Program-made: the position numbers and the translations under genes | Source: Bacteroidia bacterium | Lineage (GTDB): Bacteria > Bacteroidota > Bacteroidia > J057 > JADKCL01 | Assembly (NCBI GenBank): GCA_041565275.1 | Contig: JBFGVE010000003.1 | Coordinates: 1 to 60,529 of the forward strand | Length of the DNA: 60,529 nt | Reading direction: 5' to 3' | Shown: positions 1-60,529 of the stretch, one piece after another | How positions within the stretch are numbered: the first letter of the stretch is position 1 | Layout: each line of letters begins with the position of its first letter | Notes under the pieces: model-generated | Seen by the model: only the letters and a program-made list of their open reading frames with translations | Told to the model about the DNA's origin: nothing | The model's database searches: none

Positions 1-221
1 CCAGAATCAAATATATTGAACCAGTCCGGTATTGGGTATCGACGGAAACATTTTGAACGTAGCTACACCCTTCATCATCCACAATCTTTTTCCATTCGGC
101 CATTCACAGGATTGGAATTGGCGATGGAAAAGGAGGCATCCTAAACCTACCTTGGTGTGCTTAGCCTAGATCATAAATCCACCTTTTCAGAGGGTATAAT
201 GCATTCCTTACCGCTAACGGG

Positions 222-509
222 TAGTATTTTGATCTCCACTGAGTTGTCCTGCAGCCACCACTAAATTGTCCTCTGAGGATCACTGGATTGTGCTCCGACC
301 ACCTCCGAATCGTAATTTGAACACAACTGAGATGTGTTCCAGCCATCCTCCGAATTGTACCCAGACTGCCACATGGTCGTACTACAACCACCCCCAGAAT
401 TACACTTTGACCACAACTGAGTTGTACCCAGACCACCCCCAAATTGACCTCCGACCACCCCCAAATTGAATTCAGGCCACCCCCGAATGGTACTTTGAAT
501 ACTGTCTTA
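222..509. repeat. Degenerate 22-bp tandem repeat array (13 units) with ~88-90-bp higher-order period
   Basis: Units start at 222,244,266,288,310,332,355,377,400,422,444,466,488 (11 of 22 bp, 2 of 23 bp). Common unit e.g. TTGTACCCAGACCACCCCCAAA (422-443). Every fourth unit (222,310,400,488) is a distinct variant with TTTGA, and the first three of these end in ACTGAG. Confidence 0.85.
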
Positions 510-680
510 TCCCCTTTTGCAAGATTATAAGGAGATCCAAGGACAGGGCAATCGGTATTTTCATTGCTATTTAACCTTATTCGATAAAAGCCAGATTACT
601 CACAGTATTTGCAAAGTATCCGGTTTAGATCGTCCGAGGTGTTGACTCCCAGTTGTTTCTGGTCATTCAGCCGTATCAAT

Positions 681-712
681 CTTGAGAAACCCATCATTCT
701 TCTTTAACTTCA
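681..712 (+). promoter_or_regulatory. Putative Bacteroidota sigma70-type promoter for the small lipoprotein
   Basis: CTTG (681-684), 20-nt spacer, TAACTTCA (705-712), resembling TTTG-N19-21-TAnnTTTG; 19 nt before ATG 732. Confidence 0.45.
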
Positions 713-731
713 GTTCCTCAATACAATCAAC

Positions 732-863
732 ATGAAGAAATTATTTGGGTTTTGCTTGATCATTATCCTACTCCTTGGGTTTGTAAGTTGCGCAGGTGCA
801 AACAAGCATCACGGCTATACTAGCAAATACCCTTGCCACCAAAAGCATCCTTGTGACCACTAG
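732..863 (+). CDS. 43-aa predicted lipoprotein with His/Cys-rich mature peptide (absent from ORF track, <60 aa)
   Basis: Hand translation: MKKLFGFCLIIILLLGFVSCAGANKHHGYTSKYPCHQKHPCDH*. MKK start, hydrophobic core, lipobox FVS-C20, promoter-like motif and A-rich leader upstream. Confidence 0.7.
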   Translation: MKKLFGFCLIIILLLGFVSCAGANKHHGYTSKYPCHQKHPCDH

Positions 864-931
864 ATAGAGTAATGATATTGGAAATATACTATTGATACAG
901 AGGTCCGGGCTCCGCTCCACTCAGTCTTTTT

Positions 932-1135
932 CTTGACCTTCCGGAACTTTTCTAATTTCTTCCAGTTCTGCTTGGGCCAGGAAGGTTAAGCAATCGCATG
1001 AAACTGCTTTAAAAAAGTTCAGAGGAAAGAGGGTTAAGAAAGCAGTTTGATTGTAAGTGATCAGAACTTTTTGGATTGGCAGGTGTTAGTCAAAAAGCTA
1101 TGTCTTATTATACCCGAATATGAAGGTGGGTATAA
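932..1135. repeat. Cluster of intergenic inverted repeats
   Basis: 932-942/980-990 (10 of 11, one G-U); AAACTGCTTT 1001-1010/1039-1048 (perfect); AAAAAGTTC 1012-1020/1064-1072 (perfect); TTATACCC 1108-1115/1128-1135 (perfect). Confidence 0.6.
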
Positions 1136-1162
1136 ACGAAGATAGCCAACCGGGGTAGGGCA

Positions 1163-2476
1163 ATGGATTTAGATTACCATAACATATTCCAAATAGCAAG
1201 CGACTATCACAGCGAAGGGGAGCACCACAAAGCCTTTGTGGAGGTGCAAAAGCTAGTGGAATATCCCGGCGAAATGAATATCGAAGACAGTTGGGCTGAA
1301 GTATGGCAATTATTCGGATCTATCGCTGGTGCCATGGGGTTCGAAAAGTTAAGTCACCTTGCGATCAAGGCTAGCGATCAGCCTCACAATGTACAACTTC
1401 TTTATTGCCTTGGATATGAGCTGATTGAAGTGAACCTTCCAATGGTGGCAGCTACTCCTTTGAACCAAGCTCACCTGATGAATCCCGACAACGAGGCAGT
1501 TCTGACAGAACTTTGTACTGCATTCGAAAACGCTGGACAGTATAACTTAGCTTACATGCATTTATCCTGTGCAACGCAGATTTTGAAAAGCAGCTTTATG
1601 TGTCGCTATTTGTTGGCATTCAACGGAATTATGTCTGGACATCTGGAGGAAGGGAGAGCGATCTATCCAAGTCTTTCTGAACCACCAGATGAGAATTACG
1701 ACTTCATGCGTGACCGGATTGGTAAGATCATTGAACGCGCTGACAAATTGGTTGACATTACGGACTTAGATTCCCACGACTTAAGGGGCTGGCACTATGT
1801 CTTGACCGGAGGTACATTATTGCACCTGTCGCCTTATGGATTTGACGGTCCCATGCGAGGGCGATATTGCTATGTCCAGGATTCCTTCAGCCTAATTCGT
1901 GAAGGTGTAGAAAGAGTTCGGGCATGTTTGCATACTTGGGGTCTACAACCTGAAACGGTGGTCTACTTTCCAGATAAGCACAGTGAAATTCTGGCCAGGG
2001 CATTTGCAAGCCTGGAAGGGGCAAAAATTCAGCCTTGGTCAGAAGGCCAAAAAGTTCCAGGGGCCCCTATTCTATACATTGCTTATGACCTCAATCTTAC
2101 CTCATCTGAATTTATCCGGGGCCTGTTGGAACGAAAGCCCAAGCAATTTCTCTGGGGACACGCCCTGAATTGGGTGGAGGATTCTCCTATTACGGCGGAT
2201 TTCACAACCTTTATGTACCAATTCAACCTAGCTCCTTGGGAAGATGGAGTTGTTGCTATTGATCCCGTAACCCAAGTGCAAAAAGTTACCGAAGACAACC
2301 CTTCTCCAGCATCTGAACTGGCCGAACAAATCCTAAAGACCCAAATCGATGACAACCTTGTAGATGAAATGGAGGCGTTTTTGTCCTTTATCCATGCCAC
2401 TGGTCCTCCCCCCACTAACATTTGTCGAGAAAAATACTTCCAAGGCTCTCCTGTCATTAGCAACCGAATGAATTAA
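1163..2476 (+). CDS. TPR-like helical repeat protein with conserved-looking C-terminal alpha/beta domain, function unknown
   Basis: 437-aa ORF. N-half TPR-like (LLYCLGYELIE, LNQAHLMNPDN); C-half motif RGWHYVLTGGTLLHLSPYGF. Confidence 0.6.
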   Translation: MDLDYHNIFQIASDYHSEGEHHKAFVEVQKLVEYPGEMNIEDSWAEVWQLFGSIAGAMGFEKLSHLAIKASDQPHNVQLLYCLGYELIEVNLPMVAATPLNQAHLMNPDNEAVLTELCTAFENAGQYNLAYMHLSCATQILKSSFMCRYLLAFNGIMSGHLEEGRAIYPSLSEPPDENYDFMRDRIGKIIERADKLVDITDLDSHDLRGWHYVLTGGTLLHLSPYGFDGPMRGRYCYVQDSFSLIREGVERVRACLHTWGLQPETVVYFPDKHSEILARAFASLEGAKIQPWSEGQKVPGAPILYIAYDLNLTSSEFIRGLLERKPKQFLWGHALNWVEDSPITADFTTFMYQFNLAPWEDGVVAIDPVTQVQKVTEDNPSPASELAEQILKTQIDDNLVDEMEAFLSFIHATGPPPTNICREKYFQGSPVISNRMN

Positions 2477-2562
2477 TTTAAATCCATTACCCCGGGTTCA
2501 AGTTGGCAAACAGAAGAGCATTCCTACTTTGATAAGGCAGGTTGATTTTCCAACTTTGCTCT

Positions 2563-3837
2563 ATGGGATTGCCTCTAACGAAAAAGCTTAAACGAAACGG
2601 AATAATCATTATTTCCCTCCTCGGAGCTTTGTTATTGGTGATGACATTTATGAAAATGTCTCGTTTGACTCCAAATCCGAGATCCAGGGTCATCACGGTA
2701 GAGCGTTTGGTGGACTCGTGGACCTGGTCCCATATGAATCCCACCGATACCACCACCTTTAGTTTGTCGAATGATATGGTTAAGGTTGGAGATCGGTATT
2801 ATTCTAGTAAACCGCCACTGTACCCTCTTTTAATGGCAGGCGAGGCTCTCCTGATCAGCAAGTTGACAGGAACTGAGTTTCATGATTTCAAAGTTGATTA
2901 TTTGCGGATACTAGTCATCCTGAACCAAGTACTACCATATTTACTGATGCTCTGGTGCATCTGGCTTTTTTTGCTGAAGTACGTTAGAAGTGAATGGACC
3001 GCATATTATATGCTGTTTGCTTTGAGTATTGGGATGTTGTCATTCGGTTATTCAGTCACGATCAACAATCATACGCCTTCCGCTATATTATATGTGTTCA
3101 TCTTTTTGCTTTGGGAAAAAATCTCCCAGCAGGATAAGGATGAATGGTGGCGGTTTATCTTACTTGGAGGAGCATGTGGATTTGCCTTTGCGATCGAACT
3201 CCCAAGTGGGGGCATTGCTGCATGGTTTTTGATTTTAAGCCTGTCGAAAAATTGGAAAAAAGGAATCCTTGCGGTTTTGACAGCCTTGGTTCCAGTTCTG
3301 ATCAGTATGGTAATCTATAAGAACCTGTCGGGAGTTTGGAAACCATTCTATCTTCAATCGGAGTTGTATCGCTTCGAAGGTAGCTATTGGAATAATCCTG
3401 CAGACCTTGATGCAATTCACCCTGACAAGTGGATTTATTTCTTCCACATGTTTTTGGGCTTTCGAGGATTGTTTTCAATGACACCGATTCTCCTACTGGG
3501 CTTGGTAAGCTATTTTCGGCACATTTTGGGGATGGGTAAATTCTTCCGTAAAGAATTTACCGGGATCATGGCCGGAATATTCTTTTTGGTCCTCTTCATC
3601 ATTTTTCGATCCTGGAATTATGGTGGTAACTGCATTGGAATGCGTTGGTTCATTTGCTTTATGCCTTTGATGATGCTAATGGCCACCCCCCTGGTAGACA
3701 AGTTAAGTGAGAAAGCGGTGGGAAGGGTAGGGATGGTATTTTTACTTCTTTGGTCTATTCCCTGGAATTTAGAGGCACTCTATGAGGAGGCTTACATAAC
3801 AGGCCTTTTTGAGCGAATGTGGGACTCGATGTTCTGA
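2563..3837 (+). CDS. Polytopic membrane protein, GT-C/PMT-like glycosyltransferase candidate
   Basis: About 10 hydrophobic segments, extracytoplasmic loop SRVITVERLVD...YYSSKPPLYPLL, late loop GMRWFICFMP. ATG 2563 preferred over TTG 2542. Confidence 0.55.
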   Translation: MGLPLTKKLKRNGIIIISLLGALLLVMTFMKMSRLTPNPRSRVITVERLVDSWTWSHMNPTDTTTFSLSNDMVKVGDRYYSSKPPLYPLLMAGEALLISKLTGTEFHDFKVDYLRILVILNQVLPYLLMLWCIWLFLLKYVRSEWTAYYMLFALSIGMLSFGYSVTINNHTPSAILYVFIFLLWEKISQQDKDEWWRFILLGGACGFAFAIELPSGGIAAWFLILSLSKNWKKGILAVLTALVPVLISMVIYKNLSGVWKPFYLQSELYRFEGSYWNNPADLDAIHPDKWIYFFHMFLGFRGLFSMTPILLLGLVSYFRHILGMGKFFRKEFTGIMAGIFFLVLFIIFRSWNYGGNCIGMRWFICFMPLMMLMATPLVDKLSEKAVGRVGMVFLLLWSIPWNLEALYEEAYITGLFERMWDSMF

Positions 3838-3870
3838 GAAATGAAAATTTAGATATCGATTAGATCAGAT

Positions 3871-5454
3871 ATGATTTTGCTTTTTGTTTTCAATTTTGGC
3901 TCTAGGTGCTTGCCAGTATTGATTCTGTTTCTACATGTGGGAGTGACAGGCGGCCTCGTTGAGGCAGCTAATTTTGTGCCAAGTCCCTTAACAAGTGGAC
4001 TGAAGCCTCTGGTGGACCTGACCGGAAAGTGGAGTTCTGTGAAAGGTGGAATAGAGGTGCCATTCATTGATATGGAGGCCACCGAAATCCAGTTAAGTAG
4101 ATGGATCATACTGCCTGAGGATCAAGATCCGGACAGGCAGCTATATCTGTATTTAGAAGGCTTGGCATGGACCTCAGAGATTTATTGGAATGATCAACTA
4201 CTGAAGGTTTCCCAAGATCCTTTTGCAGAACATCTTTTGCCAATTGACTACGACTGGATCCATCCAACGGGAGATCAGTTAAGAATTCATCTTTCACTTG
4301 AAGGGACAGACTACTCCCTGTATCCTGAGCACTTTTTAGGAATTCATAGAGCGGTTTTCATCTTGGAAAAGGATACCGCGCAATTTCAACTGTCATATCC
4401 TGAAGTAGTATCATATGCTTCAAAGGCTGTTGTTCTTGCTCCGTGGCAAGAAAAGAACGCGGTTTTAAATGATACCGAAGTTTTCAGCAGATACACCAAT
4501 GGGCTGTTTGCCATTCCTAAGAACATACCAGTTTGTCTGCCCTTTCGACCTTCCAACGCTGCCCTGAAGATATTGGCTGAATCAGGTATCCCCATCCTGC
4601 TTTCAGCAGAGGGAGCGGACAGCTTAGCCTTTTATAATTATTATCCCTTGGCGTGCAAGCCTAAAACTCTCTTTCCTGAATTTTGGCGAGGTCCTGACCT
4701 CCGCCCCGGAAAAGAATATGGAAGTTTCCAGGGTTGGAAGGAACTGAGGATGCCCAAAGTGAAAGACCCGGACCACTTAACATTACTTTGCTTACTCTTG
4801 TTGCCTGTTTTTGGAATGCTGGCGATCCGGATCGGCATCCCCAGAGTTTATGAAAGCCTTCCCGAGTACCTCAGTAAGACACAGATCTATCTAGAACTGA
4901 TCGGAAACAATAAATATCTAAAAACTGGACAGCGGTTCTTGATGAACTTTGTGAGAATTATCTTGACAGGAGTCACAATCTCTCTATTCTTATATTATTT
5001 GAACTTGTCGGGAATTCTTGAAAGACTCAGCGTTTTGTCGGAAGAATCCTTCTTGTACCAAGTGCTGTCAGGGTCTTCCTTTTCCGCACTGGAAATTATG
5101 GGGCTATCCATTTTTGTTCTTCTGATAGTCAATACACTGAAGTATATGCTTTTGAATGTGGCAGGCAGTGTTTTTCGTTTAAACAACTTTTCGCCAACCA
5201 TTCAGTCATTGGATATTTTTGCCTCTTTTCCGTTGAATATATTGCCACTGCTTCCATTGATATTTATCTCTTTCGCTGATGTAAGAGTGGGCGAGGTCCT
5301 GTTGATTATTTGGTATATCTTCCTTTTTATCTATCTGATCAGGCGTTTCATTTTGATCTATACCGGATTGACCCGGCTGTTCTCTTTTCCTACGAGTTTG
5401 AAATTTTTGTATATTTGTTTCCTTGAAATTTTACCCTGGATTTTACTCCTATAG
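3871..5454 (+). CDS. GH2-type sugar-binding module fused to C-terminal DUF4271-like membrane domain
   Basis: DLTGKW...LYLYLEGLAWTSEIYWNDQLL...LGIHRAVFI matches the GH2 N-terminal jelly-roll pattern. The C-terminal multi-TM domain ends FLYICFLEILPWILLL, and DUF4271 commonly lies next to hemD in Bacteroidota. Confidence 0.6.
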   Translation: MILLFVFNFGSRCLPVLILFLHVGVTGGLVEAANFVPSPLTSGLKPLVDLTGKWSSVKGGIEVPFIDMEATEIQLSRWIILPEDQDPDRQLYLYLEGLAWTSEIYWNDQLLKVSQDPFAEHLLPIDYDWIHPTGDQLRIHLSLEGTDYSLYPEHFLGIHRAVFILEKDTAQFQLSYPEVVSYASKAVVLAPWQEKNAVLNDTEVFSRYTNGLFAIPKNIPVCLPFRPSNAALKILAESGIPILLSAEGADSLAFYNYYPLACKPKTLFPEFWRGPDLRPGKEYGSFQGWKELRMPKVKDPDHLTLLCLLLLPVFGMLAIRIGIPRVYESLPEYLSKTQIYLELIGNNKYLKTGQRFLMNFVRIILTGVTISLFLYYLNLSGILERLSVLSEESFLYQVLSGSSFSALEIMGLSIFVLLIVNTLKYMLLNVAGSVFRLNNFSPTIQSLDIFASFPLNILPLLPLIFISFADVRVGEVLLIIWYIFLFIYLIRRFILIYTGLTRLFSFPTSLKFLYICFLEILPWILLL

Positions 5455-5463
5455 AGGTATTCT

Positions 5464-6369
5464 ATGACTGTGCGGATTGGTACACGTGGAAGCAAACTTG
5501 CTTTGTGGCAAGCACACAAGGTAAAGCGCATCCTTGAGGGAGTTGGTTTGTCTACAGAGTTGATCCAATACAAGACTACGGGAGATATTCGCACCGACAC
5601 GGCACTGCATAATCTGGGAGAACGAGGCATTTTTACAAAAATCCTTGACGAAGCCCTGATAAACGGTGAAATTGAAATTGCCGTACATAGTTCGAAGGAT
5701 GTGCCTTCTAAAGTTCCGGAAGGTTTGGATCTGATCGCTTTTATGAAGCGTGAAGATCCGCGCGATGTACTTGTTGCTATTGATGAAGCCGTAGATTTGG
5801 ACAACCTGAATTCTACTTTGGTGATCGGAACATCTTCACTACGGCGACAATCACTTCTTATGCATTATTCTCCTCATTGTAAGGTGAAGGTGATTCGTGG
5901 AAATGTGGACACCCGAATTTTGAAACTCAAAGATGGGGCATACGATGCGCTCATCTTGGCTTACGCAGGTGTGAAAAGGATGGGATATCTTGATCTGGTC
6001 CGAAGAAAGTTGAATGTAAACACCTTTACCCCAGCCGTAGGGCAAGGCTCAATCGGAATTATGGGAAGTATTGAAGGGACTGGTTTGAACCAGGTACGAG
6101 AGGCTCTAAACCACAAGGAAACAGAGTTAGCTATTTCAGCCGAGCGAGCCTTTCTTCGTAAACTTGAAGGAGGCTGTCACACTCCTATTTTTGCTCTTGC
6201 CACGGTTATGGGAGAATCTCTTAGTTTACAGGGAGGATTGGGTTCCATTGATGGCAGTGTGATTATGCGTGAAAGTATTGAAGGGCATACCTCCCAGGCT
6301 AAGGCCCTTGGAAATCGCCTTGCTGAATCTTTATTATCTAAAGGGGCTACCGAAATATTAAATGGGTAA
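5464..6369 (+). CDS. hemC: Hydroxymethylbilane synthase (porphobilinogen deaminase)
   Basis: RIGTRGSKLALWQA, KTTGD, GIFTK, VHSSKD, REDPRD, IGTSSLRR, IRGNVDTR, AVGQG, ERAFLRKLEGGCHTPI. Confidence 0.97.
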   Translation: MTVRIGTRGSKLALWQAHKVKRILEGVGLSTELIQYKTTGDIRTDTALHNLGERGIFTKILDEALINGEIEIAVHSSKDVPSKVPEGLDLIAFMKREDPRDVLVAIDEAVDLDNLNSTLVIGTSSLRRQSLLMHYSPHCKVKVIRGNVDTRILKLKDGAYDALILAYAGVKRMGYLDLVRRKLNVNTFTPAVGQGSIGIMGSIEGTGLNQVREALNHKETELAISAERAFLRKLEGGCHTPIFALATVMGESLSLQGGLGSIDGSVIMRESIEGHTSQAKALGNRLAESLLSKGATEILNG

Positions 6370-7108
6370 ACAGGTCAATTCTATTTTGATTTCTCAGCCT
6401 TATCCATCGGATGAGAATTCACCATATTTTAAGCTTGCAAAGGAATGGGGGTTAAGGATCGATTTTCGCAAGTTTATTCAAATCGAGGGCATTTCTGTGA
6501 ATGAGTTCCGGAAGCAAAATATTAATCCTCTCGATTTTACTGCAATCATATTTACCAGCAAATATGCCATAGATCATTTCTTCAATTTGTTGTCTGAAGT
6601 CAAGATAGAACTCCCACCCGACATGAGATACTTCTGTGTTAGTGAGGCTACCGCAAGGTATCTACAAAAGCACATTACGGTCCGAAAGCGTAAACTTTTC
6701 GTTGGATCCAGGACTTCAAAAGACCTGATCGACGTGGTGAAGAAAAAGAAAGATGAAAAGTTCCTGTTCCCTTGCAGTTCCATTCACACCCGTCATTTGA
6801 CAGACTGGATGGAAGCGAACGGATATGACTTAACCAAGGTCGTTATCTATAATACTGTCCCAAGTGACCTTTCGGACCTTCGGGAAGTTTTTTATGATAT
6901 GATATGTTTCTATTCACCTTCAGGTGTAGAATCCCTGCTCAAGAACTTTTCTGACTTTGAGCAGAACGATACCATAATCGCTGCCTTTGGCCCTACGACT
7001 GCTAAAGCAGTAAAGGATGCAGGTTTAAGAGTTGATATTCAGGCTCCCAAACCAAGTATGCCATCCATGATTTCAGCGATCGAAGCATATCTCAAGCAGA
7101 ATCCATAA
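6362..7108 (+). CDS. hemD: Uroporphyrinogen-III synthase
   Basis: ILISQP, AIIFTSKYAIDHFF, FYSPSGVESL, AAFGPTTAKAV; overlaps hemC by 8 nt. Confidence 0.9.
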   Translation: MGKQVNSILISQPYPSDENSPYFKLAKEWGLRIDFRKFIQIEGISVNEFRKQNINPLDFTAIIFTSKYAIDHFFNLLSEVKIELPPDMRYFCVSEATARYLQKHITVRKRKLFVGSRTSKDLIDVVKKKKDEKFLFPCSSIHTRHLTDWMEANGYDLTKVVIYNTVPSDLSDLREVFYDMICFYSPSGVESLLKNFSDFEQNDTIIAAFGPTTAKAVKDAGLRVDIQAPKPSMPSMISAIEAYLKQNP

Positions 7109-7167
7109 TTTGTTTCTTAAAAGAAATATTTTCAATTTTAGTTCCTGGATATTTTCAGATTACTTAG

Positions 7168-8154
7168 ATGAAGAGTTTTATTATCGGAATCTTCCTGGTC
7201 GTCCTCCTAGCACCTAACGTTAAGGCGCAACAGGACAGCCAGTTCTCTATGTACATGTTTAACCGCTATGTATTGAATCCAGCCTATGCTGGGGCTTTAG
7301 AAGCGACAAATGTCACTGCTCTCGGTCGTGCACAATGGGTTGGGATTTCAGGTTCCCCCAACACTGCCACCTTGAGTGTCAACGGCTATTTACGAAAACT
7401 ACACGGGGGCTTGGGTGCCTATGTTGTCAGTGACCGGCTTGGGTCGTGGAGTACCTTAGGGATCAAGGCATCTTATGCTTACGTTGCAAATCTCTCTGAA
7501 CGAGCCAAGTTGAATATTGGCGTAGGTGGTGGAATTTATCAGAAGCAGTTGGATGGCACAAATTTTGTCTATAATCAGGACAATGGTATCGACCCTGCTC
7601 TGCCTACAGGAATTAACAACCAATTGGTTCCTGATTTGGATGCAGGGGTTTACTTCCATCTTTTGCGGAAGAACAATACTTCCAGTGCGTACCCACAAGA
7701 TGCGTTTTTTGTTGGTGCTTCTGTCGGACATATCCTAGAGCCGCAGCTAAATGATCTAGTGATGGCCGGATCCAACCAGACTGATCTCTCCCGGAGTATT
7801 TCCGGAATGCTTGGTGCTTCCATTGATTTATCACCTACTGTAGTTCTGGCTCCCAGTGCAAACTTTCGTTTGACGGGGCCTACCTATCAGTTTGATATCA
7901 ATGCGAACCTCTACGTCAGCCCCATGATGTTTGGTGTTTCTCATCGCTGGAAAGACTCCTTTACTGGGATTGTAGGTTTTTATGCCTCCACTTATCTGTT
8001 CATGGCATACTCCTATGATTACACTACATCACAGTTGGGAAGCTTTACCACCGGATCTCACGAACTTTTGGTTTCTTACACTTTTCCGTCCAAGTATAAG
8101 AATCTTGCCCCTAAGCGGGGTACACGCACCTTGAACATCAATGATGTTTTCTAG
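7168..8154 (+). CDS. porP: Type IX secretion system membrane protein, PorP/SprF family
   Basis: AQQDSQFSMYMFNRYVLNPAYAG, QWVGISGSP, YSYDYTTSQLG...GSHEL; upstream of gldK. Confidence 0.92.
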   Translation: MKSFIIGIFLVVLLAPNVKAQQDSQFSMYMFNRYVLNPAYAGALEATNVTALGRAQWVGISGSPNTATLSVNGYLRKLHGGLGAYVVSDRLGSWSTLGIKASYAYVANLSERAKLNIGVGGGIYQKQLDGTNFVYNQDNGIDPALPTGINNQLVPDLDAGVYFHLLRKNNTSSAYPQDAFFVGASVGHILEPQLNDLVMAGSNQTDLSRSISGMLGASIDLSPTVVLAPSANFRLTGPTYQFDINANLYVSPMMFGVSHRWKDSFTGIVGFYASTYLFMAYSYDYTTSQLGSFTTGSHELLVSYTFPSKYKNLAPKRGTRTLNINDVF

Positions 8155-8314
8155 ATTAAAATATTAATAAGGAAGAAATATTCGTGAAAATTCCCCCAAA
8201 AGTGTAACCCAAAAGTGTTGTGTTTAGTAGGTCATAATTCCTGAAGGCATATGTCGTTGAATTGTGGAGGTCTCTGTAACAGGCCAACAGGTTTTTAAAT
8301 TGAGTGACAATTGT

Positions 8315-8322
8315 TAGATTTG
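8315..8322 (+). promoter_or_regulatory. Putative -7 promoter element for gldKLMN
   Basis: TAGATTTG matches TAnnTTTG exactly, 42 nt before gldK ATG; no well-spaced -33 TTTG found. Confidence 0.4.
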
Positions 8323-8364
8323 AGAGCAATAGGTGAATTTGGATTGTATAATATTTAGTCTGCT

Positions 8365-9402
8365 ATGAAAAGGTTTTTCTTCGTAACTATCACACTGGCA
8401 CTTTTTACAAGTGGATGTGGACTCTTCGGGGGTAGCCAGACCGGCAAAAACGGCGAGTTGACAGGGGTTATGGATCGTCCAAGCTGGGACCAGCCCACCC
8501 CCTATGGAATGGTTCTAATTCCTCCCGGAAGTTTCCACATGGGTCAAAACGACCAGGATGTGAATTATTCCCAGGTTGCTCACAACCGCCAGATTACCAT
8601 AAGTGCATTTTATATGGATGATACTGAAATCACCAACAATGAATACCGCCAGTTTATTGAGACGGCAGTAGATACTCTTCCTGCTGATGTCGCTCAGTTG
8701 GTTTATCCCGATACGAATGTTTGGGTGAAGGATTTTGTATTCGCTTATAACGAACCTTTAACTGAAAATTATTATTGGCATCCCGCTTTTGATGATTATC
8801 CAGTTGTGGGAGTCAATTGGTATGCAGCTTCCGAATTCGCTCGCTGGCGCACTGCACACTACAATGACTATCGTGAAAGCATTGAAATGCCACATCTTCC
8901 TCGTTTTCGGCTTCCTACGGAATCAGAGTGGGAATATGCATCCCGTGGAGGTTTTGAACACAAAATTTATCCTTGGGAAGGTCCATATATCAGAAATTCT
9001 AAAGGTTGCTTCCTTGCGAACTTTAAACCTGGTCGTGGCGATTATATTGGAGATAACTTTGAGTATACTTGTCCTGCACGCTCTTATTGGCCTAATGACT
9101 ATGGTCTATGGTGTATGCCTGGTAACGTTGCTGAATGGTGTGAGGACGACTTTGAAGAGTCTGGCTACATATACTCCCATGATCTCAACCCTGTTTATCG
9201 TGATCCTCGGTACAAAAGTCAGGAGCGTATACCCAATGGAGCAAATATCCGGAAGGTCATCCGTGGCGGATCTTGGAAAGATATTGGTTACTTCCTTTCC
9301 TGCGGGACGCGTACTTACGAGTATGCAGACACTGCCAAATCCTTTGTAGGATTTCGTTGTGTTGTAACCATGATTGGTCGTTCTGGAGCAGCATCTTTTT
9401 AA
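8365..9402 (+). CDS. gldK: Gliding motility/T9SS lipoprotein GldK (PorK; FGE-sulfatase fold)
   Basis: Lipobox FTSG-C, PYGMVLIPPGSFHMG, FYMDDTEITNNEYRQF, YPVVGVNW, RLPTESEWEYASRGG, GCFLANFKPGRG; first gene of a K-L-M-N run. Confidence 0.93.
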   Translation: MKRFFFVTITLALFTSGCGLFGGSQTGKNGELTGVMDRPSWDQPTPYGMVLIPPGSFHMGQNDQDVNYSQVAHNRQITISAFYMDDTEITNNEYRQFIETAVDTLPADVAQLVYPDTNVWVKDFVFAYNEPLTENYYWHPAFDDYPVVGVNWYAASEFARWRTAHYNDYRESIEMPHLPRFRLPTESEWEYASRGGFEHKIYPWEGPYIRNSKGCFLANFKPGRGDYIGDNFEYTCPARSYWPNDYGLWCMPGNVAEWCEDDFEESGYIYSHDLNPVYRDPRYKSQERIPNGANIRKVIRGGSWKDIGYFLSCGTRTYEYADTAKSFVGFRCVVTMIGRSGAASF

Positions 9403-9536
9403 ATAGGGAAGTTCTAAACGATTGGTCCTGGAGATCAAAGACCAACTTTCATTAACCAGCATTAGATATTTTTCGAAATAATTGTCACAAGTAGCGTCTT
9501 ACTGGTAGTATTAGAAACATTAAGGAGAAGTAAATA

Positions 9537-10385
9537 ATGGCGAAGAAAAAAAGTTTTCTAGAATCGAGAAGCTTCAAGATCCTGCTGAAGTATCTCTACG
9601 GGATTGGTGCAGCGGTTGTAATTGCAGGTGCACTTTTCAAAATCATGCACTGGCAATATGCGAACGAAATGTTGATTGCAGGAATGGGTACTGAGGTATT
9701 GATCTTTTTTATCTCATCGTTTGAACCACTACACGAAGAGCTCGATTGGACTCGAGTTTATCCAGAACTTGCTGAAGAAAGCAAGCAGGATTTCCTTCCT
9801 GATGGTTTTGAAGACGAAGATCCTGATGGCCTTTCCGAGGGTAGAGCCCTGGAACTAGCCAATGAAAAGTTAGCGGAAATCCATTTATCTCCTGATCTGT
9901 TTGATTCCCTCACCGGATCTATTGAAGGCCTTAAAACCAATGTTGACAAGCTTTCCGATATTCAGGATGCCTCATTAGCTACTAACGAATATGCCAGTAG
10001 TGTTAGAAGTGCAACTCAGATGATGGGAGAATTGAATACCGGTTATTCCAGTACGGTTGATGCCATGAATAGCCTTTCTACCAGTGTTGGTGGTGCTGCC
10101 AGACAAGCCAATGCATATCATGAAGAAGTGCAGCGCGTTACTAAAAATTTGTCTTCTTTGAATGCAGTTTATGAAATGGAGCTTTCCGATGCGCAGACAC
10201 ATATCCAAACCATCAATAACTTCTATAACAGTCTCGGAAATGCAATGTCCAATATGGTTGAAGCATCAAAAGACGCAGAAGCTTATCGCAGTGAAGTTGC
10301 TGCATTGACCAAGAACTTGCGTGATTTGAACGGTATATATGGTGGAATGCTTTCTGCTATGGGTGGTGGCAGTCGTCTGGGTTAA
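9537..10385 (+). CDS. gldL: T9SS/gliding motor subunit GldL (PorL)
   Basis: YGIGAAVVIAGALFKIMHW, GMGTEVLIFFISSFEP; coiled-coil tail KNLSSLNAVYE...LNGIYGGMLSAM. Confidence 0.96.
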   Translation: MAKKKSFLESRSFKILLKYLYGIGAAVVIAGALFKIMHWQYANEMLIAGMGTEVLIFFISSFEPLHEELDWTRVYPELAEESKQDFLPDGFEDEDPDGLSEGRALELANEKLAEIHLSPDLFDSLTGSIEGLKTNVDKLSDIQDASLATNEYASSVRSATQMMGELNTGYSSTVDAMNSLSTSVGGAARQANAYHEEVQRVTKNLSSLNAVYEMELSDAQTHIQTINNFYNSLGNAMSNMVEASKDAEAYRSEVAALTKNLRDLNGIYGGMLSAMGGGSRLG

Positions 10386-10423
10386 TTCCTCAGTCTGATC
10401 ATTTAATAAAAGATAAAAAAGTT

Positions 10424-12133
10424 ATGGCTGGAGGAAGATTATCCCCAAGGCAAAAGATGATCAACATGATGTATCTCGTGCTCACGGCCTTGTTGGCTTT
10501 GAATGTGAGTGCAGAAATTTTGGAAGCCTTTGAAAGTTTACGTGAGTCATTGGCTGAGTCGGCCATTGAGTTCGCTGCAAAAAATAAGGATACCAAAGAA
10601 GGAATTGTTGCAAAGGTTGATGAAGAAGTCCAGGCTGGAAACACCAAAAATGCAGCGGTAAAGCGGTGGGTTACAAGTGTTGAGGCGAAGACGAATGAAG
10701 TCGTTAATGAGATCAATCAAGACATTGATACGCTTGAAGCTATCGGTGGTAAAAATCCCGATGGCAGTATTGAAAACAAATCTGAGACTGAACTCAATTA
10801 TCAGTACTGGATGGGTTCTGGTGGAGAAGAAAAAAATGGCGGGCGCGGTGCTGGTGGGGCAATTGAATTGTCTCGCTTATTAAATGGATATGCACAATGG
10901 GCCAGAAAATTTGCTGTGGATTCTTTGGGGGTTAAAAAGGAAGATCTTGAGATTTCGCCTTTTATTGCTGACACTTGTGAGTTTCCTGGTTGTATAACAG
11001 CTGCTGAAGCTAAAAAGGCAAATAAGAAGAAGTACGATAACGTTTGGGAATATAGGTCCTTCCATTCAAAGCCAATCGTTGCCGACCTTGCGCTTCTCGA
11101 AAAGTACAAACTTGATGTTCAAAACATTCATTCAGACCTTCTCCAGATCTTAAAGGCCCGCTTAGGCGCTGTTACCTTTAAGATTGACTCACTAATTTTG
11201 GTTGAGGCTCCATTTTCAAGGGTTGTAGCCGCAGGAATGAAGTTTGAAACTAAGCTTTTTGTTGCGGCCACGTCAGAAGCTGCAATACCTAGATTCGGTG
11301 GTTCGGGTAATATCCAGACTACTGACGGAGGTTTTGCTGCTTTGATGACAATGCAAGCTCCTGGTAGTTTTGCAAAAGGGCAAAATGAAAAGGAAATTCC
11401 TTATACGGCAACTGCTGTTATAAAAGACGCGTTTGGAGAAGATAAAGAACTGCGACTATCCAGTTCTTACACGGTTCGCAAACCGGAAGTTGTAATCACT
11501 TCGGCCTCGGTACAGAATCTGTATTATAAGTGTGGTAACATCATCAATGTTGATGTTCCGGCTTTGGGAGATTTCTACAACCCCGTTTTTAGTGCATCGG
11601 ATGCTGAAGTGCTGAAGAGCTCCAGAGATAAACGGAAAATAACAGTCGTCCCTTCAGGAAGAAAGTGTGTTCTTGGTGTATCCTCTAATACAAATGGCAG
11701 AGTTATTAAAATAGATGATGTTAAGTACAACGTCATCAAGCCACCTAGACCTGAGATCCAGCTTATCGTGAATGGAAAAGAGTATAATGGTACCAGCCCT
11801 ATTAACAAGAAATCTAGGTGTACGATTCGGATAAAGCCTGACTCTGATTTCAAGGCAGCTCTTCCCAAAGATGCCCGCTATATGATCAGTTCAATCAGCC
11901 TGAAATCTGCCAGGTCTCTGGGCGCTCCTCAGACAGTCGGAAGTTTTTCTGGAAATGGCAAGAATGCTGAAAATGGTGTCGATGTTAATTTGGGAAATAG
12001 GCTCAAGTCAGACCCTCCGGGAACGAAAATATATTTTAAACTTGAGAAGGTTTATCGGCTGAACTTCAAAAATCAAAGAATTGAAGAGAAGTTTGGTGAA
12101 ATTGATCTCTACATCGGAGCAGTTATCAAGTAA
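10424..12133 (+). CDS. gldM: T9SS/gliding motor subunit GldM (PorM)
   Basis: MAGGRLSPRQKMINMMYLVLTALLALNVSAEIL; ITSASVQNLYYKCGNIINVDVP. Confidence 0.96.
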   Translation: MAGGRLSPRQKMINMMYLVLTALLALNVSAEILEAFESLRESLAESAIEFAAKNKDTKEGIVAKVDEEVQAGNTKNAAVKRWVTSVEAKTNEVVNEINQDIDTLEAIGGKNPDGSIENKSETELNYQYWMGSGGEEKNGGRGAGGAIELSRLLNGYAQWARKFAVDSLGVKKEDLEISPFIADTCEFPGCITAAEAKKANKKKYDNVWEYRSFHSKPIVADLALLEKYKLDVQNIHSDLLQILKARLGAVTFKIDSLILVEAPFSRVVAAGMKFETKLFVAATSEAAIPRFGGSGNIQTTDGGFAALMTMQAPGSFAKGQNEKEIPYTATAVIKDAFGEDKELRLSSSYTVRKPEVVITSASVQNLYYKCGNIINVDVPALGDFYNPVFSASDAEVLKSSRDKRKITVVPSGRKCVLGVSSNTNGRVIKIDDVKYNVIKPPRPEIQLIVNGKEYNGTSPINKKSRCTIRIKPDSDFKAALPKDARYMISSISLKSARSLGAPQTVGSFSGNGKNAENGVDVNLGNRLKSDPPGTKIYFKLEKVYRLNFKNQRIEEKFGEIDLYIGAVIK

Positions 12134-12148
12134 ATTTAAAGACGCATC

Positions 12149-13036
12149 ATGAAAAGAGTAGCTTTTGTACCACTGTTTGTCCTATTGATGGGAATGTTCT
12201 TGGATGTAGCAGCTCAAATCCCGGGAGCACGTATACCTCCCAGGAAAGATGATCACTTCTGGAGAAGAAAAGTACTTAACCGTATTGACCTAGATGAAAA
12301 GGTAAATGAACCTCTTGTGAGAGCAGAGAGATCCGATCTATACGGCAATCCTGATTTTGGTGAAACACGCGGTATTGTCGTTGCCTTGGTCAATGGGTTG
12401 AAGTCTGGTAAGTACCTCGCTTATCATCCAGACTCTTTAAATAAGTCTTTAACTTATGAAGATATTGTTGCTAAAGCACAACAGATTGAGGGAACGGATG
12501 ATAGCGATGATGGATGGGATGATGGCGACGATTTTGGGGATGAATTTGATGCTGGTGACGACTTTGGCAGTGATGAGTTTGGTGATGAGTTTGGTGATGA
12601 GTTTGGTGACCTTGAAGGTGATTCTGATCCTTTCGGTGCCAGCGAAACCATTTCTGAACAAGAAGGTGATTTCTCTATTGCTCCTTTTGAGTCTGTCATT
12701 GAATTCATCGAAGATCGTATTTTTGATAAGAATCGTTCGGACATGGTTTACGATATCCAATATATTCGCCTTGTCTGGGTAGATCCGGGAGAAACGCTCC
12801 CAGATATAAATTTCCTCTGCTTCAAATACTCTGACGTTCTTGAAACTCTCGAGGACTGTCAATGGAAGAACAAGTTTAATGATGCTGAGTATCGGAATAT
12901 GCGCGAAATTTTCGAATTACGTCTCTTTAATAGCTATATAGTGGATGTTTCAGGACGTAGTGTACTAACCTTGGAGGAGTCGGATTTCCGTCGTAATCAG
13001 TTGGTGGAATTTGAGCATCACCTCTGGAGTTTCTGA
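12149..13036 (+). CDS. gldN: T9SS/gliding protein GldN (PorN) with acidic low-complexity insertion
   Basis: WRRKVLNRIDLDEKVNEPL, IEDRIFDKNRSDM, FELRLFNSYIV, terminal EFEHHLWSF; follows gldM. Confidence 0.93.
   Translation: MKRVAFVPLFVLLMGMFLDVAAQIPGARIPPRKDDHFWRRKVLNRIDLDEKVNEPLVRAERSDLYGNPDFGETRGIVVALVNGLKSGKYLAYHPDSLNKSLTYEDIVAKAQQIEGTDDSDDGWDDGDDFGDEFDAGDDFGSDEFGDEFGDEFGDLEGDSDPFGASETISEQEGDFSIAPFESVIEFIEDRIFDKNRSDMVYDIQYIRLVWVDPGETLPDINFLCFKYSDVLETLEDCQWKNKFNDAEYRNMREIFELRLFNSYIVDVSGRSVLTLEESDFRRNQLVEFEHHLWSF
12572..12607 (+). repeat. Perfect 12-bp in-frame tandem repeat x3 (GATGAGTTTGGT = DEFG) within gldN
   Basis: Read directly from sequence. Confidence 0.95.
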
Positions 13037-13063
13037 TACGAATTTATTTCTTCTTTGACTAAG

Positions 13064-13101
13064 CAAGCCACCCCATTTATTATAGGGTGGCTTGTTACTT
13101 T
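13064..13101 (+). terminator. Intrinsic terminator after gldN
   Basis: Perfect 10-bp stem CAAGCCACCC (13064-13073)/GGGTGGCTTG (13085-13094) followed by TTACTTT, 27 nt after the stop. Confidence 0.75.
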
Positions 13102-13249
13102 AAATTCGATAGTGTATTCTAAGGTGAAACTGTTGCACCGCGTGTTTTACCAATTAACATTTTGGGACTGTTGCACAGGCATAACATTCTCCATTACTGG
13201 AAAAAGCCCAGAAATGGATGGGTTGGAGAGTGAGAGGCTAATATAGGGA

Positions 13250-14455
13250 TCATTTGTACATACCTTTTCGATTGGAACGCACCTTTAATCCTATGAAAAT
13301 AAGCGCAGACACAACAGATAAAATCACAACGATCGCATAGGCGTTGAAGGTTGTATCACGTTTTACGGCTTTGTCCAGTTCAGCCTCTCCAGCAAACCTT
13401 AAAGGAGTATCTTTTTTTTCATCATTCTGACTGATTGCTTTGTGAATTACCTTTGCAACCATTCCTGTATCGCGGCTATGTATGTAACGAAATCCATTTA
13501 CTGATGTACTATAGGTTTCAGATAAGAGCTCTTTTACTTCAGAAAAACTGTCAGGCTCTTTATCCAGGTAGGCAATCTCAACCTTTTGGACAGCATCAAG
13601 ATCTGCCTGAAAATGCTTTTTAAACTGAGTAAACTGGTACATATCAAAACGCCTATGTACCACCATTGGGTGTTCTAATGCGTACAAAGCTTTGTTTTCG
13701 AATTTAGCTTGATGATTAGGTACTAAGTGCATGGCACGGAGGTAAGCACTACAACCAAGCCAATTCGAAATTACCAAATCTGTATTCTGACTCAATAAAT
13801 CTCCTAATAACTCAAAATAGACAGGGTGCTCCTTGGACAATAGGATCAGATCAATAATGCTTTCCACCATTCTCTGGTAAGATTCGGTATCGTAGGTATT
13901 TTTTCCCCAGCGGAGCGAGTCCTGACAATAAAAAAAGAATCCACCGTTGAAATGGGGGAATAAAGGGGGGGTATCGCCATACTTGTTAAGATAGTTGGCA
14001 ATGAGTCTATATTCGTTAAGTCGGCAAATACGACTAAGAGGGACCTTGTTCTCTGAAGAATCAAATGCTATGACTGCTTGAGCGTAATCCCTGCTAAGAA
14101 GTTTGAAAATACCTTTCCAATAGCTGTTTCGACTGACTTCTTCATCGTGGGTTGTCTCAGTGATAGAAACTATTTCCTTGCCAATCGCCTTTTTGTTTTC
14201 AAGATGAAGGTTTGAGATTCTATGAGACCACTCGTTCCAACCATTCTCAGCAAGTTCGTTTCTTGCTACTTTCAATCCTTTCTTCCCTAAGCGAGGATAG
14301 TTTCCCAATATTACCTGTAAAACAGAAATTTCCCCCTCGGAGCCTAGTAGGTTTAAGTGATCACAGTCTTGGGTCCAAAGCCCTTGAGGCGAGCTCATTA
14401 TACCCAACATAACAAATAAAATGAGCCTCTTCTTTGCCTTATCGACTTTTTTCAC
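13250..14455 (-). CDS. Hypothetical exported helical (TPR-like) protein with C-terminal membrane anchor
   Basis: 401-aa ORF, N-terminal hydrophobic stretch, helical core (YFELLGDLL...SAYLRA), C-terminal TM AYAIVVILSVVSALIFIGL. Confidence 0.65.
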   Translation of the reverse strand: MKKVDKAKKRLILFVMLGIMSSPQGLWTQDCDHLNLLGSEGEISVLQVILGNYPRLGKKGLKVARNELAENGWNEWSHRISNLHLENKKAIGKEIVSITETTHDEEVSRNSYWKGIFKLLSRDYAQAVIAFDSSENKVPLSRICRLNEYRLIANYLNKYGDTPPLFPHFNGGFFFYCQDSLRWGKNTYDTESYQRMVESIIDLILLSKEHPVYFELLGDLLSQNTDLVISNWLGCSAYLRAMHLVPNHQAKFENKALYALEHPMVVHRRFDMYQFTQFKKHFQADLDAVQKVEIAYLDKEPDSFSEVKELLSETYSTSVNGFRYIHSRDTGMVAKVIHKAISQNDEKKDTPLRFAGEAELDKAVKRDTTFNAYAIVVILSVVSALIFIGLKVRSNRKGMYK

Positions 14456-14658
14456 GTAGTAGAGTAATTGAATAAACCAGGGTTTGCTGGTTACAATGCC
14501 TTATACTGACCAGATGTCACAGGGGTATGAGTGCCTTTCCCGTTCGAGAGAAGTATGGAGTTGTATGCCTTGTTGACTTCTCGCTGAACCACACAGAATT
14601 TTTGGAAAAGTACGTTCTCTTACCAACTTCCTAGCTGATTACCCAGTCAAACGTGTAT

Positions 14659-15258
14659 TTAAGCATCTTCATAATTTTTGTTGACTTGATCCCAATTGAT
14701 TACATTGAAGAAAGCTGAAATGTAATCAGGACGACGGTTCTGATAGTGTAGATAATAAGCATGTTCCCAGACATCGAGCCCAAGGATTGGCGTACCAGCA
14801 CCTGAGTCCATTAAGGGGTTATCCTGGTTAGGGGAGGAGGTCACTGCAACAGTACCATCAGAATTCTTAACGAGCCAAGCCCATCCAGAGCCAAACTGGG
14901 TTGCAGCAGCATTTGAAAAAGCATTCTTAAAGGCATCGAAACTTTCAAAAGCTTCATTGATAGCTATACCTACGGTGCCATGCGGTTCGCCTCCCCCATC
15001 AGGACTCATGATTTTCCAGAAAAGAGAGTGATTGAAGTAGCCGCCACCGTTGTTTCGGATGCTTGCAGAGCCATCTTTGGCACCTGCTAAGATTTCTTCA
15101 ATAGTTTTTCCCTCCAGCTCCGTACCTTCAATGGCTGCATTTAATTTACTAGTATATCCTGCATAATGCTTTCCATGATGAATCTCCATGGTACGTGCAT
15201 CGATATGGGGCTCTAAAGCATCGTATGCGTAGGGAAGGTCAAATAACGTAAAGTGCAT
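14659..15258 (-). CDS. sodA: Superoxide dismutase, predicted Mn type
   Basis: [48 protein letters not shown]; GGG plus NQD are Mn-type signatures. Confidence 0.95.
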
Positions 15259-15299
15259 ATTATTTTTGATGATTTAAATGTTTTATTATATGATGCTAA

Positions 15300-15327
15300 T
15301 ATAACCTTCGCAAGTGAAAATTGTTCC
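15300..15327 (-). promoter_or_regulatory. Possible ECF-sigma-type promoter upstream of sodA
   Basis: Minus strand GGAAC-N17-GTTATA, about 40 nt before the start codon. Confidence 0.3.
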
Positions 15328-15555
15328 TTATTGTAGTATTTAAAACAGAAGCGAGAATAGAATTGTATGGCTACCCGCATCTCCGCATCCAAAGTTTATT
15401 GAACACTCACAAATGTGGACTTGACAACCATGCAGCGCAACAGCTTAGAGTGTAAATTCCAATAAGATTCATGGTTTTAAAAACTTTGAGAGTAGTTTTT
15501 AAGGAAATTACCAAGCATTCATGTCACTCCGCAACCGAAAAAATAGCAGAAATCC

Positions 15556-16584
15556 TCAATATAATAACCGCTGGGAATATATTTCTTCAATAACCTCAAC
15601 TACTTTCATACCCTCAAACCCATTAGTGGTAGCAGTTGTCTTCCCACGTAAAGTGGAGACAACATTTTCAAAAATATAATGGTGATTGGCCGCGCTTCCT
15701 TTGTAGGGACCATAGTCGTTTGGAGGATTGGCAGGAGGAAGTTCGGGGGCTTCATATCCTTCTACATGGCAGTATTCTATTCGCTCCATGTATTGCCCTC
15801 CCACTTTAATGGTTCCTTTATCTCCAAAAATCGTAATGGAACTTTCAAAATTCTTGTCCCAGACGGAAGTACTGTAGTTGAGACTTCCTATTATACCGGA
15901 GGGAAATCGGAATAAAACATGACCGGTATCTTCAAACTCTGTATTATGCTGGTGGTTGTAATTCTTGAAACGGCAGGAAAAATCCTCAGGTTCACCAAAT
16001 AGCCAGAACAAAATATCGATGAAATGACTAAACTGGGTAAAGAGGGGTCCCCCGTCCATCTTCCTGCTACCTCTCCAATCGCTGGATCCATAGTACCGAT
16101 CATCACGGTTCCAGAAACAATTAACCTGTACGCTGAATATCTTTCCCAGATGGCCAGCTGTCACCATGTCTTTCAACCAGATTGAAGTAGGGCTGTACCG
16201 GTTCTGCATGACGATAAAAACCTGCTTTGACAATTGTAGAGCCTTGACCAGAACCGCCTCACAATTGGCTTTGGAAAGCCCCATTGGTTTTTCAATCACC
16301 AAATGGCGCCTTTGTCTTAGAGCCAGCATAGCTAGGTCTGTGTGACTTCCATTAGGCGTACAAATACAGATAACTTCAGCCTCAGGTACTTGCTCCAGCA
16401 ACTCCTCCGCTGACTCAAAAAAGGGAACTCCATAAGCTTCTGCAACTGCTTTCTTTTCTGCTTTGATATCACAGATACCCACCAAGGTGCATTCCGGATG
16501 TCCTTTGATGATCTCTGCGTGGCGTTGACCAATAAAACCGAAGCCAATAACTGAAAAACGGATAGGAGCAAGTGTTGAGGTCAT
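15556..16584 (-). CDS. Gfo/Idh/MocA oxidoreductase (WbpB/WlbA-like nucleotide-sugar dehydrogenase)
   Basis: Rossmann VIGFGFIG, ICTPNGSH, VIEKPM, MDGGPLFTQFSHFID. ATG 16584 preferred over TTG 16593. Confidence 0.9.
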   Translation of the reverse strand: MTSTLAPIRFSVIGFGFIGQRHAEIIKGHPECTLVGICDIKAEKKAVAEAYGVPFFESAEELLEQVPEAEVICICTPNGSHTDLAMLALRQRRHLVIEKPMGLSKANCEAVLVKALQLSKQVFIVMQNRYSPTSIWLKDMVTAGHLGKIFSVQVNCFWNRDDRYYGSSDWRGSRKMDGGPLFTQFSHFIDILFWLFGEPEDFSCRFKNYNHQHNTEFEDTGHVLFRFPSGIIGSLNYSTSVWDKNFESSITIFGDKGTIKVGGQYMERIEYCHVEGYEAPELPPANPPNDYGPYKGSAANHHYIFENVVSTLRGKTTATTNGFEGMKVVEVIEEIYSQRLLY

Positions 16585-16598
16585 TGGGGGCAAAGTTA

Positions 16599-18074
16599 CT
16601 AAATGATCTTTCTTTTCACCAAAAGGATTAATCGGTTGACATCTGGGGAAACACCTGAGAAATATACAAGGATACCGTAGACGAATGCATAGGTGATGGA
16701 ACGGACCGCAATATCCACCCAGAATGGATCGGAAACCGGGATGAAAAAGTCTGGAATGAATGCAATTCCAGCAAAAAGAAGTAATGAGAGCATTTTTGAG
16801 CTAAAGGGATACAATCCGTAAGCAATATACAAAAGGAGAACCCTGCCTATCTGAATAATAGTCCAGGAAATAAAGGTGGCTAGCGCTGCCCCATCAATCC
16901 CATAGAGGCGAATTAGTTGAATATTCAGAATGATAGATAAGAACGCGAGGAAAATGTTCAGGATAAGGTCGTATTTAAACATTTTGGAAGCCATCAAAAT
17001 AGAGGTGTTGAGGCCGGAGGCCATGTCTATCAACTTAGTAAGGGCGAGTAAGAGCAATGCGATTTCCGCCCCTGCAAATTCAGGCGTGGTCAATTTAACC
17101 AAGTTGTTACGGTTGATCCAGATGCCGAAAAATAAGACCAATCCAAAGAGAAGGCTGAGGAAGGATACTCTTTGATAAAGTTCCTGTAATCCGGTAATAT
17201 TCTCGGTTTTCCAAAATTCACCTACTTTGGGAGCAGACACACTCGTTAAGGCCCGGTATGGGAACAATATGAAGGCGGTTACGTACATGTAGGTTGTATA
17301 AACTCCTGCTTTCTCGAGCGACACCATGTCGGCCACCATTACCGCATCCACCGTCATGACGATGAGGTAGGAGGTGGATCCAAGAAAGGCAAAAAATCCA
17401 TATCCAACGATTTCCCTAAGATTTTGGCGGATTTCTTTGCCCAGTTTGGGCCTGATGAAATTTTGCTTTAGCCAGATAACATAGGCTATGATAATCAGAG
17501 CGATCGAGCAATTGGAAACGGTAAATATCCAGATAAATTCCTCGAACGTGACCAGATTAACGGCATATAGAAAGATACTTACAGTGACCATGACCCGAAG
17601 GAATATGTCTCGTATCAGGCTCACCACATATGTCTTGAAAAGTACTTGGAGGTAACAAGTGTAAATATTGAATCCCAAGAAAAAAAAGCCAATTATGAAA
17701 ATAATGTGGTAATGTTCAACCAGTAGTGCTGAATTTACACTTAAGTGGTTAAGGATCAAATCTTTGCACAAAAGAAAGGCCGATCCAATCAATAAAAAGC
17801 CAATCGATCCGAATATGAACCCAAGAAAAAGGATGCCGTTATGCATATTTTCCCGGTCTTTGAAAAATGGAAAGAACTTGATGGTGACAATACCATATCC
17901 CAACAATGCAAGCTGAGCCAGGGTCATAGCCATATTGATGGATATATTCAGCAATCCAACTTGATCCAGATCAAAGAAGCGGGGTAGAAGAATGATCTTG
18001 TTGACAAGGCCAAGAGCGGCACCAAAGTAGGCGGACAGGGTTGAGAAGGAACTTTCTTTGCGAACTACTCCCAT
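16599..18074 (-). CDS. Polysaccharide flippase (Wzx/MOP superfamily)
   Basis: MGVVRKESSFST start typical of Bacteroidota flippases, about 14 TM segments, LIRLYGIDGAALAT. Confidence 0.85.
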   Translation of the reverse strand: MGVVRKESSFSTLSAYFGAALGLVNKIILLPRFFDLDQVGLLNISINMAMTLAQLALLGYGIVTIKFFPFFKDRENMHNGILFLGFIFGSIGFLLIGSAFLLCKDLILNHLSVNSALLVEHYHIIFIIGFFFLGFNIYTCYLQVLFKTYVVSLIRDIFLRVMVTVSIFLYAVNLVTFEEFIWIFTVSNCSIALIIIAYVIWLKQNFIRPKLGKEIRQNLREIVGYGFFAFLGSTSYLIVMTVDAVMVADMVSLEKAGVYTTYMYVTAFILFPYRALTSVSAPKVGEFWKTENITGLQELYQRVSFLSLLFGLVLFFGIWINRNNLVKLTTPEFAGAEIALLLLALTKLIDMASGLNTSILMASKMFKYDLILNIFLAFLSIILNIQLIRLYGIDGAALATFISWTIIQIGRVLLLYIAYGLYPFSSKMLSLLLFAGIAFIPDFFIPVSDPFWVDIAVRSITYAFVYGILVYFSGVSPDVNRLILLVKRKII

Positions 18075-18149
18075 TGCAAGGCTTTTAGTATCCTCATCCC
18101 ATATAGTTTTGGGATTCGGAGCTCAAAGATCGGCAATTTCAGCAACTAT

Positions 18150-19610
18150 TCACGTTCGGTGGGATATTCGATTTCGGTACCATTCATCTACACGTATCAC
18201 CTCGTGTCCTAATGGAATCCATTCGATCTCCTCAAGTACTTTCAATCTTATTATTGCTTCTTCCAAAGGCTCTTCTTCGAAAAAATGGATACTTGCATGG
18301 CGCAGCAGGTGGTAAATGGCTAAGTCCCTTTTTGATACTTCATGTTTGCTGACATGTTTCCGCATAGATTCTACACGCGATTCTGCCCATTCATATTGCT
18401 TCATCTCTACCAATGCCATGACTTCAAATATCCGCAATCCGATTCCCCAGCCTCTTTTGTCAGCGTATAGTTGGGTGATCGGTTGCAATTTCCGCCATGC
18501 ATCACTGGCCCTTCCCTCACGAAAGGCTATGCAAGCATCAAGATAGGTATGCATCCCTATGATTGAGAGTCTTTTCTGAAACTGCGGAAACGCTTTGAGC
18601 TCCTCTAAGGTCTTCATTTCCTTCCTGGCCTTTTTATACTCACCATTGTAGATCAGGGCGTACAGCAGCGCAGTGGTGATGGAAAACAAGGACATGCTCT
18701 CTGGTTGTGTAAATTTCCTTGCCTTCTCTAGATACCCGATCGCTTCAGTAAAATGACCGAATCTTAGACAGAGGTTCCCTTGTTGCACGTAAGGTTCAGA
18801 CCGTCTCTGCCAAGTTCTCAGACCGGTGTGTTTATCAAGTAACGCGATGGATGCCAAAGCACTTCTCTGTCCAGCTTCAAAATCATTTGTCAAAAGGGCC
18901 TTTTGAATGCTAAGAAGATGAAAATAGTATTCACCTCGGATACTGTGGTTCTCTTCCAACATTTTATGGAGCGCTGGGAGGTGTTTTTGCAAATAAGCCA
19001 ACTTCTCAGAGGCAATCCCCGACAGGTTCATATACTCATGCAAGTAGCCGTGGTAGATTCCTATAGCTTCGACATCAGTTAACGATGCCCTCTGGGCTCG
19101 GTGAAGGGCCTCATTAATCTCTTGGTAACTATCATCATTGGTTCGAAAATTCCCCCTCAACCGAAGTAAAACATCCGTTTCGAGTTCAGTTGCACAACAA
19201 TTATTAGCCAGATTTCGGGCATTCCTGAGGTGGGCTACACCCAATTCACTGGCTCCCATACCGAATAATACTTGGGCGATAAGCATGTGCTTACGGTAAA
19301 GTATAAGGTCATGAGAATAGGGCATTTCTTTATCGTACTTTGTAAGACCAGTGTTCAGACTAGAGGCTAGAAATTCTATCAGGCGTTCATAGAGTCGGCC
19401 ACGTAACATCAGAAAGGCCTTGGACTTAGAATCCCCATAGAGCTTCTTTGACGCTTCTGCAGAAGTTATCTCTGGGTTTAGTTCGATCATTCGCAGATAT
19501 TTCTGCTGCTTGTCCTCATGCTTTCCCCGATGAAATAGGTCTAAATATCTTTTGTACGTATTCTTTTGCCTGGTTGTTAATTTGGCATACAACGATTTCA
19601 AGCGGTCCAT
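18150..19610 (-). CDS. Cytoplasmic all-helical (TPR-like) hypothetical protein
   Basis: 486-aa ORF, no signal peptide, basic N-terminal helical domain (LYAKLTTRQKNTYKRYL) followed by TPR-like helices. Confidence 0.7.
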   Translation of the reverse strand: MDRLKSLYAKLTTRQKNTYKRYLDLFHRGKHEDKQQKYLRMIELNPEITSAEASKKLYGDSKSKAFLMLRGRLYERLIEFLASSLNTGLTKYDKEMPYSHDLILYRKHMLIAQVLFGMGASELGVAHLRNARNLANNCCATELETDVLLRLRGNFRTNDDSYQEINEALHRAQRASLTDVEAIGIYHGYLHEYMNLSGIASEKLAYLQKHLPALHKMLEENHSIRGEYYFHLLSIQKALLTNDFEAGQRSALASIALLDKHTGLRTWQRRSEPYVQQGNLCLRFGHFTEAIGYLEKARKFTQPESMSLFSITTALLYALIYNGEYKKARKEMKTLEELKAFPQFQKRLSIIGMHTYLDACIAFREGRASDAWRKLQPITQLYADKRGWGIGLRIFEVMALVEMKQYEWAESRVESMRKHVSKHEVSKRDLAIYHLLRHASIHFFEEEPLEEAIIRLKVLEEIEWIPLGHEVIRVDEWYRNRISHRT

Positions 19611-19703
19611 TGCGGAAGGAATTTAGCGGAAATTAGGGAAAAGAATGCCTTAGGACAAACGGATAAAATTGCATTCGAATCACCGATACGATTAATTTGC
19701 TCT

Positions 19704-20420
19704 ATGGAATCTGGAACGTTGTACATTATCTCTACCCCCATTGGCAATCTGGAAGATATCACTCTTCGGGCCTTGAGGATTATTAAGGAGATCAGTGTAC
19801 TTGCTTGCGAGGACACGAGAGTGACTATCAACCTACTACAAAAACACGAAATTCCTTGCCCCCCAAAAGTATTCAGTTATCATGATCACAACGAAGTGAT
19901 AGCCGCTAGGCGGATCGTTGGCTTTCTGAAGGATGGGGTTAATGTTGGACTTTGCTCTGATGCGGGGACACCGGGCATCAGCGACCCAGGTTTCCGGGCT
20001 ATATCCGCTGCAGTTTCTGAAGGCTTTCGGGTAGAGATCATTCCTGGACCTAGTGCCACAACTTCTGCTTTGCTTCTCTCTGGTCTTCCCAGTTCCAGCT
20101 TCACTTTCAAGGGATTTCCTCCACGAAAAAGCGGTCAACGGAAACGGTTCTTTACAGAGGAAGCGGATTTACCTCACACGTTGATTTTTTATGAGTCCAA
20201 GTTTAGGATTGTCAAGTGTTTGCAAGATGTATTGTCGGTTATGGGGAACCGTCAAGTGGCAGTTTGCCTTGAATTGACCAAGAAGTTTGAAAGGGTCCAT
20301 CGTGGGTATTTATCCGATGTAATTGCAGAATTGGAAGTGCTGACTATCAGGGGAGAGATAACGGTAGTAGTCGCTGGTAATCATCCCAAGTTCATCCGGG
20401 CTGATAATCCAGGAAAGTGA
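19704..20420 (+). CDS. rsmI: 16S rRNA (cytidine1402-2'-O)-methyltransferase
   Basis: LYIISTPIGNLEDITLRAL, ACEDTR, SDAGTPGISDPG, IPGPSA, F(K)GFPPRK, FYES, ELTKKFE. Confidence 0.96.
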   Translation: MESGTLYIISTPIGNLEDITLRALRIIKEISVLACEDTRVTINLLQKHEIPCPPKVFSYHDHNEVIAARRIVGFLKDGVNVGLCSDAGTPGISDPGFRAISAAVSEGFRVEIIPGPSATTSALLLSGLPSSSFTFKGFPPRKSGQRKRFFTEEADLPHTLIFYESKFRIVKCLQDVLSVMGNRQVAVCLELTKKFERVHRGYLSDVIAELEVLTIRGEITVVVAGNHPKFIRADNPGK

Positions 20421-20535
20421 CATATTTGTATGAAAATAAATTCAGATTAGGTTTTGGGAAAATCGCTGATTTAATTGATCGTAGTATTGTGTACGATGAA
20501 ACCTAGGATTTTTCTTTGCTTCCAAACAAAAAAAG

Positions 20536-21075
20536 ATGACAAATCTCAAAATTGGGATACTAACGGTATCAGACCGTGCTTTTAAGGGAATATACCAAGA
20601 TCTTTCCGGTAAGGCGGTTGCAACTGCTCTCAATGATTATATAGGTTGCTCATGGGAAGAAGTTTATCGGTTGGTACCAGATGAACAGGATCAGATTGAG
20701 GCGATGTTAGTGGAGTTGGCAGATGTAGAGGGCTGTTCTCTTGTTATTACAACAGGTGGTACTGGTCCGGCCCCACGCGATGTGACCCCTGAAGCCACAG
20801 AAGCCATTTGTGAAAAAATGATGCCCGGATTTGGAGAACTAATGCGGACCACCAGTTTGCAATATGTCCCTACTGCAATTCTCTCTCGGCAGACTGCAGG
20901 CATCCGCGGTAAATCATTGTTTATCAACCTTCCCGGAGCACCCAAAGCTATCCGTGAATGCTTGGATGCAGTATTCCCGGCAGTTCCTTACTGCATTGAT
21001 TTGATTGGAGGCCCTTATCTAGAGACTCGGGAGTCTGTCATTAAAGCTTTTCGACCTAAAAAGAAAAAGCCTTAA
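20536..21075 (+). CDS. mog: Molybdopterin adenylyltransferase
   Basis: LTVSDRA, TTGGTGPAPRDVTPEAT, PGFGELMR, AILSRQTAGIRG, INLPGAPKAIRECL. Confidence 0.95.
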   Translation: MTNLKIGILTVSDRAFKGIYQDLSGKAVATALNDYIGCSWEEVYRLVPDEQDQIEAMLVELADVEGCSLVITTGGTGPAPRDVTPEATEAICEKMMPGFGELMRTTSLQYVPTAILSRQTAGIRGKSLFINLPGAPKAIRECLDAVFPAVPYCIDLIGGPYLETRESVIKAFRPKKKKP

Positions 21076-21117
21076 TTAGCACGCAGAACCATAGAAAACT
21101 TTTAAAATGCTATATCT

Positions 21118-22089
21118 GTGGTAAAATCTATTTCCTTTATTCTTCTGGTGATTTCTCTTCACAACCTCTTGGGCTGTGGTTGGGATGACGACAGAGAGTA
21201 TGAAATCCACACTCGTGCCTCTTTTCTTGTAACACAAGATCCGGCAACAGGCTTAAGAAAGGTCTGGCGATATGAAGCCGGGATTCTAATAGAAGGATGG
21301 AATCGGGAAATGGGTGTGTCTGACACAGGATTTAGCGGCTTGGAATACATTGACGGAGAATTGTGGATGGGAGATGCATCAGGAAGGCAGATCCTCCGCA
21401 TTGAACCCTCCAATGATAAAGTCCTGAAACGCTTTGGGGATCTTCCCGTCCGGCCCCATTTCTTTTCGGTGGGTGAGCGCTTTATCCTTATCAGTGATAC
21501 CATAACCGACCAATTGGCCTTCATTCGGATTCGCAATGGAGAGTTAATTATTACAGAGTTTAGCGGTGAATCCGGTCCGGCTATACACAACAATCGCCTC
21601 TTTTTTCTGCAGGTAGGGAATGTAGGTTTGCATGTCATTGACGAATGGGCCCTCACCCCCCGCAATGAAAATCGCTTTTCTTTCACCATTATGGAAATTC
21701 AGTTTAACCGGCTCAAAAACGTCTATTTAACTATGAAAAATGATGTTGGAGATGATTATTCGGGCTTGATTTCCGGCACAGATGGCTCCATCGCCCGAGA
21801 AGGTGCCCCCGTGAACTATCAAAAAATCAGGTATTCTCCTTACCTTGAGGCTCGTTTTGGTTCTGAATGGCTCAGCGATCTACGCCTTAGCAACAACACT
21901 CTGAGCAGCGGTGCCATCATATTTCCGGATTCCATGACCAACTTTGAGGTTGATTTTTTCGAAAGTCGCCTTTTTTATAGTTGGCGAAATACCCTCTACT
22001 ATTACGATATGAATACTCAGGTTCGCCTGGATTCGTTCGAGTTCCCAGATCATTTGATCGAAAGTGTATATTGGGTTGCTGGGAACTAG
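21118..22089 (+). CDS. Hypothetical lipoprotein, beta-rich (propeller-like)
   Basis: Lipobox LLG-C followed by acidic WDDDRE (surface-export-like); beta-strand repeats. GTG start uncertain. Confidence 0.6.
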   Translation: MVKSISFILLVISLHNLLGCGWDDDREYEIHTRASFLVTQDPATGLRKVWRYEAGILIEGWNREMGVSDTGFSGLEYIDGELWMGDASGRQILRIEPSNDKVLKRFGDLPVRPHFFSVGERFILISDTITDQLAFIRIRNGELIITEFSGESGPAIHNNRLFFLQVGNVGLHVIDEWALTPRNENRFSFTIMEIQFNRLKNVYLTMKNDVGDDYSGLISGTDGSIAREGAPVNYQKIRYSPYLEARFGSEWLSDLRLSNNTLSSGAIIFPDSMTNFEVDFFESRLFYSWRNTLYYYDMNTQVRLDSFEFPDHLIESVYWVAGN

Positions 22090-22299
22090 GGGGCCTTATT
22101 ATTTTTACAAATTTTGAGGCTGTTGCACCGCCTGGTTGTCTAATCTATCCGTTGAGCCGTCGACAGATCGAACCCAACAAGTTGATCAGTAAAGATTCGA
22201 TATTTAGTTGAGCAAATTTTTAGTTGTCAGGAACGGTGGTTCAATGCTGTGGAAAGCTCTAGGGATGGTCAGAGATTCTCATCTACTCACACAAATTCC

Positions 22300-22307
22300 T
22301 ATCTTTA
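22300..22307 (+). promoter_or_regulatory. Putative -7 promoter element
   Basis: TATCTTTA, 16 nt before ATG 22324; supports that start over GTG 22249. Confidence 0.4.
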
Positions 22308-22323
22308 CACAAAGTTAGTGCCA

Positions 22324-23490
22324 ATGAATCCATGCGGGAGATTACGGGCTTGTTTACTTTTGACTGGATGTTTGGTTTGGAGTGTCGTCTATCCCAAATC
22401 CCTTTCTGCGCAAAACATACCTGCATCAATTGTTTTTGTCGAAGGCTACGATGCAGAAGAAAATGTCCAGAGTCGGGCCTTGGGAGTTGTAGTGAAGAAG
22501 GGGTTTGTAGCAGTCAACTACCATGCAGTGGCAGGAATGGCCTCGATAGGTATCATTGAGCAGCAGAAGCCGCAAAAGATTGTCAGTGAAGGCTATCTTT
22601 CTGTTGAAGAGGCTAGGGATCTGATCGTGATCGCTGCTCCAGGGATTGAATCTCCCCCAGCCACCTTTAGTACGCTTAATTTTCCTATAGATGGGGATAA
22701 AGTCACCCTCTTTTCCAATCCCGAAACACGTCGGGTCAAACCCGCAAGTGCTAAAGTGATGGGCAGCAAGGAATTGTTGGAATACTTCCTCCCGCAACTG
22801 CTTTCCAGGCAGACGGAAGATTGTACAAGCGGTCCGATATTCAAGGATGACAAATTTGTTGGTTTTGTCGCCGCAGGCTATCTGGATGATCAATTCTATG
22901 CTTATGCTATTCCTGCCTTTGAACTCAGCCGGATTCTCAACCGTAGCTTTATAATTAAGGCTTTTAATTCGCTCGATGAACTGCAACCCATTGAGAGTAG
23001 CTATTTTCAGAAAAATCTGATGGAAAATCTGAATTCTGTACTTTGGAAATCACTAGAAGATGCGGAACGGCTGGCACGTAAAAACTCGAAGATGATACTC
23101 ATTGATGTTTCATCGGAATGGTCAGGATGGTCCAAACTGATGAGGAAAAATACCTATACCAGCAAAAAGATTATACGGTACATTAACGAAAATTATTATG
23201 CGGTCCGCCTCAATGCAGAGAGTCGAGAGCCTATCGTCTTAAACAAATTGACATACCAAGGTGCCAGCGAGGGCAGTTATCACAGCTTGGCCTACTCTTT
23301 GCTGGAAGGGAATATGGAGTTTCCGTCCACTGTGATCGTGGACGAGGAGATAAATGTCATAATGGTTATTCCGGGACAGATAGATACCCAAAAGCTGGAG
23401 GTCATTCTCCATTATTTTAAGGAAAAGGTCTACTTGGACAAGAGGAAAACATTCCAAGACTATGAACGGAATTTCCATGCGATATACTAA
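22324..23490 (+). CDS. Exported trypsin-like domain + thioredoxin-like (DUF255-type) fusion, both active sites degenerate
   Basis: Signal peptide ending SLSAQ; NYHAV (His), RDLIVI (Asp), EDCTSGPIF in place of PGNSGGPL; thioredoxin IDVSSEWSGWSKLM in place of WCGWC; EGNMEFPSTVI cis-Pro loop. Confidence 0.8.
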   Translation: MNPCGRLRACLLLTGCLVWSVVYPKSLSAQNIPASIVFVEGYDAEENVQSRALGVVVKKGFVAVNYHAVAGMASIGIIEQQKPQKIVSEGYLSVEEARDLIVIAAPGIESPPATFSTLNFPIDGDKVTLFSNPETRRVKPASAKVMGSKELLEYFLPQLLSRQTEDCTSGPIFKDDKFVGFVAAGYLDDQFYAYAIPAFELSRILNRSFIIKAFNSLDELQPIESSYFQKNLMENLNSVLWKSLEDAERLARKNSKMILIDVSSEWSGWSKLMRKNTYTSKKIIRYINENYYAVRLNAESREPIVLNKLTYQGASEGSYHSLAYSLLEGNMEFPSTVIVDEEINVIMVIPGQIDTQKLEVILHYFKEKVYLDKRKTFQDYERNFHAIY

Positions 23491-23524
23491 TAAGGATCAA
23501 AATTGATTCAGGAGAGATTGAGTT

Positions 23525-24166
23525 ATGGCAAGAAAAAATAAACCAAAGGAAAAAGAGATGGCAGAAAACCCGAAGTTTACCTCAGAAGAAGTAGAATCTG
23601 CTGATAATCAGCACGAAAAAGAGAAAGAAAACGGTGAAACGGTAGAAGAAAATACAATTAATGAGAGCAATGTTGGGGTCGGTAATGGGCCATTGGACGA
23701 AGTAAGCCTGTTGAAAATACGATTGGAAACGGTTCAGAAAGAAGCGGTGGAATTCAGAGAAAAACATGTCCGATTGATGGCAGAATTTGATAACTTCCGT
23801 AAGCGGACCCGCCGTGAAACAGAAAATTTTCGTGAATACGCCAACGAAGAGATGATGACAGCTCTTTTGCCAGTGGTGGATGACTTTACACGCACCATGA
23901 CTGCCATGGAGGAGACTGACAATCTGGCATCCCTGAAGGAAGGGATAAGCCTTGTTAATGGAAAGCTGTGGAACATTCTGGAGAAAAAGGGACTAAAGAC
24001 CTTAAATCCACTGGGAGAGGTGTTTGACATGGAATACCACGAAGCCATTCACAGTCTCCCAGTAGAAGAGGAGGAAAAGAAGGGTATCGTACTAGATGTG
24101 GTTGAAAAAGGTTATCAACTTAAGGACAAGGTCATTCGGTATGCTAAGGTAGTAGTAGGAGAATAA
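23525..24166 (+). CDS. grpE: Nucleotide exchange factor GrpE
   Basis: RLMAEFDNFRKRT, LLPVVDDF, FDMEYHEAI, KGYQLKDKVIRYAKVVV. Confidence 0.97.
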   Translation: MARKNKPKEKEMAENPKFTSEEVESADNQHEKEKENGETVEENTINESNVGVGNGPLDEVSLLKIRLETVQKEAVEFREKHVRLMAEFDNFRKRTRRETENFREYANEEMMTALLPVVDDFTRTMTAMEETDNLASLKEGISLVNGKLWNILEKKGLKTLNPLGEVFDMEYHEAIHSLPVEEEEKKGIVLDVVEKGYQLKDKVIRYAKVVVGE

Positions 24167-24168
24167 AT

Positions 24169-25329
24169 ATGTCTAAAAGAGATTATTACGACGTACTGGG
24201 CATCAGCAAAAGTGCTGAACAGAGCGAAATCAAGAAGGCCTATCGCAAGATAGCTATGAAATACCACCCTGATAAAAATCCTGGTGATGCCAAGGCAGAA
24301 GAAAAATTCAAGGAAGCCGCTGCAGCTTATGATGTTCTTAGCAACGAGGACAAGAAGGCCCGTTATGATCGCTTCGGTCATGCAGGTCTTGATGGCGGCA
24401 GTGGTGGAAGCTATTCTTCTGTAAATGTGGAGGATATCTTCTCTCGATTCTCCGATATATTTGGCGGCAATGGAGGTGGAAATCCTTTCGATAGTTTCTT
24501 TGGGAGTGGTGGGGGTAGCCGTCGTCGCGCCCGTGGGCAGCGTGGTTCTGACCTCCGTGTAAAAGTCAGGCTCACCATGGAAGAAGTCTTCCAAGGCGTT
24601 GAGAAGAAAATCAAACTGCGTCGTATGACAACTTGCGAGGTTTGTGATGGAGCAGGAGCTGAAAGCCAAAGTGATTTTCAAACTTGCGGGACTTGTAATG
24701 GGACTGGAGAGTTGCGTCGTCAAGCTGGCGGAGGTTTCTTTCAGCAAATCGTTGTGACTGCTTGTCCCACTTGCCAGGGTGAGGGACGCACCCTTTCCAA
24801 GGCTTGTAAAGGTTGTTCGGGTGAAGGACGGGTTGAAACTACAGAAGTGGTTGAAATTCCAATTCCAGCAGGTATCTCCGAAGGTATGCAACTAACCATG
24901 CGTGGCAAAGGCCATGCCGGACGTCGGGGCGGCTCGGCAGGTGATCTCCAGATTCTTATCGAAGAAACTCCACACGAATCGTTTTCTCGAGATGGTGACA
25001 ATGTTGTTTATGAACTGTTCATCAGTTTCCCTGATGCTGTCCTTGGCCGCAGCGTAGAAGTACCCACCCTGAGTGGTAAAACCCGTTTCAAGGTCTCTCC
25101 TGGTACTCAATCCGGCAAAGTATTTCGCCTCAAAGGCAAAGGTATTCCCAATGTCAACGGTTACGGTTCCGGCGACCAACTTATTCAGGTGATGGTTTGG
25201 ATTCCCAAGAACCTAAGTAATAAAGAGCGGACTCAATTAGAAGCAATGCGAGATTCTGATAACTTCCAACCGAATCCAACGGGTTTAGAAAAGGGGTTCT
25301 TCTCCCGTTTGCGAGACATGTTTTCCTGA
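24169..25329 (+). CDS. dnaJ: Chaperone DnaJ
   Basis: J domain with HPD, G/F region, four CxxCxGxG repeats, C-terminal GDLQI...GDNV. Confidence 0.98.
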   Translation: MSKRDYYDVLGISKSAEQSEIKKAYRKIAMKYHPDKNPGDAKAEEKFKEAAAAYDVLSNEDKKARYDRFGHAGLDGGSGGSYSSVNVEDIFSRFSDIFGGNGGGNPFDSFFGSGGGSRRRARGQRGSDLRVKVRLTMEEVFQGVEKKIKLRRMTTCEVCDGAGAESQSDFQTCGTCNGTGELRRQAGGGFFQQIVVTACPTCQGEGRTLSKACKGCSGEGRVETTEVVEIPIPAGISEGMQLTMRGKGHAGRRGGSAGDLQILIEETPHESFSRDGDNVVYELFISFPDAVLGRSVEVPTLSGKTRFKVSPGTQSGKVFRLKGKGIPNVNGYGSGDQLIQVMVWIPKNLSNKERTQLEAMRDSDNFQPNPTGLEKGFFSRLRDMFS

Positions 25330-25426
25330 TCGTTGATCAACGCTGGGTACTCTGAAAAATGCTGTAGGTATTACAACTGGAATTCTCCTCCTTATGTTTA
25401 GTATTGTCCCTGTGAGTTTGAACAGT

Positions 25427-27283
25427 TTACAACTGGTCTAGAAACTCCCGGAGGGCTTTTTGATTCTGCCTCGCTTGCTCATAAAATGGGTCTTTGGCAA
25501 GTGCAGCACTAAAAAGTGAATCAGCTATTTGATAATTCCCAGTATTCATCTCTATGAACCCAAGGTTGGTGAGGAGGCTCTTATCAAAAGGTTTAATAAT
25601 CAGGCATTCGCGGAATATCTGACCTGCCTTGGCCAAAGCGGATGCTGGATCAATTCCAGAGTTGGAAGCATGGACTTGCTTTAAAGTCAACAAGCCTATT
25701 TTCTGGCCCGCTGGGGTTAGGTAAGTATTGGTCTGGTAGGCACGTTCATAAAAGGAAATGGCCCCTCTGATATTTCCCATGCCTTCCAGAATCTCCCCTT
25801 TTTGATAAAGTCGCCAAGGATCATTGGGATCAGTTGTCAAGGCCTGATCGATCTCATCCAAAGCTGCTTCAAGGTTGCCTTGGTAAAAAAATACCTTAGA
25901 CCGCTCAAAGTGGGAAGTGGGCGCAATCTCTTTAGCAGCACGGTCCAGGAATTCTGGCTTAGGATCGTTCCGTTCATAATGAAGAAGATAAGCTTTTCCA
26001 TACACATCGGGAGCAACCTTTTGGTTGGTCATGCAGACCAAGTCTACAAACTCTCGGACAGCGAGGGCCTCAACCGTATCATCTTTAACGATCCTAATCT
26101 TATGGTCTGAGAACAGGACATGTGGGATATCGCTGGTTCCCCTCTTAGGCATATGACAAGTCACACAATTTCCATTTTCAGCTGCTATCATCTCTTCTGA
26201 CAAGCCACAACCGGTCTTACCGTTTACACTATGGCAATTCATGCACTTCTCAACATAGACTTTTTGCCCGGTAATGGAGATGCTCTTATGTGGGTTGTGG
26301 CAGGTGGTACAATTAAGGCTGTCCTTGCTGTTAATGAAGCATTGGGACTCGCGTAGTCTCTCTGCATGGGAAGCAATGCCAAAGGCTTCTCCGTCAGCCA
26401 CCTTTTGAATAAAAATGTCATAAATTTGGTTCAGCGCCATGCCGGGACGGTAATCAACTACAGACTTATGGTTTCCCTTCAAAACATTGATTCCTTGTAA
26501 ATGGCACTGCTGGCAAATATCAAACTGCAAGCCAATAGGAAGATTGGCCGGGTTTACGATCGAATAGTCTATTTTTCGGCCTACATCAATCAGTTCTCCT
26601 CCTTCCTTAAGGAGTTTGTGAATTGATCCTGGGCCGTGGCATTTTTCACAGCCGATCCCCAGGCTGACTTCCCGGAATTGGTTTGTTGTACCCTCCCTAA
26701 AGTCAATATGTCCAGTATGACAAGCCATACATTCCTCGCCGATCTCACGGTCAAAACGGGTATTGAATCCATTTTCATATCCGGGGCTTAAGTCCCAACG
26801 CTGACCTTTAACATACCAAGTAATGGGTATTTCGTAGAAATGTTGGTTGCGTTCGATGAGATAAGAACGGGTTTGGTGGCCGGAACCGATAATATAATTG
26901 ACTTTCTCGATGCGTTTGTAGGTCGTATCATTGGCTGGACTCAGGCGAAATTCCAGAATGAGTAAATCATTGCCACTCCAATATGGATGGTAGTAGTAGC
27001 CTGAATGAGAATCAAATATGACCTCTTTTGGACCAAAGCGTTCTATAATTTCCGATCTGCTAGGTTGATAAAGCGATCGGCCCATCCCCGTTTGGAGATA
27101 GGATTGATAAATCTCTTTGTGGCACGGCTGGCAAGATTTCATACCCACATATTGAGCTTCTGGCCCGAGATTAAGGTAGGTATCAGGAGGATCAATGGTG
27201 GCAAAATCCCCTGTACAACTAGCAAACCAAGCCATTAGCATGAGGATTGCGAATCCGCTTAGATACAAATAGATAGGATGCAT
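25427..27283 (-). CDS. Multiheme (7 CxxCH) cytochrome c lipoprotein with C-terminal TPR domain
   Basis: Lipobox FAS-C; CQPCH, CMACH, CEKCH, CQQCH, CTTCH, CMNCH, CVTCH; TPR helices (YQKGEILEGMG, LTNLGFIEMNTG). A -7-like TATCTTTC lies at 27291-27298. Confidence 0.9.
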   Translation of the reverse strand: MHPIYLYLSGFAILMLMAWFASCTGDFATIDPPDTYLNLGPEAQYVGMKSCQPCHKEIYQSYLQTGMGRSLYQPSRSEIIERFGPKEVIFDSHSGYYYHPYWSGNDLLILEFRLSPANDTTYKRIEKVNYIIGSGHQTRSYLIERNQHFYEIPITWYVKGQRWDLSPGYENGFNTRFDREIGEECMACHTGHIDFREGTTNQFREVSLGIGCEKCHGPGSIHKLLKEGGELIDVGRKIDYSIVNPANLPIGLQFDICQQCHLQGINVLKGNHKSVVDYRPGMALNQIYDIFIQKVADGEAFGIASHAERLRESQCFINSKDSLNCTTCHNPHKSISITGQKVYVEKCMNCHSVNGKTGCGLSEEMIAAENGNCVTCHMPKRGTSDIPHVLFSDHKIRIVKDDTVEALAVREFVDLVCMTNQKVAPDVYGKAYLLHYERNDPKPEFLDRAAKEIAPTSHFERSKVFFYQGNLEAALDEIDQALTTDPNDPWRLYQKGEILEGMGNIRGAISFYERAYQTNTYLTPAGQKIGLLTLKQVHASNSGIDPASALAKAGQIFRECLIIKPFDKSLLTNLGFIEMNTGNYQIADSLFSAALAKDPFYEQARQNQKALREFLDQL

Positions 27284-27412
27284 TCGGAGTGAAAGATAAG
27301 GAAATAGGTTGGAACTTCCGGTGCCAAGGTCATTGGGGCCAATCCTTATCTTATAAGTCGTTTTAGTAGTGGTCCATCCTAGGGTCCTTCTCCAAGGTGC
27401 CTCTTTCCTCTC

Positions 27413-27556
27413 TTGATTAATTCAGCCTGACAATACAACAATTCCCTCATGATCAACGACCTGCGAGGCGACCTTGTTCTGGCACCACAACGTGTCAATG
27501 GTAACCGTGAAAATTGTGATGTCGAGCGTTTCCAGCGATCATGGGGTGGCAGTGAT
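27413..27556 (-). pseudogene. ISAs1-family transposase relic (48 codons, two in-frame stops)
   Basis: Hand translation ITATP*SLETLDITIFTVTIDTLWCQNKVASQVVDHEGIVVLSG*INQ aligns by eye with the ISAs1 core EITAIPxLLxxLDIxGxIVTIDAMGCQxxIAxQIxxxGGDYVLxVKxNQ. Confidence 0.75.
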
Positions 27557-27910
27557 CAGAGTGCTTCATGCGAAAAGTTTTGCCAGCAAGTCCTCAAACT
27601 CATCCGACACTTTATCCATCTAACAAAATACGAGGTAACAAAATGGAAGATATTACCGAATTAAGTGCGAATCCCCTGTTAACCGTTGGGCCAGTCTCAG
27701 ATTTTTTTGTCATTTTTTTAGAAATTAGCGAATTTGCTCCGAAGTACTCCTCCTTCCAAATCAGATGTATTTGAATTTGATCCTTGTATACCTTGGGTCA
27801 ATGCTGCATACACAAAAAGCAAACATTGTCAACTATTTAGGTGTGCATGGTGTCTGTATTTTACATACTGCTGTGACTATTGAAACGATATTAATGTAGA
27901 TTTTTGCGAT

Positions 27911-28396
27911 ATGAATTTAATCTTGGGAGAACTGATACGTCAAAAAATTCGCGCTGATGGCCGAACTGCTAAAGTTATCTGTGAAGAGTTGGGTATGAGC
28001 AGGGGTAATCTGGACAAAATTTACCATAAGGAATCGGTAAACAGTGACCTATTAGCAAAGATAAGTTTGTCACTCGGTTATGATTTCTTTAAGCATGTCA
28101 ACCCATTTCGAAAGGAAGAGCTTGAGAATGGTACCCCTGATGTTTGGGTGGAGGGTGTTAAGGAAGAATACACATACAATTCTGTACACAACAAGTTGAA
28201 AGATGCGATGCATAAGTTGGATCTCTGTAAACAGGAACTCAATTTTTTGAGGATCGCAGTGAGTAACGCGAAGGGAAGCCTTTCCGACAAGGATGACATC
28301 ATTGCCCTCTTGAGGGATAAACTGGCGATCCAACAGCGTCAAATAGATTCTTTACAAGCTGAGATTTGCGATTTGAGAACACAACTTGGAAAGTGA
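27911..28396 (+). CDS. XRE-family helix-turn-helix regulator with coiled-coil C-terminus
   Basis: LGELIRQKI...ICEELGMSRGNLDKIYHKESVNSDLLAKISLSLGYDFF (Bacteroidota XRE pattern); heptad C-terminus. Confidence 0.8.
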   Translation: MNLILGELIRQKIRADGRTAKVICEELGMSRGNLDKIYHKESVNSDLLAKISLSLGYDFFKHVNPFRKEELENGTPDVWVEGVKEEYTYNSVHNKLKDAMHKLDLCKQELNFLRIAVSNAKGSLSDKDDIIALLRDKLAIQQRQIDSLQAEICDLRTQLGK

Positions 28397-28460
28397 ATTT
28401 TTGGATTTTCGCATCCGTTTCACGTATTTGCGGTCCACATTTTTGAATAATAATTTTCAA

Positions 28461-29189
28461 ATGCAGCATATCATATTTACAAAAAAAATCAGTATTGTAC
28501 TTTCTTTGTTGTTGGTAGTGTCGTTCTTGGGCTGTGAGCAAGGAATTACCCAGAAAAGCAAAGGAGAGATTACCACTTTAAGTACCAAAAAGGACAGTGT
28601 ATCTTACAGTTTGGGTGTTGACATCGGCCGTAGCATTGCTACACAAGGCTGGGACATAGACGGTAATGCCATGGTTGCTGGGTTTAACGCCATCATGAAC
28701 AGCGATACCCCACTTTTGAGCGAAGACCAATGTCGCCAAATCATTATGAAATACCAGCGTGAAGAGCAGATGGCTCAGCAGCAAAAGGCAAGTGGAGAAA
28801 ACCAAGCGAAAGGTGAGGCGTTCCTCGCTGGTAACCGAAGCAATCCGGCTATTAAAGAACTGCCTAGTGGACTCCAGTATGAAGTACTTGCTGAAGGTGC
28901 TGGTGAAAGCCCGACTCTTGATGATCAGGTTCGCATTCATTACAAAGGCACCTTGATTGATGGAACCACCTTTGATAGCTCCTATGACCGTGGAGAACCC
29001 GCTGTTTTCCAACCACGTGGCCTTATCAAAGCATGGCAAGAAGTCCTTCCTATGATGAAGCCAGGTGCCAAATACAAAATATATTCCCCTGCTTCTCTGG
29101 CCTACGGTGAATTTGGTTCCCCACCGCGGATTGGACCTAATGAGACTCTAATTTTCGAAATGGAATTATTTGAAGTAATCAAACAATAG
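28461..29189 (+). CDS. FKBP-type peptidyl-prolyl isomerase (FkpA/Mip type), lipoprotein
   Basis: Lipobox FLG-C, SYSLGVDIG, LPSGLQYEVL, HYKGTLIDGTTFDSSYDRG, IGPNETLIFEMEL. ATG 28461 preferred over GTG 28386. Confidence 0.95.
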   Translation: MQHIIFTKKISIVLSLLLVVSFLGCEQGITQKSKGEITTLSTKKDSVSYSLGVDIGRSIATQGWDIDGNAMVAGFNAIMNSDTPLLSEDQCRQIIMKYQREEQMAQQQKASGENQAKGEAFLAGNRSNPAIKELPSGLQYEVLAEGAGESPTLDDQVRIHYKGTLIDGTTFDSSYDRGEPAVFQPRGLIKAWQEVLPMMKPGAKYKIYSPASLAYGEFGSPPRIGPNETLIFEMELFEVIKQ

Positions 29190-29372
29190 GCGAATCTATT
29201 TTTGCAGACTGTAATTTGCCGGGAGATCAAGAAAGTAGGGTTTCGGAATAGTATCGTCTCTCTCCCCATTGTGCACCTGAAATCCCAAGGTACCATTGTA
29301 CTTTTAGAATTTTGTACAAGTTATAAGCTTCTGGATGTTTATAATTTGGTCGACAAAGAAGAAGTGCACTTG

Positions 29373-32300
29373 TTATTTCATCAAATAGACTTTGCCAAAG
29401 CCAGCTTTGTTGAAATATTGGTCAATGCCTTCATCCTTCTCCTTGACGCTATCGCGGTCCCTGAATTGGATATGTGCCTTGTAAATGTAGACTCCGTTGG
29501 CAAGGGGGTCACCAAATTCATCGGTACCATTCCAGAAAGTTTCAGTTAGATTACGACCCATGTAGACATCTTCCCTTTCTAGTAGATCCAGAGTCTTGAC
29601 CAAACGCCCGCTGATGGTGTAGATCCGGATTTCAAAGATATAGGGTAATTCGCCTCCGGTCAGGGTGTAGGCAAAGCGAGTTGAAGTAGAGAATGGGTTT
29701 GGATAGGGAAGGACCTTTGAAATGGCCTTTTCATTGACCACATTAAAGTGGATAACGTATTCATCGGTAGCGCTTGCATTGCCCTTGAAATCATAACCTT
29801 GTACGGCGAGGGTGTACTCACCATCATCAAGTAATCCTGGATGGAATACAAGCCGTGCTTTGTTTTGAGGAAGCTGCCCCACCTGAGACTCAATTTTTGG
29901 ATTTCCTTCGATGAAGATCTGCTCGTTGAGCCGGAAGGTACGATCGCTACCAAACCAGATATTATAAGTAGAGTCACTGATGGCCACCGGAAAATACTGG
30001 TTTTCATCATTCAATTCAATGACAATCTCTGGCTCTGGTGCTACAATATCACCGTCCATTAACCGTTTCCCGTCGACAGTGACGTCGAGGATAGGACCAA
30101 TCTTATCAGTGCGGACATGCATACGATGGAAGTAGAAATTGTTGAATTCGTTGTGTTCCACTTGATCAAGATCAGGATTCAACTCAATGATTAAAGTGAC
30201 CTGACCCTCTAATTCCCGACCATCTGTATGAAACCTGTAATCCAGTACCATAACCTCGTTGGCTGCCAGTGGTGCATAACGTTGGTAACCAATCACTTGG
30301 TTGCTGCGGTCGCCCCTCAACAATGAATATCTAACTAAAAGGCTGTCTGTACCAAACTCAGTCAAATTACGTGCACCCATTTTTAGGTTGATGACCTGCC
30401 CCTCATCAACAGTGTCGGGAATATCAAAGGCATAACTGGGGTCAACTGAGACGTCAGGAGCAGGTTCAAAATACACTTCCCAAAATTCCAGCTGAGGTGC
30501 AGTTCTGAAAGAGCGGTCTTCGACTCGTCCTTCCAGCCGGAGAAAGGGGAATTCATCAGAATTGATAGAGGAGATCACTTCAGGACCAATCTCTAAATTT
30601 CCAATCAATAGTACTTCAGTATTATCACGCCGGACACCGTAAATATTGCTGATGGTCTTCTCCTGATTGAAAGGATCAACCGTAGACCAATCCATATTGA
30701 ATTCCGCCCAATCATTCGAGGGACCTATATTAATAGATGAAACAGAAGCGGAGTCATAGCTGGCACTTAGGTCGATCAACAAATCGTAACGGGGAGGATT
30801 ATTTCCAATGGGAAGATTGGGCTTTCTGATAACGATAGCAGTGCCGGGCGCCCCACCTTTACGGCCCAGAATGATTATTCTGTCACCATTTTTAAGACCA
30901 TCGACCTGTTCACCTGATACACCGATCATTTCCAGTGTTTGGAACCATGCGGGTTCCCATTCCCCAAACTTGGGATTCCGAGAGCTTACCATCAGAAAGT
31001 AATCTCCATCCGGAGTATTAATGATATGGTCAAAAAGAGGTTGGAGTGGATCATCTATGAGACCACTTGTGTTGGGTGCAGATGCAAATGTCCAATCGCC
31101 ATAGAATGTATTCAGAAAAGATGGCTCAAGCGTCTTTTGGCTGATGGCAGTATAGCAGACACCATCTCCGGGAAAATTATCCGATCTGAAAGGTCCAAGG
31201 AAAAACTCTGGGTTTTGAGAAAAATCTCCAAATGAGCGGATATACGCATGCAGATTGACTACAAAATTATCAAAGATCCAGATGTGATTGGTTTGATCCA
31301 TGGTGATCCGAGAAGTTGGGTTCCGGAAAAATTGTGGTTCATCGCTTTGGGACCAACCGGTTTTCCCGGGAATATATTTAAATGAACTTTCGTTCCATTG
31401 AACCGGATAGGTATCTGCCAGCCGTACCCGCCAGTAATACACTTGTCCGGGTTGAAGGTCTAGGGATGGATTCCATCTTACAATGGATGAGCTTCCCATG
31501 ATCCGCCCGGACCCAATCCTGAACTCAGAAGTAAATGTATGTGATGTGTCGAGCTCAAATTCATAGGCCATATTGTCTTCCCGAGTGATGATAAAGGTTG
31601 AGGCGACCAGTGAAACTCGGGAGCTATCGACAATTGCATACTCATAGGGAGAAACAATGGCAGGGATATCTCCCTGAATGATTACTTCATTATTGAGACG
31701 GTTATTGGTTTCCAGATATTCGTCAAGGGTGTCAAGAGCATCGACAAAAACCTGAAAATCATTGAGACCGGCTAGGTCAGGTCCAAGAGTATTGAAGATG
31801 GGATAAGAAATAGAATCGATGTAGTCAACAGGACCAATTTTCTTCTCTGGGTAAGTGGTTATGCTTCCATTTGGGATTCTGTGAGTAATCTGAATTTGAA
31901 AGCTGTCGGTGAAGGTTCGCCCATTGTTGTGAACGATGAGGTTGAGGGTGTATTCATTGTCCAAGGCAGAGATGGTCTCAGGTTCGAAGTAGAGGTCTGG
32001 ATCTGATATTTGAAGGTCAGGTTTTTGGGGAAAGCGAAGAACAACGGAAGGATCCCCTTGCAGATTCATCTGCTTGGAATGGTTGATCGTCAGAATATTG
32101 CTGGCAAAATTGCCAGAGGTAGCGTACTTATCAATCACTTTTTGTAAGATCACTCCAATCGGAGCTCCATAGGTTGAATCCCCAAACATCACTTGGTAAA
32201 GATCTTCACCGAAAAGGTGTAATTGTTGTAAGAACCCAGCGGATGTGTTGGCTAGGTAGCCAATGCTCCCTCGATTCGGTTCAAGAATAAATCGCTCTCC

Positions 32301-34352
32301 AAAACTAAGGGTTGAGTTGTTGAAATCTCCTCCATAGCAGCCAAAAGCAATCATAAAAGGATACCGGTCGAAGTTTTGATAGAGCCTGGCTTCGAGAATA
32401 TCGACATCGAAGATATTGGTGCCAGAATGACCAAAGAAGTGGATCAGACCTACTCCCCGGTCGATGAACTCCTTAGATGTCTTGTTGGTGTTGGAAATAT
32501 TTCCAGAGTTCGAGGTCTGAAAAGTAAATACTTTTCCACCCATGGGGGTATTTTCAAGATGGGGTCTGAAGGCATTTCTCATAACACTGGAGATCGTATT
32601 CTGCTCAGCTTGGGTCTTTCCGCCTCCAAGGAAAACGGCCTCCTTCATCCAATAAGCATAATCCATATGCTCATACTTATTCACTTTATCCAGGTAGTTC
32701 AACCCTTCGCTGTCTTCGATTAGGGAGACTCGGCCAATGGCAGCTTCCGGGGTGACACTGGTTGAATTGCGGTCGAAATTAGAAACGTATTCGTAATCGT
32801 TGGCGGGTTCCCCGAAGGTGGGGATGTAATTGTACAGGTTGTCAAGCTTGGGTGCAGGGCGCCCTTTACCCCATAACATGAAAAATTTGGGAGGGGTACT
32901 CCAATTGTCCATGGTGTATTTACAGAAATTTTTGATAGCCAAGGGGTTTAGGCTACCATAGCCAAATTCATCGTAAATCTCATCTACAAATACGACTTTA
33001 GAACTCAGTTGATTGACCCGACAAGTATCTCTGTATTGTGCGTACAGATTGGCTGAATTACTGAATTTACGGTGAGTAATGATGACAAATTCAGCTTCGT
33101 TTCCAGGGTCGCTTAGGTTAGTAAGACTGGTCTGATTCTGGATTACCGGACTCAACAGAGACTTATCGGTATAGATATACAGATCCCTGGGGTCTGGGAA
33201 ACCGGGTACCAGGAACTTAAGTGTATCCCCGACTACTGTGGCTGCGACGGACTGCTTCAGGATAGGATCATACAGCCAAGCTTCACTACTTACATCAGCA
33301 TTAAAGAACCGCAGGTAAGTGGTATCGGTCTTGGTCCATTCACGAACGATGGTAGTGGACGAGTCATCCATATCGAAAGTGCGGTCATATTCGATATAGG
33401 TCCAGCAGGGTGCTCCTGCATCTGGGATCACGCCATTTCCCAAGGCGCCATAGCGAATAGTAGTCGTGTTTCCCAATACCTGATTCGTACTAAATTCGCG
33501 GGTACGAATGTTAATGTTCGAGGTGGTGTCCCTGAAGTGTTCATTTCCATCCACCTGAATAGCGAGGATATGATTACTTGAAGATGTGACGTGTACGGCC
33601 CGGCACTTAATCTTGGTAGGTCTACCCGAATTTGCGAATCCTGGTGTGGAGACCAACGATATCCCCGAATTGGGAGGGCCACCAAATTCAAAGCGCATAC
33701 CGACAAAACCTTCACCTGTAACATAGTCGGGATTTAATACGTGGTAGGGATTGTCACTGCTACCTCCACCACGAAAGTACTTTTCCGTGTGCTCACGCAA
33801 GGCTCGGTATCGATACCAGGGTTCCGGGTTGAAGGAGTCGTAATTATCGGTGGAGTTGACCACATCGTACCGCCGGGTCCCGACAGAATCCCAAGTGATG
33901 AAATAAGCAGAAGTATCTGAAAAAAAACTGCTGAAACGGGTAGGCTGTTGCTCAGGGTCATAACCAAAGGGTGGAATGACAGAGCGGTATATCAGAGAAT
34001 CGAGGTGGCCATCATTTCGTTTGCCGAAAAATTCAATGAAACTGAGCTGGCCGTTGTCGGTGGCTGTTCTGATGGGGATTTCCCGACCGCGGTAGATGAC
34101 TTGAATGGCTGTCGGGTCCAAACCGGAAACATCGACACCGGCAGCAGTCAAATCACTTTCGCTTACCCGGTAAAATCCGTCTTTGTCGATCAAGAACTTG
34201 ATGTAACTCTGGTTGGACCTGTACCATTGATTAAAATAGTCATAGCCTCCACCCCCCTGGCCAAAAATACAGGTCATTTGTCCGGAGACAAATATCAGAA
34301 TAAGGGGTAAAATGAATTTTATCAAATATTCCACGTTCCAAAGGCTTCTCAC
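29373..34352 (-). CDS. C25 (gingipain/PorU-related, PorU2-like) cysteine peptidase with T9SS C-terminal domain, paralog B
   Basis: FVIITHRKF, VDEIYDEFGYG, FMLWGKG, AAIGRV, His motif HFFGHSG, Cys motif AFGCYGGDF, NLQGDP, CTD YPNPFSTST...ANGVYIYK. GTG start overlaps paralog A stop. Confidence 0.9.
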   Translation of the reverse strand: MRSLWNVEYLIKFILPLILIFVSGQMTCIFGQGGGGYDYFNQWYRSNQSYIKFLIDKDGFYRVSESDLTAAGVDVSGLDPTAIQVIYRGREIPIRTATDNGQLSFIEFFGKRNDGHLDSLIYRSVIPPFGYDPEQQPTRFSSFFSDTSAYFITWDSVGTRRYDVVNSTDNYDSFNPEPWYRYRALREHTEKYFRGGGSSDNPYHVLNPDYVTGEGFVGMRFEFGGPPNSGISLVSTPGFANSGRPTKIKCRAVHVTSSSNHILAIQVDGNEHFRDTTSNINIRTREFSTNQVLGNTTTIRYGALGNGVIPDAGAPCWTYIEYDRTFDMDDSSTTIVREWTKTDTTYLRFFNADVSSEAWLYDPILKQSVAATVVGDTLKFLVPGFPDPRDLYIYTDKSLLSPVIQNQTSLTNLSDPGNEAEFVIITHRKFSNSANLYAQYRDTCRVNQLSSKVVFVDEIYDEFGYGSLNPLAIKNFCKYTMDNWSTPPKFFMLWGKGRPAPKLDNLYNYIPTFGEPANDYEYVSNFDRNSTSVTPEAAIGRVSLIEDSEGLNYLDKVNKYEHMDYAYWMKEAVFLGGGKTQAEQNTISSVMRNAFRPHLENTPMGGKVFTFQTSNSGNISNTNKTSKEFIDRGVGLIHFFGHSGTNIFDVDILEARLYQNFDRYPFMIAFGCYGGDFNNSTLSFGERFILEPNRGSIGYLANTSAGFLQQLHLFGEDLYQVMFGDSTYGAPIGVILQKVIDKYATSGNFASNILTINHSKQMNLQGDPSVVLRFPQKPDLQISDPDLYFEPETISALDNEYTLNLIVHNNGRTFTDSFQIQITHRIPNGSITTYPEKKIGPVDYIDSISYPIFNTLGPDLAGLNDFQVFVDALDTLDEYLETNNRLNNEVIIQGDIPAIVSPYEYAIVDSSRVSLVASTFIITREDNMAYEFELDTSHTFTSEFRIGSGRIMGSSSIVRWNPSLDLQPGQVYYWRVRLADTYPVQWNESSFKYIPGKTGWSQSDEPQFFRNPTSRITMDQTNHIWIFDNFVVNLHAYIRSFGDFSQNPEFFLGPFRSDNFPGDGVCYTAISQKTLEPSFLNTFYGDWTFASAPNTSGLIDDPLQPLFDHIINTPDGDYFLMVSSRNPKFGEWEPAWFQTLEMIGVSGEQVDGLKNGDRIIILGRKGGAPGTAIVIRKPNLPIGNNPPRYDLLIDLSASYDSASVSSINIGPSNDWAEFNMDWSTVDPFNQEKTISNIYGVRRDNTEVLLIGNLEIGPEVISSINSDEFPFLRLEGRVEDRSFRTAPQLEFWEVYFEPAPDVSVDPSYAFDIPDTVDEGQVINLKMGARNLTEFGTDSLLVRYSLLRGDRSNQVIGYQRYAPLAANEVMVLDYRFHTDGRELEGQVTLIIELNPDLDQVEHNEFNNFYFHRMHVRTDKIGPILDVTVDGKRLMDGDIVAPEPEIVIELNDENQYFPVAISDSTYNIWFGSDRTFRLNEQIFIEGNPKIESQVGQLPQNKARLVFHPGLLDDGEYTLAVQGYDFKGNASATDEYVIHFNVVNEKAISKVLPYPNPFSTSTRFAYTLTGGELPYIFEIRIYTISGRLVKTLDLLEREDVYMGRNLTETFWNGTDEFGDPLANGVYIYKAHIQFRDRDSVKEKDEGIDQYFNKAGFGKVYLMK

Positions 34353-37300
34353 CTCATAATATACAGTTTCCCGAAACCATTCTCCATGGTGGCAGGTCCG
34401 CCTTCATCGCGGTATTCGATGGCTTCGCCATTTAGTTTTGCAATCACTTTGTAAATATACACTCCATTTGCAAGTACGTCGCCAAACTCATCCTTTCCAT
34501 CCCATGCATAATCTGTAATGTTACGCCCTATTTTAATATCATTCATTTCCACCAGATCGATCACGTTGACCAATTTTCCCGAAATGGAATAGATATGCAA
34601 TTCAAAACGTTCAGGGATTTCATTCCCGGTAAGGGTGTAGACAAACCGGGTTGATGTAGAGAACGGGTTGGGGTAATTTAGAACATCAGAAAGACTGGAA
34701 CGGTTAATAACTGTAAAATCCATTTCATAAGCCACCTTTCCTGAGGGATTTCCAGACTGGTCATACCCTTGCACCCTAATGGTATATTCCCCATCATCGA
34801 GGGGTCCGGGGCGGAAATACAGGCGAGCTTTGTTATCTGGTAATTGAGCGGGTACAACTTCCATTTGCGGATTGCCTTTGATGAAAACTCGGGGGAGGTT
34901 CGCAGAATTAGGCGTTTTATAACCGAATGAAACCTCAAATGCCGTGTCACTGACCAAGAGAAAGGGGTTGTCATCGTTAATTTCCATCAAAATTTCAGGA
35001 TTGGGAGAAACGATATCACCAGCCATTAGGTGCTTGCCATTTACGGTAACATCGAGGATCGGATTTACAAGATCCTGGTCTATAAAGAAATTGTATTCAT
35101 AATAATTGTTGAATTGGTATTGTTCGGGTTGATCTTTATCAGGATTGATCTCAATGTTGAAAGTCATGTGACCTTCAGAAGGGAAGTTTACGGTGTTGAC
35201 AGAATGACTTAGAATGGCACTGGAAGATCTTGGCAAGGGGGCATACCGCTGAGTTCCAGAGTAGACCAGGGTTCTGTTAATGTCTTTTATAGAGAACCTT
35301 ACTAAAAGACTGTCCATGTCATTTTCGGTAATATTGCGGGTGGTGAACTGGACGGAAATAGATTCTCCTTTCCTGACCGTATCTCGATCAAAAGTCCACT
35401 CTATGGTTGGATCGATCAGGGCATCAGGAGCAGGGTTGTAGATCACATGCCATTGCTCCAATTGCGGAGCAGTCAGGTAAATGCTGTCCTGAGTTTGGGC
35501 TTCAAGTCTCAGAAAGGGGAAACTAGAAGCGTCAATTGCCAAAAGCGAATAATTGCCAAGTGGAAGACCAGTATAAACGAGGGAATCAGTGTTGTCGGTG
35601 CGAACAGCATAGACGGAGACCTTTATGGATTCTTGAGGGAACTGGTCCAAGGATTTCCAATCCCAAGTCATGTCAAACCATTGAGTGGCGGGACCGATAG
35701 AGGTGGAAATAATGTGACCACTGGAATAATTGGTTTGGAGGGATTTACGAAGATCAAATTTGTATATACCAGCAGTGGCATCATAAATATTAGGTTCCGT
35801 GATAGTAATTCCCTGGTTGGGCTCCCCCTTTTTACCAAAAATAATAAAAGAATTGCCGGATGGGATGCTTTTGATTTTATTGGTGTCTCCTCCGATTAAG
35901 GCAAATGCCCTAATTAACTGGTCACTCCATAAGTGAGCTTCAGGATTTCCTTCACTGACTGCGAGAAAGTAATCACCTTCAGCCACATTGAACAGGGCAT
36001 TGGTGACATCGCCTTCTGTATCGGGCATTTCAGAATAGATCCAATCCCCAAATAAAGTTCGCTGAACGGTGGGAATGAGGTCTTTGGACCTGATGGCTGT
36101 GTGAAGAATACCAGAGTAATTCTGGGAAGGCAGAGTACTGGAAAAAGCACCGTTTGCAAGGCGGTAAGCTCCATGATTCCCTTGGTTGACAAATGCATGA
36201 AGTTCCACCGCATACTGATCAAAGTTCCAGATATGGTTAACCTTATCCATTGCAATGGTCTTGGTAGGATCGCTGAAGAATTGTGGAGGGCGCGATTGGG
36301 CCCAGCCATTCTTAGTATTGATATACTTGAATGAAGCACTGGCCCAGGTAGCCGGCAAGATATCTTGTAATCTTACCCGCCAATAATACACCATGCTGTC
36401 TGTGAGTGTGAAGGGAACATCCCACTCTGCAAAATTGAAAGAACCCTTCACTGTGGGGGAAGCTGTGTAAGCCGGGGAATTGAAGGTCGGAGTGGTGTCG
36501 ATTTCAAATAGATAAGGTATTTCGAGCTGTGTACCCATGACGAAGGCAGAAGCCGAAAGGCTCACCCGGTTATCTTCCACTACCGCAAAATCGTAAGGAA
36601 ACAGGATGGCAGGGAAATTGCCTGGGACCACATGGTCAAATAGAACTCGGTTGTTGTTTTCCTGATACTCGTCAATAATGTCAGTAGAATCTATGAAAAT
36701 ATCAAAGGTATTAAGCCCGGCCATTTCAGCATTCAGTGTATTGTTGATCGTCATCGAAATGGTATCGATATTGTCGATCGGTCCATGGTAGATGGAAGGA
36801 TAGGTTATCCAGTCTCCAGTGGAAGGAATGCGCTGGCGGAGACTGACATAGAAAGAGTCTTGGGTTACCCGGCCTAGATTGCGGGCGACTATATTGACCT
36901 CAAATACAGAGTCGGCAGCAGAGAAGTTCGACGGACTGAAGTAGACGTCGCTCGCGGTGATTTCAAGGTCCGGTTTTGCTGCAGAATAGAGACGGATGGC
37001 CGGGTCACCTTGTAGATTGATCTGCTTTGCATGGTTGAGAAGGGTTTGGCCGGAGGAGACATTCCAATAGGTTTGTAAGGCATTTTTAATGGAGGTTCCG
37101 ATAGAGCCTCCATAATTGGATCCAAACATCATAGGATAGATGTTGGTACCCAGATTACCGAGCGGGCTCAAGAAACCTGCCGTCGAGTTTGCGAGGTACC
37201 CAATGCTTCCGCGTTCAGGCTCAAGCACAAATCGTTCTCCAAAGCTCTTGCCATCCCCGACAAAGTCTCCTCCATAACATCCGAATGCAATCATCAGAGG

Positions 37301-39301
37301 ATATTTACCGTAGTTTTGGTAAAGGATCGGTTCCTTGATATCTACATCATAGATATTGCTGGAAGAGTGACCAAAGAAGTGGATGACACTAACTCCTGCA
37401 TTGATTCGATCAGTAGAGGGCATTGATGAATTGGTAACCTGGCCAGTATTGTATTTCTGATAATAACTGTATTGGCCACCGGCAGGAGGACCAGCCACCA
37501 CAGGACCATATTGGTTTTTGAAGTAATTCAGGATAGGATTTTGTTCTCCGATATTCTCTCCGCCACCAAGGAATACAACTTCTTTCATCCAGGCTGCCCA
37601 ATGTGTGTGTTCGTACTCATTGACCTTGTTGAGGTAGTTGAAACCTTCAATATTATTTTCACAGTTGACCCTACCAATTGGTACCTCTGGTACAGCATTT
37701 TTCACATTTGGATCAAAATCGGAGACGTATTCGTAATCTGAAGCGGGATAGCAAGGCGTTGGGACCATATTTTTTGGCGCATTCCGGGTTTTGTACTGCC
37801 CCTTTCCCCAAAGAAGGAAATATTCGGGTGTAGTGTTCCAATTATCAATTGCATACTTACAGAACCGCTTAATTCCCCAAGGGTGAATGGTCCCATAGCT
37901 GAATTCATCGTAGATCTCATCCACAAATACCACTTTGGCTGAAAGCTGATTGACTGTATTGGTATCGCGGTAGTTTTTATAGGCTATGGCGGAATTTGCT
38001 AGGGATCTGTGGGTAATGATCACAAATTGAGCGCCTCCGGCGGGATCTTTTAAGTTTGCCAGACTGGGCTGTGCGATGAGCGGATTCTTGATCCCGCGGT
38101 CAGTTACCACCTGCATCTGGCGTGGAGCGGACCCACCCGGTACAATCGCTTTGAGGGTATCACCAGAAAGGGTAGCTTGAATTCGGGTATGTTCATCTAG
38201 ATCAAAGATCCAGGCCTCGTTGTCAGCGGTCACATTCTCGAATCGACAGTAGCTTGAATTGGGTTTGTCCCAGGAAACCATTTTGATGGTACTGTCAGCT
38301 CCCAAATTGAAGAGCCTGTCGTATTCGATCGAAGACCAGCAATAATTGTTGTTGTCAGTATTATTTTCATTCCCCGTGGCAAGAAAGCCAAGTTGAGTCG
38401 TTGCGGAAAGGGGATTGCTGTAAAGTAGTTGACGGGTTTTGATATACACACCTGAAAAGGTATCAGTCCGAAGGATATTGTTGTTGACATCCAGAGTTAG
38501 GATATGCTCCCAACTGGATCTTCCAAAGATCCGGCTTTTGACAAGGCTTGGATTGCCAATGTTGGCGGGATAGGGCGTGGGGATATTGATAGCCAGCCGA
38601 TTGCTCCTTGAAAAGCCTGGGCCCACATATCCTTCGCCGGTTATCCAGTAAGAATTCAGAATGTGGAAGGGGTCGTACTGGGCTCCACCAGCTTTGTTCC
38701 AGCTTGCATTGATTCCACTGGTATTGGGGTGGTATTCTTTGTAGGCTTCGTAACGGAAAAAGGATTCAGGTGGATAGCTGGAATAATTAGTGTCCAGGAA
38801 GGTTTGATAACGAAGACCGGGCGAATTATCGTAAGTAAGAAAGTAGGCTGAGGTATCCGAAAATGCGCTGAGATGGATATTGGGTATTTGATCGTTGTCG
38901 TGGAGGCCAGAGTTGGGATCGCGGTACATGATGGAGTCTACCTTACCATCATTTCGTTTGCCATAAAACTCTAAAAAATCTACAACGCCTCCTGTTTCTT
39001 CAACATAAATGTATTGTTCTTCCCCTCTGAACACCAGATGGAGGTTTGCGGGATCAATTCCGTTTAGAGAGAAGCCACTTGCAGCAAGATCTGCTGCGGT
39101 GACACGGTAGACCCCGTTTTCCCAGATCTTCAACTTGACATAGTTGTTACCAGGGTTATACCAATTATTTCCGTATTCAAATCCTCCGGCCGCAGATAGG
39201 GGAGGAGTAGCAGGCAGAGGGGAGCTGGAGCGGAATCCGTTTGCGAACACCGCGAAAAGTAGCATAGATAAAAATAACAATGCTGCCGCTTTCTTCCACA
39301 T
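34349..39301 (-). CDS. C25 (gingipain/PorU-related, PorU2-like) cysteine peptidase with T9SS C-terminal domain, paralog A
   Basis: Signal peptide; FVIITHRSL, VDEIYDEFSYG, HFFGHSS, AFGCYGGDF, NLQGDP, CTD YPNPFSTST...ANGVYIYK; colinear with paralog B along its whole length. Confidence 0.9.
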   Translation of the reverse strand: MWKKAAALLFLSMLLFAVFANGFRSSSPLPATPPLSAAGGFEYGNNWYNPGNNYVKLKIWENGVYRVTAADLAASGFSLNGIDPANLHLVFRGEEQYIYVEETGGVVDFLEFYGKRNDGKVDSIMYRDPNSGLHDNDQIPNIHLSAFSDTSAYFLTYDNSPGLRYQTFLDTNYSSYPPESFFRYEAYKEYHPNTSGINASWNKAGGAQYDPFHILNSYWITGEGYVGPGFSRSNRLAINIPTPYPANIGNPSLVKSRIFGRSSWEHILTLDVNNNILRTDTFSGVYIKTRQLLYSNPLSATTQLGFLATGNENNTDNNNYCWSSIEYDRLFNLGADSTIKMVSWDKPNSSYCRFENVTADNEAWIFDLDEHTRIQATLSGDTLKAIVPGGSAPRQMQVVTDRGIKNPLIAQPSLANLKDPAGGAQFVIITHRSLANSAIAYKNYRDTNTVNQLSAKVVFVDEIYDEFSYGTIHPWGIKRFCKYAIDNWNTTPEYFLLWGKGQYKTRNAPKNMVPTPCYPASDYEYVSDFDPNVKNAVPEVPIGRVNCENNIEGFNYLNKVNEYEHTHWAAWMKEVVFLGGGENIGEQNPILNYFKNQYGPVVAGPPAGGQYSYYQKYNTGQVTNSSMPSTDRINAGVSVIHFFGHSSSNIYDVDIKEPILYQNYGKYPLMIAFGCYGGDFVGDGKSFGERFVLEPERGSIGYLANSTAGFLSPLGNLGTNIYPMMFGSNYGGSIGTSIKNALQTYWNVSSGQTLLNHAKQINLQGDPAIRLYSAAKPDLEITASDVYFSPSNFSAADSVFEVNIVARNLGRVTQDSFYVSLRQRIPSTGDWITYPSIYHGPIDNIDTISMTINNTLNAEMAGLNTFDIFIDSTDIIDEYQENNNRVLFDHVVPGNFPAILFPYDFAVVEDNRVSLSASAFVMGTQLEIPYLFEIDTTPTFNSPAYTASPTVKGSFNFAEWDVPFTLTDSMVYYWRVRLQDILPATWASASFKYINTKNGWAQSRPPQFFSDPTKTIAMDKVNHIWNFDQYAVELHAFVNQGNHGAYRLANGAFSSTLPSQNYSGILHTAIRSKDLIPTVQRTLFGDWIYSEMPDTEGDVTNALFNVAEGDYFLAVSEGNPEAHLWSDQLIRAFALIGGDTNKIKSIPSGNSFIIFGKKGEPNQGITITEPNIYDATAGIYKFDLRKSLQTNYSSGHIISTSIGPATQWFDMTWDWKSLDQFPQESIKVSVYAVRTDNTDSLVYTGLPLGNYSLLAIDASSFPFLRLEAQTQDSIYLTAPQLEQWHVIYNPAPDALIDPTIEWTFDRDTVRKGESISVQFTTRNITENDMDSLLVRFSIKDINRTLVYSGTQRYAPLPRSSSAILSHSVNTVNFPSEGHMTFNIEINPDKDQPEQYQFNNYYEYNFFIDQDLVNPILDVTVNGKHLMAGDIVSPNPEILMEINDDNPFLLVSDTAFEVSFGYKTPNSANLPRVFIKGNPQMEVVPAQLPDNKARLYFRPGPLDDGEYTIRVQGYDQSGNPSGKVAYEMDFTVINRSSLSDVLNYPNPFSTSTRFVYTLTGNEIPERFELHIYSISGKLVNVIDLVEMNDIKIGRNITDYAWDGKDEFGDVLANGVYIYKVIAKLNGEAIEYRDEGGPATMENGFGKLYIMR

Positions 39302-39419
39302 AGATCTCAGTATTTTCTGTAAAGAGTTTTCGAATACTACACCTATTCTGGTAACTACTAAAACTACTTAAAGAATGCCCAATAATCAAACGAATAGCCT
39401 CGTAATTAGGGGTTTGTCT

Positions 39420-40505
39420 CTACTTAACCCCCTGTAGGGCGAAGGTATACCGAAGGGAAAAAACATGCGAATAAAGCGTTTGAGAAAAGTTGCCGACATT
39501 GGAGAGGGCATAATCCACAGTGAAGTTTTTCAGACGGAATCCTGCGCCCATAGTCGGGAAAACACTGAAGGTATCCTCTCCCTTATCATTGGGAGTACGT
39601 TGCAGATTCTTGAATCCTCCTCGCAAGAATGCCAATTCTTTGTAAGAGATTTCTAAACCAGCGTGTGGATCAACAGACACCGAACCCAAGTTGGCAATCA
39701 CATTGCGCTGGCCATCGAAATGGACATCCGTATCTAATGATACCAGTACATTGACCTTCTTTCCGCTCAAGAAGGTATATCCTCCCCCCAGTTTCAAGGA
39801 AGGAAGGGTAATTTCAAGAGAATTTTCGGGAATAACGTTTCCGGTCTGTGCGAAAGCATCTTCGAAGGTTTCAGTATTAAAAGACCAAGCATTGAAGGTG
39901 CTGGTGACATCACTCAACATGACGCCAATCTGAAGCTTATCTAAGTCCCATCGGGCACCCAGGTCAAGGCCAAAACCCCAGGCATTGGCAAATTTCCCGA
40001 CAGATCTGTTAACAATTTTAAAGTTGGCACCTGCATTCATACCTCCCAGGAAGTCAAACTTTTGGGCCAGAGACAACACAATTCCGAGGTCTGCGACGGA
40101 AAAAGTCTCGACGGCATCAAAATCTATGTTCCCGTTGGCATCGACGAGGTTGAGGGTATTGGCAATATCATCTACACCTAGGCGGATAACAGAAGCACCG
40201 AAACGACGACCTCCGCCGATGGGCATAGTAAACCCAGCATAATCGTATTTGGCAATGCCCGCAAAATATTCGGAGTGCATCAAGCCGATCTCAAGCGCAT
40301 CAGGAGCAAGATTCAGACCGCCAGGGTTCCAGTATCCGGAAGTAACATCTTCCACAATCCCGACTTGGGCATTTCCCATAGCGGCTGCACGTGCCCCTAC
40401 ACCGATCTTAAGGAATTCATTCGAATATTTTCGCACACTTTGCCCGTGAAGCAAAAACCCCGCTCCCAAAAAGAGCAATGTCAAAGCTATGATCTTGAAA
40501 CGCAT
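39420..40505 (-). CDS. PorV-family outer-membrane beta-barrel (T9SS shuttle-like)
   Basis: KYSNEFLKIGVGARAAAMGNA, YWNPGGL, HSEYFAGIAKYDY, IRLGVDDI, VDYAL. ATG 40505 preferred over TTG 40514. Confidence 0.88.
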   Translation of the reverse strand: MRFKIIALTLLFLGAGFLLHGQSVRKYSNEFLKIGVGARAAAMGNAQVGIVEDVTSGYWNPGGLNLAPDALEIGLMHSEYFAGIAKYDYAGFTMPIGGGRRFGASVIRLGVDDIANTLNLVDANGNIDFDAVETFSVADLGIVLSLAQKFDFLGGMNAGANFKIVNRSVGKFANAWGFGLDLGARWDLDKLQIGVMLSDVTSTFNAWSFNTETFEDAFAQTGNVIPENSLEITLPSLKLGGGYTFLSGKKVNVLVSLDTDVHFDGQRNVIANLGSVSVDPHAGLEISYKELAFLRGGFKNLQRTPNDKGEDTFSVFPTMGAGFRLKNFTVDYALSNVGNFSQTLYSHVFSLRYTFALQGVK

Positions 40506-40533
40506 AAAACTCAAAAATTCTGAGATAAGAGAT

Positions 40534-40565
40534 CAAAAATACTGGAGGATGTATTAGCAGACAAG
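40534..40565 (-). promoter_or_regulatory. Bacteroidota sigma70-type promoter for the porV-C25-C25 operon
   Basis: Minus strand CTTG-N20-TATTTTTG (exact TAnnTTTG), 28 nt before ATG 40505. Confidence 0.6.
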
Positions 40566-40635
40566 GTAAATTAAATTACCCAGTGCTTTCCATCTTGAAG
40601 TATAACTTTATTATGAGTGAGCCAAAGAAGAAGCT

Positions 40636-41325
40636 TTAATCTGGAGTAGATGACCTGATTTCATCGAAAAAGGCTTCTTTTACAGGTATTAACTCCTGTT
40701 CATAATCAATCATCAATTGATAGAAGGTCCCTGATTGCATATATTTGTTGTTGTCGATCCCAACTCGTTGGAGGATCTTTTGCAGTACCCGGGAGATATG
40801 ATCGAATTTGGCATAGTTGTACAGGTACTGAAGCCGCAGAAACTTTTGCATATAAGACTCATAGTTGGGCAAATTTCTTCCGAGTGCGATCTCAGAGGTC
40901 TTTCTCAGGTCCCGAAAAGGCTGCAGCGCCCCAAAGTGACCATAATAGGAATTCAGGATACCGGGATTGTCATCGATCAGTATCTTGTCGATCAACAATT
41001 CAAGAAGAATGTGAGCTATAAAAAACTTACGCTGAATATTCAACTCAGGGAAATAGGACTTCAACATATTGGAAATGCGCTTGGTCTGTCTTTCAAAGGT
41101 GGGGGAAAGGTGGAATATACCATCCGCAAAGAAGTGTCGATATAGCCCTGAAAGGAATGGAGGAGTGATCATACCTGCCTGATCCTCGCTCATCTTCTTC
41201 AGGTGGCGGGCTTTGATCCTGAGATTGGAGTTGTAGATTGACAGTAGGTCAGGTGTGGCAACTCCGACAACAAAGTGACTGTTGACACGGTCTCGGTCCA
41301 AATAATAATGAGCTACCAAATTCAT
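40636..41325 (-). CDS. Hypothetical protein, ACP phosphodiesterase (AcpH)-like HD-type fold candidate
   Basis: MNLVAHYYLD...GVATPDLL, HFFADGIFH, FIAHILLELLIDKIL resemble AcpH metal motifs. ATG 41325 preferred over 41376. Confidence 0.6.
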   Translation of the reverse strand: MNLVAHYYLDRDRVNSHFVVGVATPDLLSIYNSNLRIKARHLKKMSEDQAGMITPPFLSGLYRHFFADGIFHLSPTFERQTKRISNMLKSYFPELNIQRKFFIAHILLELLIDKILIDDNPGILNSYYGHFGALQPFRDLRKTSEIALGRNLPNYESYMQKFLRLQYLYNYAKFDHISRVLQKILQRVGIDNNKYMQSGTFYQLMIDYEQELIPVKEAFFDEIRSSTPD

Positions 41326-41423
41326 GAAGCATTGTTTTTCTGTCGAAGCCGTGAAGTTATCATTTCTTTTTTGCATTCTATGACAAGTAGGAACAGGCTG
41401 TTTTGCGTAAAACCAAGAAAATT

Positions 41424-41453
41424 TTTGAATATGTTAATAAAAATTTAGATTTG
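41424..41453 (+). promoter_or_regulatory. Bacteroidota sigma70-type promoter for the POT transporter
   Basis: TTTG (41424-41427), 18 nt, TAGATTTG (41446-41453). Confidence 0.55.
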
Positions 41454-41530
41454 TCGGTAATGGTAGCAGTTACCTGATCGCATCCTTTTTCTATCTACAT
41501 TTCCTTTAATAAATACATTGAATAGAGCTT

Positions 41531-43123
41531 ATGGGACCTTATGAGTTAATGGGACTGGCCTGGGGAGCCATAATAGTTTGGATTGGCGTTGTAATCTACT
41601 TGAACAAAGATATACATCCAGGAGCACTGTTCCTTCTGTTTTTTGCTGAAATGTGGGAGCGCTTTTCTTATTACGGAATGCGTGCACTTCTGGTCTTGTA
41701 TATGATTGATAAGCTCGTTCTTTCCGGAGAGGGTGACACAATGACAGGGATGGGATACTCTGAAGAAATGGCCTATTCCATCTATGCAGCTTACGGGGCC
41801 ATGGTGTATGCTACACCAGTACTGGGAGGATTGATCGCGGAACGCATATTGGGTTATCGAAAGTCCATTCTTTGGGGTGGAATTCTCATGGCAGCAGGCC
41901 ACTTTGCTATGGCCTTCGAAGATGAGACGATCTTTTTTATTGCTCTGGCGCTACTGATTTTGGGAAATGGATTTTTCAAACCGAATATTTCAAGTTTTGT
42001 AGGCAAATTCTATGCAGATGGCGATCCGCGGAGGGATGGAGGCTTCACCATTTTCTACATGGGTATCAATATTGGCGCTTTCCTGACTCCACTCACATGC
42101 GGTGTGATCGGAGAGATCGAAGGCTGGCACTATGGATTTGGGCTCGCAGGAGTAGGAATGGTCCTGGGACTGATTGTATTTCTTGTAGGACTAGCCACTG
42201 GCGTATTTCAAGACAAAGGCTATGAACCCGCCAAAAGTGCTGTTAAATCAGTTGTCAAGACAGGTGCATCCAAAGTAAAAGGCTGGCTGGGACCGATCAC
42301 CTTGAACGAGATCCTTGTATATGTAGGCTCCTTTGTTGCTATCCCTATTGTCTATCTCCTCCTCAACCACAACGATGTACTGGACTATATCTTGGGGGGT
42401 GTCTCGATTGGTGGCTTGGTCACCTTGGTCGTCATGGGTTATATGCAGGAGTCGAAAGAACAGCGGGATAAGCTGTTTGTTATAACCGTACTGTTCCTTT
42501 TCACTGCTTTATTCTGGACCTTTTTTGAACTTGCAGGATCAGCTATCAACGTTTTTACGGCTAAGAATGTTGACAAGATGATGATGGGTAATGAAATGCC
42601 GACCACTTTCTTCCAATCGATAAATCCACTCTTTATCATTCTGTTTGCCCCACTTTTTTCCTTCCTGTGGCAATTTTTGGCCAAAGCAAAATTAGAACCG
42701 TCGGCACCACTCAAATTTGCTATTGGAGTTTTGCTCCTGGGGCTTGGATTTGTAGTCTTGGGCGTAAGTGATGGCGCAGCTACCGAGGGTATGGTCCCTG
42801 TGATCTATTTGATCCTTGGTTATCTATTGCATACTTGGGGAGAGTTGTGTTTATCTCCGGTAGGGCTGTCCCTGGTGACGAAATTGTCACCGGCTAAGTT
42901 GGTAGGTTTTGTGATGGGAATCTGGTTTCTGTCCTCTTCCGTTGCTCACCAGGCAGGTAAATTTATCGCTACGGAAACGGCTTCCGAAAATCTATTACCG
43001 GCTGAATCCTTAACGATTTATACTGGTGTCTTTATGAATGTAGCCTATATCGCTTTGGGAGCATCAGCGATCCTATTTATACTTTCTCCCTTCCTGAAAA
43101 AGGGAATGCACGGAGTACGTTGA
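41531..43123 (+). CDS. Proton-dependent oligopeptide transporter (POT/PTR, MFS)
   Basis: FFAEMWERFSYYGMR (ExxERF), GNGFFKPNIS, FTIFYMGINIGAF, GELCLSPVGLS. Confidence 0.96.
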   Translation: MGPYELMGLAWGAIIVWIGVVIYLNKDIHPGALFLLFFAEMWERFSYYGMRALLVLYMIDKLVLSGEGDTMTGMGYSEEMAYSIYAAYGAMVYATPVLGGLIAERILGYRKSILWGGILMAAGHFAMAFEDETIFFIALALLILGNGFFKPNISSFVGKFYADGDPRRDGGFTIFYMGINIGAFLTPLTCGVIGEIEGWHYGFGLAGVGMVLGLIVFLVGLATGVFQDKGYEPAKSAVKSVVKTGASKVKGWLGPITLNEILVYVGSFVAIPIVYLLLNHNDVLDYILGGVSIGGLVTLVVMGYMQESKEQRDKLFVITVLFLFTALFWTFFELAGSAINVFTAKNVDKMMMGNEMPTTFFQSINPLFIILFAPLFSFLWQFLAKAKLEPSAPLKFAIGVLLLGLGFVVLGVSDGAATEGMVPVIYLILGYLLHTWGELCLSPVGLSLVTKLSPAKLVGFVMGIWFLSSSVAHQAGKFIATETASENLLPAESLTIYTGVFMNVAYIALGASAILFILSPFLKKGMHGVR

Positions 43124-43160
43124 AACAAATGATTTCGATATTGTTATCGAAAACCAGAGC

Positions 43161-44516
43161 ATGAGACTTACAGGAACGAGAAAGAGCATAGCATTGTTAG
43201 CCCTCCTTTTCGTTCCTGTTTCTTTTTGGGCTCAATCCAATTCCCTGAGCCCCTATAAGATTACTGTCTTCAAGGATGCCGTGCAGGTAGGTCAAAAAGG
43301 GATCATTCGTTTTTACCAACAGAAAGCCAAGATCCCTCTCGAGTATGAGATGGACCCTAAAAAGATAAATTTGATCGCCAATGGTGATTTTGGCGTCATG
43401 TGGGTTCGTTTCCACAGGGATTCTATCTTAAAAATGCTTCCAGTTGAGAATTGGGCAGATGTACTCAAGGCCAACATAAGCCGTTCTATCTCCTTGGTCT
43501 ATGAGATTGGAGACGAATATGATGAGATCGATGGGAATGTACGTTGGTTAGATGAGAAAAAGGGGATTCTGCTCTTACATGGGTCAGATGGAGCCGATTA
43601 TTTTCTAACTCTTGATCAAATCCGACAGATAATCATTGACTCATTTTCTGATTACCAGATCAAGAAACGGTCGGGTGATCGGGTATTGGAAATCAAATTA
43701 AACAAGGATGCCCCCTTCGTTCCTGTCGAGTTGTTTAGCCTTCACGAAGGTATTTCTTGGAGCCCAGTTTGCCAAATCCGGGTAATCAGCAGTGAAAAAG
43801 CTTATCTCGAGCAGAAAGTGTTGTTGTACAATCAGTTGTTCGACCTTTCGCCGGTTGAAGTGGAAGTTTCCACAGGTAGTGTTCTGGCAGAAGGCCAGTT
43901 AAGTGGGGAAATTATGGAATTGGGAGAACTCTCATTGGAGAAAGGTGATGAAATATTAGTCAACTTCCGCAAGACGGAGTTGAGCTACGAATCCACCTAT
44001 CAGGCCCGTATCCCTTGGGAGTCCACCGTCCTCGGTAGCCGCATTGACTTCTCGGCAAGGAGTCTGATGCGCTTCCAACTACCGGGCAACAACTCCTTTC
44101 TGTGCGACCAATATGCTGTTATCGACGAAAACAATCGAAACATCGCTAATTTATCAACGGATAACGCTATGGATAATGGTCCCATTGAACTGGATTTCGG
44201 GACGGAGAATGGATTAAAAGTCAGTTGTGTTGATATCGAAAGGAAGCGTGGAAAGAAGCCCATCAAGGTTGGCGAGAAAAAGTACATTGAATTAGGTGCT
44301 GATGGTAGGATCATCGTTCTGAATCTCTCTGGGAAATACGTCGAAATTGATGTTAGACGTGAAATTAAGGGGGATATTACGGCTGATGGGGGAGGTAAGA
44401 TCACCACACTCGATGCGGCAACAAGTCTTAAAGTAGTTACGTGGAAAATTACCCTGGATCCCGGGCAAAAGAAAGAAGTCAAATACAAATTTGACTTCCT
44501 AGAAGAAATTCAGTGA
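43161..44516 (+). CDS. Exported DUF4139-like protein
   Basis: Signal peptide, ITVFKDAVQV, SWSPVCQIRV...KVLLYNQ, C-terminal VTWKITLDPGQKKEVKYKF. Confidence 0.55.
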   Translation: MRLTGTRKSIALLALLFVPVSFWAQSNSLSPYKITVFKDAVQVGQKGIIRFYQQKAKIPLEYEMDPKKINLIANGDFGVMWVRFHRDSILKMLPVENWADVLKANISRSISLVYEIGDEYDEIDGNVRWLDEKKGILLLHGSDGADYFLTLDQIRQIIIDSFSDYQIKKRSGDRVLEIKLNKDAPFVPVELFSLHEGISWSPVCQIRVISSEKAYLEQKVLLYNQLFDLSPVEVEVSTGSVLAEGQLSGEIMELGELSLEKGDEILVNFRKTELSYESTYQARIPWESTVLGSRIDFSARSLMRFQLPGNNSFLCDQYAVIDENNRNIANLSTDNAMDNGPIELDFGTENGLKVSCVDIERKRGKKPIKVGEKKYIELGADGRIIVLNLSGKYVEIDVRREIKGDITADGGGKITTLDAATSLKVVTWKITLDPGQKKEVKYKFDFLEEIQ

Positions 44517-44523
44517 GAATAGG

Positions 44524-47004
44524 TTACCTGGCACCTTGTCCTCCACTACCCTCATTTACGCGTCTTTTTTCGTCATCTAATCCAGTATTTCGCTTCCTGG
44601 CACTCTTGACTTTATCGTTCCCGAACAGGTAAGTCAGGTTGACCTTGAACTGCCGGCTTTCCCAGCCACCACTAGCATCGAAGTACAATCCGCCGTATTC
44701 CTGTATCCCCCGCCACTGCATGGTATAGAGGAAGTCACTTACCGAGATCTTTATACTGCCCCTACCGTCCAGGAAAAGCTTGCGTGCTCCTACATCCATA
44801 CCTCCAAAAGAGCGATTTCGGAAATTGGCTCCCCAGATAGAGGGAGAGTTGAAAAACCCTGAAAGCTCCAACGAAAAGTCTTTGGGCAGCTTAAAGGTAC
44901 TCTGGTGGTAAATGCTCCAGGTAATCTGGGAGAAGTCAATTTCTTTTCCTATTTCCCCTGCCTCACTAAAATCTCCGACATTGCGTGTCCTATAGACACC
45001 TGTATTTGTAAAGGTACTCCACCAATCTGTAACACTTTGCGGAAGACTAAAGTAAAGACTGATCACTTCCTGGGAGGCCAAGTTCAGGGTGGTCAAATAG
45101 GTTCGGCTTCCCTCAATTGTATCTGTGATCTGGGTCATCAGATCAGTGGTATAACTGTACTTCAGGGAAGTAGTGATACGGTAGTTGAGGACGTGGGTCA
45201 ATTCCAGAACATTGGAATATTGCGGCTGAAGAAATGGATTTCCCTGTCGGTAAGAGAGTTCATTTAATCTGTTAAGAAAAGGATTGAGATTCTCATAGCG
45301 AGGCCGGTCAATGCGGCGGCTGTAGTTGATCCGGAAGAGGTTCTTTCGGTTCACTTGATAAGTCAAGCCTCCCGAAGGGAAGAGATTCAGGTAGTGGCGG
45401 TCTACAGTATCATTGCCAGTAACCTGAGTGCTGGTCAATACGCCAAGGGAATTGGTTTGCTCGGCACGAAGACCGCCACTCACCCCCCACTTGCCATACT
45501 GTCGCTGCCAGGTTGCGTAAAATGCATTGACATTTTCTGTGTAATCGAACTGGTTGCTCAGGTCCAGATTCAATGTATCTACCCCATCGAAGCGGTCAAA
45601 GAATTGAAAGTCATTAGAGGTCTTGACATAAGATGCCTTTGCACCCAGCCCCAGTTTGCCTTTCAGGAAATTCCGCTCATAGTCTGTTTTGAAGGTTGCC
45701 AGATCAATGTTTGTTGGTGCTACGGTCGTGAAAATAGCCTCTCCGGTAATGACAGATAAATTTTCATTGAAGTATGTATTGGGCTGAAAAGCGGTGTTAT
45801 CCAAATCAAAGAAGCCATAGTCAGCATCAATGTTCAAACTGGTACCCTTCTCCTTGTTGTTGAACTTGTAATTGAGATTGAAATTGGTGTTGTACCGCTT
45901 TTGCTCACTGTCGCTTAAGGCTGCGAGTACACCCTGGAGTGTATCTGTATCCTGGTTTCGGATCTGGGTTGTAGAAGTACTGCTCCAAGAGCCATCAGCC
46001 AAAAATCCGTTGGTCATAAAGCCTAGGGTGCTTTTATCAGAGACAAAGAAATCGACCCCTATTTTTCCATTGTAATTGGTTCCATCATTGATCATGTCGG
46101 TTCTTTGATCATAGACAGTGTTTTGCTGAATACGGTAGAAGTCCAGAAAGTTGTAACGAAGACCCGTGTTCCCACCCAAGGTGCCAAAAATGTTGACTTT
46201 GCGACTCCTGTAATTTGCAGAGAGGGAACCATTATACTTGGAATAGCGCTGGACTCCATATCCGAGATCAAGGTTCGCGTTGGCACCGAGGCTCTTGTCC
46301 TTTTTCATGACAATATTTATAATGCCGGCATTGCCTTCAGCATCATATTTAGCGGAGGGATTGGTAATGATCTCAATCGATTCGATCTGGCTCGATTGCA
46401 TTCCCCTCAGCATGGCAGCAAGGTCAGAGGCAGAAAGTGGAGAAGGTTTTCCATCTAAGTAAATGCGGACCCCATTCTTTCCCTGCAAGATTATGTTGTC
46501 ATTGTTGTCTACGATGACCCCGGGAGCTCTGCGAAGCAATTCCATGGCATCGGAACCTATGGCATTGATGCTGGAACTCACATTGAAGACGGTCATATCC
46601 GGTTTGATAGTGATCAGAGGCTTTTGAGCCTGAATGCTCACTGTATTTAGTTCTGAACCTGAGGATAACAGCACGATTGGGGGTATTTCTTTCTCTTCGC
46701 CTTTCGATAGGGTAAAAATCTCCGAGGAATACGGGGACATACTGGTGTAAGTGACCTTGAGGAAATACTCCCCGCCAGGGATCGGGGACAGAACGAATTT
46801 CCCTTTATCGTCAGTGTATCCCGCTTTGACCATGCTGGAGTCAGCTTTATTGAGTAACAGGGTGGTGGCGAATGGAAGTACTTCTCCGTTTACATCTTTC
46901 ACCACTCCCTTGACAAGGCCTGACCCTGTTTGAGCATGGAGATGAAAGGGATGAAAGGGAAATACGAGAAAAGGAAGCAATAAAGCAGAAAATAGCTTAC
47001 TCAT
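44524..47004 (-). CDS. Outer-membrane beta-barrel (TonB-dependent-receptor-like) with N-terminal carboxypeptidase-regulatory-like domain
   Basis: GVVKDVNGEVLPFAT, DAMELLRRAPGVIVD, IEIITNPSAKYDAEGNAGIINI, GNPFLQPQYS, NLTYLFGN. Confidence 0.9.
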   Translation of the reverse strand: MSKLFSALLLPFLVFPFHPFHLHAQTGSGLVKGVVKDVNGEVLPFATTLLLNKADSSMVKAGYTDDKGKFVLSPIPGGEYFLKVTYTSMSPYSSEIFTLSKGEEKEIPPIVLLSSGSELNTVSIQAQKPLITIKPDMTVFNVSSSINAIGSDAMELLRRAPGVIVDNNDNIILQGKNGVRIYLDGKPSPLSASDLAAMLRGMQSSQIESIEIITNPSAKYDAEGNAGIINIVMKKDKSLGANANLDLGYGVQRYSKYNGSLSANYRSRKVNIFGTLGGNTGLRYNFLDFYRIQQNTVYDQRTDMINDGTNYNGKIGVDFFVSDKSTLGFMTNGFLADGSWSSTSTTQIRNQDTDTLQGVLAALSDSEQKRYNTNFNLNYKFNNKEKGTSLNIDADYGFFDLDNTAFQPNTYFNENLSVITGEAIFTTVAPTNIDLATFKTDYERNFLKGKLGLGAKASYVKTSNDFQFFDRFDGVDTLNLDLSNQFDYTENVNAFYATWQRQYGKWGVSGGLRAEQTNSLGVLTSTQVTGNDTVDRHYLNLFPSGGLTYQVNRKNLFRINYSRRIDRPRYENLNPFLNRLNELSYRQGNPFLQPQYSNVLELTHVLNYRITTSLKYSYTTDLMTQITDTIEGSRTYLTTLNLASQEVISLYFSLPQSVTDWWSTFTNTGVYRTRNVGDFSEAGEIGKEIDFSQITWSIYHQSTFKLPKDFSLELSGFFNSPSIWGANFRNRSFGGMDVGARKLFLDGRGSIKISVSDFLYTMQWRGIQEYGGLYFDASGGWESRQFKVNLTYLFGNDKVKSARKRNTGLDDEKRRVNEGSGGQGAR

Positions 47005-47040
47005 GAAAAGGGATGTTCCAATTTACCCCAACATAAAGAA

Positions 47041-47370
47041 TTATTCTGAGTCGGGGAAATCTTCTGTTAGGCTATTGTTTGCAGAGATATCCGAATCCTC
47101 GGTCAGGTCAGTTAGATCAATGGTAGTCCCGGAGGAATATGCAGATTTAAATTCCTTGATTTGGGCCATTTTCCGGGCGATCTTGGCCGCGCGACTCGCA
47201 CGATCAATAACAGTCATATCAACTCGATCGACCTTTTCAGAGTCGCTTGATTCTTCATTTAGAACATCTTTTGTTGGAGTATCTGCTCTCTTTGCAGACA
47301 GAGACCCTGGGTCATCCTCTGGCTGGACTGTGTTATCGGAAGGAGAATTATCCTGCTCGGAAGTCATCAT
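47041..47370 (-). CDS. Small acidic, probably disordered hypothetical protein
   Basis: 109-aa ORF co-oriented 18 nt after clpS; D/E/S-rich flanks around one basic helix (RASRAAKIARKMAQIKEFK). Confidence 0.55.
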   Translation of the reverse strand: MMTSEQDNSPSDNTVQPEDDPGSLSAKRADTPTKDVLNEESSDSEKVDRVDMTVIDRASRAAKIARKMAQIKEFKSAYSSGTTIDLTDLTEDSDISANNSLTEDFPDSE

Positions 47371-47388
47371 ATCGTTTTAAAAAGAGAG

Positions 47389-47664
47389 TCAAATAGAACC
47401 CTGTACTTCAGCGGTAAGACCGCGGTCCAGCAAAGCAATACACCGCTCGATCATATCCGCTTTCGGGCCACTCTTTACGATGTATTTACCTTTAAAATGA
47501 ACAATCCATGCGCACTGCTCCGCTTGCTCCAATGAATGTTCGCATACATCAACCAAGCTTTTAATTACCCAGTCGAAAGAGTTGTCATCATCATTGAACA
47601 GAATGATCTGATGCAAATCAGTGAGGGTGGGATTTTGAAGTGTCGAAGTGAGCTCTTTAGTCAT
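47389..47664 (-). CDS. clpS: ATP-dependent Clp protease adaptor ClpS
   Basis: IILFNDDDNSFDWVI, CEHSLEQAEQCAWIVHFKGK, LLDRGLTAEV. Confidence 0.93.
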   Translation of the reverse strand: MTKELTSTLQNPTLTDLHQIILFNDDDNSFDWVIKSLVDVCEHSLEQAEQCAWIVHFKGKYIVKSGPKADMIERCIALLDRGLTAEVQGSI

Positions 47665-47805
47665 TATTGCGTGAGAAAAAATGTCTAAAACTATAAGAAG
47701 TGAAAATGGCCAAAAAAACTGAGAAAATCAATAGTTTCAAGGCAATAAATGATCTTTCTTAGCCCAAGAAGCTATCTTGTTCTTTATTGATAAATTCGTG
47801 GAGGG

Positions 47806-49176
47806 ATGTACGCAATTATTGATCTGGAAACAACGGGAGGAACCGTCAAATCGGATAAGATTATTGAAATTGCCATTGTGCTTCACAATGGTGAGGAAGT
47901 GGAAGAGGAATTTTCTACCCTGATCAACCCTGAACGTCGAATCCCTTTTCGAATCAGCGAAATCACTGGGATCAATGATCCAATGGTGAAGAGTTCTCCC
48001 ATGTTTTTCGAAGTTGCAAGGCGCGTAGTTGAAATGACTGAAGGGCGGATTCTGGTAGCACACAACGCCCGTTTCGATTACCAGTTTCTTCGTCACGCTT
48101 TCAGAGAGCTGGGATACAATTACAAAAAAGATGTTCTCTGCACCCTGACCTTGTCTCGCAAAATTTTGCCTGTGCAGCGGTCTTACTCCCTTAAAAATTT
48201 ATGTCAGGTCTTGGATATCCCCCTCCGGGTCCAACATCGTGCTCTTGAGGATGCCAGAGCAGCGACCCATCTGTTAGAGATCCTTTTGAAAATGAAGAAA
48301 GAGGCCTCCTTGACCATAGGAAAAGAGGCTCCTGGTAGCTTGGGGCCGGAAGCTAGTCGTCACAAAGAGATGATCGACGCCCTTCCCCGTACCACTGGAG
48401 TCTATTATTTCTACAATTCCCGCCGTGACTTGATCTACATAGGAAAAAGTGTGAATATCCGAAGCCGCATACTGAGCCATTTTAGCAGCCAGAATACCGC
48501 CAGAGCCGTGAGAATGAAAGCTCAGATCGATCATATCCGCTATGAGGTGACTGGCAGTGAGTTGGTGGCACTCTTAAAAGAGTCAGAGGAAATCAAGCAA
48601 TTCAAACCGATCTACAACCGAGCCCAGCGCCGATCAGTGTTCAGCTTTGGAGTATTCTCCGCCCGTAACGAAGAAGGTTATCTGCAGTTGTGGGTAGAGC
48701 GGCTCAAAAACAAAAGGGTAGAGGCGGAAGCAGCCTTTGCCAGTGCAAAAGAAGCCAAGGGATTTCTTGAGCGGATGCTACAGGATTTCGAACTGTGCCA
48801 ACGTCATCTGGGAATTCACCGTTTCAATGGTCCCTGTTTTTACCACTCTATCCATAAGTGCCGAGGTGCATGTGTGGGTAAAGAGAGTCCCAGGGAATAC
48901 AATATTCGGGTTGAGCAAGTACTACAAAAAATAAGATATCGACATGTGAATATGCTGATCATAGACCGGGGCAGACATGAAAACGAGAAAAGCTTGGTGG
49001 GGGTCATGAATGGTAAATATTTGGGCTACGGCTTCCTGGAAAGAGAACTGATCAACAATGATCCCCAACTTTTGCTGAAATGCTTGCATGAAAAGATGGA
49101 TAATAGGGATGTACAGCAAATCATCAAACTTTTTCTCCACCAAGAGAAACAAGAGCAGGTATTGACATGGAAATAG
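47806..49176 (+). CDS. DEDDh 3'-5' exonuclease (DnaQ-like) fused to UvrC-like GIY-YIG endonuclease
   Basis: IIDLETTGG, AHNARFD, HRALEDA; GVYYF...IYIGKSVNIRSRI, ALLKESEEIK. Confidence 0.92.
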   Translation: MYAIIDLETTGGTVKSDKIIEIAIVLHNGEEVEEEFSTLINPERRIPFRISEITGINDPMVKSSPMFFEVARRVVEMTEGRILVAHNARFDYQFLRHAFRELGYNYKKDVLCTLTLSRKILPVQRSYSLKNLCQVLDIPLRVQHRALEDARAATHLLEILLKMKKEASLTIGKEAPGSLGPEASRHKEMIDALPRTTGVYYFYNSRRDLIYIGKSVNIRSRILSHFSSQNTARAVRMKAQIDHIRYEVTGSELVALLKESEEIKQFKPIYNRAQRRSVFSFGVFSARNEEGYLQLWVERLKNKRVEAEAAFASAKEAKGFLERMLQDFELCQRHLGIHRFNGPCFYHSIHKCRGACVGKESPREYNIRVEQVLQKIRYRHVNMLIIDRGRHENEKSLVGVMNGKYLGYGFLERELINNDPQLLLKCLHEKMDNRDVQQIIKLFLHQEKQEQVLTWK

Positions 49177-49376
49177 ACCCTGATCGTCTCTGTAACTGGT
49201 TACTGTTCACACATCTTTTTCGCCCGTACGATCTGTCTTTTTGTTTGCCTGTGGTCTTTACCTTAAATTTAACCATACGAATATAATTTGCAGGTCAACC
49301 GGCCTTGTTCGCTGACTATCCGCCGATTTATTTTAAGTTAAGTATCATTGCATAAGTACCACTGCTCATAAAGGTT

Positions 49377-52300
49377 ATGAAAAGAGTTTCGATTTTTGCG
49401 ATTCTGTCCTTGGTAATGCTCGCCTTTCGGCCAAACCATTCAGTGGCCTCCCACTTGATGGGGGTTGACCTCACCTATGAGTGTCTGGATGCGTGCACCA
49501 TACGGGTCCACCTCAGTGCATACAGAGACTGTTCCGGACAGTTTAGCATCCCTAATACGATCAGCTTTAAACCACAGACACCAGGCTGTGGCCAACCTAT
49601 TCTAGTGGGTAATGTGTCCCCTCAGGTCACTACTGAGGTGACCCCTGTTTGTCCCAATGCCCAAACACAGTGTGTCAACAGCAACTCCCAAATCAATGGT
49701 ACCCAGCAGTTTTACTGGTACAGGGACTACTACATTTGTTCTCAGCCCAACTGTATTTTTACCATTTCCTGGGGAACCTGCTGCCGGAATCAAGCAATAA
49801 CGTCCGGTGCTGCTAACGACGGAATGGGCATCTCTCAAACAACTCTGAATACCAATATTACTCCTTGCAATAGCTCGCCTCAATTTTCTAATCCCCCTGT
49901 TCCATATATCTGCGAAGGTCAACCATACGTCTTCAATCAGGGTGCAACCGATGCTGAAGGTGATTCGCTTTCTTACTCACTCGGCCCTTGTTTTGATGAA
50001 TTTGACAACCAAGTATCTTACGGAGCCGGTTACTCTCCAGGCCAACCACTCGGACCTACCTGGGATGTTTCCATCAACTCGGCAACTGGTGATATCACAG
50101 TTCTCCCAAATCCAACCGGTTCCCGGGTGGTAGGGGTTATGTGTGTATATGTAGAAGAGTGGCGAAATGGTGCCCTGATCAATACCATCGTTCGGGATAT
50201 TCAGATGACTACTATTCCTTGTGCCAATACCTTGCCGTCAATTGACTCCATCTCGAACCCAAGTACGGGTTTAACCAAAGGGTATGTGATCAATACTTGC
50301 CTTGGGGACAGTCTTTGCTTTGATTTGGCTGCTGTGGACCCAGATCTGGGCCAGACTATGACCATCTTCTGGAACCAGAATATCCCCGGTGGCACTTTTT
50401 TTGAAACCGGCAATCCAGCCAATACAGATACTATTACAGGCCTCGCTAGCCAAGGTCTGAGTGCAACCTTCTGTTGGCTTCCCCCTGCAGCTGGCGTTTA
50501 TGCTTTTCAGGTCACAGTTCAAGACGATGCCTGCCCGATTATCGGGCAGAGTCAATTTACCGTTCAGATTATTGTCCAAGATGTGATATCTGGCATTACC
50601 CAGGCCAACCCAAGTTGTGGAACGGTTACACTGTGTGCAACACCTTCGACCGGGGTCCCACCTTTCACATTCCAGTGGACAGGTAGTGGTGGCCTTTCTG
50701 CTAATCCCGGAGCGAACGATTCATGCGTAACACATTCATATGCAGCTACCGGAACTTATGATTACCAATTGTTGACCACCGATTCCAGCGGATGCTCTAC
50801 AGTTGATTCCGGTTCCACGACCTTCAGCATAAATGTACAGGCAAATGCCGGACCAGACATCTCTATCTGTTCAGGTGGTTCCGGGACGATCGGAGCTCCG
50901 CCCCTTGCCAACGAGGTTTATTCATGGTCTCCGACTACAGGCCTTAGTTCACCTACTTCTGCCAATCCATCTATCACTTTAATCAATGCCGGCACAACCA
51001 CAACTGTCCATCAGTATATCCTGACCACTACGGATACAACCGACGGCTGTACATCAGTAGACACAGTGGGTGTAACTGTCTATCCTGTCCCAAGTGCTTC
51101 TTTTACCAGTTCCTCTCAGACGTGTTTTGGCGATCCGATCACCTTTACATATACCGGCCACAACGGAACGGGCGCTGCTTTTAGCTGGAACTTTGCTGGT
51201 GGAACCCCTGCTAGTGCTTCAGGCCAGGGTCCACACAGTGTCACCTGGAGCACTCCCGGCCAAAAGACTATTAATCTGTCAGTGACTGAGAATGGTTGTA
51301 CCTCTCCAATAAACTCCCAAGCAATTACAATCCTGCAACCATTGACGGCCAATACCACCACCACTGCCAACTCCTGCGCGACCACGGCCGACAACGGAAC
51401 GGCTTCTGTTTTTCCTTCTGGCGGTAGTGGTGGATACACCTACCTATGGGATGATCCCAACGCACAGACGACTCAGCAGGCAACAGGTCTGACCCCTGGA
51501 TCCTACAATGTCACCGTTACGGATGCCAATAACTGCCAGGTAACGGCGAATGCGATCGTTGCCGACATTCCTCCTCCAACCGTTTCGGTCGGCCCTTCTG
51601 TTACCTTCTGTGAAGGTGAAGGCGGAGCCACCGTAACTGCCACTGCCTCCGGAGGAAATCCAGGTTACTCTTACCAATGGTCATGTAGTCTGACAAACTG
51701 TGGGATTGATTCTGTCTTTGACAATGATCCGCTGGTCAACCCTACTTCCTCTACTTGGTACTATGTCTACGCGGTAGATGCAAATGGTTGTATAAGTGAG
51801 ATTGACTCTGTTTGGGTTGAAGTTCTTGCCAAGCCTATCGTAGATGCCGGACAAGACATTATTCTATGTGGTGACAATGCTCCTTGTCAGAATTTACAAC
51901 CCACGGTTGCCAATATGGCCGGGCCGTTTACCTATTCCTGGTTTCCTTCAGATGGGTTGACCGATTCAACCCTTGTCGACCCTTGCGCCCGTCCTGATTC
52001 GACAACTATTTATACCCTAGTCGTTACAGCAAGCAATGGCTGCAAAAGTGATTTCACTACTGTGGATACAAATTCAACTGTAACGGTTCATGTCAATCCG
52101 GTCCCAGTAGCAGAAGCAGGTCCTGACCGGGACATCTGTTTTGGTGATACAGTACAATTGGAAGGATTTGGAAGTAATGCTGGCCCTTCTTACAGTTACC
52201 AGTGGTCGCCATTCCCGGTCATCAACCCATCTGCTGCCAATCCACTTGTGAACCCTGGCATTACCACGGTCTATTTTTTGACGGTGATCTCTAATGGTTG

Positions 52301-53849
52301 TCCCAGCTATACAGATTCAGTGACTGTTGAGGTCCATGCCCAACCAACGGTTGATCCTGGTCAGAATACAGGAACCTGCCTTGGAGTACCTGTCCTTCTG
52401 GATGCTCAGGCCGAGGACGGTACCCCCGGTACCCTTTTCACTTACGACTGGACCCCCGTCAATGTATTGAACGATCACACGCTGGCGGATCCAACAGCAA
52501 ACCCCGATACAACTACCACATTTACTGTGGTCGCTACCTCAGAATGGGGATGTGAATCAGCCCCTGCCAATGTACTGGTAACCGTTTTGCCTTCCCCAAT
52601 AGCGGAAGCAGGAGACAATATAACCCACTGTCTCGGCGATTCTCTAACCTTGCAGGGTGGGTATTTTTACACTACTACCCCTCCGGCTGATCCACAGGAC
52701 GTATTCATCGTCTGGAGCCCTAATACAAATATGGATGATCCAACCATTGCCATGCCAACGGTTGATCCGCAAGTATCCACTGTTTACTCTATGACTGTCA
52801 GCACTGGCCCCTGCTCCACGACCGATTCGGTTATAGTCACGGTCATCCCTGAGATTGGCCTGAATGCAACAGCCGATACCAATACTGCCTGTGAAGGTTC
52901 ACCAGTCCAACTGACTGCAACTGCAGGTATTGGAAGCGCTGATTTTCAGTGGTCCCCAATGGAAGGACTCGATGATCATAACAGTGCTACCCCGATAGCT
53001 ACGCCAGAGCAAACTACCACTTACTCGGTGATCGCATCTGAAAGTGGCTGCATGGATACAATGGAGGTCACAATAGAGATCATCCCTACTCCTAACCCAG
53101 CTTACCTAAGCTCGGCTACAGAGGGGTGTACCCCCCATACTGTCAACTTTTTCGATGCTTCGGACGATGCGGTCAATTACATTTGGGACTTTGGCGACGG
53201 CAGTAATGTCTCTAATGAGTCTCAGCCCAACCACGTTTACGCAGCACCGGGCACCTATTATGTATCACTTACCGTTTCTAATTTCGGTGGTTGCACTGCC
53301 ACAACTGATGAGATGGAGATCACAGTAATAGACCCGCCAATAGCAGAATTTACCTCCATTGAAGCCTTCCCTGCTGAACTTCCTCTACCCAATACCACGG
53401 TACAATTCATCAATCAGAGCCAGGGCGCAGTTTCTTACACCTGGTATTTTGGGGATGGAACAGCCTCTGATCTGGATAATCCCAGTCATACCTTTGACTC
53501 CATTGGCGAATTTGTAGTCACCCTGATCGCGTCCAACTCCCTCGGTTGCAATGACCAAGTTGTTCACGGTCCATATATCATCTTCGCACCTGACCTGTTC
53601 ATCCCGAACGTATTCAGCCCAAACAATGATAACATCAACGATCGGTTTCTGGTAGAGTACAGCGGATCCCAGACGTTCAATATCCAGATCTTCGACCGCT
53701 GGGGTGCACAACACTACGATTCGAACAACAAGATGGAAGGTTGGAATGGAAACTCCATGAACGGCAAAGCTGTCCCGGAAGGAGGCTACTTCTACCGCGT
53801 CAGGATCGGTGACCGGGAATATACAGGAGATGTGACCTTGGTGCGATGA
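49377..53849 (+). CDS. Large T9SS cargo (adhesin-like): SprB repeat, PKD and Ig-like repeats, type B gliding-motility CTD
   Basis: Signal peptide + SHLMGVDLTYEC; SprB repeat (GTASVFPSGGSGGYTYLW...TGLTPGSYNVTVTDANNC); PKD WDFGDG/WYFGDG; CTD FIPNVFSPNNDNINDRF...IFDRWG...GDVTLVR. Confidence 0.92.
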   Translation: MKRVSIFAILSLVMLAFRPNHSVASHLMGVDLTYECLDACTIRVHLSAYRDCSGQFSIPNTISFKPQTPGCGQPILVGNVSPQVTTEVTPVCPNAQTQCVNSNSQINGTQQFYWYRDYYICSQPNCIFTISWGTCCRNQAITSGAANDGMGISQTTLNTNITPCNSSPQFSNPPVPYICEGQPYVFNQGATDAEGDSLSYSLGPCFDEFDNQVSYGAGYSPGQPLGPTWDVSINSATGDITVLPNPTGSRVVGVMCVYVEEWRNGALINTIVRDIQMTTIPCANTLPSIDSISNPSTGLTKGYVINTCLGDSLCFDLAAVDPDLGQTMTIFWNQNIPGGTFFETGNPANTDTITGLASQGLSATFCWLPPAAGVYAFQVTVQDDACPIIGQSQFTVQIIVQDVISGITQANPSCGTVTLCATPSTGVPPFTFQWTGSGGLSANPGANDSCVTHSYAATGTYDYQLLTTDSSGCSTVDSGSTTFSINVQANAGPDISICSGGSGTIGAPPLANEVYSWSPTTGLSSPTSANPSITLINAGTTTTVHQYILTTTDTTDGCTSVDTVGVTVYPVPSASFTSSSQTCFGDPITFTYTGHNGTGAAFSWNFAGGTPASASGQGPHSVTWSTPGQKTINLSVTENGCTSPINSQAITILQPLTANTTTTANSCATTADNGTASVFPSGGSGGYTYLWDDPNAQTTQQATGLTPGSYNVTVTDANNCQVTANAIVADIPPPTVSVGPSVTFCEGEGGATVTATASGGNPGYSYQWSCSLTNCGIDSVFDNDPLVNPTSSTWYYVYAVDANGCISEIDSVWVEVLAKPIVDAGQDIILCGDNAPCQNLQPTVANMAGPFTYSWFPSDGLTDSTLVDPCARPDSTTIYTLVVTASNGCKSDFTTVDTNSTVTVHVNPVPVAEAGPDRDICFGDTVQLEGFGSNAGPSYSYQWSPFPVINPSAANPLVNPGITTVYFLTVISNGCPSYTDSVTVEVHAQPTVDPGQNTGTCLGVPVLLDAQAEDGTPGTLFTYDWTPVNVLNDHTLADPTANPDTTTTFTVVATSEWGCESAPANVLVTVLPSPIAEAGDNITHCLGDSLTLQGGYFYTTTPPADPQDVFIVWSPNTNMDDPTIAMPTVDPQVSTVYSMTVSTGPCSTTDSVIVTVIPEIGLNATADTNTACEGSPVQLTATAGIGSADFQWSPMEGLDDHNSATPIATPEQTTTYSVIASESGCMDTMEVTIEIIPTPNPAYLSSATEGCTPHTVNFFDASDDAVNYIWDFGDGSNVSNESQPNHVYAAPGTYYVSLTVSNFGGCTATTDEMEITVIDPPIAEFTSIEAFPAELPLPNTTVQFINQSQGAVSYTWYFGDGTASDLDNPSHTFDSIGEFVVTLIASNSLGCNDQVVHGPYIIFAPDLFIPNVFSPNNDNINDRFLVEYSGSQTFNIQIFDRWGAQHYDSNNKMEGWNGNSMNGKAVPEGGYFYRVRIGDREYTGDVTLVR

Positions 53850-53863
53850 CACCAGTAGTCTAT

Positions 53864-54790
53864 TCAGTAGGATGACCCGTCCCCAAATGCACCTCCTATT
53901 GGATGCCATGTAGTTTTGATCTCCTGCAGGTCCATGACAAAATAGGGGCTTTGAGCGTCTTCTACCAACCAATCGGTATTTTTCCAGAAAACGACCCGCT
54001 TGACATTTTCGGTGGCATTTTCCTGAATTGTTTTCAGATCTGCGCTGTCGCTGCCAGCATAAATCATGGCATTGACATCTTTGTGGGTAGAAAAATGTTT
54101 GATCAATTCGGTGCGGCGTCCGGTAAGAATATTGACGACCCCACCCGGAACATCAGATGAATTCAGAACCTCGGCAAATGAAATGGCACTAAGCGGGTGA
54201 CTTTCTGAAGCGAGTACGACAATGGCGTTGCCACCTCCGATCACAGGAGCTATGACAGAAATTAGCCCGATCAGTCCGTTTTCTTCGGGAGCAAATGCGC
54301 CAACCACACCCATAGGTTCTGTAACCGAAAAGTTAAAATGGGAAGAAGAGACAGGATTGACAGTGCTAAAGATCTGCTGGTATTTGTCACACCAGCCAGC
54401 ATAGTAGACCAATCGATCAATTGAAGCATTAACCTCATGTTCTGCATCTTCGGAAGTTGCACCGGTTTGTTGCAACTCATCCAGGAACTGGTATTTGCGA
54501 CCTTCCAACATTTCTGCAATTCGATATAAGATTTGGCCGCGGGTGTATGCTGGCTGACCAGCCCAACCACTTTCGGCTTTTCTAGCTGCTTCCACTGCAA
54601 TTCGAAAATCCTTTTCCGAGCCAAGGCACATATTGGCGATCAAGTGGCCGGACTCATCTAAAACCGGAAAAGACCTGCCTGACTCCGTGCGTGGAAATTT
54701 TCCGCCAATGTAAAGCTTATATGTTTTTTGAACAGAAACATGGGTACCGGGAGCAACATTCAATCTTTTATCTCTGTAATCCTCTGACAT
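53864..54790 (-). CDS. Truncated, non-catalytic aldehyde dehydrogenase-like protein (Rossmann + oligomerisation parts)
   Basis: KTYKLYIGGKFPRTESGR, YYAGWCDK, TEPMGVV, PGGVVNILTG, EIKTTWHPIG; lacks PWNFP, ELGGK and the catalytic-Cys domain. Confidence 0.9.
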   Translation of the reverse strand: MSEDYRDKRLNVAPGTHVSVQKTYKLYIGGKFPRTESGRSFPVLDESGHLIANMCLGSEKDFRIAVEAARKAESGWAGQPAYTRGQILYRIAEMLEGRKYQFLDELQQTGATSEDAEHEVNASIDRLVYYAGWCDKYQQIFSTVNPVSSSHFNFSVTEPMGVVGAFAPEENGLIGLISVIAPVIGGGNAIVVLASESHPLSAISFAEVLNSSDVPGGVVNILTGRRTELIKHFSTHKDVNAMIYAGSDSADLKTIQENATENVKRVVFWKNTDWLVEDAQSPYFVMDLQEIKTTWHPIGGAFGDGSSY

Positions 54791-56278
54791 TTATATTATT
54801 TTGTGATAATTCAGATAAGCGCTCAGGCCGTGGAGTCCGCCTTCCCGTCCAATGCCACTTTCTTTATAACCACCAAAGGGGGAAGCAGGGTCAAATTTGT
54901 TGAAAGTATTGGCCCAAACGACTCCGGCCCGCAGTTGATTGGTCAATTGGAATATTTTGGAGCCTTTGTCTGTCCAGACACCAGCCGAAAGCCCAAAAGG
55001 GGTATTGTTCGCCTTCTTGATGACCTCATTGACTGTTCGAAAAGTCTGCACTGCCAATACGGGTCCAAAAATCTCTTCCTGGACGATGCGACTGGATTGG
55101 GAAACATTGAGGAACAGCGAAGGTGCTACCCAATAACCCTTGCTGGGAATAGAGCAGGAAGTATGGTACAATTCTCCACCTTCTTTCACTCCGATCTCAA
55201 GATACTCCCGGATCTTCCTGAGCTGTTTCAAAGAATTGATAGCTCCCACATCGGTATTTTTGTCCAAAGGATCACCCATGATCAGGGTTTCCATCCTGTC
55301 TTTTAGTTTGTGAATTACCTTGTCAAAGACTGATTCCTGGACAAAAAGTCTGGAACCTGCACAGCAAACATGTCCTTGATTGAAGTAGATTCCATTGATA
55401 ATGCCCTCAACTGCCTGATCAATGGTTGCATCTTCGAAGATAATATTGGCAGCTTTACCACCTAGTTCGAGAGTTAACTTCTTACCAGTGCCCGCGATGG
55501 CACGCTGAATGATCTTTCCCACTTCGGTCGAGCCAGTGAAAGCAATTTTGTTGACATCTGGATGATTGACCAAGGCGGTACCAGTGCCACCGTGACCAGT
55601 CACTACATTGACTACGCCAGGCGGAAGATCAGCTTCTTGGATCAACTCCGCAAGCATCAATGAAGTGATGGAAGTTGTTTCTGCAGGCTTCAGGACCACT
55701 GTATTTCCGGTTGCCAGAGCTGGTGCCAATTTCCAGGCAGCCATTAAAAGTGGGAAATTCCAGGGGGTGATCTGCCCTACTACCCCGAGAGAAGACACAC
55801 TCCGCCCCGGAAATGCATATTCCAGCTTGTCAGCCCAACCAGCATAGTAGAAAAAATGGCTTGCTGCCAGGGGAATGTCCACATCACGAGATTCCCTGAT
55901 GGGCTTGCCACCGTCCATAGATTCCACTACGGCAAAGTCACGTGATCGCTCCTGGAGCATTCGGGCAATCCGGTAAAGGTATTTACTGCGGTCTTTGCCA
56001 GACATCCTCCTCCAATATTTTTCATACGCATTCCGCGCAGCACTTACAGCACGGTCCACATCATCTGCATTGGCCTCTGCAATTTCAGTCAGTTGATCTT
56101 CGCTGGAAGGGTTGATACTTGGGAAATACTTCCCCGATCGGGGCTTGGTCCATTTTCCATTGATAAACAACTCGTAGCGCTCCTTGATCTTAACGAAGCC
56201 GGTACCCTGAGGAGCTGGAGAGTATTCCCAGTCTGTTTTGAACTGAAGAGAGGGAGCAGGTCTTTTATTATCATCCAT
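54791..56278 (-). CDS. NAD-dependent aldehyde dehydrogenase
   Basis: ITPWNFPL, KPAET, FTGSTEVG, ELGGKA (Glu), NQGHVCCAGSR (Cys), EEIFGPV, FGGYKESG. Confidence 0.96.
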   Translation of the reverse strand: MDDNKRPAPSLQFKTDWEYSPAPQGTGFVKIKERYELFINGKWTKPRSGKYFPSINPSSEDQLTEIAEANADDVDRAVSAARNAYEKYWRRMSGKDRSKYLYRIARMLQERSRDFAVVESMDGGKPIRESRDVDIPLAASHFFYYAGWADKLEYAFPGRSVSSLGVVGQITPWNFPLLMAAWKLAPALATGNTVVLKPAETTSITSLMLAELIQEADLPPGVVNVVTGHGGTGTALVNHPDVNKIAFTGSTEVGKIIQRAIAGTGKKLTLELGGKAANIIFEDATIDQAVEGIINGIYFNQGHVCCAGSRLFVQESVFDKVIHKLKDRMETLIMGDPLDKNTDVGAINSLKQLRKIREYLEIGVKEGGELYHTSCSIPSKGYWVAPSLFLNVSQSSRIVQEEIFGPVLAVQTFRTVNEVIKKANNTPFGLSAGVWTDKGSKIFQLTNQLRAGVVWANTFNKFDPASPFGGYKESGIGREGGLHGLSAYLNYHKII

Positions 56279-56280
56279 AG

Positions 56281-57177
56281 TCAGTCAATGGAAAAGTAAT
56301 CAAAGCTTTGATAAACACCGGTTTCCTGCTTTACAATTTGGCGAAGGAGATCATTGATCAATGAAGAAGAACCAAAACGGAACCATTCATTGGTAAGCCA
56401 AGCCTGGCCGAGGGTTTCTTTTACCATTACCAAATAGGTGATTGCAGTTTTGGCCTCTCTGATCCCTCCGGCAGGTTTCATGCCGATCATTTTGCCCGTA
56501 TCATAGTAGAAGTCACGAATGGCTTCCAGCATCACCAAGGAAACAGAGAAAGTGGCTGCAGGGAAAATCTTGCCGGTCGATGTTTTGATAAAATCAGCTC
56601 CGGCATGCATAGCGATATCACTGGCACGGCGTACGTGGTCTAGGGAACCCAATTCGCCAGTTTCAAGGATTACCTTCAATCGGGCGTTGCCACAAGCTTC
56701 TTTGATAGCTGCGATTTCGTCATAGACACGGCTGTAGTTGCCACGGTGGTATTCACCACGGGCGATCACCATATCTATCTCGTCAGCACCGTTGGAAACC
56801 GCAAAGCGAGTGTCTTCCAATTTTACAGAAAGGGGTGATTGTCCGGCCGGGAAAGCTGTGGCTACTGCTGCCACCTTGACGCCAGACCCTTTCAATGCTT
56901 CAGTTGCTATCTTTACCAGAGTGGGGTAGACACAAACTGCGGCAGTACTCGGAAGCCCGGGATAAGCAAGGTGAGGATGCATCGCTTTGTAAGACATTTG
57001 CCTCACTTTCCCGGGAGTGTCTGCACCTTCCAAGGTTGTTAGGTCTATCATACTCAAAGCCAGCTTCAATGCATCTACTTTGGACGATTTCTTAATACTC
57101 CGCTTGCGGAATTTAGATACGCGCTCATGGACGCCAGTCTGGTCCACAGCAGGAGAATGCAAAGGATTGAAGTTCAT
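56281..57177 (-). CDS. deoC: Deoxyribose-phosphate aldolase (long type)
   Basis: IDLTTLEGADT, AAVCVYP, AFPAGQ, GADEIDMVI, LKVILETGEL, GADFIKTSTGK, KPAGGIR, RFGSSSL. ATG 57177 preferred; TATCTTGC promoter-like motif lies just before GTG 57204. Confidence 0.96.
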   Translation of the reverse strand: MNFNPLHSPAVDQTGVHERVSKFRKRSIKKSSKVDALKLALSMIDLTTLEGADTPGKVRQMSYKAMHPHLAYPGLPSTAAVCVYPTLVKIATEALKGSGVKVAAVATAFPAGQSPLSVKLEDTRFAVSNGADEIDMVIARGEYHRGNYSRVYDEIAAIKEACGNARLKVILETGELGSLDHVRRASDIAMHAGADFIKTSTGKIFPAATFSVSLVMLEAIRDFYYDTGKMIGMKPAGGIREAKTAITYLVMVKETLGQAWLTNEWFRFGSSSLINDLLRQIVKQETGVYQSFDYFSID

Positions 57178-57278
57178 GGATCCTATTCTGCTCTTATCTG
57201 TCACGCAAGATAGTCATCTCACGCGTATGTTCCTCCATATCATGACTCTCCGATTTTAATCCTGGCAGGAATTAACAG

Positions 57279-58607
57279 TCACATGACTCGCTTCAAGATG
57301 AACAAGACTATGATCAGGAAAACGCTCCCAAACAGCATAGGGATCCAATTGTTTTGGTTACGCTCCCTCGTCTTCCCACTGTCCGACCCTACCAACAGAT
57401 CATTTTTTTTCGACTCCACAGCAAATCCTTCTACATCGTCCTTCACAGACTGAGAAAAGGAATTTCTCAGAATATCCCACAGACCATCAAAGCCATAATC
57501 GTACCCCAGCGCCCAAATCGCTACCCCACCGAGGTTTCGGTCATTGACCAGATCATAGCGGGCTTGAATACTGGTTCCATCCGAGATCCTGATCTCGTAA
57601 CCACTGCCACTTGGATCTCTGAAAGCGGACCAGTTCTCCCGGCCCACCGGATCCAGCTCAACCGAATAATTGTAATTTCGTTTGAGGTTTCTATAGGTAA
57701 TCAATTCAGGGGGCCTTTCAAACTGCTTTCCGAGTGATGTATCCGGGTGAAGCTTCCATTTCCAAGAATAATTGGGAACGCTGAGAATCATGTTCTCTTT
57801 GGGGATACCTGCTTTTAACCAATTGGAAATGCAGGCGTCAACGCTCTTATCCTCCCAATAACTCCCGGACCACAGAGGGGCTACCGGCCCGGCTGTCAGG
57901 CTACCCTTCCAGTCGTAAGGTTTTACCACAAACCGGTTCACCAGCAGACGAAGAGAATTAACGTCAAATGCCTTTTCTTCATCCTTTCCGGGAAGACAAA
58001 CCGTGATGCCGACTTTGGGCAGGTGCTTTGCCAGGCTGTCTTTCAATTGGCGAACCAGCTTGGTAAAAGCATCGCGTTGATCACCGGGTAGGGCTTCAAA
58101 ATCAAGGCAGACACCGTCTCCGCCGCGAAGTCGTACCAAAGCCACTACACTGTCCACCAAAGTCGTTACCGATTGAGAATTGTTTAACAATTGACGGTTA
58201 GCTGCTTTTGATCCGGTTGCAACCGCAAGCTCCACCGCTGAACCCTTCTCATGGGCGCGGTTGATCATACGGGTGGTCTTCCAGAAATAAAGGCTTTTAT
58301 AGGATCCGGTGGCTGGGTCAACGACATAGCCGTAGTAAGCGACCATTGGTAAAAGCCCATAGTCTAAAAACTTCCAACTCGTTCCACACCAACCGGGGTA
58401 GAAACCGTAAACTTCTCTGCGCATGAAGTGCTTATTGGTGTGCCTTGGGTTTGAGGGACCGCTCAGGCCCATCACCGCATCGTAATCTGCTTCAGAACCA
58501 GCAGAGGGTGTATGAAATAATTCATGTTGGTAGTAGTGTCCTTGCTGGGCAAACAGAACAGAAGAAACCAGGAATGGAGAGAGAAGAAATATTAATTTCC
58601 GGATCAT
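57279..58607 (-). CDS. Glycoside hydrolase family 18 protein with C-terminal membrane anchor
   Basis: Signal peptide, EVYGFYPGW, DGVCLDFE, PYDWKG, AGPVAPL, LGGVAIWALGYD; C-terminal TM WIPMLFGSVFLIIVLFIL. Confidence 0.85.
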   Translation of the reverse strand: MIRKLIFLLSPFLVSSVLFAQQGHYYQHELFHTPSAGSEADYDAVMGLSGPSNPRHTNKHFMRREVYGFYPGWCGTSWKFLDYGLLPMVAYYGYVVDPATGSYKSLYFWKTTRMINRAHEKGSAVELAVATGSKAANRQLLNNSQSVTTLVDSVVALVRLRGGDGVCLDFEALPGDQRDAFTKLVRQLKDSLAKHLPKVGITVCLPGKDEEKAFDVNSLRLLVNRFVVKPYDWKGSLTAGPVAPLWSGSYWEDKSVDACISNWLKAGIPKENMILSVPNYSWKWKLHPDTSLGKQFERPPELITYRNLKRNYNYSVELDPVGRENWSAFRDPSGSGYEIRISDGTSIQARYDLVNDRNLGGVAIWALGYDYGFDGLWDILRNSFSQSVKDDVEGFAVESKKNDLLVGSDSGKTRERNQNNWIPMLFGSVFLIIVLFILKRVM

Positions 58608-58640
58608 ACCTTCAAAAATAGCAAATGAAAGGCATGATCT

Positions 58641-59216
58641 TTACTTTCTTACGCTGTTCCAGGCCATGTCAAAACATAGATCGAGCAGGGAATCTGATAA
58701 CCGGACACGGTCCTTGCGTAATTGCTTCACTATTTCGTGGCATGCCCCTCTAAGCTGGGCCTTCATTGTTCCTAGTTCCATCCGCCGTAAAAACCCTTGC
58801 TTCTGCCCCTTCAGTAGGAACTGATCATATTTTTCAAAATAACCGTCGGACACTTGGAGGTTGTTGGCCCAGATCATTCCGCTGTACCTAAACTGCTCTA
58901 TAAACTGTATTTTATCCTGTTGTTGATGGCAAAAGTGGAAATAGGTTAACCAGATCGCTTCAAAGGTTTCATAAAATGTATCTCTCTGGAGGTTTGGGTT
59001 CTGGAGGAGATCTGCGATTTCTTTTCTCGTTTTCATAAAAACCTCATTTACCAGGACCTCTTTGCTCTTATAGTAGATATATACTGTTCCTGTGGCCAAT
59101 CCGGCCTCTGACGCAACTTCGGCCATTTTCAATCCTGTGAATCCAGTCTTGACTACCAATTTTGTTGTCGCCCGTTGGATCATCTCTAACTTTTCAGGAT
59201 CTCTGCGTTTGGGCAT
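58641..59216 (-). CDS. TetR/AcrR-family transcriptional regulator
   Basis: GFTGLKMAEVASEAGLATGTVYIYYKSKEVL. Confidence 0.93.
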   Translation of the reverse strand: MPKRRDPEKLEMIQRATTKLVVKTGFTGLKMAEVASEAGLATGTVYIYYKSKEVLVNEVFMKTRKEIADLLQNPNLQRDTFYETFEAIWLTYFHFCHQQQDKIQFIEQFRYSGMIWANNLQVSDGYFEKYDQFLLKGQKQGFLRRMELGTMKAQLRGACHEIVKQLRKDRVRLSDSLLDLCFDMAWNSVRK

Positions 59217-59219
59217 TAC

Positions 59220-59891
59220 CTATAGATTCAACACTTCTTCAAAAACATTGGCCATCTGCTTGGCAAGATGTTGAAAGTGAAATGTATTCTCAATATACAC
59301 TTTATCACTCTTGTAAATTTCCCTCAACTTTGCCTTATTCCGGATCAATTGGGCCAGGGTATCTGCAATCTCGTCCTGATTTTCGGGATCTATGCGGATA
59401 CAGAGACCTGCCCGCTCAATGATATGCGTACAGTCCGAGTTCGGACCGAGCACAAGTATTGGTTTCCCGATCTTGAGGTAGTCAAATATTTTTCCAGGAA
59501 TGAAAAGCGAGTCGTCAGAAGTTTCCAGGGGAAGAAATAAGACGTCACAAGCGGCCAATCGTGCGATGCTTTCTTGCTTTGAATAATAGCCCCCGATCTC
59601 AACGAGTTGGTCAACACCCATGGAAAGAGCCTGTTCAGCATTGATAGGGTCAATGAGTCCCCACAATTGGACCTGCAGATCTGGTGCTAACTCCGGGAAC
59701 TGCTCCTTGAATTTATGTAATCCTCGAAGAAGATAGTAACCTGACCGGGTATGGTGCTGCAAGGTTCGGTTGCGGTAGGTCCAGATCCAATCTGTAATGG
59801 CACGCCACCGCGGAACGAATTCCGAACCCGGGCGATGACCATTCAGGCTCCCCGAATAACCAATACGAAGTATTGAGTCATTCCTATCCAT
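59220..59891 (-). pseudogene. GT4-family glycosyltransferase, C-terminal half (frameshifted from upstream half)
   Basis: LRIGYSGSL, CDVLFLPL, IPGKIFDYLKIGKPILVLG; lacks N-terminal domain, which is the adjacent ORF in another frame. Confidence 0.75.
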
Positions 59892-60529
59892 ATCCGTTGG
59901 TTATAACAGTCATATGGTCATCTGGTACAAGATTTCGCTTTCGGTAGAGCCTTTCCATGGCTGGTGTGCAAACAACGAGTTTGTCAGCCCGGTTGTACCA
60001 CTTCCGCTCCTGACGGCGGCACCAATACCAATGAAGCTTAGAAGGCCAGGAAAAAAAATAGGCATCTGTGAAAGGGTCCCTGAGATCACAGACCCATTTA
60101 ACAGGAGTTGACTTTCTTAAGAGATAACCAAGTCGTGCAGCTGCAAAGGGGCCGGAAGAAGTGTAAATGAGGGGGATTTTTTCTTCCTTGATCAACTTCT
60201 TTGCGACCGGCAGACATGCTCCCGGCCAACGGGCTGCAGGTTCCCAGAAGAGGGGATAAAGCAGGTACCAGAATATACGAAAGAGTTTGACCCGGATCAT
60301 TGCTTTACGGAAACGCTCTGGGCGACGCGATGGAACCCGATGGATCTTTACGCCCTCGGGAAGGTCGTTCAGCAATGTTGGATCGCTGGGATAAACCCCT
60401 TCTTCGATATCCTTTAAAGTGACAGTAAGAATGTGGATTTCATACCCCATCGAATGCAAGTACCTGGTAAATTGAAGAGACCGGTTGATTCCAGGACCAC
60501 CCATAGGCGGAAAATGGTGAGCAATCATC
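59884..60529 (-). pseudogene. GT4-family glycosyltransferase, N-terminal half (probably 5'-truncated by window edge)
   Basis: IAHHFPPMGGPGINRSLQFTRYL, YTSSGPF, WVCDLRDPF, VITNGY; stops just after NGY. Confidence 0.75.

What the first reader, a model, noticed from the sequence alone, without database searches (positions are those of the whole stretch)
222..509. Non-coding 22-bp repeat array with a four-unit (~89-bp) higher-order register
Seen: 13 consecutive 22/23-bp units. Most carry a CCACCCCC/CCACC core (GGGGGTGG on the minus strand), but units 1, 5, 9 and 13 (222, 310, 400, 488) are a second type (e.g. TCGTAATTTGAACACAACTGAG, TTACACTTTGACCACAACTGAG), giving the pattern A-B-C-B-A-B-C-B-A-B-B-B-A. 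A 22-bp period is not a multiple of 3, so the three short ORFs over it are unlikely to be real, and there is no repeat-spacer alternation, so it is not CRISPR. Known: 22 bp is about two helical turns and is the size of R6K iterons and Tn7 TnsB sites; IS21-family ends also carry multiple subterminal repeats of similar size. Inference: a phased protein-binding platform (origin, partition or transposon end) for two site types, possibly a relic of an element left of the window. The two-level periodicity is what no standard feature explains.
Basis: partly seen in the sequence, partly recalled or inferred. Interest (0 to 1): 0.72.

Follow-up and report, generated by a model that had tools for sequence, protein, structure and literature searches.

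The report
Dispersed 22-bp minisatellite repeat family
The 22-base repeat array is real but is one decayed copy of at least 37 similar non-coding arrays scattered through this uncultured Bacteroidia genome, a lineage-specific "selfish satellite" like the BrickBuilt repeats of Porphyromonas, not a replication origin, partition site or transposon end.

Summary
The array (about window 204-510; sense strand is minus) is real. The lag-22 autocorrelation has z=9.6, and every fourth unit carries TCAAANTRY (498, 410, 320, 232).

It is not a unique locus. Period 22 stands out genome-wide (31 regions against 0-12 for other periods). A profile of three units finds 37 arrays (11.4 kb) on 33 contigs, and 30 of them lie within 1 kb of a contig end.

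The family consensus is ACAAC-N3-GTTGGGGTCAGGAG, with an AAC-N3-GTT dyad.

Other arrays have 44-, 66/67- and 88-bp registers, so the two-level periodicity is ordinary satellite higher-order structure.

The family occurs in only one other genome of the 78 in the order. That genome has at least five dispersed copies, each with about 27 units in the same order and with the dyad positions preferentially conserved.

Window 1-207 is the multi-copy leader of an uncharacterised gene ("X") that lies off the contig.

I found no RAYT, no IS21 or Tn7 link, no plasmid, phage or Rfam match, no significant RNA fold and no coding signal.

The closest known element is BrickBuilt of P. gingivalis, but its terminal inverted repeats were not found here. 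Function is unproven.

The parts
204..510 (-). Tandem array of 13-14 degenerate 21-24-bp units, one member of the genome-wide 22-bp repeat family. On the family's sense (minus) strand the units read like ACAAYYNNGTKGNGGTCNGRG.
   Evidence: Autocorrelation z=9.6 at lag 22. Unit segmentation 204-493. Periodicity scan 204-346 and 372-533. Profile matches at 230-463 and 274-332.
224..232 (-). TCAAAATAC mark of a canonical-type unit. It is the fourth of four marks spaced 88-90 bp apart.
   Evidence: Regex on the minus strand.
312..320 (-). TCAAATTAC mark of a canonical-type unit (every fourth unit).
402..410 (-). TCAAAGTGT mark of a canonical-type unit (every fourth unit).
490..498 (-). TCAAAGTAC mark in the terminal degenerate unit at the array's 5' edge.
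415..423 (.). The only intact family dyad (AACTCAGTT, i.e. AAC-N3-GTT) left in this array.
   Evidence: Family-wide, 16% of units keep the dyad, against 0.6% per 22 bp in the whole genome.
511..522 (-). 5' boundary of the array (sense strand TTGCAAAAGGGG). It resembles the A-run plus G-run with which sister arrays and the copies in the related genome begin.
   Evidence: Direct reading. 5' flanks of sister arrays. Alignment of the copies in the related genome.
1..207 (-). Multi-copy 'leader'. It is 98-100% identical to the end of contig C34 and 86% identical to C212. In sister contigs (C10, C4, C62, C212) it continues about 170 nt further left into the start codon of the multi-copy gene X, which is transcribed away from the array's 3' end. 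Identity to C34 falls from 98% to about 60% at window ~208, exactly at the edge of the array.
1057..2476 (+). First block shared with the closest related genome: a 437-aa TPR-like gene, 76% aa identity. Everything to its left, including the array, has no counterpart at that locus in the relative.

Best explanation
The array is a decayed copy of a lineage-specific, non-coding, dispersed minisatellite family. The family's unit is a 22-bp 'brick' with ancestral form about ACAACCCGGTTGRGGTCAGGAG, built around the short dyad AAC-N3-GTT.

Shown:
- The family fills at least 37 intergenic stretches (at least 11.4 kb) of this draft genome.
- Each array has homogenised its own unit variant. Arrays carry higher-order registers of 2, 3 or 4 units, as expected if blocks of units are amplified by slippage or unequal recombination.
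- In the one related species that has the family, whole composite elements of about 600-700 bp, with about 27 different units in a fixed order, sit at five or more unlinked intergenic sites. The repeats therefore spread as longer pieces.
- In this genome the arrays abut recently copied segments. The 98%-identical gene-X leader stops exactly at the array edge.

Inferred:
- The arrays are essentially selfish or structural DNA. They expand locally by replication slippage or unequal crossing-over. They are dispersed by an unidentified recombination or transposition route, or by co-duplication with neighbouring paralogous genes. They serve as junctions for ectopic recombination.
- The two-helical-turn phasing, and the better conservation of the dyad among copies in the relative, suggest that a dimeric DNA-binding protein recognises the units. 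This could be the factor that moves them. It is a hypothesis only.
- The window's own copy retains one intact dyad out of 13 units, so it is probably a relic with no specific function.
For: - Period 22 is singular in the genome: 31 regions against 0-12 for every other period from 10 to 35, and ACA repeated four times at exact 22-bp spacing occurs 79 times against 0-5 at spacings 17-27.
- Family size: 37 arrays on 33 contigs by nhmmer and 139 covariance-model matches.
- 30 of 37 arrays lie within 1 kb of a contig end, although only 19.6% of the genome does. This is expected for repeats that break a short-read assembly.
- Sister arrays have 44-, 66/67- and 88-bp registers, e.g. C145 0.93, C251 0.92, C4 0.74, C17 0.57.
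- The family is restricted to this genome and one same-genus genome out of the 78 genomes of the order. There were no hits in JGI metagenome contigs, plasmids or phages.
- The related genome has five aligned dispersed copies, 75-81% identical, with the same unit order and with indels of 22-24 and about 67 columns.
- Among those copies the core dyad positions are 0.91 conserved against 0.81 elsewhere, permutation p=0.0007.
- Identity between C3 and C34 drops from 98% to 60% at window ~208.
- The array is absent upstream of the orthologous gene in the relative.
- There are no Pfam hits for the overlapping ORFs, no Rfam hit, and RNA fold z-scores of -1.4 and +1.35.
- A published analogue exists: the BrickBuilt 23-nt minisatellite elements of P. 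gingivalis (PMC4596501).
Against: - No mobilising enzyme, terminal inverted repeat or target-site duplication was found, so the route of dispersal is unknown.
- Preferential conservation of the dyad in the relative points to some constraint that a purely neutral model does not predict. The alignment may, however, be anchored on those positions.
- About 72% of resolvable flanking sides are gene starts, which could indicate a regulatory role. The counts are inflated by paralogous loci and rest on crude ORF calls.
- The genome is a fragmented MAG, so no array flanked by the multi-copy genes could be seen whole.
Confidence: 0.7

Rival explanations
1. The arrays are a host-functional phased protein-binding platform. 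Each 22-bp unit would present one AAC-N3-GTT dyad on the same face of the helix, and a dimeric regulator or nucleoid protein would polymerise along the array. This would insulate or tune the promoters of the flanking genes, here gene X to the left.
For: - The period is two helical turns.
- The dyad is enriched about 28-fold over the genome background.
- Dyad positions are better conserved than spacer positions among the dispersed copies in the relative, p=0.0007.
- Arrays lie mostly on the promoter side of genes.
- At least 10 arrays sit upstream of copies of gene X.
Against: - Only 16% of units in this genome keep the dyad and ten arrays have none. The window array keeps 1 of 13.
- Unit sequences differ widely between arrays.
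- No gene is consistently adjacent in both genomes. The gene X paralogues of the relative, and a 66%-identical homologue elsewhere, have no arrays.
- The single HU gene is not next to an array.
Confidence: 0.2
2. The arrays are a true BrickBuilt-type MITE: a non-autonomous transposon with leader, minisatellite and tail, mobilised in trans by a resident IS4/IS5-type transposase.
For: - The architecture resembles BrickBuilt: spacer-less 22-23-nt repeats, conserved flanks on each side, tens of intergenic copies and a narrow host range (PMC4596501).
- This genome has 18 DDE_Tnp_1 matches against 4-6 in its larger congeners.
- An IS-end fragment lies about 240 bp from the nearest array on C202.
- Copies in the relative have fairly sharp 5' boundaries.
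Against: - No terminal inverted repeats or target-site duplications are visible at the ends of the five aligned copies.
- The conserved flanks in this genome are simply the upstream regions of the multi-copy genes X and Y.
- No array is adjacent to a transposase gene.
Confidence: 0.15
3. The arrays are transcribed and act as RNA, for example as a repeat-rich non-coding RNA or a 5'-UTR element of the downstream gene.
For: - BrickBuilt elements are transcribed and carry promoters (PMC4596501).
- The arrays are usually co-oriented with the gene on their 3' side: 11 of 18 by ORF calls, and I estimate about 17 of 23 after adding gene-X copies that lie beyond contig ends.
- Copies in the relative begin with a G5-C5 hairpin.
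Against: - There is no Rfam match even at E<=10.
- The window array does not fold better than shuffles on either strand.
- Unit hairpins are only 4-5 bp.
- Sequence varies widely between arrays.
- Transcription data could not be obtained.
Confidence: 0.08
4. One reading: an iteron-type origin, a partition site, or the subterminal repeats of an IS21/Tn7-like element whose body lies to the left of the window.
For: A 22-bp spacing is typical of iterons and of TnsB/MuA binding sites (textbook knowledge). The array does adjoin a repeated sequence at the left contig end.
Against: - There are at least 37 loci.
- Arrays have up to about 29 head-to-tail units.
- The left neighbour is the uncharacterised gene X, not rep, par, ist or tns.
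- Contigs with rve or IstB-like ORFs carry no arrays.
- There is no similarity to plasmids or phages.
Confidence: 0.03

Closest known systems
BrickBuilt minisatellite/MITE of Porphyromonas gingivalis (Klein et al. 2015, Mobile DNA 6:18, PMC4596501)
   Same: - Spacer-less tandem repeats of 22-23 nt, imperfect within and between copies.
- Tens of copies, always intergenic, about 0.3-0.4% of the genome.
- Conserved but different flanks on the two sides.
- Confined to one species group within Bacteroidota.
- No Rfam match.
- Breaks or confuses assemblies.
   Different: - The period is 22 bp, not 23, and no sequence relationship was established.
- The IS5-like terminal inverted repeats that make BrickBuilt a MITE were not found here.
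- Here the flanks are promoter regions of multi-copy genes.
- Unit sequences diverge far more between arrays, and multi-unit higher-order registers are common.
REP/BIME/REPIN elements with RAYT transposases (Proteobacteria; PMC3733652)
   Same: Short, partly palindromic extragenic repeats, clustered and dispersed in high copy number within one lineage.
   Different: - Units here are strictly head-to-tail, not in alternating orientation.
- The palindrome is only 3+3 bp.
- No Y1/RAYT transposase gene is present in this genome or in either of its two congeners.
Higher-order-repeat satellite DNA and bacterial minisatellites (e.g. MIRU loci of mycobacteria; textbook knowledge)
   Same: Local homogenisation of units, multi-unit registers (2, 3 or 4 units), variable copy number, and dispersal at many intergenic loci.
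   Different: The exact 22-bp unit with a conserved dyad, and the spread of whole ordered composites of about 27 units in the relative, are not features of those families.
Iteron arrays of plasmid origins (R6K, RK2) and the sopC/parC centromeres
   Same: Direct repeats phased at about two helical turns.
   Different: Those are single loci beside rep or par genes and have 3-12 units. Here there are dozens of chromosomal loci, no rep or par neighbour, and no plasmid similarity.

Membership tests
BrickBuilt-type minisatellite MITE | Spacer-less tandem direct repeats of about 23 nt | tested here: met
   13-14 units of 21-24 nt with no spacers. The period is 22 bp, not 23.
BrickBuilt-type minisatellite MITE | Many dispersed, strictly intergenic copies within one species group | tested here: met
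   37 arrays on 33 contigs. Only 2 of the 78 genomes of the order carry the family. The overlapping ORFs are short and have no family match.
BrickBuilt-type minisatellite MITE | Distinct conserved leader and tail segments flanking the repeats | tested here: inconclusive
   Conserved flanks exist on both sides, but they are the upstream regions of the multi-copy genes Y and X. No complete leader-array-tail copy is assembled.
BrickBuilt-type minisatellite MITE | IS5-like terminal inverted repeats, with or without target-site duplication | tested here: not met
   No inverted termini or flanking direct repeats at the ends of the five aligned copies in the related genome. The ends are fuzzy at 75-81% identity.
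BrickBuilt-type minisatellite MITE | Sequence homology to the P. gingivalis element | not tested
The paper reports no BLAST hits outside P. gingivalis and P. gulae.
REP/BIME-RAYT system | A RAYT (Y1 transposase, PF01797) gene in the genome | tested here: not met
   No match in G000, G001 or G002. The control genomes were positive.
REP/BIME-RAYT system | Imperfect palindromic units, often in alternating orientation | tested here: not met
   Units are head-to-tail on one strand. Most arrays are 80-100% single-orientation.
Iteron origin / partition centromere | A single locus adjacent to rep or par genes on a replicon | tested here: not met
   At least 37 loci. The left neighbour is gene X. No plasmid or phage similarity.
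IS21 / Tn7-like transposon end | Repeats lie at the ends of an element encoding IstA/IstB or TnsB (rve family) | tested here: not met
   None of the 13 rve matches, nor the one IstB-like match above the cut-off, lies on an array-bearing contig. Contig breaks prevent a complete exclusion.
CRISPR array | Conserved repeats alternating with unique spacers | tested here: not met
   Units abut one another and no spacers are present.
Curated structured RNA (Rfam) | Match to a covariance model, or a fold more stable than shuffles | tested here: not met
   No relevant Rfam hit at E<=10. Fold z-scores are -1.38 and +1.35.

The most novel reading that the evidence does not exclude
The array family may be one instance of a phylum-wide, essentially undescribed class of Bacteroidota cis-elements. 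These would be head-to-tail arrays phased at exactly two helical turns (21-23 bp) around a small lineage-specific dyad. They would be generated or read by lineage-specific dimeric DNA-binding proteins and would act as promoter-side architectural elements or recombination hubs.

The points in favour are the purifying signal on AAC-N3-GTT among the dispersed copies in the relative, BrickBuilt, and several unverified earlier notes of 22-bp palindrome arrays in other Bacteroidota.
Probability: 0.15. Interest if true: 0.7.

Novelty: new member of a known kind. Interest (0 to 1): 0.38.

Why it matters
For annotation, this explains why this MAG is shattered at dozens of places. It also warns that the short ORFs over such arrays are spurious.

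Biologically, it adds a second, independent, well-documented case beside BrickBuilt of a 22-23-bp minisatellite that has spread through a Bacteroidota genome. This case shows clear higher-order structure, and whole ordered composites have been dispersed. The family is also far more abundant in a 3.3-Mb genome than in its 7.3-Mb congeners.

If the recurrent two-turn phasing around small dyads in different Bacteroidota proves to have a common cause, it would point to an unrecognised DNA-binding or repeat-generating activity in the phylum. On present evidence this particular array is an ordinary decayed copy.

Tried and rejected
- Coding: the three ORFs over the array are 67-93 aa with no Pfam hit. 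Copies in the relative differ by 22-24-column indels.
- Structured RNA: no Rfam hit and no fold better than shuffles.
- Terminator or promoter: no terminator-like site and no excess of sigma-70-like sites in window 1-1300. The G5/C5 hairpin at the start of the relative's copies is not called as a terminator.
- RAYT/REP: no Y1 transposase.
- IS21/Tn7: rve and IstB hits are not on array contigs.
- MITE: no TIR or TSD.
- Obligate link to gene X: the relative's 20 paralogues and a 66%-identical homologue from a Logan assembly have no arrays.
- Identity of gene X: no Pfam, NCBIfam, PHROG or PDB match. The homologue search found only its own copies plus one other protein.
- Same locus in other assemblies: no exact-protein record. 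No metagenome match to the unique flank or to the canonical two-unit pattern.
- Empty-site test for one copy in the relative: the G001 orthologue sits 290 nt from a contig end, so the test was uninformative.
- One alignment was made with a locus in the wrong orientation and was replaced.

Full report
**1. The observation**

Window 200-520 has a very strong 22-bp autocorrelation: 0.505 identity, z=9.6. The largest z at any lag in 500 shuffles was 4.5. TRF scores only the three best units, 422-488.

Read on the minus strand, the region divides into 13 units of 21-24 nt covering window 204-493, and one more degenerate unit reaches about 510.

The four-unit register is real but modest.
- TCAAANTRY occurs exactly four times on the minus strand, at 498, 410, 320 and 232. 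The spacings are 88, 90 and 88.
- Lag-4 unit similarity is 0.596, with permutation p=0.02 before correction for 8 lags.
- The raw 88/89-bp autocorrelation peak is no higher than the 66-bp peak.

The ORFs over the array are 67-93 aa and match no Pfam family.

**2. The array is one of a family**

The window is contig C3 of a 336-contig, 3.34-Mb draft genome, and window position 1 is a contig end. The organism is an uncultured Bacteroidia MAG: its HemC is 87% identical to that of another uncultured Bacteroidia MAG.

Period 22 is singular in this genome.
- A periodicity scan finds 31 regions at period 22, against 0-12 at every other period from 10 to 35.
- ACA repeated four times at exactly 22-bp spacing occurs 79 times, against 0-5 at spacings 17-27.

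A three-unit sequence profile (A1 and R1) gives 139 Infernal matches. With nhmmer it gives 37 arrays on 33 contigs, 11.4 kb in total.

Thirty of the 37 arrays lie within 1 kb of a contig end, whereas only 19.6% of the genome does. The arrays, or their repeated flanks, are where the assembler gave up.

On the sense strand the family consensus is ACAAC(C/T)NNGTTGGGGTCAGGAG, with a short dyad AAC-N3-GTT. The window array lies on the minus strand.

The CCACCCCC units are a derived local variant in which the right half of the dyad has become GGG. Only one intact dyad survives in the window array, at 415-423.

**3. The two-level periodicity**

Sister arrays show the same thing, often much more clearly.

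| Register | Arrays (autocorrelation) |
|---|---|
| 44 bp | C16, C55 |
| 66/67 bp | C145 0.93, C251 0.92, C4 0.74, C195 0.62 |
| 88 bp | C17 0.57 |

This is the higher-order structure expected when blocks of several units are amplified by unequal exchange. It needs no special explanation.

**4. What lies to the left**

Window 1-207 is itself repeated. It is 98-100% identical to the end of C34 and 86% identical to C212.

In C10, C4, C62 and C212 the same sequence continues for about 170 nt into the start codon of a multi-copy gene, "gene X". Gene X encodes 250-285 aa (MSTNPGRVNRQFSDNELKD…) with a proline-rich C-terminus and is transcribed away from the array.

- Gene X has 9 matching stretches in this genome, 20 in one congener and 8 in another.
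- It matches nothing in Pfam, NCBIfam, PHROGs or the PDB.
- At least ten arrays sit in the same orientation upstream of a gene-X leader.
- Another set (C20, C17, C176, C183, C2) abuts the upstream region of a second multi-copy gene, "gene Y", which encodes a secreted protein.

The link to gene X is local and not intrinsic. In the congener none of the array sites found lies next to a gene-X paralogue; the only shared contig has them 17 kb apart. A 66%-identical homologue from another assembly has an array-free upstream region.

Identity between C3 and C34 drops from 98% to about 60% exactly at the edge of the array, window ~208. A recently copied gene-X segment therefore adjoins two different arrays. 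Either the arrays are junctions for ectopic recombination, or they are preferred landing sites.

**5. Relatives**

The profile R1 finds the family in only one other genome of the 78 in the order: a 7.3-Mb species of the same genus (G002, 15 matches). A second species of the genus has none.

Other collections gave nothing.
- The canonical two-unit pattern is absent from JGI metagenome contigs.
- The window sequence matches no plasmid or phage record.

In G002 the family takes the form of five or more dispersed intergenic copies, 75-81% identical over about 560 bp, with the conserved region extending to roughly 600-700 bp. Each consists of about 27 different 22-bp units in the same order. The copies differ by indels of 22-24 and about 67 columns.

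Among these copies the dyad positions are more conserved (0.91) than the rest (0.81), permutation p=0.0007, and the central N is the least conserved position. The caveat is that the alignment may be anchored on these positions.

I saw no terminal inverted repeats or target duplications.

The orthologue in G002 of the window's 437-aa gene has no array upstream. Homology to the window begins at position 1057.

**6. Tests of specific models**

| Model | Result |
|---|---|
| Structured RNA | No Rfam hit; fold z-scores -1.38 and +1.35 |
| REP/RAYT | No Y1 transposase in any of the three congeners |
| IS21/Tn7 | rve and IstB-like hits are on contigs without arrays |
| IS4/5 | 18 matches here against 4-6 in the congeners, none adjacent to an array |

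In this genome only 16% of units keep an exact AAC-N3-GTT, although that is about 28 times the genome background. Ten arrays have none. This argues against strict selection for a single binding site in this genome.

By crude ORF calls, about 72% of resolvable flanks are gene starts. Paralogous loci inflate this count.

**7. Comparison with what is known**

The closest described element is BrickBuilt of Porphyromonas gingivalis. BrickBuilt has spacer-less 23-nt repeats with a leader and a tail. It has 19 intergenic copies making up 0.44% of the genome. It is species-restricted, transcribed, and classed as a MITE because of IS5-like terminal inverted repeats (PMC4596501).

The present family shares the architecture and behaviour. 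It lacks demonstrable terminal repeats, has a 22-bp unit, and shows much greater divergence between arrays and clear higher-order repeats.

Earlier notes from this scan describe 21-22-bp phased palindrome arrays in other Bacteroidota. I treat them as leads only.

**8. Verdict**

The interpretation as an origin, partition site or transposon end is not supported.

The array is a decayed member of a lineage-specific dispersed minisatellite family, which makes it a new member of a known kind.

Whether the two-turn phasing around a dyad reflects a binding protein, or a repeat-generating activity common to Bacteroidota, remains open. That is the only part with wider interest.

Noticed in passing
off-window: G000 C4:57415-58242, C162:1915-2772, C173:4410-5159(-), C320, C127, C62, C251, C287: There is a multi-copy gene family ('gene X') of 209-285 aa, with a conserved ~155-aa N-terminal domain and a proline-rich tail. 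It has 9 matching stretches here (about 8 copies), 20 in one congener, 8 in another and 4 in a family member. It has no Pfam, NCBIfam, PHROG or PDB match. One copy is followed by an RHS-repeat protein and a small downstream ORF.
   Followed up: partly
off-window: G000 C20:1-1063(-), C17:1-708(-): A second multi-copy gene ('gene Y') encodes a secreted protein with an N-terminal signal peptide. Its upstream region forms the conserved 5' flank of several arrays (C20, C17, C176, C183, C2). It has no Pfam match.
   Followed up: partly
whole genome G000 versus G001/G002: This genome is 3.3 Mb, 45% GC and 98.7% complete by marker genes. The two other species of the same genus are 7.3-7.4 Mb, and the regions of them that I sampled are 48-56% GC. 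The small genome has more IS4/5 transposase matches (18 against 4-6) and about 9 times more 22-bp repeat matches. This looks like genome reduction with repeat proliferation.
   Followed up: no
window 732-863 (+): A 43-aa ORF has a lipoprotein signal (…LLLGFVSC) and a His/Cys/Lys-rich mature part (KHHGYTSKYPCHQKHPCDH). It could be a small metal-binding lipoprotein or it could be spurious. It has no Pfam match and lies in the segment that has no counterpart in the relative.
   Followed up: no
window 929-1146: A cluster of short inverted repeats (I2, I4-I7, I11; 12-19 nt arms) lies just upstream of the 437-aa gene. Homology to the relative starts at 1057, inside this cluster.
   Followed up: no
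G000 C178, C156, C223, C217, C261, C264: rve (integrase-core) matches lie inside very long open frames of 800-1300 aa on short contigs. This suggests a multi-copy large transposase or integrase element, which I did not examine.
   Followed up: no
L070 109-1792: A DarT-Macro (DarTG-like toxin-antitoxin) gene pair lies about 3 kb upstream of the gene-X homologue in a Logan assembly.
   Followed up: no
G000 C55:3343-3728, C10:40789-40904, C168:4534-5099: Some arrays contain a head-to-head junction where the unit orientation switches. These are possible inversion or recombination scars within arrays.
   Followed up: no

Follow-up and report, generated by a model that had tools for sequence, protein, structure and literature searches.

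A predicted secreted protein encoded upstream of grpE-dnaJ joins an HtrA-like fold lacking its nucleophilic serine to a thioredoxin fold lacking its cysteines

What does a protein do when both of its domains have the fold of an enzyme and neither has the residues needed for catalysis, and why should its gene lie directly upstream of grpE-dnaJ? The question is raised by a locus in a genome of an uncultured Bacteroidia bacterium (contig JBFGVE010000003.1), of which a stretch of 60,529 nucleotides, hereafter the window, was analysed. The gene for P0001 runs on the plus strand from an ATG at 22324 to a stop codon ending at 23490 and encodes a two-domain protein of 388 residues, predicted from its sequence and its homologues to be secreted. 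The sequence-only reading of this locus had described an intact open reading frame with a signal peptide, ending 34 nt before grpE, whose product joins a dead trypsin-like protease to a thioredoxin without its CxxC motif. That original observation is confirmed here, and the coordinates hold, the spacer to grpE occupying positions 23491–23524.

The ATG at 22324 is preferred to an upstream GTG at 22249 because the orthologues begin at the equivalent methionine; a conserved TATCTTT(G/A) box at 22300–22307 falls within the GTG extension. With 40 homologues at E ≤ 1e-85, P0001 is not a chance reading frame. Residues 1 to about 30 (22324–22413, plus strand) read as a signal peptide, in which a basic MNPCGRLR is followed by a hydrophobic core and a small-x-small site, with probable cleavage between SLSA and Q. 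The AlphaFold2 model (pLDDT 83.5) has a helix at residues 3–22, a disordered or low-confidence stretch at 24–29 and a domain beginning around residue 36, and the same signal-peptide pattern is present in all relatives, consistent with an exported protein. An LTGC at residues 13–16 was considered as a lipobox and rejected, as it is not conserved (LAGW in L001, the closest relative) and the hydrophobic core runs beyond the Cys. The mature protein has a single cysteine, C167, located in the protease-fold domain.

Some 44 relatives spanning the full length make up the family, and every one of them comes from uncultured Bacteroidota; of the 401 genomes in a phylum-wide sample, the window's own was the single one found to encode the full-length protein. 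Basal family members retain WCGWC in the thioredoxin domain, and the members without these cysteines form one clade of 34, including the window (SH-aLRT 99). The CxxC motif was thus lost once, within the family, and this is the sole catalytic loss that can be dated.

Residues 31–205 (22414–22938, plus strand) are identified by Foldseek and by the family profile as an HtrA/S1C chymotrypsin-fold domain without a Ser nucleophile. The top structural matches of this domain are RsgI9 S1C, MarP, DegS/DegP and MamO (E 1e-13 to 1e-9, target-normalised TM up to 0.73), and the chymotrypsin double barrel is matched at a Foldseek probability of 1.0 to RsgI9 S1C, MarP, DegS and DegP. PF13365 (Trypsin_2) gave no match to P0001 at E ≤ 1 and has a precomputed match in only some of the relatives. 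Two positions of the catalytic triad are kept, namely His67 (CAT, 22522–22524, plus strand) and Asp99 (GAT, 22618–22620, plus strand, within DLIV), each invariant in 34/34 members of the Cys-less clade; His67 lies in an NYH motif, and both RsgI9 and an intact Trypsin_2 relative have an NYH aligned with it. The L1 loop, E165-D166-C167-T168-S169-G170-P171 (GAA GAT TGT ACA AGC GGT CCG, 22816–22836, plus strand), is where the catalytic residues are missing. When it is aligned with MarP (GDSGGP), RsgI9 and the intact Bacteroidota Trypsin_2 relative (GSSGGP), T168 falls on the nucleophilic serine and D166 on Gly193, so that P0001 has Asp in place of the oxyanion-hole glycine. The alignments therefore agree with the dead loop proposed earlier, with Thr for Ser, Asp for Gly, and His and Asp retained. 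T168 is invariant throughout the Cys-less clade (34/34), and basal members carry T, L, I, Q, D or R at this position; position 166 is D, E or H in the clade, and Gly is found only in P0037 and P0039.

The same alignments modify one part of the sequence-only reading, which had assumed two separate catalytic losses. Serine occupies the nucleophile position in none of the 44 family members, down to 29% identity, and because no sampled member carries it the protease domain appears to have been Ser-less already in the family's common ancestor. The loss of CxxC inside the family stands, whereas a loss of Ser in this particular lineage is not supported by the sampled members. Cys167 was rejected as a substitute nucleophile, since it occupies position 194 rather than 195 and is replaced by S, T, L, F or Y in 10 of the 34 clade members. 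No C-terminal PDZ domain is present in P0001, the C-terminal half being a thioredoxin fold, and a database search with the N-terminal domain alone returned the same family and no other architecture. The residues A184-G185-Y186, which line the peptide-binding strand, are invariant.

P0001 has relatives of known structure. MamO from Magnetospirillum (PDB 5hm9/5hma), which is among the Foldseek matches, is an HtrA/Trypsin_2-fold pseudoprotease with His and Asp retained, a Thr at the nucleophile position and a Glu at 193; its crystal structure shows that an oxyanion hole cannot form, and the T225A variant is without phenotype (PMC4794232). The same signature is found in P0001, with Thr at 195, an acidic residue at 193, and His and Asp kept, and as with MamO active HtrA paralogues coexist with it, the window genome retaining three intact HtrA genes (GNSGGA) together with one stand-alone WCGWC thioredoxin paralogue. 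MamO differs in being fused to a TauE transporter domain, and in its di-His, which binds transition metals for magnetite nucleation; Pfam detects no TauE domain in P0001, whose partner is instead a thioredoxin fold, which is predicted to be soluble and secreted, and whose gene lies at a chaperone operon.

The closest solved relative by both profile and fold is the S1C domain of RsgI9 from Clostridium thermocellum (PDB 7sjy), matched by the family profile at E 5e-12 against 1e-5 for true proteases (MarP). Its residues, taken from the PDB sequence alignment, are NYH/KDL/ESTGGP, giving an NYH / DL / xSTGGP pattern in which His, Asp and Thr are shared with P0001 and a Ser nucleophile is absent. 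This extracytoplasmic binding domain is reported to bind cellulose rather than cleave it (PMC10328401, PMC12203970). By analogy, the N-terminal domain of P0001 could be a sensor or binder of a non-peptide ligand such as a glycan or the cell wall, in which case what P0001 tethers or presents would be a carbohydrate or a ligand of the envelope and not unfolded protein. We regard this as unlikely, though worth keeping in mind. Identity to RsgI9 is only about 15%, and the architectures differ: in RsgI9 an NTF2 domain belongs to a cellulose-sensing membrane anti-sigma factor, whereas P0001 has no NTF2 domain, no anti-sigma module and no cytoplasmic or transmembrane signalling part. Of the RsgI-type arrangement (anti-sigma domain, transmembrane helix, autoproteolytic periplasmic domain) nothing is seen in P0001, where only the signal peptide precedes the S1C-like domain. 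Furthermore, both the fusion partner and the locus suggest protein folding, and A184-G185-Y186, on the peptide-binding strand, are invariant.

A linker at residues 206–238 (22939–23037, plus strand; RSFIIK...Q...L) connects the two domains and is modelled with a pLDDT of 66–74. It has the highest share of invariant columns in the clade among the three whole segments (24%, with 13% in the N-terminal domain and 16% in the thioredoxin domain). Residues 239–388 (23038–23487, plus strand) form a DUF255/DsbH-type thioredoxin-fold domain, recognised by PF03190 (E 2.3e-8; 34.6 bits against a cut-off of 27) and by Foldseek matches to 3f9u, 4fyb, 2kuc, 3ira, DsbD-gamma, HP0377, thioredoxins, DsbH and DUF255 structures (domain model pLDDT 75). 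Model and Foldseek thus agree with both of the folds first read from the sequence. The redox-active CxxC is not present in this domain: WSGWS (W266-S-G-W-S270, TGG TCA GGA TGG TCC, 23119–23133, plus strand) takes the place of WCGWC, and the codons confirm the earlier statement that both cysteines are replaced by serine. Across the Cys-less clade W266 and G268 are invariant, W269 is found in 33/34, and only small residues occupy the former Cys positions. Pro334 (23323–23325, plus strand), in an MxFPSTV loop, is invariant in all 44 sequences and, judged by its place in the fold, is presumed to be the cis-proline opposite the former active site; in the clade, 46% of columns in loop 328–340 are invariant.

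The nearest known counterparts of this domain are the stand-alone secreted Bacteroidota thioredoxins of DUF255/DsbH type (PF03190; PDB 2kuc, 3f9u; Chlamydia DsbH 2ju5), to which it is homologous at 32–47% identity and with a Pfam score above threshold, but which keep WCxxC and have no protease-fold domain. One may ask whether P0001 serves such enzymes as a redox-inactive adaptor, its Cys-less domain docking on the substrates or partners of the CxxC paralogue in a DsbD, CcmG or DsbH-type electron flow and acting as a substrate trap, regulator or scaffold. The fold relatives (DsbD-gamma, HP0377/CcmG-like proteins and DsbH), the retained active-site frame and the WCGWC paralogue in the same genome are consistent with this, as is the fact that the thioredoxin domain is the more conserved half of the protein (dN 0.055 vs 0.104). 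However, the argument is wholly inferential and no partner gene is linked at the locus; a neighbouring multihaem cytochrome gene lies on the opposite strand and, among the fetched loci, occurs only in L001. We consider such a role distinctly doubtful.

The locus itself is informative. Beyond the 34-nt spacer (23491–23524, plus strand) follow grpE (23525–24166, plus strand; PF01025, E 1.5e-38) and dnaJ (24169–25329, plus strand; PF00226, PF00684, PF01556). In all 12 of the loci covered over their full extent, the most distant at 29% identity, grpE-dnaJ lies directly downstream of the P0001-type gene, with gaps to grpE of −1 to 43 nt. Synteny with grpE, put forward originally as a feature of the pseudoenzyme, accordingly holds in every family locus checked, but it is not a property of the pseudoenzyme as such, because a stand-alone CxxC thioredoxin fills the same slot. 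Other families of this order have such a gene, for a secreted protein of about 185 residues, in the middle of the arrangement murA-Trx-grpE-dnaJ, and a stand-alone WCxxC thioredoxin gene is directly upstream of grpE in 15 of the 20 best-matching grpE loci of this order outside the window's taxonomic family (f1). The murA gene is found upstream in those loci of family f63 with long enough flanks, and in f1 outside the window's genus; within that genus the murA link is broken and the grpE link retained. Since the stand-alone CxxC thioredoxin holds the same slot across the order, linkage to grpE is older than both the fusion and the loss of cysteines. The thioredoxin domains of the two-domain proteins form one clade (SH-aLRT 98) that groups with the grpE-linked stand-alone genes, the paralogue in the window's own genome falling elsewhere. 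These data show a history in three steps. The order's ancestor possessed murA-Trx-grpE-dnaJ, its thioredoxin standing alone as a secreted thiol-disulfide oxidoreductase of DUF255/DsbH type that had WCxxC. A single fusion, on the line of descent to the taxonomic family of the window, then placed an HtrA-fold domain without Ser at the N-terminus of this thioredoxin. Later, the clade containing the window swapped both cysteines for small residues; its Trp-x-Gly-Trp frame and proline loop were retained, as was the remainder of the domain, all under the same constraint as before.

The P0001 gene and grpE-dnaJ are probably on one transcript, judging by the short gaps and by the signals missing between them. 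The 34-nt spacer has no terminator-like hairpin, such sites in the window being weak and within ORFs, and the 300 nt preceding grpE contain no TAnnTTTG at any of the loci. By consensus match, TATCTTTA at 22300–22307 on the plus strand, 24 nt upstream of the ATG, is a candidate Bacteroidota-type −7 box (consensus TAnnTTTG). It lies in a block conserved between the window and L001 and has one mismatch in the window; L001 and L002 carry an exact TATCTTTG, which precedes the ATG by 23 and 28 nt, respectively. The −7 motif is not enriched across the window (50 found vs 44 expected), a sigma-70 scan of the window gave fewer promoter-like sites than shuffled sequence, and no CIRCE operator was found in the window with up to three mismatches allowed. 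To our knowledge, heat-shock regulation in Bacteroidota is poorly understood.

The invariance of T168 invites more ambitious proposals. As the His67-Asp99-Thr168 trio became invariant in the same clade that lost its cysteines, the murA-Trx-grpE-dnaJ arrangement found across the order could represent a coupling, so far undescribed, between proteostasis in the periplasm and in the cytoplasm of these Bacteroidota, within which the window's clade traded thiol chemistry for a new activity centred on this trio; P0001 would then be a neo-functionalised enzyme or a specific ligand receptor and not a passive double pseudoenzyme. We would give this rather little credence. More specific, and in our view very unlikely, is the idea that the three residues work as a triad, with Thr as the nucleophile of a hydrolase or acyl-transferase, and that this triad became essential in the clade without cysteines. 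All three are invariant there (34/34), and the Thr position varies where CxxC is kept. An engineered trypsin, in work from 2006 by Baird, Wright and Craik, may reportedly use a Thr nucleophile if local packing allows. Against such chemistry, basal members have Ile, Leu or Gln at the nucleophile position, P0001 lies below the Pfam Trypsin_2 threshold, and residue 193 is Asp, Glu or His across the clade, the MamO equivalent of which sterically forbids the active conformation of the oxyanion hole (PMC4794232).

That P0001 is simply a decaying gene, under relaxed selection since its catalytic residues were lost, would account for the absence of both motifs but has next to no probability and is contradicted by the data. 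The frame is unbroken throughout the full-length sequences collected, which number more than 40, as it is in 11/12 genomes of the taxonomic family, and 54 alignment columns are invariant. For the window and L001, dN/dS is 0.063 overall, 0.067 in the N-terminal domain and 0.056 in the thioredoxin domain; other pairs give 0.08–0.12, and in each domain the values lie in the range 0.06–0.11. The ratio of thioredoxin-domain to N-domain divergence is 0.70 for Cys-less pairs and 0.68 for CxxC pairs, so that, measured against CxxC members, constraint on the thioredoxin domain did not relax after the cysteines were lost. The sequence-only reading, by which both motifs should be absent and fixed among orthologues under purifying selection, is therefore upheld on each count. 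Its opposite, mostly catalytic orthologues and relaxed selection on this copy, is not what we found, with no Ser among 44 members and a dN/dS of 0.06–0.11 per domain.

We think it somewhat probable, on our analysis, that P0001 acts in the periplasm as a non-catalytic binding protein or holdase and is expressed together with grpE-dnaJ. Incapable of both classical chemistries, it would be maintained by selection as a binding module, offering an HtrA-fold cleft, in which the acidic residue 193, a feature shared with MamO, presumably keeps an oxyanion hole from forming, and beside it in the same protein a former thioredoxin groove. Together the two sites may bind unfolded or exposed segments of envelope proteins, which would be neither cut nor reduced, and P0001 would behave as a holdase or deliver clients, catalysis being supplied elsewhere by the three intact HtrA genes and the stand-alone CxxC paralogue. 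If the gene is co-transcribed with grpE-dnaJ, as is probable, folding capacity in the periplasm and the cytoplasm would rise together. P0001 is related to kinds of protein already known, MamO- and RsgI9-type pseudoproteases on one side and Cys-less thioredoxin-fold chaperones on the other, and it is the latter, with DegP S210A, that provide the analogy for a holdase. DegP, DegQ and DegS share with it the fold, the periplasmic site and a link to protein quality control, and the chaperone activity of DegP persists when its serine is mutated; their Ser-His-Asp triad, GNSGG loop, PDZ domains and oligomeric cage are not found in P0001. Among thioredoxin-fold chaperones, the chaperedoxin CnoX/YbbN lacks a canonical CxxC, is a holdase and is tied to DnaK/DnaJ/GrpE, but it is a cytoplasmic protein with a TPR domain that passes clients directly to DnaK or GroEL, whereas P0001, if exported as predicted, could make no contact with GrpE or DnaJ.

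Three observations do not sit easily with a holdase. A passive scaffold offers no obvious explanation for a Thr168 that is invariant in the Cys-less clade and variable in basal members, the closest solved relative, RsgI9, binds polysaccharide and not peptides, and adjacency to genes for cytoplasmic co-chaperones does not prove shared function. No cultured organism has a P0001-type gene, and as the carriers are uncultured the value of the proposal for now is as a hypothesis for the biochemistry of recombinant protein.

In conclusion, P0001 provides a natural, dated case of an enzyme gene turned into a useful non-enzyme. The order of events can be followed, from a CxxC thioredoxin in a chaperone operon, through its fusion to a Ser-less protease fold, to the loss of both cysteines, with no relaxed selection at any step. 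After MamO and RsgI9, it adds a third independent lineage of the HtrA fold in which Thr195 is combined with a residue other than Gly at 193. For one order of Bacteroidota, it points to a conserved, so far unstudied and possibly regulatory connection of grpE-dnaJ with a folding factor that is exported.

The open reading frame for P0001, a secreted two-domain protein of 388 amino acids (22324–23490, +), is intact from its ATG and ends 34 nt before grpE (from 23525, +), which is followed by dnaJ (from 24169, +). A GTG at 22249 appears as an alternative start in a mechanical ORF list, but the ATG is the better choice because the matching methionine is the start in the orthologues and because a conserved TATCTTT(G/A) box (22300–22307) lies within the GTG extension. 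Judged from its signal peptide, the protein is predicted to be exported. The nucleophile loop is encoded by GAA GAT TGT ACA AGC GGT CCG (22816–22836, +), corresponding to E165 D166 C167 T168 S169 G170 P171, and the former CxxC motif by TGG TCA GGA TGG TCC (23119–23133, +), or W266 S G W S270. In alignments with MarP (GDSGGP) and with a Trypsin_2 protein at locus L084 (GSSGGP), Thr168 falls at the nucleophile serine and Asp166 at Gly193, whilst His67 (NYH) and Asp99 (DLIV) occupy the remaining two triad positions. The absence of both catalytic motifs (WSGWS in the thioredoxin half), the codons, the start and the grpE gap were thus confirmed in every detail as the sequence-only reading had described them. 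In P0001 the residues on which serine-protease and dithiol chemistry depend are missing; the mature protein has a single cysteine, C167, so that intramolecular dithiol chemistry is impossible.

Of the two halves, only the C-terminal one is recognised by Pfam (PF03190, Thioredox_DsbH/DUF255; 34.6 bits, cut-off 27), and a single-sequence search with the N-terminal half gave weak matches to MarP (3e-4) and PDB 7sjy (2.5e-3). [quoted passage not shown] An AlphaFold2 model built from the family alignment (mean pLDDT 83.5) supported the proposed HtrA and thioredoxin folds: Foldseek matched the N-domain to RsgI9 S1C, MarP, DegS, DegP/DegQ, plant Deg proteases and MamO (E 1e-13 to 1e-9), and the C-domain, modelled separately (residues 232–388, pLDDT 75), matched the thioredoxin folds of 3f9u (a Bacteroides DsbD-C-like domain) and H. 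pylori HP0377 (4fyb), as well as DsbD-gamma, thioredoxins, and DsbH and DUF255 structures (3ira, 2kuc). The L084 protein (1206–2600, −, genome G255; 464 amino acids, secreted) retains an intact NYH/DLILL/GSSGGP triad and has an unrelated C-terminal region. It is the only N-domain match among the matches listed for the Bacteroidota phylum sample (E 1.5e-23), and is plausibly related to the active ancestor from which the Ser-less domain arose.

Among 5.8 billion proteins searched there were 40 relatives (41–82% identity), all of them from Bacteroidota MAGs or metagenomes and annotated merely as ‘DUF255 domain-containing’, ‘thioredoxin-related’ or ‘trypsin-like peptidase domain-containing’. When 1.84 billion cluster representatives were scanned exhaustively with HMMER, three further full-length members came to light that are more divergent (down to 29% identity), the remaining matches being stand-alone or tandem thioredoxin-domain proteins. 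Within the window's taxonomic family, 11 of the 12 species whose genomes were searched carry the two-domain protein; no other family of the same order was found to do so (78 genomes). Of 401 genomes sampled evenly across the phylum, the window's own is the sole carrier. Its size is 3.3 Mb (estimated completeness 98.7%), against 7.3–7.4 Mb for G459 and G460, placed in the same genus, and a sister genus shows a similar split (2.8 versus 6–7.7 Mb). These differences may be a binning or classification oddity or real variation in genome size.

No family member has a serine at the nucleophile position. A maximum-likelihood tree gathers the 34 Cys-less proteins into a single clade (SH-aLRT 99), diversified down to about 45% identity, so complete cysteine loss happened once in that clade; one distant sequence lost its cysteines independently. 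His67, Asp99 and Thr168 (22522–22524, 22618–22620 and 22825–22827) are invariant in all 34, which have D, E or H at position 193. Among the ten basal members, which keep some or all thioredoxin cysteines or branch deeply, the nucleophile position is variable (T in three, L in two, I in two, and Q, D and R), and two of them, P0037 and P0039, read GSTGGP with Gly193 retained. WCGWC is found in six family members, including one from the window's own taxonomic family (L063), and WNGWC in three; the rest conform to W[SATN]G[WY][STAGV]. Fixation, like purifying selection, synteny and the structural model, which the sequence-only reading had put forward as tests, came out in its favour, with serine absent throughout and CxxC absent across the 34-member clade. 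Of the two separate catalytic losses proposed for a maintained ORF, that of CxxC did occur inside the family, whereas serine was already absent in its common ancestor. The point at which the threonine became invariant coincides with cysteine loss, which suggests a shift in constraint at this position; it could serve a structural hydrogen-bond network, ligand contact or new chemistry.

The predicted linkage to grpE was borne out: in all loci inspected, grpE and then dnaJ lie 3′ of the gene in the same orientation. These comprise seven genome loci, those of the four most divergent members (29–44% identity) and three family loci from the whole-genome search. Across 12 loci the spacing to grpE ranges from −1 to 43 nt, and none of the 12 has the Bacteroidota −7 motif TAnnTTTG within the 300 nt preceding grpE; the window's own spacer has no terminator-like hairpin. 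DUF4290-murA lies directly upstream in most family members; in the window's genus this link is broken, murA being absent from the window, whilst the grpE link is kept. A conserved TATCTTTG/A box matching the Bacteroidota −7 promoter consensus stands 23–28 nt before the ATG in the window and in the orthologous loci L001 and L002. Short gaps, the lack of an intervening terminator or −7 motif, the retained grpE link and this box together make co-transcription with grpE-dnaJ likely. The box is confined to this genus, with its broken murA link. No CIRCE element was found in the window. Upstream lies a 323-aa ORF (21118–22089, +) that matches no Pfam family and whose N-terminus resembles that of a lipoprotein (…LLGC); it gave no match in the roughly 4.9 kb preceding the gene in the closest relative, L001. 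Converging on dnaJ is a gene (25427–27283, −) whose 618-aa product, 83% identical in L001, bears several CXXCH haem motifs (cytochrome c554/c7-like and paired-CXXCH matches) and C-terminal TPR repeats.

In other families of the order, the murA–grpE slot is occupied by a secreted stand-alone protein about 185 amino acids long, homologous to the C-terminal domain of P0001 and with an intact motif (WCGWC, WCQYC, WCRWC or WCAWC). Of the 20 best-matching grpE loci outside the family, 15 have it, and by coordinates it adjoins grpE in at least 28 genomes; in one genome (L107) nothing lies between murA and grpE. The arrangement murA-Trx-grpE-dnaJ with an intact-CxxC DUF255 thioredoxin is seen at L094, L097–L106, L108–L110, L114 and other loci of the order (window counterpart 22324–25329). 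Outside the order, the best thioredoxin homologues do not adjoin grpE. In a thioredoxin-domain tree all two-domain proteins form one clade (SH-aLRT 98), which groups with grpE-linked stand-alone genes from four families of the order (SH-aLRT 93). The stand-alone WCGWC paralogue in the window's genome (contig C246, L024 1501–1908; a secreted DUF255 thioredoxin of about 190 amino acids) falls elsewhere in this tree; it is not linked to grpE and clusters with homologues from other families that are likewise unlinked. Three steps make up the simplest history: from an ancestral murA-Trx(CxxC)-grpE-dnaJ arrangement, a Ser-less HtrA-fold domain would have been fused once to the N-terminus of the slot thioredoxin, and both cysteines would have been lost in one later event. 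The grpE linkage is not evidence for a special pseudoenzyme–chaperone partnership, because it was inherited from the catalytically competent ancestral thioredoxin. An obvious idea is that co-regulation under stress would keep an exported folding factor beside genes for cytoplasmic co-chaperones throughout the order.

As to function, we lean slightly towards P0001 being a binding module without catalytic activity. Its most plausible role would be that of a periplasmic holdase for envelope proteins, or of a factor that presents them as clients, made alongside GrpE and DnaJ. The RsgI9 protease-like domain, the closest solved relative of the N-domain, is described as binding, not cutting (PMC10328401, PMC12203970), and P0001 may bind glycan or cell wall in the same manner, although we consider this unlikely. 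A redox-dead adaptor in a Dsb/Ccm-type pathway is a distinctly doubtful reading. The window genome keeps one CxxC paralogue alongside three canonical HtrA genes (GNSGGA). A real Thr-based enzyme, for which the invariant threonine might speak, is very improbable: MamO carries a comparable pair of substitutions, Thr at 195 and Glu at 193 against Thr168 and Asp166 here, and, as its crystal structure shows, the oxyanion hole cannot take up its active conformation with a residue other than glycine at 193; its T225A mutant has no phenotype, and its His and Asp are of structural importance (PMC4794232).

Gene decay is contradicted by the selection data and can be set aside. Both halves of P0001 are under strong purifying selection, as expected by the sequence-only reading: against L001 (82% amino acid identity) dN/dS by Nei–Gojobori is 0.063 overall, 0.067 for the protease-fold domain, 0.047 for the linker and 0.056 for the thioredoxin domain, and four further pairs inside the Cys-less clade gave 0.08–0.12, values that are approximate since dS is high (about 1–1.6) yet clearly far below 1. 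At matched N-domain divergence, the ratio of thioredoxin-domain to N-domain divergence is 0.70 for Cys-less versus 0.68 for CxxC pairs, so there is no sign of constraint relaxing after cysteine loss. W266, G268 and P334 (MxFPSTV loop) remain invariant and the two former cysteine positions accept small residues only; the former active-site surface is therefore still selected, as one would expect if P0001 still used it for binding.

HtrA-fold pseudoproteases and Cys-less thioredoxin-fold chaperones are known kinds of protein. In limited literature searches we found no description of a fusion of the two, of its stepwise origin in a chaperone operon, or of the order-wide pairing of an exported oxidoreductase thioredoxin with grpE-dnaJ. 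The P0001 family, carried by uncultured Bacteroidota, is a well-supported evolutionary case whose putative function is testable.

What the first reader, a model, noticed from the sequence alone, without database searches (positions are those of the whole stretch)
29373..40565. Self-contained T9SS attachment-like module: one PorV-family barrel plus two full-length tandem C25 peptidases
Seen: promoter, porV-like gene, C25-A (1650 aa), C25-B (1659 aa; GTGA overlap with A). Both keep His (HFFGHS) and Cys (AFGCYGGDF, compare gingipain ACVNGDF) and both end in a T9SS CTD. They are colinear but widely diverged, so the duplication is old and both are maintained. Known: canonical PorU is a C25 sortase that cleaves CTDs and attaches cargo to A-LPS, working with PorV. 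These proteins are ~500 aa longer and fit the poorly characterised PorU2-like group. Inference: a second sorting/anchoring system with two specialised transpeptidases (different cargo or acceptors) or an obligate heterodimer, with a dedicated shuttle.
Basis: partly seen in the sequence, partly recalled or inferred. Interest (0 to 1): 0.7.

Follow-up and report, generated by a model that had tools for sequence, protein, structure and literature searches.

The report
PorV2 barrel plus duplicated PorU2 peptidases
This is a three-gene operon for an outer-membrane barrel and two old, both-intact copies of a giant cysteine peptidase related to the type IX secretion sortase PorU. The family is already catalogued (PorV2/PorU2) but untested, carries a lectin-like domain, and in some bacteria is the only PorU-type enzyme present.

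Summary
On the minus strand lie porV2 (39420-40505), porU2-A (34349-39301, 1650 aa) and porU2-B (29373-34352, 1659 aa). A and B are joined by a GTGA stop/start overlap. All three exceed the curated NCBIfam cut-offs for 'putative PorV2' (NF052325) and 'putative sortase PorU2' (NF052324). The family is therefore already named, but I found no paper that tests it.

The genome also has canonical PorU, PorV, PorQ and two PorZ genes, so this module is additional.

A and B are 44% identical. They arose by one duplication inside this bacterial family. Both keep the His/Cys dyad and both are under strong purifying selection (dN/dS about 0.07).

- The roughly 500-aa PorU2-specific insert is a chain of beta-sandwich domains around an ILEI/PANDER-fold, lectin-like domain.
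- porV2-porU2 is a two-gene unit across Bacteroidota with no constant third partner.
- PorU2 duplications recur independently in several lineages.
- Nine complete Ferruginibacter-like genomes keep PorV, PorV2 and PorU2 but lack PorU, PorZ and PorQ.

Most likely reading: a surface-anchored, PorU-like peptidase/transpeptidase module that does not depend on the canonical attachment complex. Its function is inferred, not shown.

The parts
39420..40505 (-). porV2: PorV/PorQ-family outer-membrane beta-barrel, about 361 aa from the ATG at 40505 (the ORF tool starts at TTG 40514)
   Evidence: NF052325 PorVQ2 460 bits (cut-off 325); PorV_fam 109 bits; canonical PorV and PorQ models below cut-off. Signal peptide read from the sequence. 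Weak match to solved PorV 6h3i_F.
34349..39301 (-). porU2-A, 1650 aa: signal peptide, PorU-like N-terminal region, C25 catalytic domain, beta-sandwich/ILEI insert, PorU-like C-terminal domain and CTD
   Evidence: NF052324 596 bits (cut-off 450); canonical PorU model 219 bits (<420); Pfam C25 198 bits; TIGR04183 25 bits.
36989..38026 (-). C25 catalytic domain of A (residues 426-771). His645 codon is 37367-37369; Cys675 codon is 37277-37279.
   Evidence: Pfam PF01364 covers 1-374/374. His and Cys are invariant in 31 PorU2 sequences and align with the PorU and gingipain dyad.
35042..36988 (-). PorU2-specific region of A (residues 772-1420): a chain of beta-sandwich (CARDB/MG-like) domains around one alpha/beta domain. 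P. gingivalis PorU has only about 160 aa here.
   Evidence: AF2 model pLDDT 94.1. Foldseek gives only generic multi-Ig arrays with TM<0.25. The PorU 6ZA2 alignment skips this region.
35771..36319 (-). ILEI/PANDER-fold (FAM3 / POMGnT1-stem-like) domain of A, residues 995-1177
   Evidence: Pfam ILEI PF15711 is hit by 57 of 77 aligned PorU2 homologues, best E 2e-12; the window's own A and B segments got no Pfam hit (A at E<=1; B at E<=0.01). AF2 pLDDT 89.9. The top 21 Foldseek PDB hits are all FAM3C ILEI, FAM3B PANDER, FAM3A, POMGnT1 stem or TMEM2 (prob 1.0, TM 0.5-0.7), followed by a sharp drop.
34352..34681 (-). T9SS C-terminal domain of A (residues about 1541-1650; YPNPFS at 1543)
   Evidence: TIGR04183 25 bits. 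Aligns to the PorU 6ZA2 C-terminus 952-1148.
29373..34352 (-). porU2-B, 1659 aa, GTG start overlapping the A stop (GTGA). His642 codon is 32427-32429; Cys672 codon is 32337-32339. The ILEI-like segment is 30801-31370.
   Evidence: NF052324 569 bits; C25 199 bits. Overlap confirmed. C-terminus matches PorU model 872-1088 at 85.9 bits. Residue numbers.
40534..40541 (-). TATTTTTG, a possible Bacteroidota -7 promoter element 29 nt upstream of the porV2 ATG
   Evidence: Pattern match only. The motif occurs at chance frequency in the window (50 found, 44.5 expected).
40636..41376 (-). Upstream 246-aa cytoplasmic protein (weak AcpH-like match). A lineage-specific neighbour, probably not part of the module.
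   Evidence: No signal peptide. PF04336 at 17.8 bits, below cut-off. Conserved upstream of porV2 only in this order.

Best explanation
The locus is an operon for the PorV2/PorU2 module, a paralogue of the PorV-PorU part of the type IX secretion (T9SS) attachment complex. Here the peptidase gene has been duplicated.

Inferred mechanism:
- Both PorU2 proteins are exported by Sec and then by the T9SS through their C-terminal domains.
- Each stays on the cell surface docked by an uncleaved CTD to the PorV2 barrel, as PorU does on PorV and PorZ on PorQ.
- The Cys/His C25 domain cuts a surface or secreted substrate, most likely the CTD of a subset of T9SS cargo. It may transfer that substrate to an acceptor, sortase-like.
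- The long beta-sandwich stalk with its ILEI/PANDER-fold domain positions the enzyme and may bind a glycan. That glycan could be an acceptor or a glycosylated cargo. This would be a built-in substitute for the separate PorZ helper.

Copies A and B come from one duplication in this bacterial family and have been kept as two specialised enzymes sharing one barrel.

Shown here: family membership, intact dyads, domain anatomy, duplication history, selection, gene pairing, and independence from PorU/PorZ/PorQ. Inferred: surface docking, substrate, transpeptidation, glycan binding, and what A and B specialise in.
For: Family and homology:
- Curated NCBIfam cut-offs are passed for PorV2 and for both PorU2 copies.
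- A PorU2 profile hits solved PorU 6ZA2 at E 4e-28, over the catalytic and C-terminal domains. Gingipain R scores only 1.4e-5.
- The His/Cys dyad is invariant in 31 sequences.

Gene pairing:
- porV2 lies immediately upstream of porU2 in 67 of 80 loci from Chitinophagales, Cytophagales, Flavobacteriales, Bacteroidales and Sphingobacteriia.
- No third gene is shared by more than 19 of those loci.
- PorU2 and PorV2 co-occur in 37-38 of 41 related genomes.

Duplication:
- The A and B clades each have 100% support and are sister groups inside family f1.
- dN/dS is 0.066 (A) and 0.068 (B) for G000-G002, and 0.076 and 0.112 for G007-G008.

Insert: ILEI fold in the PorU2-specific region.

Independence from the canonical complex:
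- Nine 100%-complete genomes of one Bacteroidia family have PorU2, PorV2 and canonical PorV.
- One of them carries a protein that NCBI labels Ferruginibacter sp..
- They have no PorU, no PorZ and no PorQ.
- Six sister genomes in the same family have all of these.
Against: - No experiment on any PorU2 or PorV2 was found.
- The C25 archetypes (gingipains) are degradative proteases.
- In this order a peptide:H+ symporter gene lies divergently two genes upstream, which would also fit a nutritional protease.
- The window's own ILEI-like segments do not reach Pfam significance. Their assignment rests on homology and a predicted fold.
- Glycan binding by ILEI domains is documented only for POMGnT1 (my knowledge plus PDB titles).
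- CTD retention and docking to PorV2 are by analogy only.
- Absence of PorU/PorZ/PorQ in the nine genomes rests on HMM searches of six-frame translations.
Confidence: 0.55

Rival explanations
1. PorU2-A and PorU2-B are ordinary T9SS cargo. On this view they are large gingipain-like surface or secreted proteases that degrade external (glyco)proteins for nutrition. The ILEI and beta-sandwich domains bind substrate, and PorV2 is merely their dedicated export or anchoring barrel.
For: - The C25 family archetypes are degradative.
- Both proteins carry a CTD, like cargo.
- A POT-family peptide symporter lies divergently nearby and is syntenic within the order.
- Lineage-specific duplications are typical of nutritional enzymes.
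Against: - They are far closer to PorU than to gingipains over the whole PorU length, including PorU's non-catalytic C-terminal domain.
- They are near-universal, mostly single-copy and slowly evolving in the order.
- They are strictly paired with a PorV/PorQ-type barrel across five orders.
- POT linkage is confined to one order.
- They are retained exactly where PorU/PorZ/PorQ are missing.
Confidence: 0.2
2. A and B work as an obligate heterodimer. One copy regulates the other, by analogy with the intermolecular latency of the PorU dimer, and they do not have separate substrates.
For: - The genes are translationally coupled, which implies roughly 1:1 synthesis.
- There is a single PorV2 for two peptidases.
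- PorU is reported to dimerise with one monomer inhibiting the other (review PMC10202324).
- In genus g5, B evolves up to twice as fast as A.
Against: - Both copies keep the catalytic dyad and similar constraint in this genus.
- Most PorU2-bearing genomes have one copy, so the ancestral enzyme works alone or as a homodimer.
- Independent duplications give 2 or 3 copies in other lineages.
- Only 13 clade-fixed differences exist, scattered over all domains.
Confidence: 0.12
3. The module serves something other than type A CTD processing. Examples are maturation or anchoring of a surface glycoprotein layer, of type B CTD or gliding adhesins, or envelope remodelling.
For: - The lectin-like domain.
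- Frequent envelope-lipid neighbours: CDP-alcohol phosphatidyltransferase in 19 loci and Lnt in 7.
- Canonical PorU is present in most carriers, so a duplicate CTD peptidase seems redundant.
Against: - No neighbour is consistent across lineages.
- PorU-less carriers would then have no CTD peptidase at all.
Confidence: 0.13

Closest known systems
NCBIfam NF052324 (PorU_rel_Nterm, 'putative type IX secretion system sortase PorU2') with NF052325 (PorVQ2, 'putative type IX sorting system protein PorV2')
   Same: All three window proteins exceed the curated cut-offs (596, 569 and 460 bits). The length (about 1650 aa), gene order (porV2 then porU2) and domain order match hundreds of loci.
   Different: Here the peptidase is present as two tandem paralogues that are 44% identical. 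Most genomes have one. The family names are marked putative, and no paper testing them was found.
PorU-PorV of the T9SS attachment complex (P. gingivalis PorU, PDB 6ZA2; PorV, PDB 6h3i)
   Same: C25 fold with a Cys/His dyad. The N-terminal region, the C-terminal beta-sandwich and a CTD are homologous. The partner is a PorV/PorQ-family barrel encoded next door.
   Different: - PorU2 scores 219-243 bits on the PorU model (cut-off 420).
- It carries roughly 500 extra residues with an ILEI-fold domain.
- The gene order is reversed (barrel first).
- It occurs with or without PorZ/PorQ.
- The genome has its own canonical PorU at 1255 bits.
Gingipains RgpB/Kgp (peptidase family C25, degradative)
   Same: Same catalytic fold and motif style (GH..., GC..GDF). 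T9SS CTD.
   Different: Similarity is much weaker (26 bits vs 101 bits for PorU with the same profile). There was no match beyond the catalytic region, and no dedicated barrel is known for gingipains.
ILEI/PANDER (FAM3) domains and the POMGnT1 stem domain
   Same: Predicted fold of residues 995-1177 (TM 0.5-0.7, prob 1.0). Pfam ILEI is hit by 57 of 77 homologues.
   Different: Sequence identity is 11-16%. The window's own copies miss the Pfam model and lack the two Cys of the family consensus. Ligand binding is untested.

Membership tests
PorU2 (NCBIfam NF052324) | Score over the curated cut-off (450 bits) across the 879-position N-terminal model | tested here: met
   A 596 bits (38-884), B 569 bits (36-884).
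PorU2 (NCBIfam NF052324) | Length of about 1650 aa, with the PorU2-specific insert conserved between the C25 domain and the PorU-like C-terminus | tested here: met
   13-sequence alignment conserved end to end. 77 homologues align over residues 772-1420.
PorU2 (NCBIfam NF052324) | Adjacent PorV2 gene | tested here: met
   porV2 ends 118 nt upstream of porU2-A. The same order occurs in 67 of 80 loci.
PorV2 (NCBIfam NF052325) | Score over the curated cut-off (325 bits); below the PorV and PorQ equivalog cut-offs | tested here: met
   460 bits; PorQ 60 bits (<220); PorV 40 bits (<250).
Canonical PorU sortase (NF033707) | Score over 420 bits on the 1095-position model | tested here: not met
   A 219 bits, B 243 bits. 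The genome's real PorU on contig C5 scores 1255 bits.
Canonical PorU sortase (NF033707) | Cys/His catalytic dyad of clan CD family C25 | tested here: met
   His645/Cys675 (A) and His642/Cys672 (B) align to the dyad region of PorU 6ZA2 and gingipain R.
Canonical PorU sortase (NF033707) | Cleaves cargo CTDs and transfers cargo to A-LPS; works with PorZ and PorQ | not testable with these tools
   Biochemical property. Comparative data show that PorU2 occurs without PorZ or PorQ in nine genomes.
T9SS type A CTD (TIGR04183) | C-terminal sorting domain over the cut-off (23 bits) | tested here: inconclusive
   A 25 bits, which is met. B has no hit at E<=0.01, but its C-terminus matches the PorU model CTD region at 85.9 bits and is 55% identical to A's CTD.
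Gingipain-type degradative C25 peptidase | Closest relatives are gingipains; pro-domain plus catalytic plus IgSF architecture | tested here: not met
   The profile scores PorU at 100.8 bits and gingipain R at 26 bits. The architecture follows PorU.
ILEI/PANDER domain (Pfam PF15711) | Pfam match and FAM3-type fold | tested here: inconclusive
   Neither window copy got a Pfam hit (A at E<=1; B at E<=0.01). 57 of 77 homologues hit it (best 2e-12). The predicted fold of the A copy matches only ILEI-family structures.

The most novel reading that the evidence does not exclude
PorU2-PorV2 is a self-sufficient, minimal T9SS attachment machine. In this reading:
- One barrel (PorV2) takes the place of PorV/PorQ as the anchor.
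- The built-in ILEI lectin-like domain of PorU2 takes the place of PorZ as the acceptor-glycan presenter.
- In Ferruginibacter-like bacteria that lack PorU, PorZ and PorQ, it is the only CTD signal peptidase/sortase.
- In this family, copies A and B have split that job between two cargo or acceptor classes.
Probability: 0.3. Interest if true: 0.75.

Novelty: new member of a known kind. Interest (0 to 1): 0.42.

Why it matters
How T9SS cargo is sorted between release and different surface anchors is an open question, and all mechanistic work rests on PorU/PorV/PorZ/PorQ of P. gingivalis.

PorU2/PorV2 is present in about 45% of the sampled Bacteroidia genomes (33 of 74). It is the sole PorU-type enzyme in some cultured-genus relatives (Ferruginibacter). 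A knock-out there would directly test whether a second, simpler attachment route exists.

The lectin-like domain gives a concrete hypothesis for acceptor or cargo choice.

The maintained A/B pair in this family offers a natural experiment on specialisation.

Tried and rejected
- Literature searches for PorU2/PorV2, 'PorU-like/homolog/paralog', PorU latency and ILEI+T9SS found no study of this family. The PorU2/PorV2 'hits' were superscript reference numbers. The PorU structure paper (PMC8501833) is not held.
- Hypothesis that the insert is a PorZ-like beta-propeller (a PorU+PorZ fusion): rejected. The model is a string of beta-sandwiches plus an ILEI domain.
- Hypothesis that PorZ copy number tracks PorU2 copy number:
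  - It holds in this family, where tandem PorZ occurs in the same genera as A/B.
  - It fails in every other lineage with duplicated PorU2, where PorZ is 0 or 1.
  - So it may be coincidence on one branch.
- Search for a conserved third gene: none found. The most frequent neighbours are CDP-alcohol phosphatidyltransferase, PspC/PadR, Lnt and a LytTR regulator, each in a minority of loci.
- Single-sequence PDB search of A found nothing; a profile was needed.
- Promoter and terminator scans were at chance level.
- I could not name the window's own organism. The records say only 'Bacteroidota/Bacteroidia bacterium'. One same-order MAG (G020 contig C58, same length as RFSG01000016.1) is labelled Sphingobacteriia.
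Full report
**1. Observation**

Three co-directional ORFs lie on the minus strand: 39420-40514 (364 aa), 34349-39301 (1650 aa) and 29373-34352 (1659 aa) (translations).

- The barrel gene most likely starts at the ATG at 40505. This gives a classic signal peptide, MRFKIIALTLLFLGAGFLLHGQ.
- The stop of A and the GTG start of B overlap as GTGA.
- A and B are colinear and 43.8% identical.
- Both hit Pfam Peptidase_C25 end to end, at 198 and 199 bits.
Sigma-70-type sites (24 found, 22.4 expected) and the Bacteroidota -7 motif TAnnTTTG (50 found, 44.5 expected) are at chance level. One TATTTTTG does sit 29 nt upstream of the porV2 ATG.
- No terminator-like site follows B. An FKBP-type isomerase gene converges on it.

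**2. Identity**

Against NCBIfam:

| Protein | Model | Score (bits) | Cut-off |
|---|---|---|---|
| Barrel | NF052325 'putative PorV2' | 460 | 325 |
| Barrel | canonical PorV | 40 | 250 |
| Barrel | canonical PorQ | 60 | 220 |
| A | NF052324 'putative sortase PorU2' | 596 | 450 |
| B | NF052324 'putative sortase PorU2' | 569 | 450 |
| A | canonical PorU NF033707 | 219 | 420 |
| B | canonical PorU NF033707 | 243 | 420 |

The family is therefore already catalogued. UniRef also uses a 'putative type IX secretion sy...' name (truncated in the output) for relatives.

I found no paper that studies it. The apparent literature hits for PorU2/PorV2 are superscript reference numbers, and further searches found nothing relevant.

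**3. The rest of the genome**

The assembly is 3.34 Mb in 336 contigs and 98.7% complete. It encodes:

- a canonical PorU (contig C5, 1255 bits)
- a canonical PorV (C4, 437 bits)
- a canonical PorQ (C15, 349 bits)
- two tandem PorZ genes (C50, 455 and 469 bits)

The window's module is therefore additional to a complete canonical attachment complex.

**4. Relation to PorU and gingipains**

A profile of 13 PorU2 sequences hits the solved P. gingivalis PorU (6ZA2) at E 4e-28. The match covers the catalytic domain and the C-terminal domain plus CTD (PorU residues 952-1148). Gingipain R reaches only E 1.4e-5.

The catalytic His (GH[SG]) and Cys (GC) are invariant in all 31 PorU2 sequences examined. 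They align with the PorU and gingipain dyad. The residues are His645/Cys675 in A and His642/Cys672 in B.

**5. Anatomy of the extra length**

PorU2 has about 645 residues between the C25 domain and the PorU-like C-terminus. PorU has about 160 there.

- An AlphaFold2 model of A residues 772-1420, built on 77 homologues, is confident (pLDDT 94.1).
- It shows a chain of beta-sandwich domains. Foldseek matches to these are only generic multi-Ig arrays with TM<0.25.
- One alpha/beta domain sits within the chain. From its consensus I suspected an ILEI/PANDER (FAM3) domain.
- The test confirmed this. 57 of 77 homologous segments hit Pfam ILEI PF15711, best E 2e-12.
- A separate model of A residues 995-1177 (pLDDT 89.9) finds only FAM3C ILEI, FAM3B PANDER, FAM3A, the POMGnT1 stem domain and TMEM2 as its top 21 PDB matches. 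These have probability 1.0 and TM 0.5-0.7. The next match has probability 0.1.
- The window's own A and B segments got no Pfam hit on their own (A at E<=1; B at E<=0.01).
- The POMGnT1 stem is a carbohydrate-binding module (PDB entry titles, plus my own knowledge). A lectin-like role is therefore a reasonable but untested inference.
- The insert is not a PorZ-like propeller.

**6. Distribution and pairing**

- More than 571 genomic loci encode full-length relatives. They span Chitinophagales/Saprospiraceae, Cytophagales (Fulvivirga, Pontibacter, Cyclobacteriaceae), Flavobacteriales (Fluviicola, Crocinitomicaceae), Bacteroidales (Marinifilum, Rikenellaceae, Lentimicrobiaceae) and Sphingobacteriia.
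- porV2 lies immediately upstream of porU2 in 67 of the 80 retrieved loci. Several of the others are cut by contig ends.
- No third gene is shared widely. The best candidates are a CDP-alcohol phosphatidyltransferase (19 loci), PspC/PadR (10), Lnt (7) and a LytTR regulator (7).
- The AcpH-like 246-aa gene and the divergent POT peptide symporter beside the window's module are conserved only within this order.
- Among 41 close relatives, 38 have PorU2 and 37 have PorV2 over the cut-off.
- In an even sample of the phylum, 33 of 74 Bacteroidia genomes carry PorU2.
- 66 genomes of other classes carry longer relatives (about 1500-2440 aa), almost all scoring below the cut-off.

**7. The duplication**

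- In a maximum-likelihood tree, the A copies and the B copies of nine genomes form two clades, each with 100% support. Both sit inside this bacterial family, beside a single-copy member (G005).
- One further genome (G004) has its own independent tandem pair.
- All other families of the order have a single PorU2 over the cut-off.
- The B stem is longer (0.52 vs 0.16).
- Both copies are under strong purifying selection. dN/dS is 0.066 (A) and 0.068 (B) between this genome and its congener, and 0.076 and 0.112 in another genus. dS is high (1.2-2.8), so the ratios are approximate.
- A:B identity is highest in the catalytic domain (54%) and CTD (55%). It is lowest in the N-terminal region and the insert (38-39%).
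- Only 13 sites are fixed differently between the two clades, and they are scattered over all domains.
- Duplications of PorU2 beside a single PorV2 recur independently: in a Ferruginibacter-like genome (order U2'-V2-U2), in a genome with three copies, and in other classes. One Saprospiraceae MAG instead has two PorV2 genes.
- This recurrence argues for repeated specialisation, and against an obligate heterodimer as a family trait.

**8. Independence from the canonical complex**

Tandem PorZ occurs in exactly the genera that have the A/B pair, and in no other family of the order. In other lineages with duplicated PorU2, however, PorZ is present once or not at all. The link may therefore be a coincidence on one branch.

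That control exposed a stronger pattern. In one Bacteroidia family, nine 100%-complete genomes from at least seven genera have PorU2, PorV2 and canonical PorV. They have no canonical PorU, no PorZ and no PorQ. Six sister genomes have all three.

The PorU2 of one such genome is identical to an NCBI protein labelled Ferruginibacter sp. Cultured F. lapsinanis and F. sp. SUN002 have 60%-identical orthologues.

| Sampled Bacteroidia genomes (n=74) | Count |
|---|---|
| Both PorU and PorU2 | 24 |
| PorU2 only | 9 |
| PorU only | 32 |
| Neither | 9 |

PorU, PorZ and PorQ thus come and go as a unit, while PorU2/PorV2 is independent of them.

**9. Interpretation**

The best-supported reading is a PorU-like surface peptidase/transpeptidase module. 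It is exported by the T9SS and docked on its own barrel. Its lectin-like stalk domain could select a glycan acceptor or glycosylated cargo. In this family the module has been split into two specialised enzymes.

Homology, anatomy, evolution and co-occurrence are shown. Docking, substrate, transpeptidation and glycan binding are inferred.

The main rival is a nutritional gingipain-like protease. It is disfavoured by the PorU-type architecture, the strict barrel pairing, the housekeeping-like conservation, and retention where PorU is absent.

**10. Verdict**

However, the group is already named by curators, and this scan has reported it repeatedly.

- the dating of the duplication and the selection analysis
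- the ILEI-fold domain
- the recurrent independent duplications
- the PorU/PorZ/PorQ-less carriers

Together these turn 'what does PorU2 do?' into a directly testable question.

Noticed in passing
own genome, contig C50:5914-8130 and 8200-10449 (+): Two tandem PorZ genes, both over the NCBIfam cut-off (455 and 469 bits). Tandem PorZ occurs in the same genera (g1, g2, g5) that carry the PorU2 A/B pair and in no other family of the order. PorZ is not duplicated in other lineages with duplicated PorU2.
   Followed up: partly
own genome, contig C5:36708-37784 (-) and C5:37777-41820 (-): A fourth PorV/PorQ-family barrel (NF033709 134 bits, below the PorV, PorQ and PorV2 cut-offs) lies directly downstream, with an 8-nt overlap, of a 1348-aa protein with a PorU/PorZ-like CTD. 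This is another 'large CTD protein plus own barrel' pair.
   Followed up: no
window 40636-41376 (-) and 41531-43123 (+): A cytoplasmic 246-aa protein with a weak AcpH (ACP phosphodiesterase) match and a divergent POT-family peptide:H+ symporter are syntenic with porV2-porU2 throughout this order, but not in other orders.
   Followed up: partly
L126 (G078:C1:3288001-3308000) and L125 (G234:C5:311000-326000): Independent PorU2 expansions in a PorU-less family. One genome has three PorU2-like genes around one PorV2 (U2''-U2'-V2-U2). A Ferruginibacter-like genome has U2'-V2-U2.
   Followed up: partly
L081:24-2591 (Saprospiraceae MAG) and L053:1092-3695: One locus has two tandem PorV2 genes before a single PorU2. 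Another has a PorU2 fragment upstream of PorV2 in addition to the full-length gene downstream.
   Followed up: no
phylum sample, non-Bacteroidia classes (e.g. G328, G112, G148, G200): Long PorU2-like proteins of about 1500-2440 aa, most of them covering the whole N-terminal model, nearly all at 210-440 bits (below the cut-off). Some are in tandem pairs (G332, G184, G048). This may be a sister subfamily.
   Followed up: no
window 49377-53849 (+): A 1490-aa protein with a T9SS type B sorting domain (TIGR04131 54 bits) and PKD-like repeats.
   Followed up: no
window 25427-27283 (-): A 618-aa protein combining multihaem cytochrome c motifs (weak decahaem family matches) with TPR repeats.
   Followed up: no

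Follow-up and report, generated by a model that had tools for sequence, protein, structure and literature searches.

Of all aldehyde dehydrogenase (ALDH) families, ALDH16 has been described as the most enigmatic, and its human member is a pseudoenzyme linked to gout. The structure of the extra domain of ALDH16 has been solved, and to our knowledge no physiological role or pathway has ever been assigned to it. The Loktanella ALDH16 structure was reportedly described by Liu and Tanner in 2019 (J Mol Biol 431:524). Structures of the Loktanella sp. enzyme are available as PDB 6MVR, 6MVS, 6MVT and 6MVU, and, according to two reviews (PMC8160307; PMC12041015), the extra domain sits against the ALDH module and takes the place that the second subunit has in the classic ALDH dimer. 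In the Loktanella chain, an active ALDH module with a short hairpin precedes a non-catalytic Rossmann-plus-flap domain ending in a ...K(T)xW.P strand; the two proteins described here, L and S, have the same arrangement, but their modules are two genes and two polypeptides instead of one chain. Human ALDH16A1, likened here by literature description, shares the two-module family architecture (PMC12041015), yet it is a single chain without catalytic residues, whereas in our case L has an intact catalytic module and S alone is non-catalytic. Akin to S, the C-terminal domain of Type B/C PutA has a Rossmann-plus-flap fold without catalytic function and, through within-chain contacts, substitutes for the classic-dimer partner (PMC12041015), although this likeness holds at the level of the ALDH superfamily, PutA being of another ALDH family, acting in proline catabolism and always fused. 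The classic ALDH1/ALDH2 homotetramers are ~43% identical to L, and a model of L superposes on ALDH1A2/ALDH2 chains with a TM-score of ~0.9 (target-normalised); unlike L and S, these enzymes have their hairpin and C-terminal tail in full, they assemble as domain-swapped homodimers, and no gene for a dedicated non-catalytic partner accompanies them.

In the window (the whole stretch of DNA analysed, 60,529 nucleotides from a Bacteroidia bacterium), deoC, a long ALDH gene (L) and a short ALDH-like gene (S) are tightly packed on the minus strand and form a compact three-gene operon, deoC, ALDH16-L, ALDH16-S. The initial annotation had set this locus at 53864-57177 and had named the three genes correctly, but deoC extends to a GTG at 57204, position 57177 being its first in-frame ATG. 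The deoC stop codon is TGA, with 2 nt to the ATG of L. The features are as follows, from upstream to downstream:

57279..58607, minus strand: GH18-family gene, 442 aa, 75 nt upstream of deoC (Pfam Glyco_hydro_18, E 6e-27)
56281..57204, minus strand: deoC, deoxyribose-phosphate aldolase, 307 aa, GTG start at 57204
54791..56278, minus strand: ALDH16 long catalytic subunit (L), 495 aa, TAA stop at 54793-54791
55778..55831, minus strand: shortened oligomerisation hairpin of L, DKLEYAFPGRSVSSLGVV, residues 150-167, located by alignment
55352..55372, minus strand: catalytic Cys loop of L, HVCCAGS, residues 303-309, aligned with VCCAGSR of 6MVR
54788..54793, minus strand: junction TAA/ATG, where the L stop abuts the S start, in frame and without intervening nucleotides
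53864..54790, minus strand: ALDH16 short non-catalytic subunit (S), 308 aa, ATG at 54790-54788
54302..54388, minus strand: full-length hairpin (flap) of S, DKYQQIFSTVNPVSSSHFNFSVTEPMGVV, residues 135-163, located by alignment
53900..53923, minus strand: C-terminal strand of S, EIKTTWHP, residues 290-297, a modelled strand at 785-793 of the concatenate

The two proteins joined end to end (804 aa in a hypothetical read-through) align with the Loktanella enzyme in one colinear stretch, residues 17-795 of the concatenate against 11-766 of 6MVR (E 3e-189, 634 bits), as opposed to ordinary ALDHs, which score ~435 bits and cover the first 490 residues only. The alignment that had been suggested along with the assignment to ALDH16 therefore bears that assignment out. 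Taking ALDH16 as CDD cd07111, with the Loktanella enzyme as archetype, we find an ALDH module and an extra C-terminal Rossmann-plus-flap domain in the archetypal order, a short hairpin on the former and a full flap on the latter, the catalytic Asn, Glu and Cys of the bacterial members in L, and a tree in which L groups with ALDH16 and not with another ALDH family. The departure lies in the chain: canonical members carry both modules on ~750-800 aa, and here a TAA parts a 495-aa from a 308-aa ORF. Because this stop separates the ORFs and because thousands of free-standing S proteins exist, we regard the locus as a two-subunit ALDH16 variant and not as a canonical member. NCBIfam holds no model specific to L or to S.

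L is, as far as its residues tell, a complete and catalytically competent ALDH with a shortened oligomerisation hairpin. It matches Pfam Aldedh (E 7e-162, L residues 43-492), aligns with residues 11 to ~480 of 6MVR and retains every motif (PWNFP, VVLKPAE, FTGSTEVG, ELGGK, HVCCAGS and EEIFGPV); the catalytic Asn, Lys, Glu and Cys are kept in PWNFP, VVLKPAE, ELGGK and HVCCAGS, respectively, and alignment to Cys302 of ALDH2 designates Cys305 as the nucleophile. The hairpin, between AGWADK and GQITPWNFP, lacks 11 residues relative to S and is ~8 residues shorter than in two ordinary paralogous ALDHs that this genome encodes, and P0218, a natural fused ALDH16, shows the same deletion in its N-module. 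Compared with a same-genus relative, L has a dN/dS of 0.055.

S, by contrast, matches only profile positions 9-233 of the 461 in Pfam Aldedh, and because the match stops there we conclude, as the initial annotation had, that S is without a catalytic domain. In 6MVR its counterpart by alignment is the C-terminal domain (residues ~505-766), and the cofactor motifs of S are degenerate, with VVLASES in place of VVLKPAE and GSDSAD in place of GSTEVG. The full hairpin, modelled in the concatenate as strands 639-643, 647-655 and 658-662, recurs in the C-module of P0218, and K788 and W791 of the C-terminal strand (concatenate numbering) occur without exception in 109 fused and split homologues. By homology, then, S is a free-standing counterpart of the extra C-terminal domain of ALDH16, with its Rossmann-like fold, flap and C-terminal strand. 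Its dN/dS of 0.10 relative to the same-genus homologue denotes purifying selection. The two halves had been described as complementary, and this stands for the short hairpin of L and for the full hairpin and C-terminal strand of S; the tail of L (NYHKII), said to lack the C-terminal strand, falls a few residues short of that of ordinary ALDHs, yet AlphaFold2 still models it as a strand (489-493).

The boundary between the two genes reads ...CAC AAA ATA ATA TAA ATG TCA GAG... (H K I I stop M S E), exactly as first noted: the TAA of the 495-aa ALDH directly abuts the ATG of the 308-aa ORF in one frame, adding up to 804 aa. That the gene is "split in frame at a single TAA" does not extend to its relatives, whose L/S junctions comprise overlaps or spacers of 1, 11, 25, 33, 43, 139, 229 and ~1100 nt (in three relatives two unrelated genes lie between L and S), with different stop codons and all of the relative frames 0, 1 and 2. 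Since relatives vary in stop, spacer and frame, we take the in-frame abutment to be an incidental, tightly coupled gene boundary. Among 12 junctions from relatives that were not ranked by alignment, three are in frame, the rate expected by chance; loci L020-L041 were left out of this count, as tblastn alignments that run through in-frame stops rank highest and would bias it.

A programmed read-through of the TAA, yielding a fused ALDH16 of 804 aa in addition to the two subunits or in their place, would agree with the common frame and zero spacer, with natural fused proteins of similar junction length (e.g. P0144 and P0142) and with G025, a relative of the same order that likewise has an in-frame TAA at its L/S junction. 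We nevertheless hold it to be extremely improbable: the frame relation is not conserved, the same-genus relative has a TGA, a 43-nt spacer and S in frame +1, the ATG of S itself sits exactly at the boundary, no recoding signal was seen at the junction, and TAA is the most efficient stop codon of bacteria. Nor does it seem credible that a fused ALDH16 is really, or was recently, encoded here and that the TAA is an error or a fresh nonsense mutation. One base change could create it, and the exact 308-aa protein (P0001) is known, among the matches listed, from this contig only; yet all close relatives are split, the ATG after the stop lies precisely where S homologues start, and S is under the purifying selection described above. 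We take the TAA to be neither a nonsense mutation in a fused gene nor a read-through site. It would act as a genuine stop codon, the abutting ATG would favour equal amounts of the subunits through termination-reinitiation coupling, and the frame shared by L and S would be due to chance.

The same locus had also been called a snapshot of ALDH16 fusion or fission, but the split state is old. Free-standing S homologues fall into at least 8000 protein clusters (286-363 aa among the 120 listed), and S was found in 74 of 301 sampled Bacteroidota genomes, in 73 of which (73/74) it is an open frame of 285-356 aa and the form is split; the split form is the norm of the phylum. Two-gene ALDH16 is an ancient and common state in Bacteroidota and in several other phyla. 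In a tree of fused and split forms, as had been proposed at the outset, the L clade is the sister of the canonical fused ALDH16 clade (SH-aLRT 97), to which L is 47-55% and S 36-44% identical. The window's clade is mostly split, the window's L lies deep within an all-split Bacteroidota part of it, and genuine fused proteins are nested inside it. Nine changes of state are needed, at least six of them forced by well-supported branches, and fused and split forms have interchanged repeatedly; the root is a single very long outgroup branch, and the tree fixes no direction for these changes. Five fused entries (P0122, P0125, P0127, P0129 and P0185), in which an arginine-rich, out-of-frame-looking stretch replaces the end of the catalytic domain, look like frameshifted calls from GC-rich genomes with the S frame open upstream, and were left out of the tree. 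L029 (Crocinitomicaceae) was dropped as a fused form on account of a stop inside its L region.

L and S keep close company. In 41 related genomes, L-type genes occur in 14 and S in all 14 of these, a fused gene occurs in two, and the others have neither; pairwise distances of L and S correlate with r = 0.94 overall and 0.84 among split forms only. Strict co-occurrence, co-evolution, purifying selection and the existence of fused counterparts support, at the level of sequence, the heteromer with a pseudoenzyme subunit that had been proposed, and a catalytic L paired with a pseudoenzyme S is the best reading of the pair. L and S would form a pair that mimics the classic ALDH dimer, and in place of the oligomerisation domain that a partner would put on the catalytic domain of L there would be the flap of S; two such pairs would build an L2S2 particle resembling the ALDH16 dimer.

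Alternatively, L might be a self-sufficient homo-oligomer and S a regulator or scaffold, with a role such as DeoC binding or NAD(H) sensing. The short C-terminal strand and the part of the hairpin that remain in L are compatible with such independent functions, as are the three relatives in which two genes come between L and S. So is the AlphaFold2 model of the concatenate (pLDDT 89.9, pTM 0.85), in which S does not dock as in 6MVR: in this single-chain stand-in for a multimer, the S half is placed otherwise (TM 0.54-0.58, rmsd 27 Å), whereas a natural fused homologue modelled from the same alignment as a control reproduces 6MVS (TM 0.94-0.98, rmsd 1.4 Å). We used the concatenate model as evidence neither for nor against L-S docking. 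Two proteins that strictly co-occur, strongly co-evolve and are repeatedly fused argue against separate functions, as does the homologous domain that packs on the ALDH module of the solved fused enzyme (PMC8160307; PMC12041015), and we judge such functions very unlikely.

The first gene of the operon encodes a DERA class I aldolase, scoring 185.8 bits against the NCBIfam equivalog TIGR00126 (cut-off 117.3), matching Pfam DeoC and aligning over residues 46-290 with the solved E. coli DERA structure 1JCL (E 1.6e-49), relative to which it carries an N-terminal extension of ~45 residues; its dN/dS is 0.053 relative to the same-genus homologue. The link between deoC and ALDH16 is widespread. Of the 71 loci with enough upstream sequence, 66 have deoC no more than 1 kb upstream and in the same orientation (12 of 13 fused, 54 of 58 split loci), and this adjacency spans Bacteroidota, Balneolaceae, Verrucomicrobia, Actinomycetota, Chloroflexota, Planctomycetota, Myxococcota and others, so that the two-gene versions beside deoC, which the initial annotation had mentioned, are indeed common, and the Loktanella-type fused clade has deoC directly upstream as well. 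A 1061-aa frame in G184 that resembled a DeoC-ALDH16 fusion proved to be a GC-rich read-on, with deoC in another frame.

Because deoC is directly upstream in 66 of 71 loci, fused or split, acetaldehyde is the likely substrate; the removal of DeoC-derived acetaldehyde, as originally suggested, fits this very strong conservation of gene order. L and S together would oxidise acetaldehyde, freed by DeoC from 2-deoxyribose 5-phosphate, to acetate with NAD(P)+. The same heteromer might instead act on another aldehyde tied to DeoC chemistry, or on one from lipid or other metabolism, which would change the function but leave the structural reading as it stands. DeoC makes no free toxic aldehyde other than acetaldehyde, which counts against another substrate, as do the deoC adjacency across many phyla and in both forms and the nucleoside phosphorylase genes that often lie alongside (the module is flanked by purine nucleoside phosphorylase genes in 10 loci and by pyrimidine ones in 7). 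In its favour, the pair lies away from deoC in 5 of the 71 loci, no match to the phosphopentomutase DeoB (TIGR01696) was obtained in the 98.7% complete genome, a result that weighs against acetaldehyde removal, and the review PMC12041015 reports Loktanella ALDH16 as assayed and active on medium-chain aldehydes such as hexanal. On balance we consider another substrate rather unlikely. Our reading as a whole, that is, a deoC-L-S operon producing a heteromeric L2S2 ALDH16 that oxidises the acetaldehyde of DeoC, with the TAA as a genuine stop, we regard as probable.

Our literature search found no paper that describes the split form of ALDH16 or its deoC link. The two-gene form shows the extra domain to be a module in its own right, translated separately and, many times over, joined to its partner or parted from it, and a catalytic subunit that can be expressed with or without S offers a direct handle on the role of that domain. 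The near-universal place behind deoC suggests acetaldehyde removal in deoxynucleoside breakdown. Moreover, short database entries named "aldehyde dehydrogenase family protein" would, in thousands of cases, be non-catalytic subunits and not enzymes or fragments. A more far-reaching idea, which we think quite doubtful, is that ALDH16, fused or split, is a dedicated and ancient partner of DeoC, the L2S2 particle or fused dimer binding DeoC and taking acetaldehyde from it directly, with either the S module or the N-terminal extension conserved in long-form DeoC as docking surface. If this were true, the ALDH superfamily would have in the split form its first obligate heteromer of a catalytic subunit and a pseudoenzyme, and the link to nucleoside catabolism might explain the tie of animal ALDH16A1 to urate and gout.

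A scan for terminators gave counts at chance level, and the Bacteroidota-type promoter motif TAnnTTTG was in no excess over chance across the window. The sole such motif near the operon on the minus strand, at 58613-58620, lies just 5' of the GH18 gene, which may be co-transcribed with the deoC operon. The GH18 gene is outside the conserved deoC-L-S module and, among the relatives compared, is found 5' of deoC in the same-genus relative only.

The deoC gene, the gene for the long catalytic aldehyde dehydrogenase (ALDH; L) and the short, non-catalytic ORF (S) follow one another on the minus strand, and are arranged with their neighbours as follows:

49377-53849, plus strand: gene for a 1490-aa repeat-rich protein, convergent on S, the two stop codons lying 14 nt apart
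54790-53864, minus strand: S, the short ALDH-like ORF (308 aa)
56278-54791, minus strand: L, the long ALDH (495 aa)
57204-56281, minus strand: deoC (307 aa, GTG start; its first ATG, at 57177, is the end coordinate used in the initial annotation)
57279-58607, minus strand: gene for a GH18-family protein (442 aa), 75 nt upstream of deoC

The deoC product has a Pfam DeoC match, scores 185.8 bits against the NCBIfam deoC equivalog (cut-off 117.3) and matches E. coli DERA (E ~1e-49). Its gene ends in TGA, with the ATG of L two bases further on, and the stop codon of L abuts the start codon of S in a shared frame (...CAC AAA ATA ATA TAA ATG TCA GAG...); with junctions this short, deoC, L and S form one tightly packed unit. 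The sequence coordinates confirm the three genes and the zero-spacer, in-frame TAA/ATG boundary reported in the initial annotation. As for the neighbours, the 1490-aa protein has a C-terminal segment that we take to resemble a gliding/T9SS-type sorting domain, while the GH18-family protein has a hydrophobic N-terminus and a hydrophobic C-terminal segment and is found upstream of deoC in the same-genus relative and in no other relative.

L contains a full Aldedh domain (E 7e-162), while S covers only positions 9-233 of the 461 in that profile. When the TAA was treated as a residue, giving a chain of 804 aa, residues 17-795 of this concatenate aligned in one stretch with residues 11-766 of the Loktanella ALDH16 (6MVR, 6MVU; E 3e-189), and are thus colinear with it, whereas ordinary ALDHs matched the first ~490 residues only, at scores ~200 bits lower. 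The catalytic and cofactor motifs are kept in L (PWNFP, VVLKPAE, FTGSTEVG, ELGGK, HVCCAGS and EEIFGPV), and the cofactor motifs of S are degenerate (VVLASES, GSDSAD). L and S were aligned with the two halves of P0218, a naturally fused ALDH16, and with two ordinary paralogues from the genome that holds the window. The oligomerisation hairpin has the same 11-residue deletion in L and in the N-module of P0218, and is complete in S and in the C-module of P0218; in S, moreover, the Rossmann half runs directly into a terminal strand, EIKTTWHP. The argument that the two halves are complementary, one supplying what the other lacks, is therefore essentially correct, except that L does keep a terminal strand, a short one at residues 489-493 of the AlphaFold2 model of the concatenate.

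The proposal that an ALDH16-like enzyme had been broken at a single TAA, giving a snapshot of fission, did not survive comparison with other genomes. A search for S homologues returned at least 8000 clusters; each of the 120 matches listed was a free-standing protein, 286-363 aa long, and those with names are called 'aldehyde dehydrogenase family protein' from Bacteroidota. In an even sample of the phylum, S was present in 74 of 301 genomes, with an open frame of 285-356 aa in 73 of these 74. Among 41 related genomes, 14 carry an L-type gene and every one of these also carries S; two have a true fused gene (802 or 812 aa, 47-49% identity), and the remainder have neither. The spacers between L and S in twelve relatives measured 0, 1, 1, 11, 25, 33, 43, 139 and 229 nt, and ~1.1 kb in three; the stop codon was TAA or TGA, all three relative frames were represented, and the junction was in frame in 3 of the 12, which is the chance rate. 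In the same-genus relative, L ends in TGA and is followed after 43 nt by S in frame +1. Since the split is widespread and its spacers and frames vary among relatives, the TAA did not arise as a recent nonsense mutation: separate L and S genes are an old and frequent arrangement, the sharing of a frame by L and S is incidental, and the zero-spacer in-frame junction, which is specific to the window, is an ordinary coupled gene boundary. Read-through of the TAA into a single chain had also been considered, and nothing in these sequences points to selection for it.

Several lines of evidence argue for a partnership between the two proteins. Besides their strict co-occurrence, pairwise distances of L and of S across 70 loci were correlated (r 0.94 overall, 0.84 among split forms), with S evolving at ~1.5 times the rate of L, and dN/dS against the same-genus relative was low for S (0.10), L (0.055) and deoC (0.053). 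When L sequences taken from a genome collection were placed on a tree, one well-supported branch (SH-aLRT 97) divided the canonical fused clade, of Loktanella type, from the split clade; in a second tree, to which fused proteins from a protein database had been added (mostly GC-rich and actinobacterial-looking), fused forms were nested at several points within the split clade. This second tree needs nine state changes, and strongly supported branches impose at least six of these; the very long outgroup branch limits any call on whether the ancestral state was fused or split. The linkers that join the modules in nature vary in length, from next to nothing up to ~110 residues. Repeated fusion and separation of the same two modules is a classic sign that they are subunits of one complex, and the reading of L and S as a probable heteromeric split ALDH16, already put forward in the initial annotation, stands, so that the interpretation offered there is supported in part.

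We note that in five database entries for 'fused ALDH16' (P0122, P0125, P0127, P0129 and P0185) the catalytic module lacks its final ~130 residues and has in their place an Arg/Pro-rich stretch, apparently translated in the frame of S. As this frame is open far upstream in GC-rich genomes, one indel yields a false fusion, and database counts of fused ALDH16 are probably inflated. L is 65-75% identical across Bacteroidota, Planctomycetota, Ignavibacteria, Marinimicrobia and a gammaproteobacterial (Woeseiaceae) MAG, and these groups interleave on the L tree, suggesting that the whole deoC-L-S module may have spread horizontally.

AlphaFold2, run on the concatenate with an alignment of 109 fused and split homologues, gave a model with pLDDT 89.9 and pTM 0.85, in which junction residues 503-510 were disordered. 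Foldseek placed 6MVS and 6MVR at the top, yet with TM 0.54-0.58 and an rmsd of 27 Å, indicating that the halves fit singly but are placed differently relative to each other. The control, P0218 folded with the same alignment, matched 6MVS (TM 0.94-0.98, rmsd 1.4 Å), so AlphaFold2 is able to reproduce the ALDH16 arrangement, and the artificial concatenate did not show it. The position of S in the concatenate model might correspond to the alternative contact between S and L within an L2S2 particle.

The link between ALDH16 and deoC holds well beyond the window. Among relatives, deoC lies directly upstream at every locus, split or fused alike. With one genome taken per species, a scan gave 80 loci, from Bacteroidota, Balneolaceae, Verrucomicrobia, Actinomycetota (including Streptomyces, Streptosporangium and Micromonospora), Chloroflexota, Planctomycetota, Marinimicrobia, Ignavibacteria, Myxococcota, Acidobacteriota and Alphaproteobacteria, and in 66 of the 71 with enough upstream sequence (fused 12/13, split 54/58) a deoC gene of the same orientation lies no more than 1 kb upstream. 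Clustering of flanking ORFs revealed no other widely shared neighbour besides two nucleoside phosphorylases, for purines near 10 loci and for pyrimidines near 7, mainly beside fused Flavobacteriaceae genes. DeoC cleaves deoxyribose 5-phosphate to glyceraldehyde 3-phosphate and acetaldehyde, and the simplest reading of the linkage is that ALDH16 would remove the acetaldehyde so released. Two observations weigh against this role: the solved Loktanella ALDH16 was assayed with hexanal-type aldehydes (PMC12041015), and the genome that contains the window, rated 98.7% complete, gave no match to the phosphopentomutase DeoB (TIGR01696). It does carry deoC and two genes of the PNP_UDP_1 (nucleoside phosphorylase) family, and its route to deoxyribose 5-phosphate may use another mutase family or a deoxyribokinase.

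Bacterial ALDH16 is the closest known system, and L and S have its domains, its deletion in the hairpin and its catalytic residues, but it is defined by a single-chain architecture and the pair is encoded by two genes; we therefore file the locus as a two-subunit variant rather than a canonical member. Our literature search found no paper mentioning a split ALDH16, nor one linking ALDH16 to deoC or DERA. The interest belongs to the whole family, which offers a natural way of testing the extra domain of ALDH16 and suggests in which pathway these orphan enzymes may act.

Some variation among genomes deserves mention. The assembly containing the window is 3.3 Mb at 98.7% completeness and two genomes placed in the same genus are 7.3-7.4 Mb, a size gap unusually large within one genus. 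The ~1.1-kb spacers in three same-family relatives (loci L015, L016 and L017) hold two small, unrelated inserted genes, which in L015 (4612-5729; G008:C330) are co-directional with L and S and encode proteins of 192 aa, with no Pfam match, and 180 aa, with weak, below-threshold matches to DUF4276, DUF3226 and Toprim; the insert looks like an accessory cassette inside the operon. In many relatives (L015, at 5735-6856; L004, L005, L008, L010 and L011) S begins with MAKTK and continues into a Lys/Ala/Pro-rich low-complexity extension, ~95 residues long in G008 (the L015 genome), and reminiscent of the long linkers seen in some actinobacterial fusion proteins. The S of the window is without this extension and begins 21 residues ahead of the conserved KTYKLYIGG.
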